Shown here piece after piece: positions 1-64,000 of a stretch of 64,000 nucleotides of DNA. Under the pieces are notes generated by a model. The model saw nothing but the letters and a program-made list of their open reading frames with translations. It was not told where the DNA came from and ran no database searches. Every line of letters begins with the position of its first letter. Within the stretch, counting starts at the first letter, position 1. Source of the DNA: Andalucia godoyi And28 (lineage: Eukaryota > Protista > Jakobida); contig VRVR01000010.1 of assembly GCA_009859145.1 (NCBI GenBank), positions 223,330 to 287,329 on the forward strand, read 5' to 3'. A program made the position numbers and the translations under genes.

Positions 1-3000
1 ATCTTCGGATCTTTGTCGGGCAGCGGTAACATGTCTGTCCGCGAAGATGTCTTTATTTTTGGATCCTTGAGCGTATCTGACATGCTTGTTGGAAGCGTTG
101 CAGTGGAATCGGTGTTTGTTGACATCTTGCAATCAGCAAGGGATGCAGTTTTTGGTGATTCCTTGTTGATTAACGGAGATGTCAGTGCTATTTCCGGCGC
201 TTTCTGCAAGTCGCTCGTCGTGTCTGCTGACGCAGTTTTTGACGGCGACATCTTGGTGAATGGTAGCTGCAACGTGTCTTCGGAGACGTTTGTACACGGC
301 TTGGCACAGTTCAAACGAGGATTGTCTGTGGCAGGAAGTGTTTCTGCAAACGAATTGTTGTTTTCTTCGAATGTTACAATTCTTGGCTCGATGAATATTT
401 CCTCGCCTCCTCAATCTGAAACTTCCCCGCCGTCGGCAGTCATCGGTGCTATGCTCATGGTTGGAAGCGATTTGACAATTTCAGGATCTCTCAGCAGCTA
501 TGCAGAAGTGCGTGTGAGTGAGGATGCGTATTTTTCAGGGTACACTCGGTGGCCCGTCGGTGCGGCTGTGACCGGTTCCTCGTTCCTAGAAAACTTGATC
601 GTTTGGGATGATGTTCGATTGCACGGAAACCTGATTGTGGAAGGAAATGCATCCTTCCAAGGAATTCTCCAAACCTCAGCTGACAAGGTGGTATTCAACT
701 CTCCGTTGGTTTGTCTTGATCATTTCAATCGCTCCACAGAATACATTTGGGTTCTCAATAGTGGAATTGATGTCGGGACAAATAGATTCATGGGCCTCAA
801 TCGTGTGCTCGGCGATCCGTCGGCGACAGCCATCGAGCTTAGGCCTGGTAATTGCTCTGGACTGTGGGTCTATGCGAATGGCACCGTTGGATTAGGAACC
901 TCCAGTCCCCGTAAGGATGCGGGATTGCATATCCAAGGGGACGTTGTCCTTGGAACTCGACTTGGCGAGCGAGTCTTGCTGACTCCTTTTTGTAATGACA
1001 ATGCCTCGGACTTTTCCTGCTTTCAGTTTGCCCCCGAATGGCCGGCACTCCCCAATGTCTGGGACTTTTCCCTCGGCGTGACTGTCAGGGAAAACGGATA
1101 TGTTGGCATGCATACGATCTCTCCTTGCGTCATGCTGGACATCAACTCAAACAACAGTTTCATTGAAGCTGACATTATTCTTCGTGATGGAGGATTGCTG
1201 TCCTTGAAAAACGCGAGTGGATCTGCTTTGATTTTCGATTCTGTCGAGGCTGGGGTCCCCACTGCAGGGCAAGGTGCGGGACTGCGTTTACGTTTCGATG
1301 AGGACTACTCCGCTGCAGGGTTATCCGCTATTGTTTTTGAGCAGACGGTTGGATCTGGATCATATTCGGGTGCCAAAATTCTGTTCCGCACAAGGATGCA
1401 AGGCAATCCACAAAGTTCGTTGACGGGAATCATCATTGATTCTGCAAATCAGAGAGTGGCATTTGGTGCACAGAGTCCGTTGATGAGCTTCGATGCTCAA
1501 CTTGCTGTGTCGTTCGAGACAGATGTCGTATTCCACGATCTGCTGAAGTTGGATGGATTTTATACTCGAACATTGTTTTATTCCGCTACGAATGAGCAAG
1601 GGATTCCGGATGCACAAGGCGTCAGAATTCGGTATGATGAACGTTTTGATGGCCCTCTGAAAGATGCCCTTTTGTTTGAGCTGACAGTACCTGGCTCTAG
1701 CGCTCCATCGCATGCTTTTGAAATGATTTTCATCAACTCTGCGCTTGTGTCCACAAGCGCTATGCGGATTCAGGGAGATGGCAGGATTGGACTGGGAACT
1801 GCAACGCCGACATTGGGAAAAGTTCTGGATGTTTCAGGAGATGTGCAAGTGCGAAGTGATTTGTATTTGGATGGCTGCTTCGTCTTCAATCTGTACAGTT
1901 CTATGGATAGGGTCCTTTTCCATGTTCCAGGAGATTCATTGCAAGAGGATTTTCAGGTGCGCATTCGTCCCGCTTCGGATTATCCGGGTATTCCTCCTTC
2001 TGAAGATGTGCTTGTTTTTGAGAAGTTGGATGCGGACGGTATTCTTGCCGATGGCTTGATTGCATTTACGTCTCTTAAGGGAGCTTCTATGTATACGAAC
2101 GTCGTGCTTCGCGGAGACGGGAAAATTGGAATCAACTGTGGAAATCCGCTTGAGAAGCTGTTCGTTGAAGGCACAATGGGTATGCGAGATGATTTGCTGG
2201 TCACCGAAATGCACTATTCGACCTCTCCAGACATCATTTACGATTTCGTTTTCGACCTTTCTGCTGGTGATCTGCTGTCAAATTCTTTGTTTCGCTATAG
2301 TGGCACCACAGCGTCATACTCTTGGAAGAACGTTCTGCCTTCCTCTGCGCCTTTCCGTATCTCTACAGATTCCTCCGGGGCAGGGCTGAATGCCATCTAC
2401 ATTCATTCAGGGACACGGGCATCGTTTGGCACTGATTTTGATACGGGAGACACGCTGTATACGATTGGAAGCTCTCGTTTTGAAGGTGTGCTGTATTTGA
2501 ATGGTCAAATTCAGTTCGATTCCGATGTTTTCCCTTTCGTCGATGCTTCTCTGGGTGGAAACGGCTTTGTGATGCGCTACGATAGCTCAGGCAATACTGT
2601 TGTTTTGAATCGAGTTGCACCATCGGGTACCAGCAATGATTTTGCGCTATTCCAAGATACGACGACGCTCCCGGGAGTAGTTGTGCAACGAACAGTCTCT
2701 TCTGCACCGGCTACAATAGGAATTCGGGTAGATTCACCAAGCTCTCTGTACGTACTTCATGTGTCTGGCAGTGTTCTCGTTGATGGTGAAACAACTGTCG
2801 TTGGAAAAATCTACACCGTCAGCAGTTCTGCGGGGCCCGTGTACACGTCTCCCACTTCATCTATAGGCGTGGATATGGGAAGTCTCTTTGGTACCAGGAT
2901 CAATCGGCATTTCGTTGTGAAGACAGGATGTCTGGTTCCTCATTGGTATGCCGTGTACTGTTGTTGCAGTACGTGTTGGGACGCGACTATCGGTTCCTAT

Positions 3001-3324
3001 TGCTGCACTTACGGATATTGCTGCGAGGACATTACCTACTATGCATGCGATGCACAGAGTCAGCCGCGAGTTTATGGCAACGGGGCCGGCTCAACGTTGT
3101 CCTCTGTTGGGTACTATTCAGCATCTTGGACGATGTCCCCTTCTTATTCCGTTTTGCTGTCTTGCAATGCACACGTTACCAAGTCGTCTACAGCAAACAT
3201 GCCTCTTGTTATATCCTCATCAGCGTCCTCCATCACAGTTGGGCTGGTTAATGCTGGAGGGCAAGTTCGGTTCGACGCTGACAATGACCCCGTTCTGTCC
3301 TTTGTCTGTTATGGTCTATACTAG
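1..3324 (+). CDS. Large beta-rich tail-fibre/adhesin-like repeat protein, 5'-truncated by the window edge (>1107 aa)
   Basis: Frame is open from base 1 (atc ttc gga tct ttg...; base 13 is only a TTG). About 7 recurring G-x-[VI]-G-[ILM]-G-T-x-x-P...L-x-[VI]-x-G type motifs (e.g. GTVGLGTSSP, GRIGLGTATP..VLDVSGDV, GKIGINCGNP) spaced ~70-120 aa. N-terminal V/L-x-G-x-L-x-V repeats, Cys-rich insert near the C-terminus. No intron needed. Confidence 0.7.
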   Translation: MFGSLSGSGNMSVREDVFIFGSLSVSDMLVGSVAVESVFVDILQSARDAVFGDSLLINGDVSAISGAFCKSLVVSADAVFDGDILVNGSCNVSSETFVHGLAQFKRGLSVAGSVSANELLFSSNVTILGSMNISSPPQSETSPPSAVIGAMLMVGSDLTISGSLSSYAEVRVSEDAYFSGYTRWPVGAAVTGSSFLENLIVWDDVRLHGNLIVEGNASFQGILQTSADKVVFNSPLVCLDHFNRSTEYIWVLNSGIDVGTNRFMGLNRVLGDPSATAIELRPGNCSGLWVYANGTVGLGTSSPRKDAGLHIQGDVVLGTRLGERVLLTPFCNDNASDFSCFQFAPEWPALPNVWDFSLGVTVRENGYVGMHTISPCVMLDINSNNSFIEADIILRDGGLLSLKNASGSALIFDSVEAGVPTAGQGAGLRLRFDEDYSAAGLSAIVFEQTVGSGSYSGAKILFRTRMQGNPQSSLTGIIIDSANQRVAFGAQSPLMSFDAQLAVSFETDVVFHDLLKLDGFYTRTLFYSATNEQGIPDAQGVRIRYDERFDGPLKDALLFELTVPGSSAPSHAFEMIFINSALVSTSAMRIQGDGRIGLGTATPTLGKVLDVSGDVQVRSDLYLDGCFVFNLYSSMDRVLFHVPGDSLQEDFQVRIRPASDYPGIPPSEDVLVFEKLDADGILADGLIAFTSLKGASMYTNVVLRGDGKIGINCGNPLEKLFVEGTMGMRDDLLVTEMHYSTSPDIIYDFVFDLSAGDLLSNSLFRYSGTTASYSWKNVLPSSAPFRISTDSSGAGLNAIYIHSGTRASFGTDFDTGDTLYTIGSSRFEGVLYLNGQIQFDSDVFPFVDASLGGNGFVMRYDSSGNTVVLNRVAPSGTSNDFALFQDTTTLPGVVVQRTVSSAPATIGIRVDSPSSLYVLHVSGSVLVDGETTVVGKIYTVSSSAGPVYTSPTSSIGVDMGSLFGTRINRHFVVKTGCLVPHWYAVYCCCSTCWDATIGSYCCTYGYCCEDITYYACDAQSQPRVYGNGAGSTLSSVGYYSASWTMSPSYSVLLSCNAHVTKSSTANMPLVISSSASSITVGLVNAGGQVRFDADNDPVLSFVCYGLY

Positions 3325-4049
3325 ATGGATAGATGGATGTTCGTATTCCAGAGTTTTCTTGGTTTGCTTTTCATGTAACTATTCTACTTTGCTTTCATGT
3401 CATCCGTGGATCGTCTACAAGTCTCACGACCAAAGTCCCAGTTCCATGTTGCGGTCGCTTGGGATGCGCATTTCGTTGTCGTGTTTGTGTTTGTCGATGT
3501 AACGCCTGACGTTGCACATACTCTTTTTGTTGATTTATTTATTTATTATATGTATATTCAGTGATGCAGTTTTGCCTGGTAAAAAACTATTATTATTCAA
3601 AACGGCCTTAACGTCTACGTTGGCACCAAGTATGGCGAATCAATTGCTGGCCAATCCATACCCAGTCTTGCATCGGAATGACGATCAAACAGATTTTTGG
3701 CGTTAAGGGACGTTATAAATCAGCATCAGCGCCCATCCAATGAGCTCCCCTTTTGAGTGGGACATCCGAAAGGCTGCGGCGACGGAATCATCGATTGCAG
3801 GGGAATCATTCAGCAATCTGCAGCAGAAGAAAAAAGGCCGGCCTTCATTCAACAGCAATGTCGACGGCTGTCAAACAGCCATACTCTCTGATGATATTCC
3901 AACTTATGTTGGGGGGGTTTACATGGTGTGCGCGAAAAGAAAACGAGCGATTATGTTCTTTTCTTTTCTTTTTTTTTAGTTGGTTGATTTGAAAACCATT
4001 GGTTTGGTCATCAACGAACCCCGTTCACTGCACACAAGAAATTTAAAAA

Positions 4050-5036
4050 ATGACCAACCCTAAGTTGTCCAAGGGTCTTGAGGATGAAAACGTCTTGTCG
4101 GCATACCATTCCTTAGAATCGTTTTCCATAGAACAGCTTGTTGCGATTCTTGCAAACCACGAACTTGCGCTTGCTCATCGGATGCGTGTGTTGTGGCATT
4201 TGCGCGAGCGGTCGGGTGAAGAATCTGTTGATGCATTGTCTCATGCTCTATCTCTTTCGGATTCTCCATTGTTCAGACACGAAGTTGCCTACATCCTTGG
4301 ACAGAAAGGCGATCCTCGTGCCCAGAGTCTTCTTGTCGGTCTCTTGTCGAATCCCACCGAGGACGTTATGGTACGGCACGAAGCCGCAGAAGCGATCGGC
4401 GCTTTGAGCCAGCCTTCGGCTGATATAATTGCTTTACTGGAAAAGTATGCTGTGGATGAGCATCCGGAGATTGCAGAGACTTGTCAGTTGGCCTTGGATC
4501 GTATGCAGTATTTTGCAAAACATACTGACTTGCGAACGGCACCGGAGCGAAAAGAGGATGCTGTTTCGGTATGTGCATGCCAAGAATTTGCGTCTCTTGA
4601 TCCGGCCCCACCTAGTGAGGATACTGCGGCTGTTGCGTCGGCCAAAGTTGTCGATGCGTCACTCAGCTTGTTTGAAAGATATCGAGCAATGTTCCGACTT
4701 CGAAACTTGGGCAACGTCAAGCCACTTTGTGTTGCACTTTCAGACAAGTCGTCTGCGCTATTCAGACACGAAGTTGCGTTTGTTTTGGGGCAGATGGAGC
4801 GGGGCGAGGCAGTTGACGCACTTGTTGGGGCGCTGATGGATGTTAATGAGCATGTAATGGTCCGTCATGAAGCCGCCGAAGCTTTGGGATCTATCGCGTC
4901 GAATCGTGGACTGTCGGCATTGCAGCAGTTTACGCAGGATCAACAGAGGGCGGTTCGAGAATCATGTGAAGTTGCGCTGGATATGCATGCGTACTGGACG
5001 CAGTTCTATGCTGGTGTGAACAAGCAAGACGAATGA
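4050..5036 (+). CDS. DOHH: Deoxyhypusine hydroxylase
   Basis: Two dyads of HEAT-like repeats with four iron-binding HE motifs (FRHEVAYILGQ, VRHEAAEAIG, FRHEVAFVLGQ, VRHEAAEALG); SLFERYRAMFRLRN; C-terminal VRESCEVALDM. Confidence 0.96.
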   Translation: MTNPKLSKGLEDENVLSAYHSLESFSIEQLVAILANHELALAHRMRVLWHLRERSGEESVDALSHALSLSDSPLFRHEVAYILGQKGDPRAQSLLVGLLSNPTEDVMVRHEAAEAIGALSQPSADIIALLEKYAVDEHPEIAETCQLALDRMQYFAKHTDLRTAPERKEDAVSVCACQEFASLDPAPPSEDTAAVASAKVVDASLSLFERYRAMFRLRNLGNVKPLCVALSDKSSALFRHEVAFVLGQMERGEAVDALVGALMDVNEHVMVRHEAAEALGSIASNRGLSALQQFTQDQQRAVRESCEVALDMHAYWTQFYAGVNKQDE

Positions 5037-5370
5037 AGAAAGGGTAGGAGAACTGCAGTTACTGATACATTTGCTTTGTATTCTGCGGTTTTGTTTTTTT
5101 TTGTTTTTTTGTTTTTTTTTTGGAGTGCAGTATCACTGTCCTGAACGGGAGAGACAGGACTGGAGAAGATTTTCATATTATTATTACCACCATTATTATT
5201 TTAATAAAAGACAACCCTTCTTAACGGTGTCTTTCTCTCTTTTTTGCCTTTCTTTGGATCTTCGAAACTTCATTTTAATGATTTTCCCAAGTGTGCAGCA
5301 AGTCCATTCCAAACCTCGAAGGAAAAGATGATGTACATTAAATAAGTAAGGCTGAATAAGGACTTTTCAA

Positions 5371-6258
5371 CTACAGATCGAATTTTGGGGCAACGTCCAC
5401 TCCGTGCACTCTGGATCCACCGCTCCCATCGTCGTTCCAAGGCTGTTCAGTCTGATTGGACAGTCGTCCTCGAGGTCTTCGTTTCGGCATGGAAACATCG
5501 GCAGTGTCATCAAAATGGTGGTTTTCAAATGTCCCAGCTCCCAAATCTCGACCTGTCCAGATTCCCGAAGTCTGTTCTAGTACAGGAACATTCTTTGACT
5601 GAGAGTAAGACGAGGCATACAAAGTGTCTTGTGTTGACCTCTCGGACCACTGTTTTCTGCGTGGTGTGCGCAGAGCAGGAAGGTCTTGTCCTTGTCCTTG
5701 TCCTTGTCCTTGTCCCGGTGCATGCAACATCTGCTCGCGAATCGCTCCTTTCGGATGAGTGGTAGCCAGCTGCAAACCAGCAGGCACCGTAGTAGCATCT
5801 TGTGCAGACTGGCCCTTTTGCAACGTCTTGCTGTTGTTGGTGGCGACATGATGTGGACTGTTGTTTGAACTGTGAAAGCTGCGAAGCCGCAACGTGTCGT
5901 TCTTGGATTTCATAACAACCAGACTAGCAGAAAAATGGCTGTTTTGGGGAACTTGGAATGTGGAAGAGGAAGAATTCGACTGAGAAGGATGTGGACTGAG
6001 AAAGGCCTGCTGAAAAATAGAAGAGTCCCGTGCATAACGATCTCCAACAAGCACAAGAGATCGGTGTCGCGCTGATGTGATTTCACGAACAAAAGCCCGT
6101 TCACGTTCTATTACAGACGGAGACTGCGCTAAGCTTCTTAGATGGTGTGATCTGTGTGGAGTGTGAAGTTGCTGCGGCCGCGAGGATGACGGAGGCTGGG
6201 GCTTGAAAGGCTGCCCCACTGCTGCCACTGAAACAGATGGAATGGTAATGATACTCAT
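5371..6258 (-). CDS. Hypothetical low-complexity (S/Q/H-rich) protein
   Basis: Long ORF, first ATG at 6258 (MSIITIP), disordered composition with a GQGQGQ hexamer repeat; no recognisable domain. Confidence 0.5.
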   Translation of the reverse strand: MSIITIPSVSVAAVGQPFKPQPPSSSRPQQLHTPHRSHHLRSLAQSPSVIERERAFVREITSARHRSLVLVGDRYARDSSIFQQAFLSPHPSQSNSSSSTFQVPQNSHFSASLVVMKSKNDTLRLRSFHSSNNSPHHVATNNSKTLQKGQSAQDATTVPAGLQLATTHPKGAIREQMLHAPGQGQGQGQGQDLPALRTPRRKQWSERSTQDTLYASSYSQSKNVPVLEQTSGIWTGRDLGAGTFENHHFDDTADVSMPKRRPRGRLSNQTEQPWNDDGSGGSRVHGVDVAPKFDL

Positions 6259-6721
6259 CCTGGAATTTCTACGTGATGGTACGAGTCTGGAAAGCAGCAC
6301 CGATGACAATCAGAGGCTCGATATTCTGATACTCGTAAATGGATTGTGTCCAAATGCTGACTCCTGAATTTTTGATATGCTTATCTCCTCACCACCCCAC
6401 TTGGATTCCCAACGCGTACAAAACGTCCGTACAGATATCCACTCCTTTTTTGGGGATTATATACAGCAGTTGATTTTCGGTTCGGAAATGACGGCAGGTC
6501 AGCTGCAATGCCTGCAGCCTGCAGGGTCGTTTGACTCGCTCCTTAGCAACTCCCTGAAATCCGTTTTATGTCGTTTCGCCACTTTTTGCCATTCCTCCTT
6601 TTTTCCTTCTCTTTTTTTTCCTCTCTTGCAAGTAAACAAAGAAAGAAAAAAAGAAAGAAAAAAAGAAGAAAGGGTAGTCGTTAGCTTTAAAAGAAGAGAC
6701 GACGGAGAAGAAAAGAAATTC

Positions 6722-8977
6722 ATGCACCGCCATCCGCTTGATGCAGATGGAATGGTGGGTTCGCTTTTCCTGTCCTTGTGGAAGAAGCACCCTGAAACCC
6801 TCGACTCATGCTCAGGAGTCATTGTTCCGGACACAGTGCTCTACGAGCACGGCTTTCCGAGAGCCTGGCTTTCCAGCGATGTCGGAATGCGACCGACAAC
6901 TCGGCCAATGAGTGCCCCGTCATCTCCTCTCAGCCGTCCTGTGACTTCTCCAGGAGGTCGCGGTTCTCCTTCTCTTTCATCAACGGGGCTTCTTCACTGT
7001 ACGACCAAGAGAGAAAGAACCGTTGAAACGTACGAACTGAAAAAGAGGCAAGGAAAAGAAATAGATCCTCGAGCAGTTTATGCTGCGATGATCAAGCAGC
7101 CCTCCGAAGATCTCGACGCGGTTGCTATGTACATGGAAAAGCCGCATGAAAACTCTCCAACTGCGGTTGTGGAATACTTGACTCGAAAGGAAATCGGAGA
7201 GATGTTTCCAGATCCAAAGAATTCATCTGCTGGAAACAACAGAAGACAGCGGACGGGCTATCAGGGGATTGTCCAAAAGATGGTATATGGGGCATCCAAC
7301 TCGGTTTCTCTGATTCAAGCAACATGGTCACCATATCTGTGTATTGTCGACAGGAGAATCAACAAGAATGGAGCGGAGGACAAACGATTCACTCCATACG
7401 AGCGCGCAGTCACCCATGAGGGTCCACAGCACCATTCAAAATCAGTTCCGTGCGCACCACCCGTGGAAGATAAGGTTCGGCTGATATGCGAATGCATTGT
7501 GCGGCACGTGCAAGCCGTAGAGAACGTTGCGATCGCAAGAATGGTGCTGTACTTCAGACCAGACGCTCAAAACAGGCTGTACCTCTCCTGGTGTGATTCA
7601 ATGAGACTGAATTCAGCTGACAGGAGTCGTGAAATCAATCTTTCCATCTCGTACCAGACTCCAGAAAAACTCGCAAAGAAAAAGGAAAACTCGACGGTCG
7701 CCGTGGAGCGGGTCATTCCGTCCCTGGAATCTACTGTCAAGCCAGCCACAGAGAAGAAAGAATCAGAGCCATGTGCTTCATGCCCGGGATGCGACTGCCA
7801 GGTTCCGGTTTCAAAACTGCATGCAGCTGGGGTGGCGGCAATCATTGATTATTACGCGAAGCTCTGCAAACCGAGAGCATTCTCCCCTGCTGTCAGAACT
7901 CGGTTGGCAATTGACACAAATTCTCCGCGAACACCAAAAGGAAGCAGTACCAGAGACCGATCCAGGTCAGTTCTGAAGGGTCCGCAGTCGCCGTCCAGCG
8001 CGCGCTCCGGATCACCGACCTTTGGAAATTCAACAAGCCCGACGCATTCCAGCGGATGTTCCCCGACCTCGTTTTCGCCTGTGTCGCCGTTTTCTGCTAA
8101 CACAAAGGGGACTGGAGACGACAGTGATCCCATGCGTGGGACTTCGCCGCCTCCATTTGATGAATTAGCACAGGATGTCCGCGCACGAAGAATCGCGCAG
8201 GCATCGATACTGAACGAGCAACGAATGGTTTGTATGCAGGTCTGGCAAGAAGACATATGGTACCGGATTTACTCCCATTTTCTGGTGTCCAGAAATAACA
8301 TCAAAGTTCGCATTCCAGACATCTACAAGAGCGTGTCCATGTTGCTGAAATCGGACGAGAATCCGGTAACTTTGTACCAGATCCTAACCAGAGGACTAGC
8401 ACGAGTTCACATCAAGTTTGAAAGTGACGGGAACATCTGGGAGTTTCACTACTCTCCGAATATGACAATTGGGAAGTGGGAGTCTCTCGTGGGGGCAGTC
8501 GGAAGGGAAATGGAATCGATGCTCGAAGAACGCGAGGCCAAGTTTTGGGGTGTTTCCTTGGACGACATGAAAGAACTGGCTGCAAAGTCTGTTTCTTACG
8601 TCCTCACCGAAATAGAACGAAGAAGAAAAGAGGCATATCTCAAAGAGGCAGAGAAGCGGCAGCAAGAAAGAGAAGAAGAAGGAAAGAAACGGCGCCGAAG
8701 AGCAGGAACTATCATGGGAAGAACCTCATCGTCATCGTCCATTGCCTCCGACTTCTCTGACGATTCTCCTCCTCCTGTTCCGAACATTTTGAAAGGACTG
8801 TTTCCCGAAGCACAGAGTGTCGCAGACCTTGTGGACAAGAAACAAGCGGGCATTCTTCAGGCAGACGTTGTCTCCGTGAACGTTTGCCAGCAGTGCTATT
8901 TGACGTACAACAACCAGGGAAAGGCGCTCATTCTTCGCAGAAGTCCGAGTGTCATATCCAATCATTCTTCTATGTGA
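6722..8977 (+). CDS. Conserved-looking hypothetical protein: globular N-terminal domain, Ser/Pro-rich middle, C-terminal coiled coil
   Basis: The ORF-track sequence before 6722 runs through T- and A-rich spacer, so the likely start is MHRHPLDA. Ordered segment VPDTVLYEHGFPRAW...GIVQK...ATWSP...YERAVTHEG...RMVLYF...LYLSWC; possible Cys pairs (CASCPGCDC, CQQC). Confidence 0.75.
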   Translation: MHRHPLDADGMVGSLFLSLWKKHPETLDSCSGVIVPDTVLYEHGFPRAWLSSDVGMRPTTRPMSAPSSPLSRPVTSPGGRGSPSLSSTGLLHCTTKRERTVETYELKKRQGKEIDPRAVYAAMIKQPSEDLDAVAMYMEKPHENSPTAVVEYLTRKEIGEMFPDPKNSSAGNNRRQRTGYQGIVQKMVYGASNSVSLIQATWSPYLCIVDRRINKNGAEDKRFTPYERAVTHEGPQHHSKSVPCAPPVEDKVRLICECIVRHVQAVENVAIARMVLYFRPDAQNRLYLSWCDSMRLNSADRSREINLSISYQTPEKLAKKKENSTVAVERVIPSLESTVKPATEKKESEPCASCPGCDCQVPVSKLHAAGVAAIIDYYAKLCKPRAFSPAVRTRLAIDTNSPRTPKGSSTRDRSRSVLKGPQSPSSARSGSPTFGNSTSPTHSSGCSPTSFSPVSPFSANTKGTGDDSDPMRGTSPPPFDELAQDVRARRIAQASILNEQRMVCMQVWQEDIWYRIYSHFLVSRNNIKVRIPDIYKSVSMLLKSDENPVTLYQILTRGLARVHIKFESDGNIWEFHYSPNMTIGKWESLVGAVGREMESMLEEREAKFWGVSLDDMKELAAKSVSYVLTEIERRRKEAYLKEAEKRQQEREEEGKKRRRRAGTIMGRTSSSSSIASDFSDDSPPPVPNILKGLFPEAQSVADLVDKKQAGILQADVVSVNVCQQCYLTYNNQGKALILRRSPSVISNHSSM

Positions 8978-9805
8978 CCGTACTTCTTTCAAAGCAAGTC
9001 TGTCGTGCACACCGTTTTTCTGGTAGTTGACGAATCACTGTTGTTGTTGCTGCTGCTGCTGTTTTCGGTTTTTTTTTTCCTTTCTGAAAACACACATATA
9101 AAAATAAAAATCTCTCCGAGAAATAAAAGCACAGTTCCAAGGACAAACAAACCAAGCAAAGCGGAAAATGAAGGGGGGAAAAGATTTAGTGGTAAAACAT
9201 GTTCTTTGCTGCCGTGCATCACCAACAATCTTATTATCATCACCTCTGCTTGCAGCGGTCAAGATGGGGAAACAGTATCACTTCCCAGTTGCTTTCTTGT
9301 TTTATTTTGTTAGTTAGATGTTTGGATACGCCTACATTGCACACTAATCCACGGACAATCGTCGCTGATCACCCATAATCAATGTTGCAACCCAACAACA
9401 TGCATAATGCAACGCGGCGGCGTGTTTATGGGGATTCCATGATCAAAAGGGGGCGAAACGAATCGGGCATCGTGTGACAGAGTTGCTAAGATAGCAAACG
9501 CATGCGCATGGCGCGTGGCAGTGTCTTTGTTTGCGTGCACTTTCGATTGCTTCATCATACAGTATCGCAAGAAGTGGCAACGCTGGTAGAGCCAAAAAAA
9601 AAAAAACAAGCTTTCTTGTTGGACAAGCGTCGCGACCTGCCCGTCGTAGGCGGAGAGCACGGACGGCAGCAAAACTTACGGAGCAAAAGAGAGAAAAGGG
9701 AGATTTCTAAAAGCACTTTTGATTTGCGCAATTTCTTTTTGATCTTTCGGTTTTTTCTCATTGTCAAAAAGGCCACACCTTCCCCCCAGTCTGTGCGCTG
9801 TGTCC

Positions 9806-10243
9806 ATGAGTTTTCTCAATCGCATTCTTAACAACGTTTCCAAATCGTTTCCTGGGTCTGTCACGCAAGTATCTGTTCCAGAAACACGCTCGATAGCTCG
9901 AGAAAGACTCCACATCATATTGAGTCGAGAGCGCGCATCGAACAGACTTGCCCATGTGGATATTCCTGCTCTCCAGCGTGATTTGCTTGCTACCGTGCAG
10001 AAGTACGTGCCTGTGAGCACAAACGAGGTCACAATTTCTGTGAAAAAAGAAGGTGTTTTGGATGTGTTTGAGATGCAAGTCGTTCTTGCTGATGGATCTG
10101 TGCCAATCACACTCAGAACTGAATCAAATGCGGGAGAAATGAGCCATGCTCCAATTTCTGAACCCGCAAATGCTCCTCGGGCACCAAGAAGAGTGACTCG
10201 AAAGAAGGCGGTCCCAGTCGACAGCGAAGTCGCTGTTGCGTAG
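9806..10243 (+). CDS. minE: Nucleus-encoded, probably mitochondrial, cell-division topological specificity factor MinE (145 aa)
   Basis: MSFLNRIL amphipathic N-terminus, then SIARERLHIILSRER (cf. bacterial IAKERLQIIVA.ER), IPALQRDLLATVQKYV (cf. LP.L..DIL.VI.KYV) and VFEMQVVL (cf. ILELNVTL). Low-complexity C-terminal tail. Confidence 0.88.
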   Translation: MSFLNRILNNVSKSFPGSVTQVSVPETRSIARERLHIILSRERASNRLAHVDIPALQRDLLATVQKYVPVSTNEVTISVKKEGVLDVFEMQVVLADGSVPITLRTESNAGEMSHAPISEPANAPRAPRRVTRKKAVPVDSEVAVA

Positions 10244-10368
10244 CCAGAGTGCTGATCGTGTTTGTTCCTGGTCCTCCAAAATGCAATAAGAATCGCACGG
10301 CTGTTGAAGCAAGTGCGGTTACGATGATGTTATGTGTTGCAGAATGTTAATTTGTCAGTCGTCAGCTT

Positions 10369-10373
<5 letters not shown>

Positions 10374-10404
<31 letters not shown>
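10374..10404. repeat. (TG)n microsatellite
   Basis: About 15 perfect TG units in the spacer. Confidence 0.95.
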
Positions 10405-10408
<4 letters not shown>

Positions 10409-10793
10409 ATCAATGTGTTGTTGTGCAATAACCGCGTCTGATGATGCGGGCTGCGCTGGCGGGGAAGGGGGGGCATCCAGAATGAATCAATGAGGATTCT
10501 GCTTCGAATTTCCGCTCCGGGTTTGTGCTTCTCCGTAGGGTGCAGAGTATGGAAGACTTTCCTAACGGCAGCGAATCGGCGGTGGGATGCGTGAACGATG
10601 GTTTCTTGTGCCTCGTTGTGCGTTGCGACCGGAGGCGATTTTCCCACGTTCGTAGTGAATTTTCTGTACGCGCGCAGTTTTTTTTTCCTCGCATGATATC
10701 GAGTAAAATCGGAATTGCTTGGTGTTCTGCGCAGTGTCTAGTTTCCAATGGTAACGAATTGCGCCATTGTGTAGAATTCGCGGTTCTTGATGC

Positions 10794-12062
10794 ATGCCGA
10801 GTCTTGAGGAGAATACCTTGCTGAGAAACTTTGAGATTGCATGTACGTATGCTCTTGAGCTGGGAGTGCTGCTGGACCCCACAAACCCGAGGCTGTCGTT
10901 TGCGGACTGCCAAATAATCTGCAAAAAGCTGAAATGCCGCCCTTTGGACATTTCCCGCCTATTTCGTCTTGTTGGCAGATATCCAAAGTCTGTAAAGCCA
11001 CTTCTTTCGGCGATGAGCGATCGCTATGATGTGAATCGAGTCACCATTAAGTTGATAGATTTCGATTTTCTGTTCAAAGATTGTGAATCACATGATGACG
11101 ACTTAGTTGAACCTATCGTCGTTCAGTGCCTGCAAGCAATGCTCAAAACTGATCCTGATGTTTCTTGGAGACAGGTGGTGCAAATTGGTCAGAAAACACG
11201 CCTCGGTCTCTTAACTCCGATGGAGGCACAGTTCGAGCAGCTTGCGAAGGAAATCGAAGATCGGCAAGTCTGGACAAAAGGGAACATTCAACTTTGCTTT
11301 CAGTTCCTTTGTCGCGTGAGACTGCTGATTGCAGAAGACATGAAGAAGTCTCCTGCCGCAGTCACCTACGGAGATGTTCGTAAGGCGACGTCCATCAATG
11401 TTAAATTCATACGGAACCATTTCGAGTTGGTCGATGCAGCGGGGAAGCATATTGCCAAGTTGTGTTCGCGGTACCCGGATGTACGAATTAATGAAATTGA
11501 CTGGATATGTACGTCTCTCTGCGATGGTCAGCTTGCAGCTGCAAATTCGGACAAGATTCGAAAGATTGTGAAGTGTATTGCCTCGAAGACTCATAATAGC
11601 AAGGCAGATGCAATTGCAGCCGGGAAGGAACTCCTGAAGTCTCTGCAGTCAACGGGAAGACCAGGAAGCTCAGCCTCGGATGCTTCTGTTCCTGTTCTTC
11701 CATCTCCAACGAACTTCCCCCCTCCACTTCAAAGTGCTACCGCACATACCTCGTCTACACCAAACGCTGAGTGCGATGGATCCAAAGGAGCTCCCCTTTC
11801 TCAGAAAGGCGAGCATTCTTCAAGGCCTTTTGCGTTGATTGCTCCTCATTTGGCGTTCTCGATGTCTCTGCCGAGCGATAATGGTGAGCCACTTGCGAAA
11901 CGCCCAAGGACTTCGACAGTTGACTGGAGTGTCTTTCTGAAAGATGAAAATGATCTGAAATGGCACGACCTGGGAAGAATTCTTGCAGTTTCTGGTGCAG
12001 CATGGGCACTCAAGAGTATTCTTGACGGGTATCACAGCGTTAATGCAAGCGATGTACCATAG
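10794..12062 (+). CDS. Hypothetical protein (422 aa): helical N-terminal two thirds, disordered linker, short hydrophobic C-terminal helix
   Basis: Long ATG-started ORF with natural amino-acid composition; no family recognised. Confidence 0.75.
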   Translation: MPSLEENTLLRNFEIACTYALELGVLLDPTNPRLSFADCQIICKKLKCRPLDISRLFRLVGRYPKSVKPLLSAMSDRYDVNRVTIKLIDFDFLFKDCESHDDDLVEPIVVQCLQAMLKTDPDVSWRQVVQIGQKTRLGLLTPMEAQFEQLAKEIEDRQVWTKGNIQLCFQFLCRVRLLIAEDMKKSPAAVTYGDVRKATSINVKFIRNHFELVDAAGKHIAKLCSRYPDVRINEIDWICTSLCDGQLAAANSDKIRKIVKCIASKTHNSKADAIAAGKELLKSLQSTGRPGSSASDASVPVLPSPTNFPPPLQSATAHTSSTPNAECDGSKGAPLSQKGEHSSRPFALIAPHLAFSMSLPSDNGEPLAKRPRTSTVDWSVFLKDENDLKWHDLGRILAVSGAAWALKSILDGYHSVNASDVP

Positions 12063-13131
12063 AAAAATTGTTTTATCGTTACCGTACCTGAGGATCCCAT
12101 TGCGTGCTCCGAATTTTTTAATTTCCCGAGCTCCCTATGGGGAGCTGTCGGTGGAGGAAACTGTCGAGGTCGGGGCGACGTTCGAAAAACCTTTCAATTT
12201 TGTTCATTTGCAATTTGGCATTACGTTGTAGCACGATTGCATTGCTGCTTTGAAGAATTTATGCCTTGCAACGACCTTCTTCTCGAGGGCGGTGGCCTGT
12301 TGATGCAACTGCAGAGCGGCTATCCGCTGAGGTTACTCATCGTATGCATCCCAACAGCGCATCGCTATCCACGCTTGGGGAATGCTGTGTTTTGGTTATT
12401 CATTGTGGCTTCAGAGAGTATTGACTGAAAATGCGCTGAAACCCCAGGGTGTCTAACCTCGAAATCGTGAGGATGCATTGCAGTGCGCATCAGATACGCG
12501 TGCACCAGACGTTCAATCTTGTAATCCCATCTGCATACAGAACCACGGACATGTGGCCCCCCCCCCCCCCAACGAAATTTTTCACGGGAGACTTCTTCTC
12601 AACACACATGGATACATACAGTACAGTACAGCAAAGTAAATTTGCCTAATAAGGTCTGCTGCCTGATGCCTGATTGAGACGAGGCTTGTTTGTTTGTGCA
12701 AACACTTTCTTTTGCAGATCCTGCGCCTGCGATGCGCTGCATCAATACGAAGTGGTTCTAATTGGAACCATTGCAATACAAATCAATCGTCCGAGAGTGA
12801 CCGACTCGCAACAAATCTGAATTGTGGACGACGACGATAATCAAATCAAAACGAAAATATCAGAACAAGTCCAAAAAACAAAGGAAAGAAAAGAAAAGAA
12901 AGAAAAAGACACGAGATCGTGAAAAAGAGAGAGAGAGAGAGAGAGAGGGGGGACGGGGGGGCGGGGGGGGTTGTTTTTCATTTCGTTTCTAACCGGATTG
13001 AAATATACCCCCACGTTAGGTTTCAAGCATTTTCTCAAAGACAACGGAAACGAAATAAAGCACAATTTAAAAAACAGCTCAAAAGCTGCCGACGGTTAAA
13101 TTTCTCAAGGAATTGGCGAACATCAAAAGAG

Positions 13132-13473
13132 ATGAAAGACATTGTCTATCATGTGTGCAAGGAAAGTAGTTTCACACGAGAAACTTCTGATGGCAAGTAT
13201 CATGCAGAGGCAGCCGACGGATTTGTGCACATGTCGACATCAGAAGAACTGGCAGAGACCTTGCGAATCTGGCTCTCCAAGGTTCCGGGCTTGGTGTTGC
13301 TCGAATGCGATGCTTCCAAGCTGCCGAATTTGAAGTGGGATTTTGTGGAATCGCGCAATGCCCATTTTCCACACGTTTACTCGGAATGCATACCTCTGGA
13401 TGCTGTCTTGCGTGTCATGCCTTTGGCTCTTAATAGTGACGGTGTTCATACTCTCCCATGCGACTTGAAGTAA
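13132..13473 (+). CDS. DUF952 family protein (113 aa)
   Basis: Motifs IVYHV, DGFVHMST, LVLLECD...L.W, FPHVY..IPLDAV match the DUF952 pattern. ATG at 13132. Confidence 0.85.
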   Translation: MKDIVYHVCKESSFTRETSDGKYHAEAADGFVHMSTSEELAETLRIWLSKVPGLVLLECDASKLPNLKWDFVESRNAHFPHVYSECIPLDAVLRVMPLALNSDGVHTLPCDLK

Positions 13474-13537
13474 TAAAAAAAACAGTGCTATTCCGAGAAA
13501 TACTGTACAGTTTTGGTGGTTTAATAAACGCGGGTTT

Positions 13538-13912
13538 TCATCTCTTGGCGTCACTCTTTGGTAATCCAGGGGCGGAAAGAGGTTGCATGAGCGCAACTTC
13601 AAGATCGTCCAGCAGTCTCTTGACATTCAGAACCTCATCGTGCAACTCTTCAACGGGTTGCATCTCATCTCTGAGCTTCTGCGAGTGGCTTATCAATTCC
13701 TGCATCGAACTTACTGCATCATCAACGGATCCCGCAACTTCGGAGCACTCTTCTACAAAAAGCCGAGAATGCTGCGACAGAATGGTCGTAACAGCTTTCA
13801 ATGAGGATTGCAGAGATCCTGTGAGATGAAGATAAGAATCTGCAAGCTCTGCTGACCGCTTCTCGAGTTGAGAAAGCGCTTCTAAATGATCTGTCGTCGA
13901 AGCGCCCGCCAT
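13538..13912 (-). CDS. BORC subunit 6 (lyspersin C-terminal domain) / BLOC-1 subunit 3-like coiled-coil protein
   Basis: 124-aa all-helical heptad protein. L..LE..S.ELA...L..SL..SL...T ... V..SVD..V..M..LI...Q.L...MQPV..L...V..VKR.LD.LE follows the BORCS6/BLOS3 pattern. Confidence 0.65.
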   Translation of the reverse strand: MAGASTTDHLEALSQLEKRSAELADSYLHLTGSLQSSLKAVTTILSQHSRLFVEECSEVAGSVDDAVSSMQELISHSQKLRDEMQPVEELHDEVLNVKRLLDDLEVALMQPLSAPGLPKSDAKR

Positions 13913-14185
13913 CTTGGTATCCGAACCAGAAACCCTACAAAACTTTCATGGGAGAAGAGAAACAAATGGTGTGTGAATAAGCACTCTGTGAAAAGCATTT
14001 TTTATTTCCTAGCAGTGCGGTATTTTGGCACAAGTTGATGCTGGCTGCTTGCTGATGGAGGAGTTTTTCCAAAAATAGAAAATTGCACAACAGAAAAAAG
14101 GGATGATTCACCCTTGTAATCCTCCAGCCGTTTCCACATGAACTATTCAGTACTGTGTTATCATGTGAGTTAGAGTATTTCGGAG

Positions 14186-15379
14186 ATGAGAATAGGAAGA
14201 ACGCGCTTTATCAGTGCTGAACAGGCTGTTCGAGAAGCAAAGTGCGGGGCTCGTATTTGGAGAGTCGTCAGCGTTCTCGCTGCGGCCTTGTCCATTGCTG
14301 CGGTTTTCAACACTGAGCAATCTCGGAGAGACTATCAGGTAGCATTTGATGAAGTTCAAAAGCTGTCTGTTAATGCACGGGAAGACTCGCTTCCTGACAG
14401 GCTGCATGGAAGAGTAGTTCACTTGGTTGCAGAAAATGTCCATCCAGATGAGATTCTGAGAGATGAGGAGTTTGGAGTGATATTTCCCCAATCTTACCGA
14501 GTTCGTCGAACTGTGGAGTACTGTCAGTGGCTGGAACACTCGTTTGACCATGTTGAGCGCGATAGGGATGGAAATGAAAGGAGATCTCGAACGTATTCGT
14601 ACACCAAAACATGGGTGCCGCGTCCTGTGCCATCGTTTTTGTACGATCAGCCGTTCGCACATCATAATCCGCAACGGACACCCTATGAAGATCAAACATC
14701 TTTAGTCCGCAGTGCAACAGCAGGACTGTTTCGTTTGTCCTCTGAGATTCTGAAGGCTCTCCCATTGAACACAAGATCTAAGTTCAGACCGACAGACGTC
14801 AGTACGGAGACATCTGCATTCAACAACCATGGTTTTGTGTATATTGGGGATGGGTACTTTCTTTCAAAGTATCAACCGTCACTTGGTGAGTCTGTTGTTC
14901 GAACAGCAGGGCAGATTGCAGAGGGGTCTTTGTTGGATTTTCAGATTGCCGATTTGTTCTCCCGTTGCGATGCCGGTGATGTACGTGTTTATTTTGATGT
15001 TTGTATCGGTTCTGTTGCATCCGTGGTGGGACAGTTATCTGACAGCTCAAATGAAATCGGTGCGTTTACTGCTTCTAATGGCGTGGCGGTGGGATTAATG
15101 CATTTTGGAAAGCTCTCTTTGGATGAAATGACAAGACAGTATCAGTCCAGCCATTTCTGGAACTCTGTCTTTGTCGCTCGCGTCTGTGCGGCTTTGTTTA
15201 TCGGATCTGCGACATATGTACACTGCCCATTAAACTACCAGTGGCAGCCTCTGTCTGCTTCCTTTGTTTTATTGGTGTTTGGTAGCGTATGGGCTTTAGT
15301 CTGGGGATTTTCAATTGTTGGCATGCTATCGGCTGTCATTGGTGCGGCGTTGTTTCAGTTTTCTCGAACCATGAAGTAA
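14186..15379 (+). CDS. TMEM43: TMEM43/LUMA family membrane protein
   Basis: N-terminal TM helix, L.GRVVHL, RRTVEYCQWLE...YSYTKTW...F.....HHNP luminal domain, GDVRVYF, C-terminal TM helices. Confidence 0.85.
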   Translation: MRIGRTRFISAEQAVREAKCGARIWRVVSVLAAALSIAAVFNTEQSRRDYQVAFDEVQKLSVNAREDSLPDRLHGRVVHLVAENVHPDEILRDEEFGVIFPQSYRVRRTVEYCQWLEHSFDHVERDRDGNERRSRTYSYTKTWVPRPVPSFLYDQPFAHHNPQRTPYEDQTSLVRSATAGLFRLSSEILKALPLNTRSKFRPTDVSTETSAFNNHGFVYIGDGYFLSKYQPSLGESVVRTAGQIAEGSLLDFQIADLFSRCDAGDVRVYFDVCIGSVASVVGQLSDSSNEIGAFTASNGVAVGLMHFGKLSLDEMTRQYQSSHFWNSVFVARVCAALFIGSATYVHCPLNYQWQPLSASFVLLVFGSVWALVWGFSIVGMLSAVIGAALFQFSRTMK

Positions 15380-16095
15380 ATTCGATGGAGCGACATCGGT
15401 GCCGTGTAGATGTTGGTTAGTCGCCTGCTTCCTCTTTTATTTTAATTTCTTTAGCTTTTTCAGTATTAACGGGGTCGTGCAGCCCCTCTGCAGCAATATA
15501 TATATATATATATCGTAAGACGTCTGCTCTTCTACTGTACGACGCTGCGCCGCCGCCATTGTGCAGCACGATGGAAGAGAGAAATGGAGTCGCCACCGAT
15601 TCAAGCAGAGTTTGCTGTACAAGGAGTACGGAGTATGCGGGTCGACCAATCCGTATTGTGATACAGGAGTGCGTGTTGAAAACCAACGGTCTTTGCGGAA
15701 GTGTCGACCAGAAAGCGGGGCGGGAGCAGTGTTTGTTGACGCTCAGCTTATCTCGTAAGGATGGGCTGAGACTGCAATGACGCCCGCACTATGTATCTAA
15801 AAGAACGCAGACTCTGGCGACTTGCTAGGGCCCGCTCCCTAGTTGGTGGATGTTTCATCCCGTTTGTCGTACACGGCAAAGACCGGTCGATGGGCACCGG
15901 GTATCTCATCTCTGAAAATTGCGGCGTCAAAGAAGGCTGCTGTAAAGACCCCCCTCAAAGGATTCGGAGGAAAGACGAGAAATGCTCCACTGTCTCCACC
16001 GCATCTGACGAACAAAGTTTTTTTTTTCACACATTTGCTTTTTACATCCTCCTTGACAAGTGTTATATTTATATTTATTAAAACAGCGCTGAACT

Positions 16096-19000
16096 ATGAC
16101 AGAATGGTCCCACGTTTTCCTTCAATATCGAGAGAAGGCAAAGGTGGAGCTATCTGGGCCCGATGTGATCTTGTTGGAAGATACCATTCGACCGTATTTT
16201 TTGGACAACGATCCGTTAACGTCGTCGTCGGTGCTGCACTTTGAGCTGAAGACTTTCAAGGCAAGGGTAAATGAAACATGGGAAAAAACTCAACGAGAAT
16301 TAAGAATGGGTCTTGAGTTGGCTGAAGAACTGGCGGAGTCAAATCTTTCCGGAATTGACCAACTTCAAGGGAGTGCGAAGGACGTGCTGCTCTGGCTCGC
16401 TGAAGTTTCTGATGTTTCGAATATCGACGACAAGACCGGGGAACTGGAATTTTCTGTTGAACGTGTTAACCCTGAGCTTGCTGCGCCCGATCGTCAGGTA
16501 TGTGAGCCGAATTCGGAAGAAGACCACTCTGAGGACAAGACGAGTGCTGCTTTCAACGACTCCGAAGTGACTGTTGACCGTCTTTGGCATTCTTCTGTTT
16601 TGACACCTGCACAGCTGTCCTCGGTACTTGATTTTCGACAGTTTGTGGAAGGGTTTAACCACCGTCATTTATCTGCACATTTGAATGCATTGAGGATGCA
16701 GTCGGGAGTCTGCACCATTTTCCATGTGCAGTCAGCTTACATATTTTTTGGGACTACTGTTGGAATGGTCTTGATGTACTCGTTTCCTCAACCGAAACTA
16801 CTGAAGATGTACGATGATGGAATGAAACAATCATTCGGTGCTGTCACCTGCTTGGATGTTGTGATAGACACTCGTGGGGACGGGTTCTTAGTTGCAGGTC
16901 ACAAATCTGGACAGGTGTGTCTTTACAGTATTGGAGACCGGAAATTGATGAGCTCGTTCAGAGCCCATGTGTCATCTGTGTCGTCCGTCTTCGCTTTATC
17001 TGGGAAAGGTATTATTTCCACTGATATCTCCGGGTCCATCTTCTTCAGCACATTTCGCCAAGGAGTCTTTTCCACAACAGTCCAGTCCGACGTTGTTTTG
17101 GAAGAAAAAAACACTTGCATTTTACAAGCCGTTTCGTCTTACGTCGCTGCTGCTGATTGCAAAGTTTGTGCTGTCATCCGAGAAAAGGATCTAATTTTGT
17201 GCACTTTGGAGCCCCGTCTTTGGTTCAACTCGCTTCCTGTGCGGTTTGACGAATCTGAAAATGTCTCGACCGATCTCAAGGCATCACTTGCTGCTTTGCG
17301 GGATGGAGATCCTCCACTACTATCAGTATTTTGTTCTGTACGAGGTGAGTTGATTGTTTATCAGTTAGTTATTGAAGGAACCCTTAAGCCAACTCAGCAG
17401 AACGCCGCACTTGCACCTCGATTTTCCGTCGGTGCGGTTGAAGTAACTCGACATCAGATTGAATTGTCGTCCATCAATGTTTCTAGAATGTTTTGGGTTT
17501 CCCAATCCCTTGTCGTAATGTATGGTACAGATAGTGCCTTTCTTGTCGACCCTTTCACAGGGGACCAGAGCTGTATTATCCATGCTGAGCCGGAAAAATC
17601 TTTACAATTCGCATTTTCTTTGCCGAATTTCCGATTTTTGCTCTTGGATCTGAGTGAGATTCAAGAATATCGCATCCGTTTGTGGAATGAACATTTGGAA
17701 GAACTTGTCTCGCGAGAGGAATGGCTTCGAGCATTGCAGTTGTCGGAAAACTTGTTTCTTGGAAATATTCCTCTGGCAGTAGGACTTCCTCGGAATGTGG
17801 AACTGAAACGCTCACAGTGCGGACCTGTTTTTGCCCAGTTATTGCAGGCCATCGCCAACAAGTGTTTCCTCGCCTTCTCCTCTGTCAAAGATGCCAAATT
17901 GATTCTGGAAAGGTGCTTTCTGTTTGCTTCCAGAACTAGGTTTTCAAATCTTCTTTTCAAGGATTTGTATGGTTACTTGTATGAACAACAAGTAGCTTCT
18001 CCTGATTTTGCTGATTTTGAAAGGGTCTTTTTCCAGTTGACTGTGAGCTTTCGTGGTTCCTTTCAAGAACAGGAAGTTATGTATCCTGATTTTTGTATTT
18101 TGCGGTTTTTGGATGTTTGCGAAAAGGACGAGGGCTCTGAAGATTTTTTAGAAGCCGTTTTGCATGTCTCGTCCACTCAAGATATCGTGTCGTTCGCTTC
18201 CAAAGCATTTTCACGGTACATGTGGAAATTTTTCTACGCTTGCCACAGAATGGTAGGGCTGCATCCTGTCGAGGGATTGGATAAGGTTCTTTTGTTCGTT
18301 CATCCATTTCTGTTTGGGGCTGCTACGGTTTCGCTGTCTACTGTTCGCTTTGAGGAATTGACATGTGCTACATATGAGTATGTAGATATCGCTGTTAAGG
18401 ATCCATCAACAGTGGGATTCCGAATGGATTTTCTCCTGAAGCTCCTCTTGCCATGCTCTCTGGGCCTCCCTGTACGTCTTCGATTGCTTTTCGAATTACA
18501 CTCGGAGAAATGCATTTCTTTGTGCACATTCATTATTTTCCAGGTTTCAAGTGTTATCAGTACTCGAGAACTTGAAAGCCTTGCCTCGCAAGCCAAAGTC
18601 ACTCCTAAAGAGCACATCACAGGCATTAGGCAGAGTTTGCTGGACACCTTACTGTCATCAGCTTTCGATTTCTCGTCGGATCCATTCTTCGCTTCCTCAA
18701 TTTCTTCTGCAACAAAGAACTTGGTTCCATTGTACATGCTTGTTGCATCTGTGGCAGCCTCGAATTTTGCTAAAGGGATTCACATTTCTCAGGATGCATT
18801 CCATAGATGTATTGTCGGCGTTATTCACTCATCTGTGTTGTCAGATATGGAGCGAGAGCAAATTGTTATACGATTGTTGGAATCTTCTGCAGAAGCGCAG
18901 GTTCCTCTGGATTTTGATAAGATCTTGAAATTGTGCGACCTAGCTGGGATGATGCTGGCGACTGCCGTCATCTACGGCATTACGCGAGAGTTTTCAAGTG

Positions 19001-20508
19001 CTATTCGTACATTCTTGGTTTTGATCAAACAGAAAGCACAAGGAACTCCGGACAATGGGGTTACATCGAATGGGCAGGATCATGTCACTTTGCAGTTATT
19101 CGAATTTTTGCGTCATGCAATTGCTCTGTATCGAGAGGATACACGCCTGCGTGACGCTTTTGTGGAGCATCTGGATGTCCTGTTCTCCATCAGTTCAGAA
19201 GATACTCAGAACTTGTTTAATGAGGTCTTCAAGAATCGGCCGGACTGGGTGATTGAACTGGATGGCGTACCGCTCTTGCAATTCCAGTATCTCTCCGATT
19301 GGGTGATTGTTAACGAACCAGATGGTGTGTTCGATTCCAACGTTCCTTTCCTTGTGCAGCTGACTGAAACATTTGTTCGGCTTCTTTGTGAGTTTGAACG
19401 GGATTCCGCATACCCATTCTTACTTCGCCATTCGTCGTACCGATTGGAGATCTGTTTGGACAGTGCTGCTAAATTCAGAGTCCGGGATGCTGCAGCATTT
19501 CTTTTGGAGAAAACAGGAGATATTCTGTCCGCCATTAAAGAACTCATGACTGGTGTTCTTGAACTCTTTGATGTCGCGTATTCAGCAATGATGGAGAAAA
19601 GAGCATTGCATTTGGATCATCTGCGTGTTTCAAGATTCGTAAGACAGGCCATTGACATATGCGCGCGTTCTTCGCAAACGTCTGCGGAAGGCTCTCTCCA
19701 AAACTGCTGGTTCTTCTTACTTGACCACTTGATTCATCTTCGCCGAAAATTTTTCGGGCGGCTTGACACCCTCAAAGCCTCATTGGACGTAATTGACGCT
19801 TCTGTCATGAAGAACACGTCAAAAAACGAACAGCTGAAAGCGAAAGCTTTACGAACAAAGTTTGAACTGGAGGCAAAACTTAAGGAACAGCCTTATAACG
19901 ACAACTATCGAAAGTCTATGATCCAAGTTGACGATATGCTTGCGAAGCTTTCACAGAGAGAAACTGACAGTGCCTTGCTTCCGATTGACCGCGAAACTGC
20001 CGGAATACAGATTCCCTTCTGTGAGGAATGTCTGTCGCAGATCTCGGATTGTGTTGAAGATCTTCTTACGTCAATGGTCCATTTCGTTCCAATATCCCTT
20101 GTTCTTGGCAAAGTTGTTCATGAACATGGTCGCGATACGGTTCGATTGTTTCGTAACACATTGCTGTTCATGCTGGATCAGTATCAGTTCGAACGGTCAA
20201 TTACTGCTGCTGTTCGCCGAATGATGGCAGACGACTGCATCTTCCTGTTTGATCAGGAGGTCTTCTCTGGGAACCAATCGTACCGACCGGATAATGTCCA
20301 GCCTTCTTCAGAAATCGTCAGTAAGCGAGAATCTGCAGCATCTCGCATTCGAAGGGTTCTTGGTGGCCGGTCCATACCGTCAAAGCATCCGGATGGCGTG
20401 CGAAAGGAGAAGAATTCCAGTCTTGAAACTTTTGGGCGCCCGTCAGTTCGAAAGTTCGCTCTTGGGTCGGCCATGGTGGAAGTTGACATCAGCAGCATTT
20501 GGAATTAG
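16096..20508 (+). CDS. VPS8: CORVET subunit Vps8 (WD40 propeller plus alpha-solenoid/clathrin repeat)
   Basis: 1470 aa. FGTTVG.VLMY and VTCLD..GFLVAGHKSGQV WD repeats, W...L..LVSREEWLRAL, clathrin-repeat-like YPFLLRHSSYRLE.CL...RVRDAAAFLLEKTGDI..AI, C-terminal coiled coil. No obvious RING finger. Confidence 0.85.
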   Translation: MTEWSHVFLQYREKAKVELSGPDVILLEDTIRPYFLDNDPLTSSSVLHFELKTFKARVNETWEKTQRELRMGLELAEELAESNLSGIDQLQGSAKDVLLWLAEVSDVSNIDDKTGELEFSVERVNPELAAPDRQVCEPNSEEDHSEDKTSAAFNDSEVTVDRLWHSSVLTPAQLSSVLDFRQFVEGFNHRHLSAHLNALRMQSGVCTIFHVQSAYIFFGTTVGMVLMYSFPQPKLLKMYDDGMKQSFGAVTCLDVVIDTRGDGFLVAGHKSGQVCLYSIGDRKLMSSFRAHVSSVSSVFALSGKGIISTDISGSIFFSTFRQGVFSTTVQSDVVLEEKNTCILQAVSSYVAAADCKVCAVIREKDLILCTLEPRLWFNSLPVRFDESENVSTDLKASLAALRDGDPPLLSVFCSVRGELIVYQLVIEGTLKPTQQNAALAPRFSVGAVEVTRHQIELSSINVSRMFWVSQSLVVMYGTDSAFLVDPFTGDQSCIIHAEPEKSLQFAFSLPNFRFLLLDLSEIQEYRIRLWNEHLEELVSREEWLRALQLSENLFLGNIPLAVGLPRNVELKRSQCGPVFAQLLQAIANKCFLAFSSVKDAKLILERCFLFASRTRFSNLLFKDLYGYLYEQQVASPDFADFERVFFQLTVSFRGSFQEQEVMYPDFCILRFLDVCEKDEGSEDFLEAVLHVSSTQDIVSFASKAFSRYMWKFFYACHRMVGLHPVEGLDKVLLFVHPFLFGAATVSLSTVRFEELTCATYEYVDIAVKDPSTVGFRMDFLLKLLLPCSLGLPVRLRLLFELHSEKCISLCTFIIFQVSSVISTRELESLASQAKVTPKEHITGIRQSLLDTLLSSAFDFSSDPFFASSISSATKNLVPLYMLVASVAASNFAKGIHISQDAFHRCIVGVIHSSVLSDMEREQIVIRLLESSAEAQVPLDFDKILKLCDLAGMMLATAVIYGITREFSSAIRTFLVLIKQKAQGTPDNGVTSNGQDHVTLQLFEFLRHAIALYREDTRLRDAFVEHLDVLFSISSEDTQNLFNEVFKNRPDWVIELDGVPLLQFQYLSDWVIVNEPDGVFDSNVPFLVQLTETFVRLLCEFERDSAYPFLLRHSSYRLEICLDSAAKFRVRDAAAFLLEKTGDILSAIKELMTGVLELFDVAYSAMMEKRALHLDHLRVSRFVRQAIDICARSSQTSAEGSLQNCWFFLLDHLIHLRRKFFGRLDTLKASLDVIDASVMKNTSKNEQLKAKALRTKFELEAKLKEQPYNDNYRKSMIQVDDMLAKLSQRETDSALLPIDRETAGIQIPFCEECLSQISDCVEDLLTSMVHFVPISLVLGKVVHEHGRDTVRLFRNTLLFMLDQYQFERSITAAVRRMMADDCIFLFDQEVFSGNQSYRPDNVQPSSEIVSKRESAASRIRRVLGGRSIPSKHPDGVRKEKNSSLETFGRPSVRKFALGSAMVEVDISSIWN

Positions 20509-22690
20509 ACTTACAGTTGTACTGCGGTACAGACGCAGCGTCGATGATGGTAATACCCGTCTGACAACAACAAAAACACAGTACTGTATCACAATAAGAT
20601 GTTTTTACCTTTTATCCTTTTTTCAACCGTGGTTGTTGGAATCAGGAGACAACTTTACAGGGATCGGAAGCAGCTTATTCTGACTGGCATTGTCGAGAAA
20701 TGGGTGCTAAACTCGTGAAATTGTAAACAGCGTGCCAAGATGTGGCCAAATCCACCGCCAGTGGATTTTGTCACCAGCGAAGAGCACATCCCCAACGGAA
20801 TCTACATCAACAGAATGGGCAATGCTCTTCTGCAAAACGGCAGAAAAGGCACCAAGTATAACTGGGATTCGTCTAAAATCCCCGGCGAGGAGTCGAAAAG
20901 GCTTATAACTGTGTGAAACAGGACAGGAGTTATCACAATTGGCAAAAAAAAGAGGGGAAAAAAACGACGCATTCCCGTTCTGACAACAAATTCCACACCA
21001 CACTGAACTGCTCAAAAAGGCGGAGGTTCACACTGGATATCGCGCCAAGCAAGGAAGCGTATGCGACACGTATATGCAGAACATTTTCGATCCATCCATT
21101 CCACAAGAAAACAGGTAAAATAAGCACTGAAAATCGAGCATAATTAAACGCACAGACTTCTTGTGAATACGAAGAACGCCTCATCTCAACGTGCTTCTAT
21201 CTGTGATGCTGTTTGCAGTGAACTGACAAGCTGGAATGCCAAAAGAGAATCAAAGCCCAAAAAAATACAAACAGGTGATCAGAAATCGAGTCAATGAAGT
21301 GTTTTCAGAAAACTCTGCAGGACTAGAAAGATGCGCGGCGCAGGAGGAGCCGCAAAGTTGGTTGCCAGATCTACACACGTTCTGTTGCAGTTTTTTACAT
21401 GCCGATATTGCAGTCAGATGAGTAAGCACTATTCCGAACGGATGACGGTGTGTATGGAAAAGTGTTGCAACGTGGACGTGAGCGCTCGTGCACGCGGCCT
21501 TTTGCGGAAGTGTGTCAATGTCCTCTGCACATGATTTTTTGCACCTCTCTTTGTTACTCTCCATTATAAAAAGACAACCACAACACGGATTTTAATTCCT
21601 TCCTTCTCAACCGCCCCACCCCACCCCCATCTCAGCACGTTTTGTCCCGGTTTAGCTCCGCTTCCTGTTGAGAAACAGTGTCACAACGGACTGTAGTCCA
21701 CTCCCGGCAGGGTACAATATCACTGTGATTCCGTTGCCGCATATGGTGTGACATTACGTACATCATGACGTATTTATGACTTATGGGGTTACAGAGGAAC
21801 AGTACTCCGACTTCATATTTAAGGAGATATTTGTGTATTTTGTTGATTTGTTTGTCTTTTGTGATGCTTCTGTCTATAATGCATATTACTGACACAGACT
21901 ATCTTCTGTTACACCTGGCTATGTCTTATTTTGGAGATATTCCATTACCCGCATCGTCGGAAGTCTGGGGTGCTTGCGTGGGTATGGGGCGGGGGGAACT
22001 GTCACCCCTTCAGCTTTCGGCTGGAAAAAAATTCATATTCTCAAAGGCTTTGGAAGGCTGTGAGTGGGCTTGACCCTCAGAATCGGCAAGGAAGGCGAGT
22101 GAGTGACTAAATGCAAAATCTTGAGGATGGCAGTTGAAAGTCTTATTAGCTTTATGATTCCGTGCAAGAAATCCCGCAGGAAGCGTGCTCTAAAATCCAA
22201 ATTACCTGTGGCAAAACAGTAACTTCCTCTTATATACCACTCCGACTGCAGCGTCCACTGGTCCAAGTGCATGAGGGAGATGATGCTGCAGCATCTGCTG
22301 TTGGTCACTGGTTACGCAGATGTGGAAACGTCGCCTTCGACACACGTTTTCCCTAACGAGACATTCGATTGTCGCCATTGTCGGCTCTTCTAGAAAGTTT
22401 GTCAGCTGCCGCTGGACACTTCGACCTTCATTTCTGATAGACAGTGTTGGGGCCGTCATTCCACTGGCTCCCCACTGGATAACACCATTTGCAAATATTC
22501 CACCAAAATAATCCTAAAACATCGTGATGAAACATTCGTGACGAACATTAAGATGCGAACAGGGCATCGCCTGCTGTAACATCAGACTTCCTTTTTGTTC
22601 TCTGCCGCGAAAAGAGATTTTCCCTCTGTGCTTCTCTCATCATTTCCCAATGCCTACATCACGATTGTTCGCGTCTTTAAAACTTCCTAT

Positions 22691-23716
22691 ATGAGCGAAC
22701 GTTTTGCTTTCGTGTCTTCGTCGGCTGATGGCGAAACCTTATGCTTTGGTGCAAACAATGAAGTTGTGATATGTCGGGTAGGGTCCGATGAAGCATGTCG
22801 CCTCAGGTATTCGTTTCCAGTAGAATGCACTGCTGCGGCACTTTCACAGTGTGGGACTCTTGTTTTCGTTTGCACGGATGACAAGACGGTACATTGTTTA
22901 CGTTATTCGATTACCGAAGCGGTGGTTGAACCTGTTTGCTCACGGGATATGGAACGAAAATGTTCACATCTGGAGTGCCCTGCTCACGATCCCCATACAC
23001 TGCTCGCGCTCGATAGGAAGGGAAATGTCTACGCCTATCGCATTCCGCAGATGGACCAAGTCAAACTTTTACTAGGACACATTCCGATTGTGAACGACTT
23101 TTGTCTTGCCTCCAAGAATTTTGTGGTCACAGTCGACAGAGATGGCAAAACACGAGTTTCTCACTATCCAAACTCCTTCGTCGTGCAAACATACTGTCTA
23201 GACAGCAAGTCCGCCGTTGTGGTTCGTTGTGCATATGATGCAGTGCACGATATTCTGGTTACAGCGAACATTGACGGAGACATAGTTGCTTGGGATTATC
23301 GGACAGGTGTAGAACTTGGTCGGCGTGCTCTCAACCGCCCAATCCAAGTGCTCGGGTCGGCAAGCGGAATCGTCTGGCTGTCTCTTGAAAAGTCACAGGA
23401 ACTGCTAGGGTTCCGCTGGAATGGTAGCGACAGCTGTTTCCAATCCTTTGCGGCCCTCGAGTTTCCTTCCAAGATCTACAGACTGTGTTCATTGAAGACG
23501 AAAGCATTCGCTTTGGGAGTTGAACCGAACAGTGTGTCGGTGTTTGATGTCTCAGACACCAAAATCACGAAGATTGCAGAAAGTCTTGTAACCATAGATA
23601 TAGGTGCACTCCACTGGGTGAGTCAAGATCAGAAGTCTCATCGAAAACCTTGCGATGAAAACCGGAAGCGTAGCAGAGAAGATGCCGAGACGGGGTCAGA
23701 CGAAGCTGAGGACTGA
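22691..23716 (+). CDS. TRM82: tRNA m7G46 methyltransferase non-catalytic WD40 subunit
   Basis: Signature LLLGHIPIV.DF......VVTVDRDGKTRVSHYP.SFVVQTYCL typical of WDR4/Trm82. Likely start MSERF. Confidence 0.85.
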   Translation: MSERFAFVSSSADGETLCFGANNEVVICRVGSDEACRLRYSFPVECTAAALSQCGTLVFVCTDDKTVHCLRYSITEAVVEPVCSRDMERKCSHLECPAHDPHTLLALDRKGNVYAYRIPQMDQVKLLLGHIPIVNDFCLASKNFVVTVDRDGKTRVSHYPNSFVVQTYCLDSKSAVVVRCAYDAVHDILVTANIDGDIVAWDYRTGVELGRRALNRPIQVLGSASGIVWLSLEKSQELLGFRWNGSDSCFQSFAALEFPSKIYRLCSLKTKAFALGVEPNSVSVFDVSDTKITKIAESLVTIDIGALHWVSQDQKSHRKPCDENRKRSREDAETGSDEAED

Positions 23717-23730
23717 ATACATTCGGGAGA

Positions 23731-24336
23731 CTAATGGAGTTTGAGTAGTACAGATAAATATGCTTGAATGAGGGTTTCCTTTGAGATGGACTGTGCGTTC
23801 GACACCACCGCAGCCGCGGAATCCGCAATTCTATCTCCTGCAGGTCCGGTTTTGAATCGCTGAACAAGCTTTGGACCTTCTCCAGAAAACCGAGGGACCG
23901 TCGACTGATTTTTTGCTTCCCGAATTTGAATAGTAAGTTCCTGGCTGTCAACGGATTTCTTGCATCGTTTCAAGAGAAGATCACAGCGATCGGATAAATC
24001 AGAACAGAATTCGGCATTCGATGCAATGCCAGTGCGAGCAACGTCGAGATGATGTAGTATTTCTTCAGAATTCTGCAAGACTTTCCGATGCAGATACATC
24101 TTTTTTGACGAAGATCCTCGAGAAAACCGGTCCAGGAACCGCTCAGCTCTGGTCAGTTCTCCAATCAAAGTTTTCCGAATATTCCACCGCTCCTCAATGG
24201 TCTTCTTCATCTCCTTCACGGACACAGTCGATTGCCCATCGCGATTATGGACTTCCAGCAACGACGCTTGGTCATTCCAAAATCGGGCCCAATCAGAGTT
24301 TGGCTCTAAACGTTTAAGACTTCCTTCCTCCAGCAT
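23731..24336 (-). CDS. Hypothetical coiled-coil protein (201 aa)
   Basis: ATG-started helical ORF filling the gap between WDR4 and the aminopeptidase; no family recognised. Confidence 0.6.
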   Translation of the reverse strand: MLEEGSLKRLEPNSDWARFWNDQASLLEVHNRDGQSTVSVKEMKKTIEERWNIRKTLIGELTRAERFLDRFSRGSSSKKMYLHRKVLQNSEEILHHLDVARTGIASNAEFCSDLSDRCDLLLKRCKKSVDSQELTIQIREAKNQSTVPRFSGEGPKLVQRFKTGPAGDRIADSAAAVVSNAQSISKETLIQAYLSVLLKLH

Positions 24337-24709
24337 GGCTGTTCATACCAGAAAACCCGATAACCACGTGTTCAGCTCAACACGGTGTGCACATGGAGGG
24401 AAAGCAGGTTGCCTGGAATGCCAGATCGAAAACCCCCTCATGGACGACGACTCAACAGCCCTCACGCGTACAACACAAGGGTTTTCCCTCTCGATCTACG
24501 GTCGAATTGGGTGGGAAAAAAAACAACAACAGAAAACGACCAGAAGACCATCTTCAAGTCGCTGCTTGCTTCTTCATCTCCATTCTTGGGAAAAATCTAT
24601 CAGCAAAAAGAAAAAAAAAAGGGACAAAACAATTTCCACGAACAATAATTGACAAAGTGGATTGAAGGTTATACAGTTCTCTTGTTGTTTGTTTTGTGTT
24701 GGTTCAGTC

Positions 24710-26206
24710 ATGCCTGCCCGTGCATTGTTTGTCGCTTCTGGTCGTCTGTTCTCTGTGGCAGCACGTCCTTCTGTTGTTGTTGCTCCAAAGTCTGCGTATG
24801 CTGATGAGAAGGTCTTACGTCGGATTGTTGAGCGTCTGAACAATACAGTTTCTGCAGACATGATTCGATCTCTTGCTGCTGAATTGGAGCCTCCCAAGGG
24901 AGCTGGAGCTTCCACAATTTCCACCATTACTGCGTCTGGATCCCGGCTCGATCTCGTGGCAGTCACCGAAACATGTTCTCGCATGAACGCTCCGGGTCGC
25001 CCCGATTGCTACGCCGCAGCTGTTGACTCGTGGCCATCCAAAGATGCCAATGCAATTGTGTTCATTCAAGAGCCTGGATATGTGTTCAAAATTGCGAATG
25101 CAATCGCTTCAAAGCTCCCGTTGTTTACCATGAAACCAGATTCCAAAGTTTGGGACTACGAGATTGCATTCGAGTCTGTTAGCGGATCAATTTCGGAGAA
25201 GCAGCTTTCCGTTGCAGGTTCGTTGTTTGCAGCAACTCGACATGCAGGGGAGCTTGTTGACACGCACCCAGCTGTGCTGCATCCGCAAGAGTATGCGCGA
25301 CGTGCGCAGGCCATTGCCTCCGAACTGGGTGTGTCTTGCACTGTCATTTCCGGAAAGGAACTAGAAACTCGTGGTTTCGGAGGCATCTGGAATGTAGGCA
25401 AGGGAGCAGAGTTCCCTCCTGCACTCGTCGTGCTGTCCTACCAACCAACCTCGAATCCGAAGAAACGCATTGCTATTGTTGGAAAGGGTATCACGTATGA
25501 CACCGGTGGATTGGGAATTAAGACTCCCAAAGAATTCATGTGCGGCATGAAGTGTGACATGGGTGGTTCAGCAGCAGCATTAAATGCGTTCAAGGTTCTT
25601 GTTTCGGAAAAATTGGTTACGGATTGCCATGTTTACGCTGTGCTGTGTTTAGCAGAAAATGCCATCAACGAACGTGTGTTTCGCAATGATGATATCATTA
25701 CATTGTATTCCGGAAAGACTGTTGAGGTCAATAATACGGATGCGGAGGGCCGTCTGGTACTCTCCGACGGCGTTTCCTACGCCGAAAAGGATCTCCATGC
25801 CGACACCATTGTGACGATCGCGACGCTGACGGGATCGCAGGGGATTGCAACTGGCGTTCATTTCGCCGCAGTAATGTCCGACTCTGAAGAACTTGAAGCG
25901 CGCGCCGTTCGCGCTGGGCGAGTTTCCGGTAATCTGGTCCATCCGATTCCGTACTGTCCGGAGTTCTTCATCAGTGAATTTTCGTCGAAGGTAGCTTCGA
26001 AGAAGAACAGCGTGAAGAATCGCAGCAACGCCCAGAGTTCCTGCGCTGGAGAATTTATCCACGATGAACTCTCGAAAGACTTTAAAGGAGAGTTTCTGCA
26101 TGTTGACATCGCATCTCCTGCATTTCAAGCTGATCGCGGTACAGGGTTTGGAGTTTCTCTTTTGACGCTTTTGTTTTCGACAAACGCTGAGGCTGCAGTG
26201 CCCTAA
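24710..26206 (+). CDS. NPEPL1: M17 leucine aminopeptidase, NPEPL1-like
   Basis: GKGITYDTGGLGIK, MKCDMGGSAA and NTDAEGRLVLSDG metal/catalytic motifs. YCPEFF.SEF.S.VA..KNSV..R.NAQSSCAG and HVDIA.P....RGTGFGV.LL are NPEPL1-type. Confidence 0.92.
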   Translation: MPARALFVASGRLFSVAARPSVVVAPKSAYADEKVLRRIVERLNNTVSADMIRSLAAELEPPKGAGASTISTITASGSRLDLVAVTETCSRMNAPGRPDCYAAAVDSWPSKDANAIVFIQEPGYVFKIANAIASKLPLFTMKPDSKVWDYEIAFESVSGSISEKQLSVAGSLFAATRHAGELVDTHPAVLHPQEYARRAQAIASELGVSCTVISGKELETRGFGGIWNVGKGAEFPPALVVLSYQPTSNPKKRIAIVGKGITYDTGGLGIKTPKEFMCGMKCDMGGSAAALNAFKVLVSEKLVTDCHVYAVLCLAENAINERVFRNDDIITLYSGKTVEVNNTDAEGRLVLSDGVSYAEKDLHADTIVTIATLTGSQGIATGVHFAAVMSDSEELEARAVRAGRVSGNLVHPIPYCPEFFISEFSSKVASKKNSVKNRSNAQSSCAGEFIHDELSKDFKGEFLHVDIASPAFQADRGTGFGVSLLTLLFSTNAEAAVP

Positions 26207-26216
26207 AGCGTGCGGT

Positions 26217-27107
26217 CTACAGATCCTGAACACCGAGTGCCTTTTTGTATTCTTCGTACAGAGTAAAGGTGATTGCTCCTGAACAACTGATCATGATGAG
26301 CCGAGGTGTCAGGCCTTTGAAAAACGACCGAACCCCTTCTTGCATCGCCATTGTTCGCACACAGTCCAAAAACCCACGATATCTCAACTCTTGGTGAACC
26401 AGGTTTTGAGTTTGAAGACGCGTTTTGACAGTGTCCAAAGGAGCAGTGAGAATCGATCCAATGGCTCCAGCCAACGCACCGCCAACGACATGTTCCCGAA
26501 GTTTTCGGAGTTGAGGTCTTTGGCCGCTCTCATCAGGAAGAGGTGGAATAAAAATATGCTGGGCATATTTTGCGCCTTCGTACACCGAGAAGTACAGTGC
26601 TGAAAACAGCCCGTCTCGAAGAACGGTTATTGTGTAACCTCGAAGCATAAAGGGAATACCGTTCTTGACATTCTCATTCACCGCTCTGACAGTTGCTCCT
26701 CCTCGAATTTGCAATTGCTGCTTGATCAAATCGAATGGAGTCCTTGCACAAGTGCCGATCAACCTGAGCGCAACACCAACAGCAACGGGCACGAGCGGAT
26801 GTCTTGAAAGATCACCGTCCCGATGCACGACACGCTGTTTAACCTCATCGTAAATTGTAAAGGAGACCGCAGCAGAAGGAATAATGTACAACAGACGCAT
26901 CGGGTATCCACGATACAGCGAAGAAATGCCATGGTCCCGGATCATGTGGGATCCAACCTGGAGGAAACTGCGAGGGCGAACAACCTGTCGGTCTGCTTGC
27001 AAACTGACTTTGATTGTGTCAAATGGATACAAGAAGGCTGACGAGGATAGACGTGCCATGGATCCGGCAAGCATGTTTTTCGCTGCATGATCATAGTCAA
27101 CCACCAT
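26217..27107 (-). CDS. Mitochondrial carrier family (SLC25) protein, SAM-carrier/mitoferrin-like
   Basis: Three PX[DE]XX[KR]X[RQ] motifs (PFDTIKV, PFDLIKQQ, PLDTVKTR) with G...LYRG/FFKG segments. Start MVVDYD; the upstream ORF extension is microsatellite. Confidence 0.93.
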   Translation of the reverse strand: MVVDYDHAAKNMLAGSMARLSSSAFLYPFDTIKVSLQADRQVVRPRSFLQVGSHMIRDHGISSLYRGYPMRLLYIIPSAAVSFTIYDEVKQRVVHRDGDLSRHPLVPVAVGVALRLIGTCARTPFDLIKQQLQIRGGATVRAVNENVKNGIPFMLRGYTITVLRDGLFSALYFSVYEGAKYAQHIFIPPLPDESGQRPQLRKLREHVVGGALAGAIGSILTAPLDTVKTRLQTQNLVHQELRYRGFLDCVRTMAMQEGVRSFFKGLTPRLIMISCSGAITFTLYEEYKKALGVQDL

Positions 27108-27157
27108 GTTCTCGATCACTTTTGCTGGAGAAAGTTTCTCGAACAAGAGCCAAAAAG

Positions 27158-27158
<1 letters not shown>

Positions 27159-27195
<37 letters not shown>
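27159..27195. repeat. (AC)n microsatellite upstream of the carrier gene
   Basis: About 18 AC units followed by AAC/AGC-rich simple repeats. Confidence 0.9.
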
Positions 27196-27196
<1 letters not shown>

Positions 27197-27400
27197 CCGC
27201 AGCAACAGCAACAGCACCAACAATAACAACAACAAACAAACAAACCAACCAAAAAAAGGAAAAACAACAAAAAAATGCGGCCACTTTAGGATCCAAAGAA
27301 GGCAGAACTCAAGTTTGCAGGTTTCTTTTTCTTGCTATTCCCCCCCGTCTTTCTGTTCTACAGCGACGATAGATAGAAATTTTATCTGTACATAGAAACA

Positions 27401-28456
27401 TTAAACTCCGAGAGAAAAAGGTTGAGCAGACGCGTCATCCGAATCATCGTTTTCGTCGTCACCAACAGATGGTGGCGGTGCCTCGGAGGGTACGGAAGAC
27501 AATCGTGACTTCGGGTCTGAAACTTCAGACTTGTAGCCCACTGTCTTCTTCCTTGGATGGGCATGTGCAACAGTTGCTTTCACTGCTTTCTCCCTCTTCT
27601 TAAACGCCGTATTAACGTACTTCTCCAGTTTTCGAAGAGTTGCAGTATCAAGCTTCTCCATGTCAATTTCGATTTCCTCGTCATCTCCAATGGAGTCCGC
27701 AGCGACTGCAGATTGGACTATTTTTGCGACTTCCACCAGTTCATCTTCGAACAACTGTCCAATTCGGAGAGTAAGTTCCTTTTTCTGTTCATAGGTCATC
27801 GGTACCAACGACACATCCGTCGAGACCACTGTCCTCGGGGAAACCGCTTTGGAGGACTTCTTTGAATCGGACGTCGCAGCCAGCTTCTTCTTCTTAGCCA
27901 GCGGTTCTTCTGCAGAAGGCGGCAACACAGCCGAAAGTGCCGCAGCCTGTTCATATGTGTGGGACTTACCTCGGAACTCCTCCAAACGCCTCACAACGTG
28001 TGTATCAAATTTGGAATCAAAAAACGCTTGCAAGTCCACAGCCATCCTGTGAATTGGGTTCTCTGCAGCATTGTACGCTCGGCAATTCTGAAAAATGAGC
28101 CTCATATCATGCGCAAAATCATCAACAGACGAATAGAGACCTCTATTCAGTTTGGATTCCACAGTGGCCAGGTCCATTGGTGACTTAATCACGTCAAAAT
28201 AATCCGGGATGCCTAACGCAACTGGGTCCACTGGTTCGAGGAATGGCCACGACAGCTTCTTGTTATCCTTCACAAAACGAAGCACACGTTCACAAGCTCG
28301 CAGTTCTGGCAAAAGTTTTCCCGGTTCGGATCCCAGACGAGGAGATCCTTCTTCTTCTCCAGGATAGCCGTGATTTGCTGCTCTCCTCTTTCTCTTTGTT
28401 GAACCATCATCCGTAGAAGCTCGACGATCCACAGAGTCTCCATCCACGGTCGACAT
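27401..28456 (-). CDS. BET/GTE-type protein with one bromodomain and an ET domain
   Basis: WPFLEPVDPVALGIPDYFDVIKSPMDL.TV..KL..G.Y..VDDFA.D.RLIF.NCRAYN bromodomain; MTYEQKKELT..I..L....EEIEIDMEKLDTATLRKLEKYV ET domain. Confidence 0.93.
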   Translation of the reverse strand: MSTVDGDSVDRRASTDDGSTKRKRRAANHGYPGEEEGSPRLGSEPGKLLPELRACERVLRFVKDNKKLSWPFLEPVDPVALGIPDYFDVIKSPMDLATVESKLNRGLYSSVDDFAHDMRLIFQNCRAYNAAENPIHRMAVDLQAFFDSKFDTHVVRRLEEFRGKSHTYEQAAALSAVLPPSAEEPLAKKKKLAATSDSKKSSKAVSPRTVVSTDVSLVPMTYEQKKELTLRIGQLFEDELVEVAKIVQSAVAADSIGDDEEIEIDMEKLDTATLRKLEKYVNTAFKKREKAVKATVAHAHPRKKTVGYKSEVSDPKSRLSSVPSEAPPPSVGDDENDDSDDASAQPFSLGV

Positions 28457-29523
28457 TTTGAATTCTGAAGGATGTGGTAGGGGAGACGTGTAAACGGGGT
28501 GCTGACAAAAACCACAATCACGGACAACTGGGAAATGCGAGGGAAGAAATCGAGCGAAGTAAACAAAAAAACCCTGTGAAGGCAACAGGAAAGACAAGGA
28601 GATATGCTCGAAACGCCAAATGACACAGCGCAAAAACTTAAAGATCAAAGAAAAGTAATTAAAAAACAAACAAACAAAAAACCCACCAAAAATAGTAAAA
28701 TGAAATGCGTAAACAAAAGAAGAAGAAAAAGGATAAGCCAGAAGAGAGGAAGAGAGAAGAAGAACCAGAAAAAAAAAAAAAAAAAAGAAAGAAAGTGTCT
28801 GGGAAAACGGAGGGAACGTGAAGTGTTCTGGGCGCGGGTTGCGCTGACATGACGGGGGGCGGAACTTGTCAGAGCTCGGAACTCACCAAAAAAGTCCAAA
28901 CTTCAAGTCTGTGGTACAGCTGGCGGAAACACGCGAAACTGCCGGCCCCTTCTCCGCGACGAGCCATGAATTTTCAGCAACGATTAACGCGGCACGAGTT
29001 TCCGACTTCTCGATTATGATCCGAGGCTGAAAATCGCTTCAACGAGGGACGGAGTGCCCACTGGCATGGACTAGTTTTCTGTTTAAACGCCCCAATTCTT
29101 TAGAGGCATTGCCTTTTGAGAACAGCGAATTCGCATTTCGGATAGTCGGAAAATTTCTGGCTTCAATCTTCGCCAGTTCGGCTGAGGAATCTCTGCATTA
29201 CATGCATTTCTCTCTGGCGAAAATCCACGTGTTTTCCCAATCCAAAAAAAATATATAAAAAATTCCAAAAAATCAGAAAACAGATAAACAACTAAATAAA
29301 TTCGTATACATGGAAAAAAGAAGCAGTTCTTAATCTCGGGGACATGTGAGGTTTTGCGATGCCTTTCCGGTGCGCGGACAGCGGACTGGGCTCTTTGGGA
29401 AACTTGAGTATCAGATGAGTCGCCGGTTGTTTTTTCCCGCAGCAGCAGCCACCCGGGCAATAATTCAGTCTCCAATGTGCCAAGCAAATGTCCTTCTTAG
29501 TTCTCTTCCTCTTGGTTTCAGCC

Positions 29524-30048
29524 ATGAGGAGGACGGACTTGGCGGTTGCTGAGCGGCGATCGGTCGAGTCGCTTCTTCGAGATCCGCTGTACAATCGAAG
29601 TGGGCGTCGGTGGGTTTCTCCATATGAAGATGGTCGCCCCTCTCTTCGGAGACTTGACTATGCGGACCTTCCCTTTGAAGACCGGCCAACCTATGTCCCC
29701 TCTCAGCTGCTTGCAAACCCAGACTTTGGAAACTTTCGGATTCGCAGAAGCTTTACTACAGAGTTATGGCTTCAGGACGGGGAAACAGTCGCTGTCCTTG
29801 GTGACGGGAAAGAAAGAGAATTCAGAACGCACTACTCGCCAATGTACCGTCGACCTTTCTTCTCTGGCTGGATTGGTAGGCTTTTGCAGTTCTTAGCCCT
29901 GGATAGATTGTTTGGACTTCATATTGACTCCCACAAGAAATCCCGGACTCGTAGCGTCCTACTTGTTACTGCAAAGCTTCTGCCTTTGAACGAGCAAAGA
30001 ACGGCAACTGACAAGAGTAATGACGATGTCAGTGTCTCGGAGTCTTGA
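29524..30048 (+). CDS. Small protein resembling the C-terminal part of the bacterial secretin domain (GspD-like)
   Basis: RRSFTTELWLQDGETVAVLG ... LDRLFG ... KKSRTRSVLLVTAKLL parallels the secretin consensus R...T.V.V.DGET.V.GG ... LG.LF ... K.ELLIFITP.I. Alternative start at 29488. Confidence 0.55.
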   Translation: MRRTDLAVAERRSVESLLRDPLYNRSGRRWVSPYEDGRPSLRRLDYADLPFEDRPTYVPSQLLANPDFGNFRIRRSFTTELWLQDGETVAVLGDGKEREFRTHYSPMYRRPFFSGWIGRLLQFLALDRLFGLHIDSHKKSRTRSVLLVTAKLLPLNEQRTATDKSNDDVSVSES

Positions 30049-31186
30049 CCAGTGTGACCTAGCCGGAATGTCAATATGTTTCTTCTTTGAACTCGTTTTT
30101 CTCTAGAGCTGTGTACTCGATTTCGTGGATTTTCGTTTTCCCTCGACGAGAGAGCGTTTCTGTGTCTGCTTCGTTTCCAGAGGCAGCGACGGACTGTGTT
30201 TTTTTCCAAAGAACAGTCGCTTCTCTTGATTCTCCGCATGTCTGTTAGAAACGATACTTCCTCTTTCCAGATAAATTGTTTTTAAAAAAATTGTTCGTTT
30301 AATGTTGCGAAGCACGAGTCTCGCGCGGCGCCACACCAGCAGTCCGTATGAGTACTTCCTTTTTCAGTTCGGCGCCTTCTTCCCAATCGCTGCTGCGTTC
30401 AGGCGCCCGAGCACGCTCCTGCGCCAGCGGCCTCGCACATGGTCTGCTGGAGCAACCGCAAAGAAGCAAATAGCAGTTTTCGAGAAGCATCGGAAAACTC
30501 GGATTCTCGAATTCTCGGAACTCGGGTCACACAAGGTGTGCGAGGCTCTGGGGCGAATTCCGGAGTGCGGGGGGGTGCATCTCTTACAAAACGTTTGCGA
30601 GCATGAGAAGCTGCACGACAGGTGGACCAAGGAAAGACCTGATGCTTCGGACCTCGAACGTGTGCGGTAAATCCCTGTTCGGAGTTGAGCAGGGTGAGCA
30701 GACCGAGGACTTGACTGCACGATGTGGTCAGATGACGCAGTCTGCCGACACCAACAGCCTTCCACCCCACCCAGTCTTCTCGGACGGAGTGTAGTTGTGG
30801 ACATTCGACCATTTGTTTTGAGTCCTATCATCAACAGCCATCACTTACCATCGTTCCTGTTTCGTCCTTCGTGTGAGAGCACGACATTTTGCAATCTGCG
30901 GCAGTTCTGGGGGGTCCCAGTCGTTAACGGACTTTTGATTTGGCGGGAAGGTTCCCGAAAAGGGAATCCCGTGAATTCAGACCTAGTCCCCAGGTTTTAG
31001 GGTTTCAACTTTCATAATGGACCCCCCCCCCCCCCCTCCCTGCAGTTTCCTTTGGGTTCTCGTCTTGTGACAAGACAATAAGCTATTTTTTCCCCTGGCG
31101 TTCCCTGCTCATTTTTCTGTTCATTTTCAGTGATTGCAAATCATTTTTTTCGTGGGTTATTAACGCCTTGCAGTGGAGAGCGAAAC

Positions 31187-32692
31187 ATGGATATCCGCCC
31201 TCGATTGGATACTTTTGGCCAAGAGGTAGAGCTTTCCTTTGGCCATTTTGCGGATGCAGCGGACTTTGATGGTCGTTCCGAACTGTACTCTCGTCCTTTT
31301 GACATCCACACATCTGCTCACTCTTCCGCACTTCCTATTCCATACGTATCCATCAGCGAGGAGCTCGCGCACGAGAGCGAAGATTACGACGCGAACTACC
31401 CCTCCTACCACTCATCTTCTGTTCACCGAGGCTCCACTCGATCTGCTTCGCCACTCCGAGATGAAGCCTCAAACTCGTCAGAGTCATCCGGAAATAGCAT
31501 GCCGTCCTCCTCCGCCTCTCACTCCAGGCTTTTTATGTCTGTCAGCGCAAGAGATGACACGGCAGCGGCAGTACACCGCTCTCGTCCTGTTTCGGGGATG
31601 GAGTTACCGTCGTCATCCTATTCAGTATCTCCCAGGCAATCAGATCTGCTCTCGAGCGCGGGAGGCTCGCGGTCTCCTCTCTCCTCGGCATCGTCTGTTG
31701 TGCATTCTGGAAGATCCATGTCTGTCGTCCCCCAGGATCTGTATGTGTCCTCCAAGTCGATGAGAAAACCGCCTCCCGTGCTGGAGAACTGGGAACTCAG
31801 CGACAGATTTTGCATCACACATCCTCAGCATCCATTTGAGCTCTGTTCTGCTTTCGGCTTTGGCATTGCTCCTGCTCCAGTCGATATTTTCGTCGGGCAC
31901 CGTTGGAAGCGCGGGAATACTATATCGGACATTCCGTCAGGATTTGGCAAGCTTCGTGTTTCCTCCTTTGTATTCTGGATCAACAATCGCGAGTTTCTGT
32001 CCAACAATGAAATTTCTCATGTTGCTGTATCTGCACATGGATGTTCTTCCGGGTCTCAGGATGTTTCGGACAAAGTTATCAAATCATGCAAGCTCAGCAC
32101 GGTAGAGCGAATTCCCGAAGTAGTACTCTGCGACATCAACTGGAAGACCTGCGAGAAGGATTTTGCCTTGTGTCTCAACCTTGTTTTCCGGGATACGAAT
32201 GCTCCGGGAAGCTGGAATACGCTGTCTTTTCGCTCTCGCCCCGGAATCAAGTTCTCCATTTCGGCGGTTGTTGCGGATACGGTGTACTCTCCTCGCCGGA
32301 CACCCGTGATTCCTGCTTCTCCCTCCAAGCGCATTGAGGCGCCTGTCAACGTGGAAGAGCCCTGCATTCTAAACAAGAAATTCCGCCGCTTCACAATTGA
32401 GGGAAATGGCGGAGGAGCCAGTTCGATAGTCTCTCACCTTGCGGATTCGTCCTCTCTCCCTGTTTCTCATATTCTATCTGGCGCGACCAACTTTGGAACT
32501 CCGAACCGTGAAGATCTTCTCAATCGTACGGATGGATCACTGACTGACCAGTCATTTGGCACTGCGATCAGTGAATCTGAAGTTCCTGATACTTTCTCTC
32601 ATTTGTACGAGCATGACGACATGATTCAGATTTCGACAGATGCTCCGGAGCCGGTTCATCAAGATGCGCAATTGTCTCCGCCGTATGCATAA
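31187..32692 (+). CDS. Hypothetical protein: Ser-rich disordered N-terminus, central ~160-aa beta-rich domain
   Basis: Long ORF with ATG at 31187; ordered block WELSDRFCITHP...PGIKFSISA flanked by low complexity. Confidence 0.75.
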   Translation: MDIRPRLDTFGQEVELSFGHFADAADFDGRSELYSRPFDIHTSAHSSALPIPYVSISEELAHESEDYDANYPSYHSSSVHRGSTRSASPLRDEASNSSESSGNSMPSSSASHSRLFMSVSARDDTAAAVHRSRPVSGMELPSSSYSVSPRQSDLLSSAGGSRSPLSSASSVVHSGRSMSVVPQDLYVSSKSMRKPPPVLENWELSDRFCITHPQHPFELCSAFGFGIAPAPVDIFVGHRWKRGNTISDIPSGFGKLRVSSFVFWINNREFLSNNEISHVAVSAHGCSSGSQDVSDKVIKSCKLSTVERIPEVVLCDINWKTCEKDFALCLNLVFRDTNAPGSWNTLSFRSRPGIKFSISAVVADTVYSPRRTPVIPASPSKRIEAPVNVEEPCILNKKFRRFTIEGNGGGASSIVSHLADSSSLPVSHILSGATNFGTPNREDLLNRTDGSLTDQSFGTAISESEVPDTFSHLYEHDDMIQISTDAPEPVHQDAQLSPPYA

Positions 32693-32937
32693 CATTTTTA
32701 ATTATCCTCCTTTTTCTTTTTTGCAATCGAGCGCTCGATTTGCGTGTACATAAAGTGTGATTGTGAACGTCTGGCAAATATGCGCACGAAATCGTGCCTT
32801 CATGTGCAATACCGATTCACCAAAGGTGAGGCCCAGGAAAAACTCATTTCCCCACAAAGCAAATCATGTGTTGAATAGGACGATATATATACATATATAT
32901 ATTTCGGATAGACACAGGGACGCCTGCAGCGGCGGTT

Positions 32938-33687
32938 TCAGGCGAGATGCTCACTCATCTGGTCGTTGAACTGAGAATAAGGTCCAGATTTTGGTTTCTG
33001 CCCAACCAAACGAAGCCTTTTTGCTCCTTGCAAAAACAGCAGACCACACGCAAACGAAAACAGAATGACAATAATGAAGCCATACAATGCGAACCCGTAG
33101 GCTAGAGAGACAGAACCATTGGAAGAGTATGTCGTGGAGATCGGACGGAAATTCTCCAAAAAGGTTTTGAAGTCGTCCACGGATGGTTTCAAGGAGTACC
33201 ATGTAATGACAATCCCCAGACTGAAGAGTCCAACAACGATCGAAAGAGCTCCGCCCATCAAGGCAAAAGAAGACGCCTTGTACGCGTCGACATGATATGA
33301 CCCAACCAGCCCGCAAAGACAGACAAGCGCGGAAACAACGACGACACTCGACGCAAACCCACTGGTCGCGGCGGCTGCAGCCACGATTTTGTCAATGAAG
33401 GTCCTGCCACCGGAAGACGACACATCCACCTTGCTTTCTGCTTGAATGACAGGAAAGCTGAACAATGTCGGTGTCATGTACGCATCTGTCGAAGCATCGG
33501 CAGGGACCGACGATGCGATCTGCAGAATGACACCCTGCAAAACCGGACTGACTTTGATGTAGTCTTTGTGCGTGCCATACGTGTACTCGTAAGAAAACAC
33601 AGCCCAGGACTCGGAAGCCAATGTGCCATAAAGTACGCAAGTTGTGGCAATTGTTATTAGATATGTTATGAATACTAGCTTGTTCAT
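32938..33687 (-). CDS. Claudin/PMP22-like four-TM membrane protein
   Basis: TM1 followed by W in the loop (LASESWAVF), large first loop, TM2-TM3, then a Y-G-F-A-L motif (SLAYGFAL) before TM4. Confidence 0.6.
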   Translation of the reverse strand: MNKLVFITYLITIATTCVLYGTLASESWAVFSYEYTYGTHKDYIKVSPVLQGVILQIASSVPADASTDAYMTPTLFSFPVIQAESKVDVSSSGGRTFIDKIVAAAAATSGFASSVVVVSALVCLCGLVGSYHVDAYKASSFALMGGALSIVVGLFSLGIVITWYSLKPSVDDFKTFLENFRPISTTYSSNGSVSLAYGFALYGFIIVILFSFACGLLFLQGAKRLRLVGQKPKSGPYSQFNDQMSEHLA

Positions 33688-33966
33688 GGTCAATAATCTG
33701 CTCTCTTTGTACAATGAAAACGGCGTCGCAAAACCACTTGACCCCCCGCAAAAACAAAACAACGATTAATAGATAGGTACCCGATAAAAACAAAATGCAA
33801 TCGAAAGATCGTAAGGAGATGCCTCGCAGGACCGTGGCCTCGGGAGCGCCGTCGAAGGAACGATTGCGGAAGTCCACAGCAAGCATCAACCGCAGATTTT
33901 TTGTTGTCGTCGCTTTTGTTTTGCTTCACCTTTCCGCTGCTCCGACAGCCTCTGCTTGGAGAACAA

Positions 33967-34028
33967 GTGAGCGTTTTCATTCACTCATTTATTAGTTAAT
34001 TAATTTTATTTTTGTTGTCTGACTGCAG
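33967..34028 (+). other. Probable 5'-UTR spliceosomal intron (62 nt)
   Basis: GTGAGC donor, CTGAC branch-like site at 34019, TGCAG acceptor. An in-frame TAG between the acceptor and ATG 34086 places it in the UTR. Confidence 0.5.
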
Positions 34029-34085
34029 TTTGCACCTTGCACGTTTGGATAGCATCTCCTCTGTTACGAACAATCGCGTGCAAGA

Positions 34086-34820
34086 ATGAAGTTCTTTTCT
34101 TTGGCGACGACCTTTCTGCTGGGACTGAGTTTTGTCTCTCCGTTTTATGCATTGTTCCAAAGGGAATGGGTCCAGTTGCAGTACACAAATAACGATCCTA
34201 TCATCCCAGATTATGTGCTTGGATACAGTGTCCGTCTCGACATTTCCATCGTGTCGCTTGGCACGTTTCAAGTGACTAAAGTTCTTCCTTCGTACGCGCA
34301 TCTTCCGAACCTGGTTGCACACTGCAGCTACTGCAAGGACCACAGTGCTATTTGCGCATCGTCCGAGGTTGGAGAAGTAGAATTGAACGGATCGTGGAAC
34401 GATAAGTTGGATTTCTTTACGCACTTGTCGGATGCGTGCATTGCAATCCTCGTGTTGCTTTCATTATCCAGTCTGAGTCTGTTTGCAGCGTTGAATATGT
34501 ACTTGAACGCAATGCTGTCCAGCGACCCAAAGGTTATCCGTTTCCGGTCCATTATCACAGCAGTCCTCAATTTGCTGGGATTTGTATTCAGCTTGGCAGC
34601 CGTCATCACTTTCGTGTGCACCATTCCTCATGAAGACAAGATGCGTTCCATCATTGGGAACCCTCCCAAAGATGGATCGTCGTATAATGTTCGCTACAGC
34701 ACAGGGTTTGCACTGCTACTTGCCTGCCTCATCATTTCTGGCCTTAATGTTGGCCTAATTTGGTGGACTGCTCGCTTAGAAGCATCTCGGAAGGGCCGAT
34801 CCTTGTCAAACATCGCGTAG
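34086..34820 (+). CDS. Claudin/PMP22-like four-TM membrane protein
   Basis: TM1, W in loop 1 (FQREW), Cys in the extracellular loop (HCSYC...C, AC before TM2), TM2-TM3, YSTGFAL before TM4. Confidence 0.65.
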   Translation: MKFFSLATTFLLGLSFVSPFYALFQREWVQLQYTNNDPIIPDYVLGYSVRLDISIVSLGTFQVTKVLPSYAHLPNLVAHCSYCKDHSAICASSEVGEVELNGSWNDKLDFFTHLSDACIAILVLLSLSSLSLFAALNMYLNAMLSSDPKVIRFRSIITAVLNLLGFVFSLAAVITFVCTIPHEDKMRSIIGNPPKDGSSYNVRYSTGFALLLACLIISGLNVGLIWWTARLEASRKGRSLSNIA

Positions 34821-34975
34821 TGGGTCCTGGGGAGGAAAAATCAGAGTATGCTACAGTCTGCATTCGAGCAGTGTTCTTTATTTAATTTTTAATCATCAGT
34901 TATTATTAATCAAGCCACGGACGTCAAACGCGCATTCCGCAAGCGGTTTCCACTGAATCTGCAATCGCATGCAAA

Positions 34976-36078
34976 CTATATCAGACGCGCCTTTCCTTTT
35001 CCAGGTCTCGTGGGTCTTGCAAACTTACTTGCGGAAGAGTGCGTCGGGTTAGCTGCTGCTTCCTTGTGATGCTCCGGATTGAAATCTGCAGCATCAGAAA
35101 TCTGTGCTCTGTGATGGATCGTGAGAGCACATTGGCTCGTCAGGTAGTCTGTAAACGACGGCTTGACGGTAGAATAAACCATTTTTTGGCGAACAAGAGC
35201 CTCATCCGGGCATGAATACACAAAGTAGTTGATGGAGTCGAGTCGAATAACATAGAACCGGGGCTCCATCGGATTGAACGACAGATCGGACCCAGATGTC
35301 AGTGCCAGATACTCTCCATCCGGAACCACCGTTTCCTTGTCCATGACGATTTTGAATGCCTGCTGGCCATTTCCAGCGGCTGCGCTGAACATTTGAACGG
35401 CCTCTGCCACGCCCTCATACTTGAATGACACTGCAGCACCAGAGCCAGCAGAGGCAGAGTTCTTAGCCTCCGATTCCGCCTTCAAAACTTGTTCTTTCAA
35501 CCGATCATGATCAGATGCGGCATGCGCACGATGGTTGAAGTCCTCCGCACTGCCCTCTGCTGACGTAAACGCACTGCAAACATCGAATTCGCTGAGGTCT
35601 TCCGGACAATTGAAAGTCGCATACTTGATACGAAACGTCGAAGAAAGCATATTGGTCACCTCCTTCTTGAAGTCCACACAGGATGAAGCATATGCCATAC
35701 GCTTCTTTACAGGCGCATGGTCACCGACATATGCGACAAGAATGATAACCGACAGTTCGCGACTCCGCGCAATTGCAAAGAAGCAGTCCTCTGAGCACGC
35801 AGCAGCACGCAGAGTGTCGTTCGAAGCACTTCCGTATTCAGAGTGCAAACACAACTCGGGTGATTCGGCAGATAAGTCCAGCGACACAATCAACATATCC
35901 TTGCAGGAGTCCGAAGACGGTAAGCCTGCAACAATAGTTCGGAGATGCGACGACACTATACAGCATTCGTGCACGTAAGAATTTCTACTTTTTTGTGACC
36001 CCCCCAAAAAAAGAAAAAAAAAGGCTTGGTCAATATACAAAAAGGGTACATACAAGGGATATTAGATGAATGCGCCAT
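34976..36078 (-). CDS. TWF1: Twinfilin (two ADF-H domains); exons 36078-36054 and 35955-34976
   Basis: APVKKRMAYASS and YSCPD.ALVRQKMVYSTVK ADF-H motifs; capping-protein-binding tail FARPTRPGKG. Splicing the GTATGT...ATAG intron gives the N-terminus MAHSSNIPLS, matching twinfilin MSH.TGI.A. Confidence 0.9.
35956..36053 (-). other. Spliceosomal intron (98 nt, phase 1) in twinfilin
   Basis: GTATGT donor, T-rich body, TAG acceptor; removal restores the reading frame. Confidence 0.85.
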
Positions 36079-36327
36079 CGTGAAAAGGCAATTGCTGGGA
36101 ATCTTCTGTGAAAAAGAGCAATGGGAAACACCCAACAGAAAAAAAAAAAAAGCGCTATGAGAAGAATAATACAAACACAAGGTTGTTTAGCATGACCACG
36201 TGACCACGAATGAACGAAAAGTCGAAAACCTTTTTTCAGTCCGTCTGACAAAGTCGTGTTTTCCGTAGTGGCCAGAAGCAATGGCTGAGAGGATGATCCT
36301 CTTTTGGTGGTTCAGTAGCTGTGATTC

Positions 36328-38489
36328 TCAGCTATCCGGCTTCTGGCTGTCCTGTGCATAGAACCTCGGAGCAGCCGCTACCAGCCAAGATTGATCTACC
36401 TGAGAAACAGTCCGTAAATATTTCTTCGACGTCAACACAAGCTCGCCGTAAATCAGGCATGTTGGGCGGCGCCTTTCTTGTTCCTGCTCTGCCTTTTGTT
36501 CGCGGCTTGTCTTGCGATATCGAGTCCGTTTGGCAATGTTTACGAGACGCTGGGCGACGACAGACGATGGGTGGATCTTGACTTCGACGTGATCGACAAG
36601 AGTTCTATACGTCGTCCCATCCGCAACATCATCCATTCGAATGGCGGCATTCAAGAAGAATCCGCACGACAGAGCTTTCAAAATAGTTTCTCTGTTGTGC
36701 TGGCATGAAGCCAGTGGAAGGGACATACGAGTGCACATGTCCCGAAGCTGCTTTCTGACATCTGATGCCCGTTTCAGAGCGCGCGAATTCACAAAATGTG
36801 CCGAGCACCAAGCGTCACTTTCATCGGATGACCTCCATTCTCTGAAAACGTTCAGGAGAGTCAAGTGGTCACCTGTGGAATCCGCAAGTCCAGCACGGGC
36901 TTCTTCTGCTTCCTCCCGCTTGTCGAGTGGACTGAAAAACACGTTCTCCACCGACATCATAGCCACAATGGTCAGCATCTCCTCCAGACAACCATGCTCC
37001 ACCGAGGCCAGCAAACACTTTGCAGGCATAGGGTCAAGGGGAAGCGTGGCCATCTGCTTGCCAAGCCGGGTCAGACACCCATTGTCGTCCAAAGCTTCAA
37101 GAGTGTACAGATTCTCAAGACCACGGATCAGCGTCTGACGAGGCGGAGGATCCATGAAATCAAGCGACAGAACGTCGTCAATCCCGATTGACTTCAACTG
37201 GAGAATGACATGCGAAAGATTGCAGCGCTTGATTTCGGGAATGGTCTCTGCAGACATGTCTGAAAAATACGCCTCTTCCGTGAAAAGCCTGTAGCACTTT
37301 CCCAACGCCTCTCGACCTGCGCGTCCCATCCGTTGGCGAGCTGCCGCCCGAGATATTGGCACAGTGAGCAACGTATCCAACCCTGTGCGGGCAAAATATG
37401 TGCGAGCCTTGACAAATCCCGAGTCCACGACGTATCGAACGCCAGTAATCGTAACCGATGTCTCAGCAATGTTTGTCGCAATAATGACTTTCCGATAGCC
37501 GGGTGCTACCGGCGCAAACACACGCATCTGTAATTCGGAAGGAAGCGCTGCATACAGTGCACATGGGACAATCTTCAGCCGAGCAGCATGGGTTTCCAGC
37601 AGCCTCTGCAGAGCCTCAATGTCCTCTTGTCCAGGCATAAAAACCAGAATGTCTCCCTCCGTTTCATCGCGATGAATTTGCAACACGGTGGTAAACGCAG
37701 CATCAACAAAGTCTGTTACAGACTCCGCAGTATAGAACAACTGAACGGGAAACTGTCGGCCTTCGATGTACGCAACAGAGGCGCCTTGAAAGAAACTCTC
37801 AAAGCGGTCCGCTTGCAATGTTGCAGACATGACAATGACTCTCAGTTCCGGGTTCATGCGAAGCGCTTGCTTTGTCAAAGCAAATAGCACATCCGTGTGG
37901 AGCGACCTTTCGTGAGCTTCATCCAAAACCAGAAAATCATAAGACGAGAGCTTTGGATCATCGATGAGCTCTCGCAACAACACACCGTCCGTAACAAACC
38001 GAATCCGCGTCTTCTCTGAGGTCTTATCTTCGAATCGAATGGAATACCCGACGATGTCACCCACTACAGACCCCACTTCCTGTGCAACACGGGATGCCAA
38101 GGACATTGCCGCAACTCGTCGGGGTTGCGTGATCACAATACGGTTCTTCGATGGTTTCTTGTGACTGTCGCGTTTGCATGGAGCTTCGTATAAAAACTGA
38201 GGAAGCTGAGTTGATTTTCCGCAACCAGTTTCCCCAATCACCAGCGTCACACGATGCGGCGCAGTCTGTACCATCTCAACGAGCTTACGTTGCACTACGT
38301 TTCAAAAAAGGAAGCAAAGGACGGCTTTTTAGCAATTCGGTTTTTTTTTCTTCTTCTTTTCTTTTCACGCAATCTTCCTGTTTCTTGTGCAGTTTTCTTG
38401 ATCAAGTGAAAATAGGAAATGGAATATGGAGACGTACCGTGCCAAATAGGAAGATTCTTCCTCTGATCTTGCAGCTCGGCATGATTCAT
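36328..38489 (-). CDS. DEAH-box RNA helicase, DHX33/Dhr2-like; exons 38489-38438 and 38294-36328
   Basis: GETGCGKST, TQPRRVAA, LDEAHER, MSAT, IATNIAETSVT, QRMGRAGR; HA2 and OB-fold C-terminus. Exon 1 supplies the conserved L..QRKNLPIW. Confidence 0.93.
38295..38437 (-). other. Spliceosomal intron (143 nt, phase 1) in the DEAH helicase
   Basis: GTACGT donor and GTAG acceptor; the join gives CAC G|TG CAA (H-V-Q) in frame. Confidence 0.85.
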
Positions 38490-38936
38490 TTTCTTCTTCT
38501 TCCCAGTCCGGATAGACCAAACAACGACAACGACAGAGTACGTGCTTCAATTCGGCAATGCCGATAAAACAGTTTCGCTGTTGAATTTCGCACAATCGTC
38601 CAACACGAAGAAACCAAAAAAAAGAAGAAGGACGGGCCTTTTTTACATTTACGTACGACAAGCACTGGCGCACTGCATTTCTGCCTCTCCGTGCCGACGA
38701 CGACGATCGACTAGCGATTAGCGATTAATCTTCGCTGATGTCATCAAGCGACGAGGGGGAAAACCCTGTCATGGGGGATCGCAGCCATGCCATTTCCATT
38801 GGAGAACAATGAAAGAGGGATTACAACTCGAAATGCTAGGTGCACTACGAATCTGGATTCCACTCACTCCCTTGGCTGCTTCATAGACTGGGCGAGAGGC
38901 AGCAAGCCTCCTCAAGACATCACAAGCCAGCCTTTA

Positions 38937-40139
38937 TCAAGGGCCAAATGTGCGCAAGAAGAGATCTTGAGAAACCTCCAATTCTGACCGAATGATGCGA
39001 AAGACGGTTTCCTGATAGGCGTTCTCAACATCTGCAAACGTAAAGAGCATATGCTTACGAATGCAAATCCGAGCATCGTCCAATGAGAAGTGAAGACTCG
39101 AAGCAAGAGCTCTGCGAATTAGATATTGGGCCATTGACTCGACGGAGGGAAGGGCCAGTTTGATGTGGAACCCAAGTCGCCCAGGCCGCAGCACCGCTTC
39201 GTCCAGGGCAGAAATATCAGAACTCGTCGCAAGCACTGTGACTCCAGAAGCTGCAGAAGATACGCCCATCCCATCAAGTTCAGTAAGCAGCGAAGTGAGG
39301 ACTTGGTCAGAAGCCGATGCTCCAGATCCACCAGTTCTTTTTAACGCAAAGACGTCGATGGAGTCAAACACCAGTACACAAGGAGCACGTGACCGGGCTC
39401 TTGAAAACAAGTCCGAAATGTTCTTTTCCGTCCCACCCACAATCCGCGATACGACGTCCGCAGCAGTGGCGTAAACAACAGGCCGCTTCATCATACGCGC
39501 GATGTGCTTGCACAGAAACGTCTTTCCACTACCCGACGGTCCGTAGATCACAGCGCCAGAGATATCGGCAACAGCAAACGTGCGCAAGATTTCCTCTCTG
39601 TCGACACAGATGCTTTCAGACGGAAAATGCCCTTCGGCGCTCGCATTGCCGTCAGGCATTACTTTGTGAGACATCCGGCGTTGTGGAACAAGCATCAGAG
39701 AATCCGGGTTAGGAAGTTGTTCATAAGTATACAACGCCGGTGAAAACACAAGTTCCATTCGGCCCAACAAGAGAGACGTGCAACAGAGAACAAGAAATCG
39801 GACGCCCAGCAAATCCATGTTTTCTGCAATACGCAGCATCTCTGAAACGAGAGCGTCTTCCATGTCGTTTTGCTGATGATTTTCCGGCTTATTCACGAGC
39901 AGCACGTCAAAATCGTCGCAAATCACAGCAAGCTGTCTTAAAGGATCGGGAGACGGGACAACGCTCACCAGTTTCCGAAGATTGCGGACTGATTCATGAA
40001 TAGAGGAACACAGAAGACTTGTCGCATGGATCCAGCATTTCGGACCTACATGGTCGTTGAACAGCTTTCGAGCAACCAGCGTCTTTCCGCTGCCGCTGGG
40101 CCCAACAAGAATCTTGACACGCGGGTCCGCATGTGGCAT
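38937..40139 (-). CDS. Divergent two-domain AAA+ ATPase (Cdc48/Afg2/Pex1-related) lacking an N-domain
   Basis: Two GPSGSGKT Walker A motifs; second domain with FSRARSRAPCVLVFD, LLTELDG and DEAVLRPGRL (second region of homology). Confidence 0.8.
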   Translation of the reverse strand: MPHADPRVKILVGPSGSGKTLVARKLFNDHVGPKCWIHATSLLCSSIHESVRNLRKLVSVVPSPDPLRQLAVICDDFDVLLVNKPENHQQNDMEDALVSEMLRIAENMDLLGVRFLVLCCTSLLLGRMELVFSPALYTYEQLPNPDSLMLVPQRRMSHKVMPDGNASAEGHFPSESICVDREEILRTFAVADISGAVIYGPSGSGKTFLCKHIARMMKRPVVYATAADVVSRIVGGTEKNISDLFSRARSRAPCVLVFDSIDVFALKRTGGSGASASDQVLTSLLTELDGMGVSSAASGVTVLATSSDISALDEAVLRPGRLGFHIKLALPSVESMAQYLIRRALASSLHFSLDDARICIRKHMLFTFADVENAYQETVFRIIRSELEVSQDLFLRTFGP

Positions 40140-40203
40140 TCGATGTGAATTCTATTTTTTAAGAATAACGGCAGTGAATGGACCAAAAAAAAATCATTCA
40201 AAA

Positions 40204-40252
40204 ACAACAGCGACAACAACAGCGACAACAACAACAACAACGACAACAACAA
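40204..40252. repeat. Imperfect (AAC)n microsatellite
   Basis: AAC/GAC/AGC triplet run in the spacer. Confidence 0.8.
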
Positions 40253-40929
40253 CGAGGTCTTGTGGTTTGTGGATTGGGAAGCATGTCAAATCGTGTCTTT
40301 TTTAAATTGTATTTATTAAACTATTTTTCTTCCTTCGTTTTTCTTTCTGGGGCTTTTTTCCTCCAAGGAGGATTCTATCGTAGTGGATCGCTTCTGACTT
40401 TTGAGTTTTTGAGGTAGGGCGACGTTTCGGAACGAGGAAACGGGGAGTTTGGGACAGTAGCTAAACGTACGATTGGGATGCGGGCTGTTGCTCATCTTGT
40501 CCATCAATCAACCAATCCCCGTTTGCCTTTCATTTTCGCGCTTCAACGATCCGTTCAAAAAAAAAAAAAAAGTGGCAGAATCCCAGGAATTCCCCCTCGT
40601 GTTTTCCAAATGTGAAATTTTTCTTTCAGGCCGATTTTCCCCTTTTGTTTTGCCGCGTCACACAATTTCACAACTCTTTTTGAAAATCCCTCATAACAAA
40701 AAAGAAATTATATAGAAGCGCACTGCTCTCTCTTACGTGAGAGCTCTTTTCCACATTTCTCTGTTGTTTTTTCTCCTTTTCTTTTTCTCTTTCTTTTTCT
40801 TTTCCGTTTTTCTTTTTCTTTTTTGTTTTCTTTCCCCTCCTCTCCTTCTCTTCTCTTTTCCCCAGTTTTGCTTGTCTGGTTCTTTCGTGTGTCAAATATC
40901 GACTGCATCTCGCCATTTAAAAAAAAAAT

Positions 40930-41694
40930 ATGTCAAAGATGGACTCTCCAGCCGCGAATATCCAGCCGTCGACGGCCCGTCTTCGACCACCTGCAAAGCT
41001 GAGGCCGAAGCATTCTCGCACAAAGCTGCATGCAGTCCGAGTCACGTCGTCGGTACGATGCAGTCGTCTTCCAAAACCTGCTTCAAACCATCGGTTGTCA
41101 CCTCCCTTTGAAAATCCGATTCCGGTGTGCGTCGCATCTGCAGCACCGACCACGAACAATTCCTCGGCAAACTCGAGTGTTGTATCTTCCTCTGCGACCA
41201 GTGCGCAAACACGTAGAACCTCGTTTTTGGAAAAGGTGTCTGCGCAAATTGCAAAATTGGATCTGTGTGCGAATCCATCGGAACGGACGGTGCCGCAGCA
41301 CTCCGATGTGCTCAGTGTTTCGTCGGACAGGATGAGGGTTCGGAGGAGGAGAAGGAGTGGCGTTGATGTGCCTCAGCTGAATAAGAAGGTTGTTCGGGAT
41401 CTGGAATGCCAAGTGTCGTCGTTTCTTGAAAAGGAATACCCTCGATCGAGGAATTCGCTGTTTGAGGTCTCGGAATCGGAAATGAGAAAGAAAATGACAA
41501 GTTTTGGCGAGACGGAGGATGAAGCGCAAGTACCAGAAGCCGTGCGGTTGGTGATCCCCTGTGTGCCTTGTGCTGAAGCGAATGGGTGTTCCGTGCGCCA
41601 TCGGAGTTTTGCGCCCCTCCTATTCAGTGGGCTCGTATGTGTGCCGTTGCCGTTCTTCTGCATCGCCGTTTGCGTGCGAGTCAACAAGAGATAG
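40930..41694 (+). CDS. Hypothetical Ser/Arg-rich protein (possibly exon 1 of a gene continuing at 41723-42175)
   Basis: ATG-started 254-aa ORF; a GTATGT donor-like site at 41635 lies before the stop. Confidence 0.45.
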   Translation: MSKMDSPAANIQPSTARLRPPAKLRPKHSRTKLHAVRVTSSVRCSRLPKPASNHRLSPPFENPIPVCVASAAPTTNNSSANSSVVSSSATSAQTRRTSFLEKVSAQIAKLDLCANPSERTVPQHSDVLSVSSDRMRVRRRRRSGVDVPQLNKKVVRDLECQVSSFLEKEYPRSRNSLFEVSESEMRKKMTSFGETEDEAQVPEAVRLVIPCVPCAEANGCSVRHRSFAPLLFSGLVCVPLPFFCIAVCVRVNKR

Positions 41695-41722
41695 CACTGT
41701 GTATAAGCGACACCCATGCTGG

Positions 41723-42175
41723 ATGCATGAACGAATGGTGCTCGCAATTGCACTGGATCCTGCTGCTTCTCCTGATGATGCAACTTTGGAAGAGCTGTTG
41801 AAGTTGGACGAGAATCGCGAGGATGTGTTGTTCGTGGATCTTGCCATGGGACTTCAGCTCCAGATTGCACGCCCTTCTCACGCATATTCCTTGTGGCAAC
41901 GATCGGTCAGCAGCGTATTTGTGGGAACTGCTCGTGAGCTTGCTCAGCTGCTTTCTCAGGCTTCCGACATGGCTGCTCACTCCTTCAGCATGCAGGATAT
42001 GGATATGCCTCCCTGGAGACTCGCAAATTACCTCTGGAATTCGTATCGCAACATGACCCTTGTGAAACTCGAAAATTCGACAGAATCAGCTTCTGCTGGC
42101 GGCGCCGTCCGAAAATCATGTTTTCAGTATTTATATTCATGGGCCGAGCAATGGTCATTTCCTCAGCGGTCCTAA
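41723..42175 (+). CDS. Hypothetical helical protein or downstream exon
   Basis: Natural-looking ordered sequence (DDATLEELLKLDENREDVLFVDL...PPWRLANYLW); the frame overlaps the previous ORF. Confidence 0.5.
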   Translation: MHERMVLAIALDPAASPDDATLEELLKLDENREDVLFVDLAMGLQLQIARPSHAYSLWQRSVSSVFVGTARELAQLLSQASDMAAHSFSMQDMDMPPWRLANYLWNSYRNMTLVKLENSTESASAGGAVRKSCFQYLYSWAEQWSFPQRS

Positions 42176-42436
42176 GTTGCCGTCGAATTCTTCTCTGTAT
42201 GCGGATTATGTGTGTGGGGTCACCGTGGGACCGGACTCGGAGATGCACCCCAAAATTTCAAAATATTGGAGAGGGTGCATTTTGTTTTTTCTTCCGTGCC
42301 TCCTTCTGTTTCATTTGAATGTATTGAACCCGATGTGTTTTTTATTTTAATTGTAATCATAATAATAATTGTTATTTAATTTTTTAATTTTTTAATTTTT
42401 TTTACTTGATCGTTTCATTGCCGAAGCTTCTCGTGG

Positions 42437-43384
42437 CTAAATACCCATTGCGCTGCGGATGGCAGGGGCGTTTTCCTTGATCCAGGTTGGAAACGTTTTC
42501 GCCTGCGGGACAAGCTCGCGCGTAAGCTTCAGGTTATCCTGAGCCTCGGCTTGCCAGTACTTGCAGAAGAACTTGAACATGCGTGCCAATTCATCGGCGT
42601 GCGGGAATCCCAGTTTGGCAAACTCGTCGTGTGGCATAGCATTGTACACAACTGTGACTCCAAGAGCTTCGGTCATTGCAGCTGCGATATCAGCAGCCTT
42701 GATCACGTCCGAAGTGCACGTCGCAATCTGGTTGTTGAAACGTCCGGGGTGCGCAAACACCTGCGCAACAAACGGTCCGTAAGCGTTCGTATCGGCAACC
42801 TGCAGGTACTTGTCCTCCATAGGAAGCGTCAATGCGTAAGTCTTGCCGCCATCCCACGATCGCGGAACAAAGAACGAAAGCCAATTCTGCATATAGCAAG
42901 CAATGCGGGTTGCAGTCCGGTACGGAATGGACTTGTTCGCATCGCCCAACAGGTACTTTTCGATTTCACGCTTGCCATCCAAATGGTCGATGTACAGCGT
43001 TGACGAAGGATCATAGTCCGTTGCACACGGAAGTCCGGAGAAGATGACAAACTGAACATTCTGTTCCCGGCAAGCATCGACAACAGCCTTTCCCTGCTTG
43101 ACCTCACGCGCAGTATCGAAAATCTCCCACCAGTTCGTCACTGCGAACACGCCCCATGCCCCCTTGACAGCTGCTAACAGACTCTCTGGCTTGTCAAGAT
43201 CGGCCTCCACAAGACCAGCAAACGCGCTGTTGCCCGACAGTTCTGCCGCAAGAGCCTTGGACTTTTCCGAGTCAGCATTTCGCGTGACGCCAACAACCGA
43301 AAACCCAGGAAGAGATGCAAGAGCACGCACAACACTGCCACCCTGAATACCAGTCGATCCAAACACAACGACACGCTTGCTCAT
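42437..43384 (-). CDS. NmrA-like (NMRAL1/HSCARG) atypical short-chain dehydrogenase-fold protein
   Basis: VVVFGSTGIQGGSVV Rossmann motif, GVTRN..S.KS, GAWGVFAVTNWW, EVKQGKAVVDA, HLDGK.EIE.Y. Confidence 0.92.
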   Translation of the reverse strand: MSKRVVVFGSTGIQGGSVVRALASLPGFSVVGVTRNADSEKSKALAAELSGNSAFAGLVEADLDKPESLLAAVKGAWGVFAVTNWWEIFDTAREVKQGKAVVDACREQNVQFVIFSGLPCATDYDPSSTLYIDHLDGKREIEKYLLGDANKSIPYRTATRIACYMQNWLSFFVPRSWDGGKTYALTLPMEDKYLQVADTNAYGPFVAQVFAHPGRFNNQIATCTSDVIKAADIAAAMTEALGVTVVYNAMPHDEFAKLGFPHADELARMFKFFCKYWQAEAQDNLKLTRELVPQAKTFPTWIKENAPAIRSAMGI

Positions 43385-43412
43385 TCCCCCTTGAACTTGA
43401 TCTTTGAAGTCT

Positions 43413-43447
<35 letters not shown>

Positions 43448-44015
43448 AATAGCGTCAACAGTATGCTTGCTTCCAAAAAATAATGATAATAAAATAACCC
43501 AAATAAATGAAGGTTTGTGAGGAGGATGAATTCAGCCGGGGGCAGGTGCTGGCCAAACTCACACACGTCATCCGGGGCGCCAGGTCAAGCACTGGGTTCT
43601 GCCGCAGCTTCAAGTTTCTTTCCTGACGGCAAGCTGCTGGCTTGCTGCTGCGCGCAACCTGTTGACGTCAAGTGAAGTTGCAGCATCTCGACGTCGCCTG
43701 CAGTCAACGAAGAAGTACCTTTCTCCGCGTGTGCTCAAAAAGTCTCCCAGATATCACCCGGAAACCTTGGAGGTCGAAACACGCCAAGGATGCACCGCGT
43801 TCCCTGATCGAACTGATTATTATTTTACAACAACGACACAATAAATGCAATCATTACAGTAACAGGAGCAGCTTCTTGAATGATACAAATGAAAAAAAAC
43901 AACAAAAACCAACAACAAAACCCTCCAAGCAATTGAATAAACCGTGGAATTCTTTCTTCTGGTTTATGATTATGGTGGATTGTGTACTCGTGAATGTGGA
44001 ATCACATGGTGAAAA

Positions 44016-44570
44016 TCACATGTTCTCATTCTTGAGGCGGAGGAGGACCTGCTTCATGCGACCAACGTCTCTGCGCTCTGTCTTGAGCTGGAGATCGACG
44101 AGGCCGACAGCGCGCTCCCAAACAGAGCCTGCGTTGAGCCCACCTTCGATCTGCGACTTGAAAGTCTTCTCCTCAGTTGCGTTTGTGGACTGAACTCCAC
44201 GAATGCGCTCCGAACGCTCCTCGGCAACCTTGAGCAATGCCTCGCGCGCCTCTCTCCGCAGGTTATCAATCGAGTCGTACTCTGCACCGTCCTTTTCAAT
44301 GAGCTCTTCGTTGTGCTTGTTCTCCCATTCGCGGAACTTTGCATCCTCGTCGACCGCCTGTTCTTCCTCTTCTTCTGCAGGCTGCGCAGCGCTGTTCCAC
44401 GAGTTTGCATTCGAGTTCGAGTTATTCGACGCAGCAGACGGCGCCTCATTGTCATTATCGAACGAATATCCATGATCCGCAGCATGGTTCGAGTCTGCAT
44501 CATGAGAAACCGGCTCAGACGACACACCGAACGGATCGTCGTGGCTGTTGTCTTCTTGGAATGGGTCCAT
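44016..44570 (-). CDS. CLC: Clathrin light chain
   Basis: Acidic D/F-rich N-terminus, central helix KFREWE...E, C-terminal WERAVGLVD....DVGRMKQVLLRLK. Confidence 0.9.
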   Translation of the reverse strand: MDPFQEDNSHDDPFGVSSEPVSHDADSNHAADHGYSFDNDNEAPSAASNNSNSNANSWNSAAQPAEEEEEQAVDEDAKFREWENKHNEELIEKDGAEYDSIDNLRREAREALLKVAEERSERIRGVQSTNATEEKTFKSQIEGGLNAGSVWERAVGLVDLQLKTERRDVGRMKQVLLRLKNENM

Positions 44571-44626
44571 GTCTGTCAATAATCAATAATCAAGAAAGAA
44601 AAGTTATACAAAAAGAAAGAGAGACG

Positions 44627-44632
44627 GAGAGA

Positions 44633-44674
<42 letters not shown>
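44627..44674. repeat. (GA)n microsatellite upstream of CLC
   Basis: Near-perfect GA run; reads (TC)n on the CLC coding strand. Confidence 0.9.
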
Positions 44675-44677
<3 letters not shown>

Positions 44678-45563
44678 GATAATAAGTTCTAACAAGTAAA
44701 AAAAAAACACGAAAGTTCAAAAGAAAGTCAGGACTGCAAGAAAAGGACAGCTTTCCGAAGGGTTTCGATTAGGAGAACCGATGCTGACACCCTCTGATCA
44801 AATGAGTACAGGGGAAAGGGTATGACTGGTTAAAGGGACCGACAAGTTCGGAGGAAAAGAAATTGACAATGTCACAGTGGTTGTGGATGAGGTCAGTGAC
44901 ATGACACATTGCAGGGGAAGCATAGCAAGCAAGCAACTGTATACTACGGTGGTTAGCGTTTGTTTGAACATGCATCAAATATTACGTTCCGGATGGTTTG
45001 GTGGAAAAAAAGGAAAGAATCAGTGCACAGTTTCGAGCCTGGCAGGATGGGCTGCAAGACCAGGTGCCAGATGCTGTCGTGGGGGAGCGATTGCGAGCTT
45101 CAGCAGCGGCTGTTGCACAAATCACATGGGTTTAGATGACTATCAAGTCCGGTCGCGATCGTGATGGATATATACACTTCCAAGACACGAGGACTGTGTG
45201 GTGGCATGATGCACCCGTGGCTTCGCTGAAAACAGAGCCTATGGGTGCGCATAACAGAGGACCGATCGATCGCGATTGGAACTGTGGTGCACGTAACGTT
45301 TATTTCACGAACGCCGAAGCGCGTGCTGGCGTCTACCTCCCTTGCCAGGACTGCGTTGTAACACGGATTATGCATCGTCAGTGATGGCTACATACGATCA
45401 CTGTACAATGTAGGCGGGATAAGAATCTCAAAATACTATAACATTTCAATGAGAGACAACTAGAGCAGGGAGGGGGAGAGGCGGAAGGAATAAAACGGAT
45501 TCGAGACCACGCGACACAATCCTGTTCGAAGAGTGATACTGCCCTCAAAACAGAACAAACGAC

Positions 45564-48500
45564 CTAGGAAGTTTGGTCGGATTGCTGCTGGAGAACCCCA
45601 CTTTCCCCGGCGTACTTTCCCAGCCTGATAACCCGCGGTTGCGCAGCAGGACCTATTGGAGGACGCGACCCTCGGTTGGTCATCACAGACGCAGACGCAG
45701 AAGAAGAAGAAGAAGAAGAAGAAGAAGAGGAAGAGGAAGAGGAAGAATTCGGGACACCGAGAGCCGCAGACCACGCGTGTCCCATTGCATACGAGGAAGA
45801 GGAAGGCGACGGAGAAAGATTCGATGTTCCTCGCGCAGAAATCATTGGAAGGATATCGCTGTCTGACTCGGTGCGACCTCGAGAAAGAATCGATTTTCCA
45901 TTGGCGAATGAAGAAATAGCAGAGTTGGAACTAGACGAGGCGGACGTTATGCCTTCGAGTGACAGACCGGGAAGCATGTTCAGGCCTCCAACGACAGAGT
46001 CCGAAACCGACATCCAAGAAGAAGTGGATGGAGTAGAAACGCGTGATGAATCGTCGTCGGAATCGTCCGAAGGGAGCCGACGCTGATGAAGGTCCAATGG
46101 GGCAACGCCCCGATCGACAGACTTCGGAACAGACCTCGAACGAGGAGGCTCCGATTTCATGGACGTCTTGTCGCTCACCGGAATCGCATTCGCAGACGAA
46201 GAGCCCGCCGCAGAGGTCGCGAACGAGGCCTTTTTCTTCTTTGGAGCGGACTTGTCCTTCTCGGAGGCCACAGTCTTGGATGACGCGGCAGCGTCTCGGT
46301 CCTTCTTTGACTTCTTCTTCGCCTTTTCACCCTTTTCCTTCGAGGAGCCGGCGTCCAAGCCAGCAGCTTCTTTTTCAATTCTCTCCGGCTTGTCTCTTTT
46401 CTCCTTTTCTCCTTTCTTCTTTTCTGGACGACGTTTCTCTTTGACAGACTTACGGGTCTTGGAAGACGACGCGGGTCGGACTGCTTCGTCATCAGAGGGT
46501 CCGCCGAAGTCCGAGTCCTCGTCCGAATCATCCCCATCATCACCAGCCATACGCTTTGGATACATTGCCTGCAGCTCGGAAAGAATGGTATCCACGACCG
46601 TTCGGTCTGGATCGCAATACTCGAGAATAGCCTCGCACAGGTAATGTCCCATTTGTTCCAGATGCTGAGTGGAAAAATGAAACCCTGCCAAAGGGCCAAA
46701 ACTCGCTCCAGAAAACGAGGCCTCCATGGTCAGAGAATTTTTGATGCCAAACTCCTTGTACCCAACGACACGCGCCGTACCTTCCTTTGATTTTTGAATC
46801 GTAAAATGAGAATCAGAAAAAGAAAAGGCGGGCGCTAGCCTCCACAGCAATCTAGGAAAAATCCGCTCTCTCAGTTCCGTTGAAGCGTCCCCGCAGCCGT
46901 ACATGAATATGTTGCTCTTTCTGGAGTGGCCGTGCAAGTCCACGAACAAGATGACTTCCCGATCCTCCTGCAATCTCGAAATGAGAGTTTTTGTGTAAAA
47001 GACCGTGGGGTGCAGCTTGCGCGAGGGATCTATCCACCGACGATTCAAATCGCATCCTGCAAGGGAGCATCTGTAATTTCCGTGGATCACGCCATCCGGA
47101 TTCATCATTGGAACAATCTTGAACACAAAGTTATCCCGGAGGATTTTGGCATCCAAGCTCGGCCCAGTCAAGAAATCGATTATTCCGTGCATCATCCAAG
47201 ACGCGTTAGACTCTCCTGGATGCACTCGCGCAGTCAACACAACACCCTTGCGCGCTTTCAGCGCATTCCAATCAGAAGCAAAAGATGTAATCGTGATTAG
47301 ATCCACAGGGTTTCCGGAGATCGTATTGCAAAGGACCCGACGCCGGAAGCGTGTTTTGCGCTTTGGATCGGATTCAAGGCCTGCCAAGTATTCTTGCAAG
47401 AATGTGTAGGTGTACGGATAGCAGTGCGCAAAGTACACTGTGTCATTGTCCGCCGTGTCGCAAGTGTAGGAAAACGTCAATGTGTAATACGAAGACAGCG
47501 GCCCTGTCGTCACACGATTGTTTCGTCGAATGTGATTTGCGTAATACAACACTCGACTGCAGCCACGTTGCCATCCCTTACCCTCTTCACGTGCCTTCTG
47601 CTCAGAATATACGAGTGGGAGCAACCCGTAGTTGTACATCGAGTCCGGCTTCATTAGATTGATAATGTTGAATTTGTAAGTGAACCCTTTCCTCACATTG
47701 CGAACGGCAAAATAATACCATTGCGTATGCGCACGAGTGTTAATATCAAACTGCAGAATCAAATCGTATTCGTGCTCAAAAACCCGAATGGCCCGTCGAA
47801 GATTGCCAGACTCGAATCGAGACTCGAAAACAAGCGTCTCATCCGATGGACCAAGAGCAGAATAGTACGGCTCCAGAGATTGCTGCTGAGACAGTACGTT
47901 CGATTTGATCATGATGCTTGCAGAGGACAGAAATGAGGACGAAGATCGAGCATGTGGAATCCGCTTAACATTGCTTGCGGAGCCAGAGAAAGGAGAGGCC
48001 GATGACAAGCCCGGAGTTATCGGTGACGGCGGCGAAACAAAGTCATCCAGCGAGGAGAGAACAGGTGCCGACGGTACATGCACCAATGTTGGGTTTTCAG
48101 GCGTGTCTACATCCACCGGCTGTTCCTGGCTTCCCGCCATCAGTTCGATCGGCGAAGTCATAACGGCAGCGGAATCAATATCTACATTTCCAGACATCTG
48201 CCCTCCGTCGGCACCAGCTGGTTGTTCCGAACTTGCAGCAGCAGCGCTCGGTACTCCAGAAGGTGGTCCAACCTGTGCGGAAGCAACGGGCACATATGCA
48301 CCCCGCAGCCCCGTTGGTGCATCGACAGAGTCGTAGACAACCTGATTAATCATCCCTTTTGGATTCGATAATCGCTTGGCATCATGGCCAAGCAACTCTG
48401 ACAGCAGACTCGCTTCAGGAGGAACCAGTGGCTCGGGGGCAGAGGGAATATAAGGGATATGGGGAGGCGGCGGATGCTGCATTGCCATTGAAGTACCCAA

Positions 48501-48875
48501 CTTTGGCGGCGGAATGGTCCTTTTGCCGGTTTTTGGATCAACTGTGTAAAATGGACTCAAATCCGCTCCACCTGGGCCGGCACTGTTTCCCGACGCTGGG
48601 CCGCCAAAAGAGCCTCCAAATCCGTTACTGGGACCCGACGAACCATGTGCATAGTGCTGAACGGACTCCGGCAGTGGCGGAAGCGGCGCATTCTCGATTT
48701 TCCTTCTTGCATAGGACGCATCAAGATTCATAATTGTTCGAGGACGAGCAGCCACTGCTGTTCTGCGGTACTTGTCTCGCAGAGCATCGCGCTCCATCTC
48801 TGTAAGCTCTTGCCGATCAACAAGCAGATCGCCGGCAAGAGACTCTGCGCTGATCTGGAACGCAGGATGATGCAT
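45564..48875 (-). CDS. Cytosolic carboxypeptidase (M14D, Nna1/AGBL tubulin deglutamylase)
   Basis: FESRFESGNL, HTQWYYF, YFAHCYPYTY, ARVHPGESNASW (Zn ligands), VPMMNPDGV, DLNRRW, VDLHGHSRK, SLTMEASF; long disordered N- and C-terminal regions. Confidence 0.95.
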   Translation of the reverse strand: MHHPAFQISAESLAGDLLVDRQELTEMERDALRDKYRRTAVAARPRTIMNLDASYARRKIENAPLPPLPESVQHYAHGSSGPSNGFGGSFGGPASGNSAGPGGADLSPFYTVDPKTGKRTIPPPKLGTSMAMQHPPPPHIPYIPSAPEPLVPPEASLLSELLGHDAKRLSNPKGMINQVVYDSVDAPTGLRGAYVPVASAQVGPPSGVPSAAAASSEQPAGADGGQMSGNVDIDSAAVMTSPIELMAGSQEQPVDVDTPENPTLVHVPSAPVLSSLDDFVSPPSPITPGLSSASPFSGSASNVKRIPHARSSSSFLSSASIMIKSNVLSQQQSLEPYYSALGPSDETLVFESRFESGNLRRAIRVFEHEYDLILQFDINTRAHTQWYYFAVRNVRKGFTYKFNIINLMKPDSMYNYGLLPLVYSEQKAREEGKGWQRGCSRVLYYANHIRRNNRVTTGPLSSYYTLTFSYTCDTADNDTVYFAHCYPYTYTFLQEYLAGLESDPKRKTRFRRRVLCNTISGNPVDLITITSFASDWNALKARKGVVLTARVHPGESNASWMMHGIIDFLTGPSLDAKILRDNFVFKIVPMMNPDGVIHGNYRCSLAGCDLNRRWIDPSRKLHPTVFYTKTLISRLQEDREVILFVDLHGHSRKSNIFMYGCGDASTELRERIFPRLLWRLAPAFSFSDSHFTIQKSKEGTARVVGYKEFGIKNSLTMEASFSGASFGPLAGFHFSTQHLEQMGHYLCEAILEYCDPDRTVVDTILSELQAMYPKRMAGDDGDDSDEDSDFGGPSDDEAVRPASSSKTRKSVKEKRRPEKKKGEKEKRDKPERIEKEAAGLDAGSSKEKGEKAKKKSKKDRDAAASSKTVASEKDKSAPKKKKASFATSAAGSSSANAIPVSDKTSMKSEPPRSRSVPKSVDRGVAPLDLHQRRLPSDDSDDDSSRVSTPSTSSWMSVSDSVVGGLNMLPGLSLEGITSASSSSNSAISSFANGKSILSRGRTESDSDILPMISARGTSNLSPSPSSSSYAMGHAWSAALGVPNSSSSSSSSSSSSSSSSASASVMTNRGSRPPIGPAAQPRVIRLGKYAGESGVLQQQSDQTS

Positions 48876-49683
48876 GACCTTTGTTCATTTATTGACAAAA
48901 ACCCAAAACCCAAAACCCAAAAACCATCAAGCAATGAAAGTGCATCAGATGAGCATAAAATCAAAAAAACAGGTTGCTGAAATAGGACACAAGAAACAGA
49001 AAGGTAGGAAGGATCAAAAGCATACGGTCGAAAATGACGATGATCGTCCATGGCGACTCACAGACATTTCTCAGCCAACGAATCACAAGCAGAGCAAGCA
49101 AAAAATCGTTTAAATACCAAAACTTCAAAAAATCAAATAAACAAATAAAACAAAACAAAAAAGGGATGCCCTTTTTCTTTCTGCGGAGTGCGGACGGATG
49201 CAAACACGCAAACACGCAAACACTTCTTCTATGGGCAGATCGTTACTTAATGTTTGCAATTACGAGATTTTTTAGCATCCGGAAAGAAGACGTAGAGGTG
49301 GGGGTGGTGGAAGAGGTGGAAGAAAAGAAGAGAGTTTTCTTAATCACCCATTGAGAGAAGTAGTAGTTGTAGTAGAAGAAGAAGAAGAAAAATGCAAAAA
49401 ATAATGGAATTTTTCTTTGGCGAACCAGCAAACCAGACTCGGAAGTCCAATCCTGATGGATCACGGATGGAGGTGGTCTATTGAGGAAATTCCAAAAGTG
49501 CTGACGACGAAAGTGAATCTGTCGTACGGAATGATCGTTAAATCAGAAAGAACTGTCGGGAATTGAACGAGGAAAAAAAACCAAGGAAAAAACAAGATTG
49601 ATTGTCCGCCGCAGTCTTGAAAAAATATCAAGCCGGACGCTGCAAACAGATTGTTTGGATACGTTTAAACACCTTGTCTTGTC

Positions 49684-49684
<1 letters not shown>

Positions 49685-49772
<88 letters not shown>
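49685..49772. repeat. (TG)44 microsatellite
   Basis: 88 nt of perfect TG repeat. Confidence 0.97.
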
Positions 49773-49773
<1 letters not shown>

Positions 49774-49936
49774 AGCAAGCAAGCATTGCGAGCTGTCGTG
49801 CCGTGCGCTTCTTTTGTCAACTTCACGTCTTCTGAAAATCTCGCATTCTGTGTGGATCAGAGTTTGTGATTGGGGCAGGATTTCAGAATAGAAAGAGAAA
49901 ACAAAACAAAAGAAAGAAGAAAAAAACACACACACC

Positions 49937-50047
49937 ATGTTTTGTTGTCGTCCAAAACGCCGAGTATGCTATCGCATTTCTCCTCCACGAATTTGTTTAA
50001 ATTCATTTGTTTGATCCGTTTTCGTTCCTTTTCTTTTCTAACCAAGG

Positions 50048-50091
<44 letters not shown>

Positions 50092-52309
50092 GCAGGCACC
50101 TTCTCCGGATCCGTGTCACGAGGAGCCGGCGGTTGTGATGGCGTCTCCCAAAAGCGTTAAGGAGGATTCAGCACGTGTACAGAAACAGCCAGAAGTAATC
50201 GGTGCGAACGATGTCGAGTTGAGTGTCGTATCGGACGATGAGCTGGATCCGTCCATTGGCGGTGGCGATGAGGTTTGGGCCACTCATGAAGCGGCAATGC
50301 TGCGAGTCCCTGTGTGTCCCTCTGAAGATTCTGCATTGACAGGGACTTCTGTTTCAAGCACGCGGACGTCAGTATCGCCAAATGCACATCGCTTGCTTTC
50401 AGAAGGCGCAGCGCGCGACGCACACTGCGGGCACTTGGATGGTTTTGCGGAGGAGGAAGATGCCTCGGAAGCTGCGCATGTCAAGGTCAAGATCTCATCG
50501 CTGCATGAATACAGGGCTCCATACATTTCTTCCAAATCGATTCGTGAGGTTCACAAGGAGTATGCGCACAAGCAAAGGTCTGCCACAAGTAGAGTCAGGA
50601 ATCCACATCATCTCAACGGCGGTCAGCAGTCGAGTACGACGGCAACTGCGAGAAGTCTGGGGAAACGCAGCTCTTCTTTTTCCAACATTCGAAGTGAGCG
50701 CGAGATTAAAGAAAAACAGAGGATTGTCATGGAGTTGCAGGATGCGCTGCTTACGGCTTCCGCAAAGAAGGGCGCTTTGACACAACATGACCGTGAGGAC
50801 GCACGCAGGAGAGCTCTAGAAAGAATTCGAGAGAAGAAAGGGATTCTGGAAGTTGTGCCACCAAGTCTTGCGACGATCGCCACATCGCACACTGCGTCTG
50901 CACTTTCCCTGGTTAGTCCATCGTCTTCAGGGTCGTTGCTACATTCTCAGTCTCATTCGCAGGTCCAGCCAAACAGCACTTCCAGCACTGGGCAGCAGCA
51001 TAGGGCACGTTCTGGCTCCTACGTCGCGTCCGCCGAGTCCCGTAGTAAACCGCTTGATGGAAGCGCTGCCAATGATATGGAAACTGACGATGGAGCCCTC
51101 GTGTTTGTTGTGGACTTGTGGACGGGACATGTGGTTCCGAGAAGTGAGCACAAGGTGGAGAACGTCCCCCCTGCGCATCTGCCAATCCCACATCCCCCTG
51201 CTCCGTCCTATGCCGCAACCGCCACGCGACCATCGCATCTGCGAACACAGAGCTCTAAAAATTCCATCACATCGGTTTCTTCTTCCAACTCCACGGCCAC
51301 TTCCACATCCGCCGCATTGGTTGTTACATCCCCGTCTGCATCTGGGCGGTCAAAGCTGATCACCACCAAGAGAAGTGCAAACACGAGCTACTCTGCACTC
51401 AGTCCGTGGGCATCCGAATCGACTACGTCTGTAATGTCGCCACCTCCACCTGTGGATATTGCCCTCTCCTCCTCCTCCTCGTCGTCGTTATCATCGTTAT
51501 CATCCTCATCAGCTGCTGCTGCTGCAGCAGTTGGTGCTTCCGCCCAAAGCATTTCTGCCTCGGGCTCTGCGGAGGCTGGCACTGCAAAGTCTCCCGACAG
51601 CAATAACACTACGATGACTTTGGACGAATTGCAAGACGATTCACTGACCAATCTCGAGGCATTGATTGCCAAAGAACAAGAAGAGTTGCAAATATTGCTT
51701 GATGCCAGCCGTCGACATTATGAGAGAAGGGACACTGCCACCGACGAATTTTCCCTGTCGGAACAGGAGTTTTCGGATCAGGAAGACGACCGTAACTCGA
51801 TTGTCGACGAAAGCGACGGCCACCACTCTCGCGACGACGTGTCTTCCACAAGCGGGTCGTATCTGGATGCACGCAGTTCTGTCGCACCGTCCCCAGTCAC
51901 AGCGACTGCTGCAAACCGGAGGTCTTCTGCAGATTCGGAGATTTGCAGTGCAGCCGATATGCATCCGGCAAACGAGAGCTGTGCATCAGATATGAGCACT
52001 AATTCTTCGGTGCAATGCTTGGATCGTACGGTCCTCCATTTCCCCCCATTTTCCCCGTTGCAAGTTGCTGGGAACATGATTTTGCACGCAGAGTCGCAGA
52101 ACAGAGTGCTTCCTGATTCGAATGAAGACGAGGAGGAGCAGGACTCTTCGAAGCCCATTGAAGAGCGCGACGAATTCCGAGTTCTGGGCAAAATTCCACC
52201 CGAGTGGGATGAAGGAGAGTCGAACAGCGAAAGCCAGGAGTCCATGCAGTCGCCAATAGTGCCGCACCGATCTTTGCAGTCTCTCGATGAATCGTTGGAT
52301 AACATGTAA
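49937..52309 (+). CDS. Hypothetical Ser-rich disordered protein; exons 49937-49963 and 50096-52309, N-terminus MFCCRPKRR
   Basis: A 27-nt first exon joins in phase 0 to the long ORF (APSPDPCHEE...). Two short coiled-coil segments; no catalytic domain recognised. Confidence 0.7.
49964..50095 (+). other. Spliceosomal intron (132 nt, phase 0) containing a (GTT)15 microsatellite
   Basis: GTATGC donor, TTCTAAC branch site (CTAAC at 50038-50042), (GTT)n at 50047-50091, TGCAG acceptor. Confidence 0.75.
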
Positions 52310-52533
52310 ATAACCGCTCTTGTACACTCCTGCCTTTCTCACCCTGCGCCTCCTCCCCCGGAGCCTCTTTTTCGTGCAGGTGTTTGATTTCTGGTCACTG
52401 CTCAGTTCCCAGTCCTTCACAGTTCAAACCAGTCTCCTGCAAGCACTTGCGCTGCGCATTCTGCAGTGTGCAGAACAACAGCACAAGCAGACTTCAGAGG
52501 CTGCAACAACGCCGTCGCAGCAGATGCGAAAAC

Positions 52534-52535
<2 letters not shown>

Positions 52536-52564
<29 letters not shown>
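52536..52564. repeat. (CT)n microsatellite
   Basis: About 14 CT units. Confidence 0.9.
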
Positions 52565-52567
<3 letters not shown>

Positions 52568-52651
52568 TCACGGGCATTGCGAAAATCATCTTGGTTTCCC
52601 CCCTTCCCCTCTGAGAATCGCAAACACCCACAAAACAATAAACAGCCCACG

Positions 52652-53701
52652 ATGAGAATTTATCCTCCACTAATATTGCAGCCTGCGGGAAGAACCACAA
52701 CGAAGATGGAGGCCCAGCCGAGTAGACCGGAACCAGTTCACCGTCAGGAACAGCCGGATACTAATCCACCTATTGTTGTTCATGTTGTTGGAGGCTCGAA
52801 AACGCAGCCACTCTTCGATGGTGAAGTGGAGGCTGTAAAAGATACGGTAAGAGCTGTGTTCGACAAATGGAAAAAGAACGCAAAAGATGCGAATTCCGCT
52901 CGTTTGATAAGGCGTCGACGCTTCTTCCAAACGGTGCCTCGGTTGTTTCACATATGGCTGCAATTCGCACAGGATCAGCGCGCCAAATCCGCAATGATTG
53001 GGAACCTTTGCATCCTCAGAAGAAAATTTCGAGCATACCTGGCGTGGAAGCAAGCCTTCTTGACGAAGAAGCAAACGCAGCGCACAACTGCGGAAGAGCT
53101 GCAGCGTCGGATCACTATGCAGTACTTTCGTCGATGGAGGGAGATGCTTCACGCAGCAAGGCAGTTTCGAATTCGAGAGATGTACGTTGATCGGATGCTC
53201 AAACGCAAGAACGAGGAGCTTCTTCGGAGATGTCTAGCAAGCTTGAGGAGCAGTGCACAGCGCACACGTCTCATAAACCGGTCTGCCCTGCATCGAGCGT
53301 TTTCTGAATGGCAAGTAGCGCTTTGCCGCTGCCGGCTGCTTCAAAGAGACGCCATCTCTCGATCTTTTTCAGCGTGGAAGACGGCTGCTCGCCGTTCTCG
53401 TATCGCTCGTCTTCGGGACCTTCAGCGTGTTTTTGACAAGTGGCGGGACGTGCAGCAAGCTCGCGAGCTGGAGAAGCGGCAGATGAGTGCCAAAGCAATC
53501 GTGTTTCGGTTTTGGAGGAAAAGACTGCACCTGAACGTTTTCAAACGACATGCACAGACCGTTGTGTCGCAGCTTAATGCAAAGGAGTTCCAGCGACAAT
53601 ACGAGGAAGAAATCATTGGTCAGTTTCGACTGCAGCTGAGCAGGCGGAAGACCACACGTGTCTTTCTGCTCTGGAGACAGCATGCACGCGTACATCTATA
53701 A
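52652..53701 (+). CDS. Sfi1-like centrin-binding repeat protein
   Basis: Nine periodic F/L-x-x-W-[KR] motifs in an R/K-rich helix (VFDKWKK, LFHIWLQ, YFRRWRE, AFSEWQ, SFSAWKT, VFDKWRD, VFRFWRK, VFLLWRQ). Confidence 0.7.
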   Translation: MRIYPPLILQPAGRTTTKMEAQPSRPEPVHRQEQPDTNPPIVVHVVGGSKTQPLFDGEVEAVKDTVRAVFDKWKKNAKDANSARLIRRRRFFQTVPRLFHIWLQFAQDQRAKSAMIGNLCILRRKFRAYLAWKQAFLTKKQTQRTTAEELQRRITMQYFRRWREMLHAARQFRIREMYVDRMLKRKNEELLRRCLASLRSSAQRTRLINRSALHRAFSEWQVALCRCRLLQRDAISRSFSAWKTAARRSRIARLRDLQRVFDKWRDVQQARELEKRQMSAKAIVFRFWRKRLHLNVFKRHAQTVVSQLNAKEFQRQYEEEIIGQFRLQLSRRKTTRVFLLWRQHARVHL

Positions 53702-54103
53702 AAGGGGGTTTCTACGGACAACATCGTGGTGAACAGCATGCATGAATATACATATTTATTATTGAATTTTGCGAATAGGAAGCGTTTGAAAAGAAGAAGA
53801 AAAATAACAGTCAAGGTAAAAAGAACGTTGTTCTTGTGCCGTTTGGATGCCCAGTCATCGCAGCCGTTATCCGCTCGTCCAACTGAGAATCGTGCAAAGA
53901 ATCATACAACCAAGAAATATTGAATACTCAGGCGAAGTTTCCTAAAAGTTTGCATCTTCAATGTTTCTTCAGAAGATAGACCCTTGTTTTCACATCATTG
54001 TATTCACTTGGAATCGTTGCAAAATCTCAGGGGACAAGAAGACAACAGCTGCCATCACTTGGCATCCAAACGGCACAAGGACTATTCTTTTGATTATTAA
54101 AGG

Positions 54104-54146
54104 GAAGAAGAAGAAGAAGAAGAAGAAGAAGAAGAAGAAGAAGAAG
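54104..54146. repeat. (GAA)14 microsatellite
   Basis: Perfect GAA run in the spacer. Confidence 0.95.
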
Positions 54147-54236
54147 CCCCTGACATGGATGAACAAGAAGAAAAGATGGAAAGAAGATGGACGGACAAAA
54201 GAAAGAAATGCCAAAGAAAAAGGCGAAAAAACGCGG

Positions 54237-54264
54237 CTGACCACTGACCACTGACCACTGACCA
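54237..54264. repeat. (CTGACCA)4 heptamer tandem repeat
   Basis: Four perfect 7-nt units. Confidence 0.85.
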
Positions 54265-54568
54265 CACTGACACAAAGCCAGTCAATGACCATGAAAGCAA
54301 AAAACGCAGGATTGAGGCAGCAGAATGCACATTTGATGCCAGCCCCAGCAAAGCCGACCCATAGCAGTCTGGGTTCTGTCGGCGGAGGTTTCTGCTGAGA
54401 GAGAGTGACAAGCGAGGAGTGTGACTAAGCAGACACTTGGAAACGATTTCTGACAGTTGCTTTCTTGCCTCTCCGCCTTTCAGCGTGCCAGTGATTCCAG
54501 CTCCAGTAAAGCGCAGCTATCCGTGACCAACACAGATCAAGGAGGAGATCGAGAGGAATTTGCGGTGA

Positions 54569-55546
54569 ATGACGAATACCAGCAACTATCACTTTTCTGT
54601 ACCGCTAATTGGTAAGATTTTTCTGACGGTCATTCTACTAGAGTGCTTTGTCGTTTGCGGGACCACGATTGCTGTTCTTGCGTCGACTCCTTCCCATGCG
54701 TCCACATATTATTGCATTCTTGTGCTTCTGACAATCATCTTTCTCGGATATTTTGGCATTGATGCGGTTGTTCAAGAGAATTCGTACCAGCTTGTCGCCT
54801 TCTTGCTGACCACCGTGCTTCTGACGTCCCGAGTCGTGTACAGTTACGTGTTTGCACGGTCGGATTCCAACAACAAGAACCTGACGGAAGTAGACCAGTC
54901 CTTGGTGTTTGCAGCGATGATCGTTGCATGTGTCTGCCAAGTCCTCTACATTCCAATTGGATACAAAGTCTACCAGTCATTTGGGTGGAAAACGTTCAAA
55001 AGAGTCGGCGCGTCGTCCGGAATCATTTCCATGTTCAAAGCATACCAGATCTTCCTTTCCATCATCAAAGTGGACATTCAGTTCTGCATTGTTGTTACCC
55101 TGATGGCTGGTTTTTTCCTTGATTATCACTGGGCATTCGGGGTTATCGTTTCCGGATTGTTCGTAACTCTCGTATTTTCGTACGTTGTCATTGACTTTGG
55201 CATCAAGCAAGAACGCAGCGGAATCGTATTGGCATATCTGCTGTTCTCTTTATTTGCTCCTGCGTACATTGTGTACAAGCTCATCATGATCTATGAGGAT
55301 GAAGATCTCATCAAGAATGTTGACAATGGCGACTCGAAAGACACGACTAGGTATCTGCTAACGATCAGTGCTGTTTGTGCCTTGATTTGTCGTATTGGAT
55401 GCATGTCGACTTGCATTTTCTGCTACACAAACTTTGGCAAGTCGCTGAAAGAGATCGTCTTTGATAAGGAACATTCGCTCATTGAAAAGCTGATTCACCA
55501 TTCTCCAGAGCATAGCGCTTTACAACCTCAAGGTTCCACGATTTGA
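54569..55546 (+). CDS. Multi-pass membrane protein, UPF0658-like
   Basis: About 7-8 TM helices; ENSYQLVAF, FGW..FKRVGA, and YQIFLSIIKVD resemble the UPF0658 pattern. Confidence 0.55.
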   Translation: MTNTSNYHFSVPLIGKIFLTVILLECFVVCGTTIAVLASTPSHASTYYCILVLLTIIFLGYFGIDAVVQENSYQLVAFLLTTVLLTSRVVYSYVFARSDSNNKNLTEVDQSLVFAAMIVACVCQVLYIPIGYKVYQSFGWKTFKRVGASSGIISMFKAYQIFLSIIKVDIQFCIVVTLMAGFFLDYHWAFGVIVSGLFVTLVFSYVVIDFGIKQERSGIVLAYLLFSLFAPAYIVYKLIMIYEDEDLIKNVDNGDSKDTTRYLLTISAVCALICRIGCMSTCIFCYTNFGKSLKEIVFDKEHSLIEKLIHHSPEHSALQPQGSTI

Positions 55547-55904
55547 AGAAGAAGGGGGGAGGAAGCCTCGTTCGGGCTTTCCTGGGTTCGCTTCTTTTTT
55601 TATTATTATTTTGTAGCAGACTAACTAGTCTTTTTTAGATTAGTGTCTCCTCATGTTTTGCATGTCGTTGCGACTTGTAAGTATCTGGTGTTTCCTGCTG
55701 CCTGTGAGGAACTGCAGAGTGCCCATACTCCTTCGAGTGTCGTCCAGAATGCCGGAGATCCCATTCAGTGAGCATCCTGTGTGTTTCTCTTATCATGATT
55801 TATGTAATCAAAATAAAATAATAGAGCTGGTTTTTCTCCTTGTTTGCTGCTGCTGCTGCTGCTGTTGTTGTTGTTGAAAGTACATAACGCACCGTCCAGT
55901 GTCG

Positions 55905-58076
55905 TCATTTTCGGACCACCACAAGTTTCGAAAGCGACTTTTTCGATGTTAGAGAAGAGGAGGACTTTTTCGCAAGCAGTGGCTTGGCAGGACTTCTTTT
56001 CATGTCTTTTGCGCTTGCACTTCTCTCGGGAGTAGGGGTCTTTTTCTTCTTCAGAAGCTTGGATGGCGAACTCATGATTCTCTCAGATACAGTCCGTGTC
56101 AAGCGCATACCGAGGTCGTCGCAATAGTCATCCCACTCTTTCAGAACCATTCGTTCAATGTTGTTTTCCGACGCGGGTGACTGTGCAGTGAAAGGCTTCG
56201 GAGGTAGAACGGCGGACACGTCCAGGACGGCAGCAGCTGGTGATCTTGATCGAACAGGTGTGATATCTCGGGACGACGGTCGTGAAGGAATCTTGCTCGT
56301 CGACACCGCGGAACCAGAAGATCTCGGCCGCAGAGACGTCGGCGAACTGCAGTGCACCTGCGGGCCAGGCTGTCCAGCGACGGGCGGCAGTGCATTCGTT
56401 AGCGAATCGATAACCTTTTGAGCCTGCTTTTCAGCAGCGCGTCCAAGAACATCCTTCATTCTCTTTGTCCATTTAAAAGCATTCTTCCACCGCTCGAAAG
56501 CAACGATCTTGACGTGACGGATGTGATCTCGTTCCAACATGGCAATCCGCCTCTTTCGCAGCCGGGATGCTCTCCTCCAACGCAAAAACAGCTGCGAAAC
56601 ATGTTTCTTGTCAGCTGTTCTCCAAAACTGTTTGATGTTCTCAGTGTCCTCTTCTTTTTGCATTGCAATCCCTATTCTCAAGAAGTTGAATCCTTTGCGT
56701 TCAATGCGGAGCCTATCCATGCGAACCGCACTGGATGCCATCGTCCATGTACGCAACGCGACAGAGAGGATGCTGCGCATTCGCCGAGCATAGAACCTCT
56801 TCACAGAAGTCTGTGTTTCCGCAGAAAACTTTCTCTTTGCTCGAATTCCTACTAGTTCTGCTGCATACTTGGATCGCGCCACCGTCAGCGCATCCTCGAA
56901 AGCCACTGTTGTTGCAGCCTTTCGTTGCGGAGCAGAAGCACCCGCCACCAACAACTTTTTGAGACCATTGTTTTCAGCGACTACTGAAGACAGAACCTGC
57001 GACTTTTCTCGAAGAAGAGTTCCCAGCCCAGCATCCACCACACCCGATTGGCGAGCGAGCCGCAGAAACACCCGAGAACTCTCCCACTTACGAACGTAAT
57101 CTGAAAGAACAAGCTCAATGCGCTTGCCGTATTCCGTGATTTCAAGAAAAACTTCCCGGATGGCGTCTGATCGTATCGAAGCTCGCGACTCGGCCGTTGC
57201 TGCCGAGAACGACGATTCAAGAGTCTTGTGAAGAACGGCGAAGGCAGGGAAAAAGAAGTGCGCAGAGGGGTGCTTGGCCGAGAAGTCCGCGTCGGAGCCC
57301 TTGAACTCGTCAAAGAAGAATACGGAATTTGGAAACGAGTCAATGACGGATGTCAGCTCTTTTGGATTCAGAGCACAGTCTCGCTTCGATTCAAAGTACT
57401 GTATGGACGTACGGAGATGGGACAGTGGCAACTGTGCAAGAAACGGAAACACATGCTCGACGCTCACAATTGACCCATCCGCTGCAACACCGCTGGTCGG
57501 AATACGTGATGATTTTCGAATGTGACTGACCAGCGCATCGGGGACTTCACACACGACTCCCCTTGCGAGCATTTCATGATGCAGATCAGCGGTCCTGAGC
57601 AAGTGTTTGAGCATCCACACGTCCCATTTCCTCCTAAACAAGAAGGGCAGCACACACCCCGAGACGATCTTGTCGTGTTGCGAATCGCATCTTTCCTGCT
57701 CCGTAACGCCCTTGTTGTCGAGCATTTTAAGATTTGGAAGCAGAATAATGACCGATTGCCGATAATCAGGAACGACATCAACTGGATTTCCTTCCAGCGT
57801 AAGCGTCTCGACCGACTCCGGAATATGCCGCAGCTCATCAAGAGACAGGATTCGGTTATTTGCCAAAGACAGCTTATTCAGAAACCGGAATTGCCGCAGT
57901 CCATCCAAATGCACAATCTCATTCGACGCTAGCAACAGCGTCCGAACAGTCGATTTCCATAATTGCGGAACCGACCCAATCGATCGAATCCTGCTGAATG
58001 GCAAAGACACGCGCTCTTCAGCCGTCGGCCGCTTGTTGCTACTACTACTGCTCAGCAACTCCCCCAAGTCACTCAT
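55905..58076 (-). CDS. LRR (SDS22-like, with LRR cap) plus coiled-coil plus Sfi1-like repeat protein, probably centriolar
   Basis: LLLASNEI..LDGL..L.KLSLANNRI..L..LTLEGNPV....DYR..VI..LP.L..LD at the N-terminus; W-repeats (LRTWT, FLRWRR, FERWK); S/K-rich tail. Confidence 0.8.
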   Translation of the reverse strand: MSDLGELLSSSSSNKRPTAEERVSLPFSRIRSIGSVPQLWKSTVRTLLLASNEIVHLDGLRQFRFLNKLSLANNRILSLDELRHIPESVETLTLEGNPVDVVPDYRQSVIILLPNLKMLDNKGVTEQERCDSQHDKIVSGCVLPFLFRRKWDVWMLKHLLRTADLHHEMLARGVVCEVPDALVSHIRKSSRIPTSGVAADGSIVSVEHVFPFLAQLPLSHLRTSIQYFESKRDCALNPKELTSVIDSFPNSVFFFDEFKGSDADFSAKHPSAHFFFPAFAVLHKTLESSFSAATAESRASIRSDAIREVFLEITEYGKRIELVLSDYVRKWESSRVFLRLARQSGVVDAGLGTLLREKSQVLSSVVAENNGLKKLLVAGASAPQRKAATTVAFEDALTVARSKYAAELVGIRAKRKFSAETQTSVKRFYARRMRSILSVALRTWTMASSAVRMDRLRIERKGFNFLRIGIAMQKEEDTENIKQFWRTADKKHVSQLFLRWRRASRLRKRRIAMLERDHIRHVKIVAFERWKNAFKWTKRMKDVLGRAAEKQAQKVIDSLTNALPPVAGQPGPQVHCSSPTSLRPRSSGSAVSTSKIPSRPSSRDITPVRSRSPAAAVLDVSAVLPPKPFTAQSPASENNIERMVLKEWDDYCDDLGMRLTRTVSERIMSSPSKLLKKKKTPTPERSASAKDMKRSPAKPLLAKKSSSSLTSKKSLSKLVVVRK

Positions 58077-58080
58077 CCTC

Positions 58081-58208
58081 GTCCGTCCGTCCGTTCGTTT
58101 GTTCGTTTGTTCGTCCGTTCGTTTGTTCGTTTGTTCGTTTGTTCGTCCGTTCGTTTGTTCGTTTGTTCGTTTGTTCGTCCGTTCGTTTGTTCGTTTGTTC
58201 GTTTGTTC
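58081..58208. repeat. Compound tetranucleotide array (GTCC/GTTC/GTTT)32
   Basis: 128 nt built only from GTCC, GTTC and GTTT units with higher-order GTCC spacing; abuts the LRR gene start codon. Confidence 0.92.
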
Positions 58209-58594
58209 TTACTAGTTGCTACCCACCCAGAGCATCTGTATTCTCGCTTGTCAGTCATTGTGGTCGCAGCTGTCGTGGTTCTCCTCCTTTCGCGGGAGGG
58301 GAATGACTCAACTCAACGGTCGCTTGAGGCGCGTACTTTCAAAAAAATCCCCGACCCGCTCACAAGTCTCAAGTCTCAACCGGCTTTCACGCAAGCCGCC
58401 CGAGTCGCGCATTGATGAACGAGGATTGGGTGATTTAATGATTTTGTCAAAAAGGAAATCGATTGATCATCACTACAGTCAGATTCGTTTTTTTCTTTCT
58501 TGTCAGTGTGTGTGTGTTTCTTCTTGGTGTATGCGTGTGATTGTGGTAGAGAAGAGAAGAGAGGCCAGGGAAAAGAAAAGAGGGGGGGGGAAAA

Positions 58595-59701
58595 ATGAGT
58601 GCTGCGTTGGATGAAATTACGAACGTTTACAACGATGAAAAGCTGTATTTGGCGGAACGGAAGCTTGATGAGTATGTAGCGACGTTGGATACTGAGAGTG
58701 CGTATGCAGTTGAGAATGAGCCTATTGTGGTTCAGATTAGAAAGGAGGCAAAGACGATGAGAGCAATGTTGGCTGAGCTGTTTGACTCGGATGGCTGGAC
58801 GTTGCGCAAGGAAGACAAGACGTGCAGAGTGTATTATCGCCACGACGAAGCGACTCCAATTCACTCGATCAAAATGGAGGGAGAGATGGACTGTCACATT
58901 TTCAATGTTCTTGCTGTTGTGAATGAGCTTGATCTCTACAAGAACTGGGTTCCGTACATGAAGAGATCGTCGAGATGTGCTCAGAGTGGGCGGGCACGGC
59001 AGGTAGGAAACTTTGAAATTACGCTTCCATGGCCTGTCGCGAATCGAGAGGCTACAGTATATGGATTTGGGGCCGATTTGCTGGATGAAGCCGGGTACGT
59101 CGCAGTGCATTGTGAATCCATGCTGTCTCTTGACGGACTGGTGGTGTCTGCAGGGTACGAAGAGGACTCGCGTGATCTGCTGGAAGCGGGAAAGCTTCCG
59201 GATATCAAGAAGGGCAATGTGGCCGCCATTGTTCATCTTGGGGGAATGGTCCTCCAGCCCCTAAGCGAGTCGCGAACAATGTTTCGAATCGTTGTCAACA
59301 CGGATCCGCAGCTTGCGCTTGTCCCGTACTGGCTCATCAATTTCGTCACTCGTAACTTTGCACATTGGATATTCCACAAGATGCGGAAAACAGCGCTGCA
59401 CATTGAAGGCACAGAATATGAAAAGAGGATCAATACCAACGAGAAACTGTACGGCTTTCTGAGGAACCGACTGGACGAATTCTTCAAGAAGGCGGCGGTG
59501 GAAAACTGGCATCAACAGGACCGGAACGAAGAGCATGACAGCACCCAAATAACACCGGAAACTGAAGCAGCAGCAGAAGACGAAGAGGACTGTGAGTACG
59601 CAGATGCACTCGAAGAAGAACCGGTGATTGGCAACGAACCGGATATTGGCAACGAACCAGTAGCTATTGGAGAAGCACGTACTGACGGTGTGCCGATTTG
59701 A
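58595..59701 (+). CDS. START-domain lipid-binding protein
   Basis: DGWTL......RVYYR, KMEGEMD...NVLAVVNELDLYKNWVP, LPWPVANRE, NTDP.L..VPYWLINFV; acidic tail. Confidence 0.88.
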   Translation: MSAALDEITNVYNDEKLYLAERKLDEYVATLDTESAYAVENEPIVVQIRKEAKTMRAMLAELFDSDGWTLRKEDKTCRVYYRHDEATPIHSIKMEGEMDCHIFNVLAVVNELDLYKNWVPYMKRSSRCAQSGRARQVGNFEITLPWPVANREATVYGFGADLLDEAGYVAVHCESMLSLDGLVVSAGYEEDSRDLLEAGKLPDIKKGNVAAIVHLGGMVLQPLSESRTMFRIVVNTDPQLALVPYWLINFVTRNFAHWIFHKMRKTALHIEGTEYEKRINTNEKLYGFLRNRLDEFFKKAAVENWHQQDRNEEHDSTQITPETEAAAEDEEDCEYADALEEEPVIGNEPDIGNEPVAIGEARTDGVPI

Positions 59702-59921
59702 TCTTGCAGATCACGTCAGAGAAGAAGAGCGTTGCTTGCTTGGGGAATCGAAACAACTCGAAGAAGCATCATTCTCGAAGAAGACGGCGATCATCATCGT
59801 TGTTACGGGAAGCGAAACCATCTGTAGAGCACGCAATATGGTCTGTGCAGAGATGTTTGCCCCAGCAATCGGAAGTGATAATGAAGCGAGCGGCTGAATG
59901 AGCGGAATTGGTCATCCATGA

Positions 59922-60752
59922 CTAAGCTGGCGCTCGGGGACTTCTTGTGTCCGACAACAAGGGCCTTGTCCACGCATTGGACTCTCCTTTCCGCTTAGGA
60001 TGCCGCCATCTGTACAATGCACGAAGCAGAATGAAAACCGCCGCGGATAGAAACGTCGCTGAAGCAGCAATATAGATGGATTTGACACCAATCTTCACAG
60101 CACCCAACGCACCGAGTATTGCACCAGTGTAGAAACTCAGGATCAGCGGAATAAACACTTGCAGTTTCCAAATATTCCGCAGATCCTTGTACCACAGCAC
60201 ATGACCCAAAATCGACCCCACATCCGCGACCATGCCTGTGATGTGCGTTGATCGGACGATTGCAGACGAGAATGTGGTGAAAGACGAGTTTTGGACCGCG
60301 GCTGCGCAGGCAATGGCAAACTCGGAGATCCAAACAGAAGCCACGCTGTCAGAGTCTGAGTATTCGAGTAGCAGACCCGCCGCCATCAGCATCGCCGCTT
60401 CGAACATCAGAGCCACGCCGTACCGTCTTCGGACATGAAACGCTTGGTTTTTAATGATGATGCCACTCAACAGAGAACCGCTGAAGAAGCCCGCAAGAGC
60501 ATTGAACGGATGCCAAGAAAATCGCCCAAGAGTGATGGACGCTGCGGAGTTTGTCAAATTTCCTGTCATTGACGTAAGCCCCTGGGAAAACTGAACGACA
60601 GAAAACCCATTCAGGTAGCCGCCAATGACCGACAAACACGATCCGATCACCACCAAAGATCGTATCGATTCGGGTCTACCCGAATCGCGGGGCACAGACA
60701 TCCTCCGCTCTTGCAGAATCCCTTCATCTATGCTGAGGTGCAGAGGCTGCAT
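59922..60752 (-). CDS. DUF1275/YoaK (UPF0700) family membrane protein
   Basis: GGYLNG....TSMTGN, AAAVQN, RSTHITG...D.G, SFYTGAILGA. First ATG at 60752 (60773 is TTG). Confidence 0.85.
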   Translation of the reverse strand: MQPLHLSIDEGILQERRMSVPRDSGRPESIRSLVVIGSCLSVIGGYLNGFSVVQFSQGLTSMTGNLTNSAASITLGRFSWHPFNALAGFFSGSLLSGIIIKNQAFHVRRRYGVALMFEAAMLMAAGLLLEYSDSDSVASVWISEFAIACAAAVQNSSFTTFSSAIVRSTHITGMVADVGSILGHVLWYKDLRNIWKLQVFIPLILSFYTGAILGALGAVKIGVKSIYIAASATFLSAAVFILLRALYRWRHPKRKGESNAWTRPLLSDTRSPRAPA

Positions 60753-61246
60753 AGCGTTTGGAATGAAGCTCAAATGCAGAAAAAGAAACGGAAAAAGAAA
60801 AATTCAAAAATGGTAGTAAAAGGGGAAGGAAGAAAACAGAAACGCTCAGGCGTGCAGACGACATTTTTGTGTCCTACCACATGCGGATTCATCAGCACCA
60901 CGCGGCCCAAAGACGGTAACAGCGCTTTCAGCTTGGCTCTCCTGACTTGCATTCCAACAGGGACTGTGCGGTCAGTAACAGAAAGATCGCGCGCGAGCCG
61001 TTCGAACTATGCATTCGGACGTCCCTTTTGGAACCGTTGTCTCTCGACGCCACATTAATTACATTAGATTTATATATACATTAATAAAAACCCCGAGGAT
61101 ACAGTGCTGCTATGGAACAAGGTCTAAGGGATTTTGTATTCTACGACATTTGAATGCAATTATATATTTAGGAGACTCGCACACCATGTCCTCCTTCTTT
61201 GCAAGGACTGAAACATTGAAACATGAAAGGCAAGGAGGAAGAGGCA

Positions 61247-62397
61247 CTATTCCTTTTCGTGGAGCTTGTCGCTCAGATCATGCCAGTAGACCGACGACTC
61301 TTCTCCGCCTGAGCCGCGAAACCCCTTTTTCCGTCGTCCGCCACGCATTCGCTGCACCATTGCAGTCATATCATGAAACGCATAGTGATGCGTCTCTCGC
61401 TCTGATCTTGCGCGTCCTCGGTGCGGAGTCGGCACGCCCACTTGTTGCACGCTCGAGCCTGCAAACGACGAAGTCGAAGGACTTGACTTACCCGACAGCT
61501 GTGGCTCGATGTCCATGTTCCGTGGACTCGGCAGCAGTCTGTTGTTTGGCTGTCGATGCACAGACGCCGACGCCGACGACGTCGGAGAAGACGGACTCGC
61601 ATACATTAGGGGGCTGGAATATCGTTGTAATGGTGTAGGTGGAGTAACGTCAATCATAGGCAAGCCAGTCCGATCGCGGAATTCAGACGTCCTTGCAGGG
61701 AAGGTCTGCTGCTGCTGCTGTTGTTGTTGAAGGAGTGGATCGGCCACGGCACTAAACGGAAGAAAAGGGGCATCACTGTGTCGACGCGGGCTACTTGGTT
61801 TCGCAAAGTTATGGTAGGCGGGGGCTGGGGTTCTAAAGGGAAATGCAATACCAGGAGGCACATGATGGGAGAGATAAGCAGCTGACGGGGGCAGATGCGA
61901 AGGAACGGACATGCTTCGATCGGTCCGAGAAAGAGGATTGTACGACAAAGATGATGACGACGACGGCCCGCCGTACTGGACGTTCGGCAGCGATCCCGAG
62001 TGGTGATATGAACGAAAAACAGTGCTGGAAGAGTTGGTGTAGTCTATGGAGCCTAATCGCGACGAGAGGGCAGTGGATGTGGAATCCGAAGGCGGGATCC
62101 CCGCGAAGCCGATCCGGGGGGACCTGTTATCGGGAGAGAACGGCACAAAGGGAGACAGAGGGAGCGGGACACTTGCATTCGATGGGCACTGCAGAGACGC
62201 CAAGTACCTTTCGTCCGACAGCTTCCATTCATACTTGGAGGTGGGGACTTGCAGGCTTGAGGGAGCAGGAAGTATGAGAGATGGGTAGGCAGTGTGGACC
62301 GGAGCGAGAGCTGGATCGAGTGGTCGGTTCGCCTTGATCGCCATTTGCATGTCATTGCTGTTATCAGTACTGCTCCTTCTGCTACTCATACTACTAT

Positions 62398-62456
<59 letters not shown>

Positions 62457-62608
62457 TTGTTACTGCTACTGCTACTGTTACTGCTGTTAATATTGCAACC
62501 ATTTGTGTTGGAGGCGACATCGCTGACGATGCGCTCTTCGTCGTCAACGCTATCTTGGCGAGACCTCTTTCTCGACTTGTACAAATCGGGATCCATATAT
62601 TGATGCAT
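61247..62608 (-). CDS. Hypothetical S/P/Q-rich disordered protein with basic NLS-like motifs
   Basis: Long ORF with likely start MHQYMDP; SRKRSR and GGRRKK motifs, poly-Ser from a triplet expansion (~62390-62480) and poly-Gln. Confidence 0.65.
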
Positions 62609-62902
62609 CTTCGCTGCCGACAGTGAACAAGAAAATGGATACAGGACGGGAAAATATTCTGGAAAAAATTTCGTTTGCCATCGAACCGAGTCAGAAAGAG
62701 AAGAAGCAGCTGTCCTTTTTGTTTTTGGACGGGGTTTTCCCCCTTCGTTTCCTGGTCGAGAATAGGGGGGGTTTCTATTCTTGTGCTCTTGCAGTCCCAG
62801 TTCCAATGGACTTCAGCCGGATGACACCTTAAACTTCCGGTTCCCGATGCCAGTTTCGGAAGGAAGCTGACGACCGATGCGAGCGAACGTCAATGCGTAT
62901 GC

Positions 62903-63562
62903 ATGCAAAGTGTTTATGTCCAGTCGCATGCCTGTGCCAAATGCGGACGGCTCCAGCGAGATGCCTTTTTGTGCCAGGAAGCTTCCAGAACGGTCCCCTG
63001 CAATACTCTCCTTCGCGCTGAGCTCACCTCTCCACCTCACATACCTGCTTCAAGTCCCGGCGCTCTTCGCGTCCATGCAGAATGCGCGCTTATGTCCTCC
63101 TGTCGACCTTCATTTGGACGCTTTACTCAAGTCGGTACTTGCAGCCTTTTCTCTAAACATGGAGATGGGAATGCGGATCTGATCAGACAGAGCCAAAATG
63201 TTGTATGGGTGGGGGGGAGTGGTCCGTTGTCACGTCACAATGTCGCACCGAAATCCGTTTGGTGCTGGCTTCCCCCGGTCGACCACCTTCCCCGAAACAC
63301 TTTTCCACGTCTCCTTCGCTGCATTTTCGTCGTTGTTGGAAGAATTGCTTGCATTCAATCGGGGACTTCTTTTATTGTCTGCTGTGACTTGGGACTGACG
63401 AACCGTCCGCTTCGATTTTCCGTGGAGTACCATTCTTGGGATGGTGCTGATTTCTGTTCCCTGAGGGGCTCTTCATGCACAGAGCAGAGAAACCATTTCC
63501 GAAGAAACGCAAGACGTTTCGGGGAGGATCGAGTAACCAAAAAAAGAAAGAAAGAAAGCTGA
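62903..63562 (+). CDS. Uncertain Cys-rich ORF (219 aa)
   Basis: ATG-started ORF whose in-register antisense frame (62813-63433) has only TGA stops, i.e. no TTA/CTA codons there, which is weakly consistent with coding. No domain recognised. Confidence 0.2.
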   Translation: MQSVYVQSHACAKCGRLQRDAFLCQEASRTVPCNTLLRAELTSPPHIPASSPGALRVHAECALMSSCRPSFGRFTQVGTCSLFSKHGDGNADLIRQSQNVVWVGGSGPLSRHNVAPKSVWCWLPPVDHLPRNTFPRLLRCIFVVVGRIACIQSGTSFIVCCDLGLTNRPLRFSVEYHSWDGADFCSLRGSSCTEQRNHFRRNARRFGEDRVTKKRKKES

Positions 63563-63752
63563 CGGAAAAACAAGAAACACACAACGTGCGATACATGCAT
63601 TGAGCTCCGGCGTGTCCGATTTCCGGAAAACCGAATGGTTCAAAAGGAGAGTTGGACAATCAGGGGGGTAACTCCGCCCGGTAGAGGCAACAGGTACGCC
63701 GGGGACTGGCTTTGCTGCTTGCATGCCTGAATTGCCGGAAACATGATTCTGC

Positions 63753-64000
63753 TCATGCGTCGTCTTCCAGATGGCAGTCTTCCGGAGTTCGTAGCAGGAA
63801 AAGATGCTGGAAGAAGAGGATCGCACCGTGTTGATGCAAGTCCGCGACGGCAGCCGTACGCTCGCTCTCCGGCATTTTGCAGACACGAGGCAAAACAGAG
63901 TCGAACAAATGCCGAACGAACTCCTCGCGCATGCGCACGCGCTCTTCCTCGGGGGCATCGAATGGATCGCACAAAGCAGCAAACCCGGAATGTGTGGACG
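63753..64000 (-). CDS. 3' end of a gene starting beyond the window
   Basis: Frame is open from the right edge (...STHSGFAALCDPFDAPEEERVRMREEFVRHLFDSVLPRVC...EDDA*) with helical, natural composition. Confidence 0.55.
   Translation of the reverse strand, partial: STHSGFAALCDPFDAPEEERVRMREEFVRHLFDSVLPRVCKMPESERTAAVADLHQHGAILFFQHLFLLRTPEDCHLEDDA

What the first reader, a model, noticed from the sequence alone, without database searches (positions are those of the whole stretch)
29524..30048. Stand-alone secretin C-domain-like protein: candidate part of a mitochondrial type II secretion-derived apparatus
Seen: in a 174-aa ORF, 29743-29985 encodes R-S-F-T-T-E-L-W-L-Q-D-G-E-T-V-A-V-L-G, a spacer, L-D-R-L-F-G, then K-S-R-T-R-S-V-L-L-V-T-A-K-L-L. 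This has the order and spacing of the terminal beta-hairpins of bacterial secretins (R..T.V.V.DGET.V.GG / P.LG.LF / K.ELLIFITP.II). Known: GspD/E/F/G homologues, including split and GspD-like pieces, were reported as mitochondrial proteins in jakobids, heteroloboseans, malawimonads and hemimastigotes (Horvathova et al. 2021); their function is unresolved. Inference: this is a truncated GspD-like subunit that lacks the N-domains and most of the barrel and must work in trans.
Basis: partly seen in the sequence, partly recalled or inferred. Interest (0 to 1): 0.78.

Follow-up and report, generated by a model that had tools for sequence, protein, structure and literature searches.

The report
Published Andalucia godoyi GspDL gene

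Summary
The ORF at 29524-30048 (+) is real and encodes 174 aa. It is 100% identical to 'Andalucia godoyi GspDL, KAF0852925.1' in Supplementary Data 1 of Horvathova et al. 2021.

I tested the secretin link independently. HMMER-level methods see nothing: Pfam, NCBIfam, PDB sequences, the 5.8-billion word-indexed search and the 1.84-billion-protein exhaustive profile search all returned no secretin. Profile-profile comparison does see it. GspDL against 24 non-redundant bacterial GspD C-domains gives P=2e-4 (Prob 44-47%). After trimming to the C-terminal segment and adding mitochondrial GspD, it gives P=1.2e-6 (Prob 91%). The alignment is collinear over about 70 columns and scores above all 700 shuffles. 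AlphaFold2 models are low-confidence (pLDDT 64), and Foldseek finds no secretin.

The gene is under strong purifying selection (pN 0.2, pS 0.9). No other Gsp/Gcp gene lies in the window; the partners GspD, GspE, GspDN1 and Gcp7 lie outside it, and GspD is on a different contig.

Verdict: observation confirmed, interpretation supported, already known. Function as a mitochondrial outer-membrane pore co-subunit remains inferred.

The parts
29524..30048 (+). GspDL coding sequence (174 aa plus stop), single exon
   Evidence: ORF. 100% identity over 174 aa to A. godoyi GspDL KAF0852925.1. pN about 0.2 against pS about 0.9 versus two environmental orthologues.
29524..29709 (+). Poorly conserved N-terminal region, predicted disordered (residues 1-62). 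Its length and composition vary across the family.
   Evidence: AF2 pLDDT below 50 for residues 1-3, 9-34 and 41-71. Alignments A2/A3 show this region as variable, often Y/G/N-rich.
29713..29736 (+). Family-specific motif A-N-P-D-F-G-N-F (residues 64-71). It has no counterpart in bacterial secretins.
   Evidence: P66 and F68 are invariant or nearly invariant in A2 and A3. The motif lies upstream of the hhalign-aligned region.
29743..29799 (+). Secretin-like beta segment R-R-S-F-T-T-E-L-W-L-Q-D-G-E-T-V-A-V-L (residues 74-92), aligned to bacterial T-R-T-I-x-x-x-V-L-V-x-x-G-E-T-V-V-L-G-G-L
   Evidence: hhalign alignments. G86 and T88 are invariant; D85 and E87 are nearly invariant.
29854..29892 (+). 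Degenerate counterpart of the secretin amphipathic helical loop: P-F-F-S-G-W-I-G-R-L-L-Q-F (residues 111-123)
   Evidence: hhalign pairs G-W-I-G-R-L-L-Q-F with bacterial I-P-L-V-G-Q-L-F-R. AF2 predicts helices at 116-123 and 126-129. The Eisenberg hydrophobic moment is only 0.14, so amphipathicity is not demonstrated.
29893..29925 (+). GspDL-specific 11-residue insertion L-A-L-D-R-L-F-G-L-H-I (about residues 124-134), highly conserved within the family
   Evidence: It appears as a gap in the secretin template in both hhalign alignments. G131 is invariant; D127, R128 and L129 are nearly invariant.
29926..29988 (+). Terminal secretin-like beta strand D-S-H-K-K-S-R-T-R-S-V-L-L-V-T-A-K-L-L-P-L (residues 135-155), aligned to bacterial T-S-T-E-R-A-K-R-N-L-M-V-F-I-R-P-T-I-I-R-D
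   Evidence: hhalign. AF2 strand at 134-149. D135 and K138 invariant, V148 nearly invariant.
29989..30045 (+). Non-conserved acidic/polar C-terminal tail (residues 156-174), absent from most family members
   Evidence: Alignments A2/A3: most homologues end at ...L-P-x.
29488..29523 (+). In-frame upstream ATG plus 11 more codons (MSFLVLFLLVSA), probably 5' UTR rather than coding
   Evidence: The closest homologue (L001) has no upstream ATG between the preceding stop and its MRRS start. The published model starts at 29524.

Best explanation
The ORF is the nuclear gene for GspDL of the jakobid Andalucia godoyi. GspDL is a small, soluble-looking protein. Its conserved C-terminal ~95 residues descend from the last ~75 residues of the bacterial T2SS secretin (GspD) C-domain. 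That region comprises the beta segment with the DGETVVL turn, a degenerate and lengthened equivalent of the amphipathic helical loop, and the terminal beta strand. GspDL lacks N0-N3, the gate/inner barrel, the beta-lip and the S-domain.

The most likely mode of action is as an accessory structural subunit. After import it would associate with the likewise truncated mitochondrial GspD, and possibly with the separate GspDN1-3 polypeptides, at the mitochondrial outer membrane. There it would contribute strands and a membrane-proximal helix to a hetero-oligomeric pore of the miT2SS.

Shown here: the identity of the gene, purifying selection, family membership, and collinear profile-level similarity to secretin C-ends.

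Taken from the literature: strict co-occurrence with GspD/E/F/G, and detection of the N. gruberi orthologue in the mitochondrial proteome.

Inferred: co-assembly with GspD and a role in the pore.
For: Identity: 100% over 174 aa to the published A. godoyi GspDL KAF0852925.1.

Real gene: three orthologues at 72-73% aa identity with saturated synonymous sites (pS 0.89-0.96) and pN 0.19-0.23.

Family: 26 members in the 5.8-billion-protein search and 9 cluster representatives in the exhaustive 1.84-billion-protein search. Every member carrying a species name is a heterolobosean (Naegleria, Willaertia, Acrasis); the remainder are unnamed entries from metagenomes, read-archive assemblies and transcriptomes. 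None is a bacterial secretin.

Secretin link: hhalign of GspDL against the bacterial GspD C-domain gives Prob 44-47%, P=2e-4. Trimmed GspDL against bacterial-only gives Prob 74.6%, P=2.6e-5. Against bacterial plus mitochondrial GspD it gives Prob 90.7%, P=1.2e-6 over 72 columns. The score beats 500 column shuffles and 200 block shuffles.

Positive control: mitochondrial GspD hits Pfam Secretin PF00263 in 6 of 10 members (best 1.5e-6), PilQ in the PDB, and the bacterial profile at Prob 90%.

Topology: the AF2 strand-helix-strand layout in the ordered part is compatible with strand-AHL-strand.

Literature: GspDL was found by phylogenetic profiling and co-occurs with miT2SS. [quoted passage not shown] The 2023 review places GspD and GspDL together in the outer-membrane pore (PMC10128026).
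Against: No HMMER-level signal to any secretin from the single sequence, from the 14-sequence profile against the PDB, or from the 26-sequence profile against 1.84 billion proteins.

Direct hhalign between GspDL and mitochondrial GspD is weak (P=0.007-0.056).

Both AF2 models are low-confidence (pLDDT 63.7 and 64.4, pTM 0.35). Foldseek against the PDB returns no secretin and nothing below E=1.

The hallmark AHL residues (V-P-x-L-G-x-I-P) are lost, and the predicted helix has a low hydrophobic moment.

The trimmed-template P-values are somewhat optimistic, because I chose the template boundaries after seeing the first alignment.

Mitochondrial targeting predictions for the A. godoyi protein are equivocal in the paper's own table: TargetP 1.1 mTP 0.596 at reliability class 5, TargetP 2.0 'OTHER', MitoFates 'no'.

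No interaction or localisation data exist for GspDL itself beyond N. gruberi proteomics.
Confidence: 0.6

Rival explanations
1. GspDL is a genuine secretin-derived fragment but not a pore-wall subunit. It would act as an assembly, capping or regulatory factor for the GspD ring, for example by templating or limiting oligomerisation, or by substituting for the missing S-domain/pilotin function. It would bind GspD through beta-strand augmentation.
For: Same homology evidence as the main explanation. GspDL has lost the AHL hallmark residues and carries a conserved 11-residue insertion and an ANPDFGNF motif that are absent from secretins, which suggests a new function. The paper reports that mitochondrial GspD alone forms oligomers and pores of variable size in vitro, so GspDL is not needed for pore formation as such. 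TMHMM finds no transmembrane segment.
Against: No data distinguish this from a stoichiometric pore subunit. The retained segments are exactly the barrel strands that flank the AHL in secretins.
Confidence: 0.22
2. GspDL is not homologous to secretins. It would be a eukaryote-specific protein of the miT2SS-associated pathway, and its two amphipathic beta segments and DGET turn only mimic the secretin C-terminus.
For: All sequence-profile (HMMER) searches and both structure searches fail to reach secretins. The untrimmed hhalign probability is only 44-47%. Similarity to mitochondrial GspD, the expected closest relative, is marginal.
Against: The alignment is collinear end to end, covers the very end of the secretin domain just as mitochondrial GspD does, and scores above every one of 700 shuffles, including block-preserving ones. 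Adding mitochondrial GspD to the template raises rather than lowers the score. The strict co-occurrence with other T2SS-derived genes would then be a coincidence of function and mimicry.
Confidence: 0.15
3. The ORF is a chance open frame or an unexpressed pseudogene in an intergenic region.
For: It is short (174 aa), has no Pfam hit, and many overlapping mechanical ORFs occur in this region.
Against: It has 26 homologues with invariant motifs. pN is far below pS. It is a published, curated gene model, and the N. gruberi orthologue was detected by mass spectrometry.
Confidence: 0.01

Closest known systems
Eukaryotic GspDL family (Horvathova et al. 2021, Nat Commun 12:2947; A. godoyi KAF0852925.1)
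   Same: It is the identical sequence (174/174 residues). It shares all family motifs: NPDFGNF, DGETV, RTHYSP, GWxGRL, LDRLFGLH and the terminal xFVTAxxLP strand.
   Different: Nothing: this is the type entry for A. godoyi. Compared with heterolobosean and malawimonad members it has a different, non-Y/G/N-rich N-terminus and an extra 19-residue C-terminal tail.
Mitochondrial GspD (truncated secretin of miT2SS; A. godoyi KAF0852335.1)
   Same: Both are ~160-230-aa stand-alone proteins that correspond only to the C-terminal end of the secretin C-domain. Both lack N0-N3, the gates and the S-domain, and both are encoded in the same genomes.
   Different: GspD still hits Pfam Secretin (6 of 10 members) and PilQ in the PDB, and keeps the AHL motif P-L-x-x-I-P-F-L-x-x-L-F. 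GspDL does neither. GspDL keeps the bacterial DGETVVL turn better and has an 11-residue insertion after the AHL equivalent. Pairwise profile similarity is only P=0.007-0.056. The genes are on different contigs (249 kb against 410 kb).
Bacterial T2SS secretin GspD C-domain (Pfam PF00263; e.g. E. coli K-12 GspD, b3325)
   Same: Collinear profile-level similarity over the last ~70-79 residues of the secretin domain: T-R-T-I...V-x-V-x-x-G-E-T-V-V-L-G-G-L / I-P-x-L-G-x-L-F-R / K-R-N-L-M-V-F-I-R-P-T-I-I.
   Different: Bacterial GspD is ~650 aa, with N0-N3, a double beta-barrel with gates, a beta-lip, an AHL and an S-domain. GspDL covers roughly a quarter of the C-domain, fails the Pfam model, and has lost the V-P-x-L-G-D-I-P residues.

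Membership tests
Eukaryotic GspDL (miT2SS-associated) | Sequence identity or orthology to the published family members | tested here: met
   100% identity to the A. godoyi entry. 29-73% identity to the other 13 sequences aligned, 11 of them published members and two environmental relatives. Family-profile E=1.2e-53.
Eukaryotic GspDL (miT2SS-associated) | Conserved family motifs in the C-terminal ~95 residues | tested here: met
   Invariant F68, G86, T88, R101, Y104, W116, G131, D135, K138 in A2. G86, T88, R101 and Y104 are invariant across 26 sequences.
Eukaryotic GspDL (miT2SS-associated) | Co-occurrence with core Gsp genes (GspD/E/F/G) in the same genome | tested here: met
   None is in this window: tblastn for Gcp7 and GspDN1 was negative, and no T2SS Pfam domain occurs in the 33 ORFs scanned across the window. 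A. godoyi GspD, GspE and GspDN1 are listed in the paper's data. The A. godoyi GspD protein was retrieved from NCBI with that name.
Eukaryotic GspDL (miT2SS-associated) | Mitochondrial localisation | not testable with these tools
   There is only literature evidence. N. gruberi GspDL is flagged 'M' in the mitochondrial proteome. In silico targeting scores for the A. godoyi protein are equivocal.
Secretin C-domain (Pfam PF00263) | Match to the Pfam Secretin HMM at or near the gathering threshold | tested here: not met
   0 of 14 GspDL sequences hit PF00263 even at E<=10. Control: 6 of 10 mitochondrial GspD sequences hit it.
Secretin C-domain (Pfam PF00263) | Collinear profile-profile similarity to secretin C-domains, above chance | tested here: met
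   hhalign P=2e-4 untrimmed, and P=2.6e-5 and 1.2e-6 trimmed. The score is above all 700 shuffles. The probability is only 44-47% in the unbiased untrimmed run.
Secretin C-domain (Pfam PF00263) | Conserved amphipathic helical loop motif (V-P-x-L-G-D-I-P-x-L-G-x-L-F) | tested here: inconclusive
   Only G-x-L-[LF]-[RQ] is retained. The P/L-G/I-P residues are lost. A helix is predicted at 116-129, but the hydrophobic moment is 0.14.
Secretin C-domain (Pfam PF00263) | Complete double beta-barrel (outer barrel with beta-lip, plus inner barrel/gates) | tested here: not met
   The aligned region covers template columns 184-262 of 325 only. There is nothing upstream in GspDL to supply the lip or the gates.
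Secretin C-domain (Pfam PF00263) | Secretin_N (N1-N3) and N0 domains | tested here: not met
   No PF03958 or other hit. The N-terminus is predicted disordered.
Secretin C-domain (Pfam PF00263) | Fold similarity to solved secretin structures | tested here: inconclusive
   Foldseek against the PDB with the full-length and domain-only AF2 models gave a best E of 1.2-2.0 and no secretin in either list. The models have pLDDT ~64 and are monomers of a fold that exists only as a 15-mer.
Secretin C-domain (Pfam PF00263) | Formation of stable, detergent/urea-resistant multimeric membrane rings | not testable with these tools
   This was shown in the paper for mitochondrial GspD only, not for GspDL.

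The most novel reading that the evidence does not exclude
GspD and GspDL have kept complementary halves of the ancestral secretin C-terminal signature. GspDL keeps the DGETVVL turn strand. GspD keeps the P-L-x-x-I-P-x-L-x-x-L-F amphipathic loop. This would be because they are obligate partners that alternate in a hetero-oligomeric ring. The mitochondrial outer-membrane pore would then be a new two-gene, minimal-strand barrel rather than a GspD homo-oligomer. The conserved 11-residue LDRLFGLH insertion and the ANPDFGNF motif of GspDL would form the eukaryote-specific interface.
Probability: 0.2. Interest if true: 0.6.

Novelty: already known. Interest (0 to 1): 0.15.

Why it matters
The miT2SS is one of the more surprising proposals about the early mitochondrion. 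[quoted passage not shown] GspDL is one of its least understood parts. This particular gene, its name, its truncated secretin-like nature and its genomic partners were all published in 2020-2021, so the finding adds no new object.

This check adds three things:
- A quantified, independent view of how thin the secretin link is. It is invisible to HMMER even across 1.84 billion proteins and invisible to Foldseek on AF2 monomers. It is visible only at the profile-profile level, though clearly above shuffled controls.
- The mapping of the AHL equivalent and of a GspDL-specific insertion.
- A few unannotated family members in newer heterolobosean genomes and metagenomes.

Tried and rejected
1. Single-sequence hmmscan against Pfam and NCBIfam, and phmmer against PDB sequences: no secretin. 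The best PDB hits (a telomere-binding protein and Atu0240, E 0.19-0.69) are noise.
2. A 14-sequence GspDL profile against PDB sequences returned only SPT6 at E=2.3, which is noise. Per-member Pfam scans gave FecR, RecD_N and MtrB at E>0.03, also noise.
3. Word-indexed profile search of 5.8 billion proteins and exhaustive hmmsearch of 1.84 billion representatives: the named hits are heteroloboseans and the rest are unnamed environmental entries; no bacterial secretin appeared and no bridge sequence to GspD.
4. My third large protein search, with the mitochondrial GspD profile, was run at E<=1e-3. It returned only 3 eukaryotic GspD proteins and no bacterial secretins. In hindsight the threshold was too strict, and the search was wasted for its intended purpose. 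I obtained bacterial GspD C-domains instead from E. coli K-12 gspD and 80 genome loci.
5. AF2 full-length and domain-only models plus Foldseek against the PDB were uninformative.
6. Hydrophobic-moment test of the putative AHL helix: not amphipathic by the Eisenberg scale.
7. Search for linked Gsp/Gcp genes in the window: tblastn for Gcp7 and GspDN1 was negative. No neighbouring accession in KAF085291x-294x appears in the paper's list. Peptides from five neighbouring ORFs are absent from the supplement. Pfam on 33 ORFs, counting the GspDL reading frame itself, shows only ordinary eukaryotic families.
8. Synteny with the two environmental homologue contigs: none beyond the gene itself.
9. Considered and rejected the longer 186-aa model starting at 29488.
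Full report
**1. What is at the coordinates**

The + strand carries one open frame from 29488 to 30048 (186 aa).
- R74/R75-S-F-T-T-E-L-W-L-Q-D-G-E-T-V-A-V-L-G93 begins at 29743/29746.
- L126-D-R-L-F-G131 follows.
- K139-S-R-T-R-S-V-L-L-V-T-A-K-L-L153 ends at 29982.

The coordinates are therefore right to within a codon.

**2. Whose genome, and is the gene known**

The window is gene-dense (about one long ORF per 2 kb), essentially intron-free and 45-53% GC, with no tRNA or Rfam hit.

The neighbouring ORFs encode ordinary eukaryotic proteins:
- Nearest neighbours: a mitochondrial carrier at 26217-27296 (-) and a BET bromodomain protein at 27401-28669 (-).
- Further out: M17 aminopeptidase, TMEM43, a VPS8-like propeller, WD40, cofilin, a DEAH helicase, an AAA ATPase, NmrA, a cytosolic carboxypeptidase M14, LRR and DUF1275.

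A full-text search found Horvathova et al. 2021 (PMC8134430). Searching its supplementary tables for peptides of the ORF returned an exact hit: 'GspDL / Andalucia godoyi / KAF0852925.1', with the same 174 residues from MRRTDLAV... to ...DDVSVSES. tblastn of that entry against the window gives 100% identity over residues 1-174 at 29524-30045.

The compact, nearly intron-less organisation matches the description of the ~20-Mb A. godoyi genome (PMC7050145). The finding is therefore a rediscovery, from raw sequence, of a published and named gene.

**3. Is it a real gene**

The first large search returned only two relatives, at 73% and 77% identity to the query in BLASTP local alignments. One is from a Logan assembly (SRR15116022) and one from a JGI metagenome (3300042934).

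Codon-level comparison over 125-155 aligned codons gives 72-73% amino-acid identity. Synonymous sites are saturated (pS 0.89-0.96) and pN is 0.19-0.23. This indicates strong purifying selection on the protein.

The closest homologue has no in-frame ATG upstream of its MRRS start, whereas the window has one at 29488. This supports the published start at 29524.

**4. The family**

I aligned the published GspDL sequences of 11 other taxa, taken from the supplement, with the window protein and the two environmental relatives. The N-terminus is variable and often Y/G/N-rich. The C-terminal ~95 residues are well conserved. Invariant positions are F68, G86, T88, R101, Y104, W116, G131, D135 and K138. 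The characteristic motifs are ANPDFGNF, DGETV, RTHYSP, GWxGRL, LDRLFGLH and the terminal xIFVTAHxLP.

A profile search of 5.8 billion proteins found 26 members. The named ones are all heteroloboseans (Naegleria, Willaertia, Acrasis) and the others are unnamed entries from metagenomes, read-archive assemblies and a transcriptome; none carries a Pfam domain and none is a bacterial secretin.

The exhaustive HMMER search of 1.84 billion cluster representatives with the 26-sequence profile found 9 proteins at E<=1e-3, again all GspDL-like. At HMMER sensitivity the family is small and isolated.

**5. Independent test of the secretin link**

*Negative results*
- The single sequence has no hit in Pfam or NCBIfam, and only noise in PDB sequences.
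- The family profile has only noise against PDB sequences.
- None of the 14 members touches PF00263, even at E<=10.

*Positive control*
- The 10 published mitochondrial GspD sequences hit PF00263 in 6 cases, best 1.5e-6.
- Their profile finds PilQ secretins in the PDB at E=0.05.

*Profile-profile comparison*
- I took gspD from E. coli K-12 and fetched 80 bacterial GspD C-domain loci.
- I reduced these to 24 sequences below 80% identity and ran hhalign.
- GspDL against bacterial GspD gives score 35, P=2.4e-4 and probability 44% for the 14-sequence alignment. The 26-sequence alignment gives P=8e-4.
- Mitochondrial GspD against bacterial GspD gives P=1.6e-6 and probability 90%.
- GspDL against mitochondrial GspD is weak (P=0.007-0.056).
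- With GspDL trimmed to residues 55-158 and the template trimmed to the last 77 residues of the secretin domain, the bacterial-only comparison gives probability 74.6% and P=2.6e-5.
- With bacterial plus mitochondrial GspD as template, probability rises to 90.7%, P=1.2e-6 and score 38.6 over 72 columns.

*Empirical nulls*
- 200 column shuffles against the untrimmed bacterial profile: mean 13.2, sd 2.4, max 21.0, against a real score of 32.4.
- 300 column shuffles against the merged profile: max 22.4.
- 200 shuffles of intact 8-column blocks: max 35.9, against a real score of 38.6.
- Reversed profile: 12.5-15.3.

I chose the trimmed template boundaries after seeing the first alignment, so those P-values are somewhat flattering. 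The untrimmed run is the unbiased one.

**6. What aligns with what**

The alignment is collinear and runs to the very end of the secretin domain, as it does for mitochondrial GspD:
- R-R-S-F-T-T-E-L-W-L-Q-D-G-E-T-V-A-V-L-G pairs with T-R-T-I-Q-N-A-V-L-V-K-T-G-E-T-V-V-L-G-G-L.
- G-W-I-G-R-L-L-Q-F pairs with I-P-L-V-G-Q-L-F-R-Y. This is the amphipathic helical loop (AHL), which the literature describes as the most conserved part of T2SS secretins (PMC6532946).
- An 11-residue GspDL-specific insertion follows (L-A-L-D-R-L-F-G-L-H-I).
- K-S-R-T-R-S-V-L-L-V-T-A-K-L-L pairs with A-K-R-N-L-M-V-F-I-R-P-T-I-I.

One point appears in these alignments that I did not find in the parts of the papers I read. 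GspDL keeps the bacterial DGETVVL turn better than mitochondrial GspD does. Mitochondrial GspD keeps the AHL motif (P-L-x-x-I-P-F-L-x-x-L-F) better than GspDL does.

**7. Structure**

AlphaFold2 with the 26-sequence alignment gives mean pLDDT 63.7 and pTM 0.35. Residues 1-71 are essentially disordered. The ordered part has a strand at 88-104, helices at 116-123 and 126-129, and a strand at 134-149. A domain-only run (19 sequences) gives the same topology at pLDDT 64.4.

Foldseek against 350,542 PDB chains returns nothing below E=1.2 and E=2.0 respectively. Neither list contains a secretin. A few long-hairpin pore formers and flagellar LP-ring proteins appear at non-significant scores.

I regard it as uninformative rather than contradictory. 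The models are poor, and a two-strand-plus-helix fragment of a fold that exists only in a 15-mer is a weak Foldseek query.

The predicted helix is not clearly amphipathic (Eisenberg moment 0.14).

**8. Genomic partners**

No other Gsp/Gcp gene lies in the 64-kb window:
- tblastn with A. godoyi Gcp7 (KAF0852907.1, the nearest by accession number) and GspDN1 (KAF0853016.1) is negative.
- No other accession in KAF085291x-294x occurs in the paper's tables.
- Peptides from five neighbouring ORFs are absent from the supplement.
- No T2SS Pfam family appears in any of the 33 ORFs scanned, a count that includes the GspDL reading frame itself.

The partners do exist elsewhere in the genome. GspD is KAF0852335.1, retrieved from NCBI with the name 'Type II secretion system (T2SS) D-like protein (GspD) [Andalucia godoyi]' on a 249-kb contig. 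GspE is KAF0852419.1, and there are others.

**9. How it most likely works**

*Shown*
- GspDL is a conserved, selected protein.
- Its C-terminal domain is, at profile level, the strand / AHL-like / strand end of a secretin domain.
- It lacks everything else: N-domains, gates, beta-lip and S-domain.

*From the literature*
- The family has exactly the phylogenetic distribution of the miT2SS.
- N. gruberi GspDL is in the mitochondrial proteome.
- Mitochondrial GspD alone oligomerises and forms pores of variable size in vitro.
- The authors and a 2023 review propose a multi-polypeptide outer-membrane channel built from GspD, GspDL and GspDN1-3.

*Inferred*
- GspDL joins GspD by beta-strand pairing as an accessory or alternating subunit of that channel.

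*Probabilities*
- About 0.6 for the pore co-subunit reading.
- About 0.22 for a homologous but non-pore assembly or regulatory role.
- About 0.15 that the secretin resemblance is not homology.
- About 0.01 that the frame is not a gene.

**10. Verdict**

Novelty: already known, because it is the exact published gene with the same interpretation. Interest as a finding is low, although the underlying biology is remarkable. The residual open question is what GspDL actually does and whether it contacts GspD. That is best addressed by multimer modelling and by co-purification from N. gruberi mitochondria.

Noticed in passing
window 27159-27195: A perfect (AC)18.5 dinucleotide microsatellite. It lies in the mechanical 5' extension of the mitochondrial-carrier ORF 26217-27296 (-), where it translates as CVCVCV. 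It is probably in the 5' UTR or intergenic spacer shared with the BET bromodomain gene rather than coding.
   Followed up: partly
window 29488-29523: An in-frame upstream ATG would add a hydrophobic MSFLVLFLLVSA extension to GspDL, giving 186 aa. The closest homologue lacks such an ATG, so it is probably not translated. Transcript 5'-end data would settle it.
   Followed up: partly
P0007 (Willaertia magna), P0009 (Acrasis kona); Clear GspDL family members (E about 1e-60 to 1e-64) in newer heterolobosean genomes are labelled only 'hypothetical protein'. This extends the family's known distribution within Heterolobosea beyond the 2021 list.
   Followed up: no
L001:1570-2037 (Logan SRR15116022) and L002:7-426 (JGI 3300042934): Two environmental GspDL copies are 72-73% identical to the A. 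godoyi protein, on contigs of 62% and 50% GC. They show no synteny to the window beyond the gene itself. They are presumably undescribed Andalucia-like jakobids.
   Followed up: partly
window 32938-33762 (-) and 34086-34820 (+): A divergently oriented pair of predicted multi-pass membrane proteins with no Pfam hit. Their mutual similarity is weak (BLASTP E=0.011 over 60 residues). They may be distant paralogues.
   Followed up: partly
window 13-3324 (+), 6377-8977 (+), 31130-32692 (+), 50048-52309 (+), 61247-62806 (-): Several long ORFs (519-1103 aa) have no Pfam family at E<=1e-3. One is the 520-aa Ser-rich ORF immediately downstream of GspDL. None matches the published Gsp/Gcp lists where checked.
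   Followed up: partly
alignments (GspDL residues 74-155 against mitochondrial and bacterial GspD): The two mitochondrial secretin-derived paralogues retain complementary bacterial motifs. GspDL keeps D-G-E-T-V-V-L. GspD keeps the AHL motif P-L-x-x-I-P-x-L-x-x-L-F. I did not see this noted in the parts of the papers I read, and it may hint at hetero-oligomerisation.
   Followed up: partly
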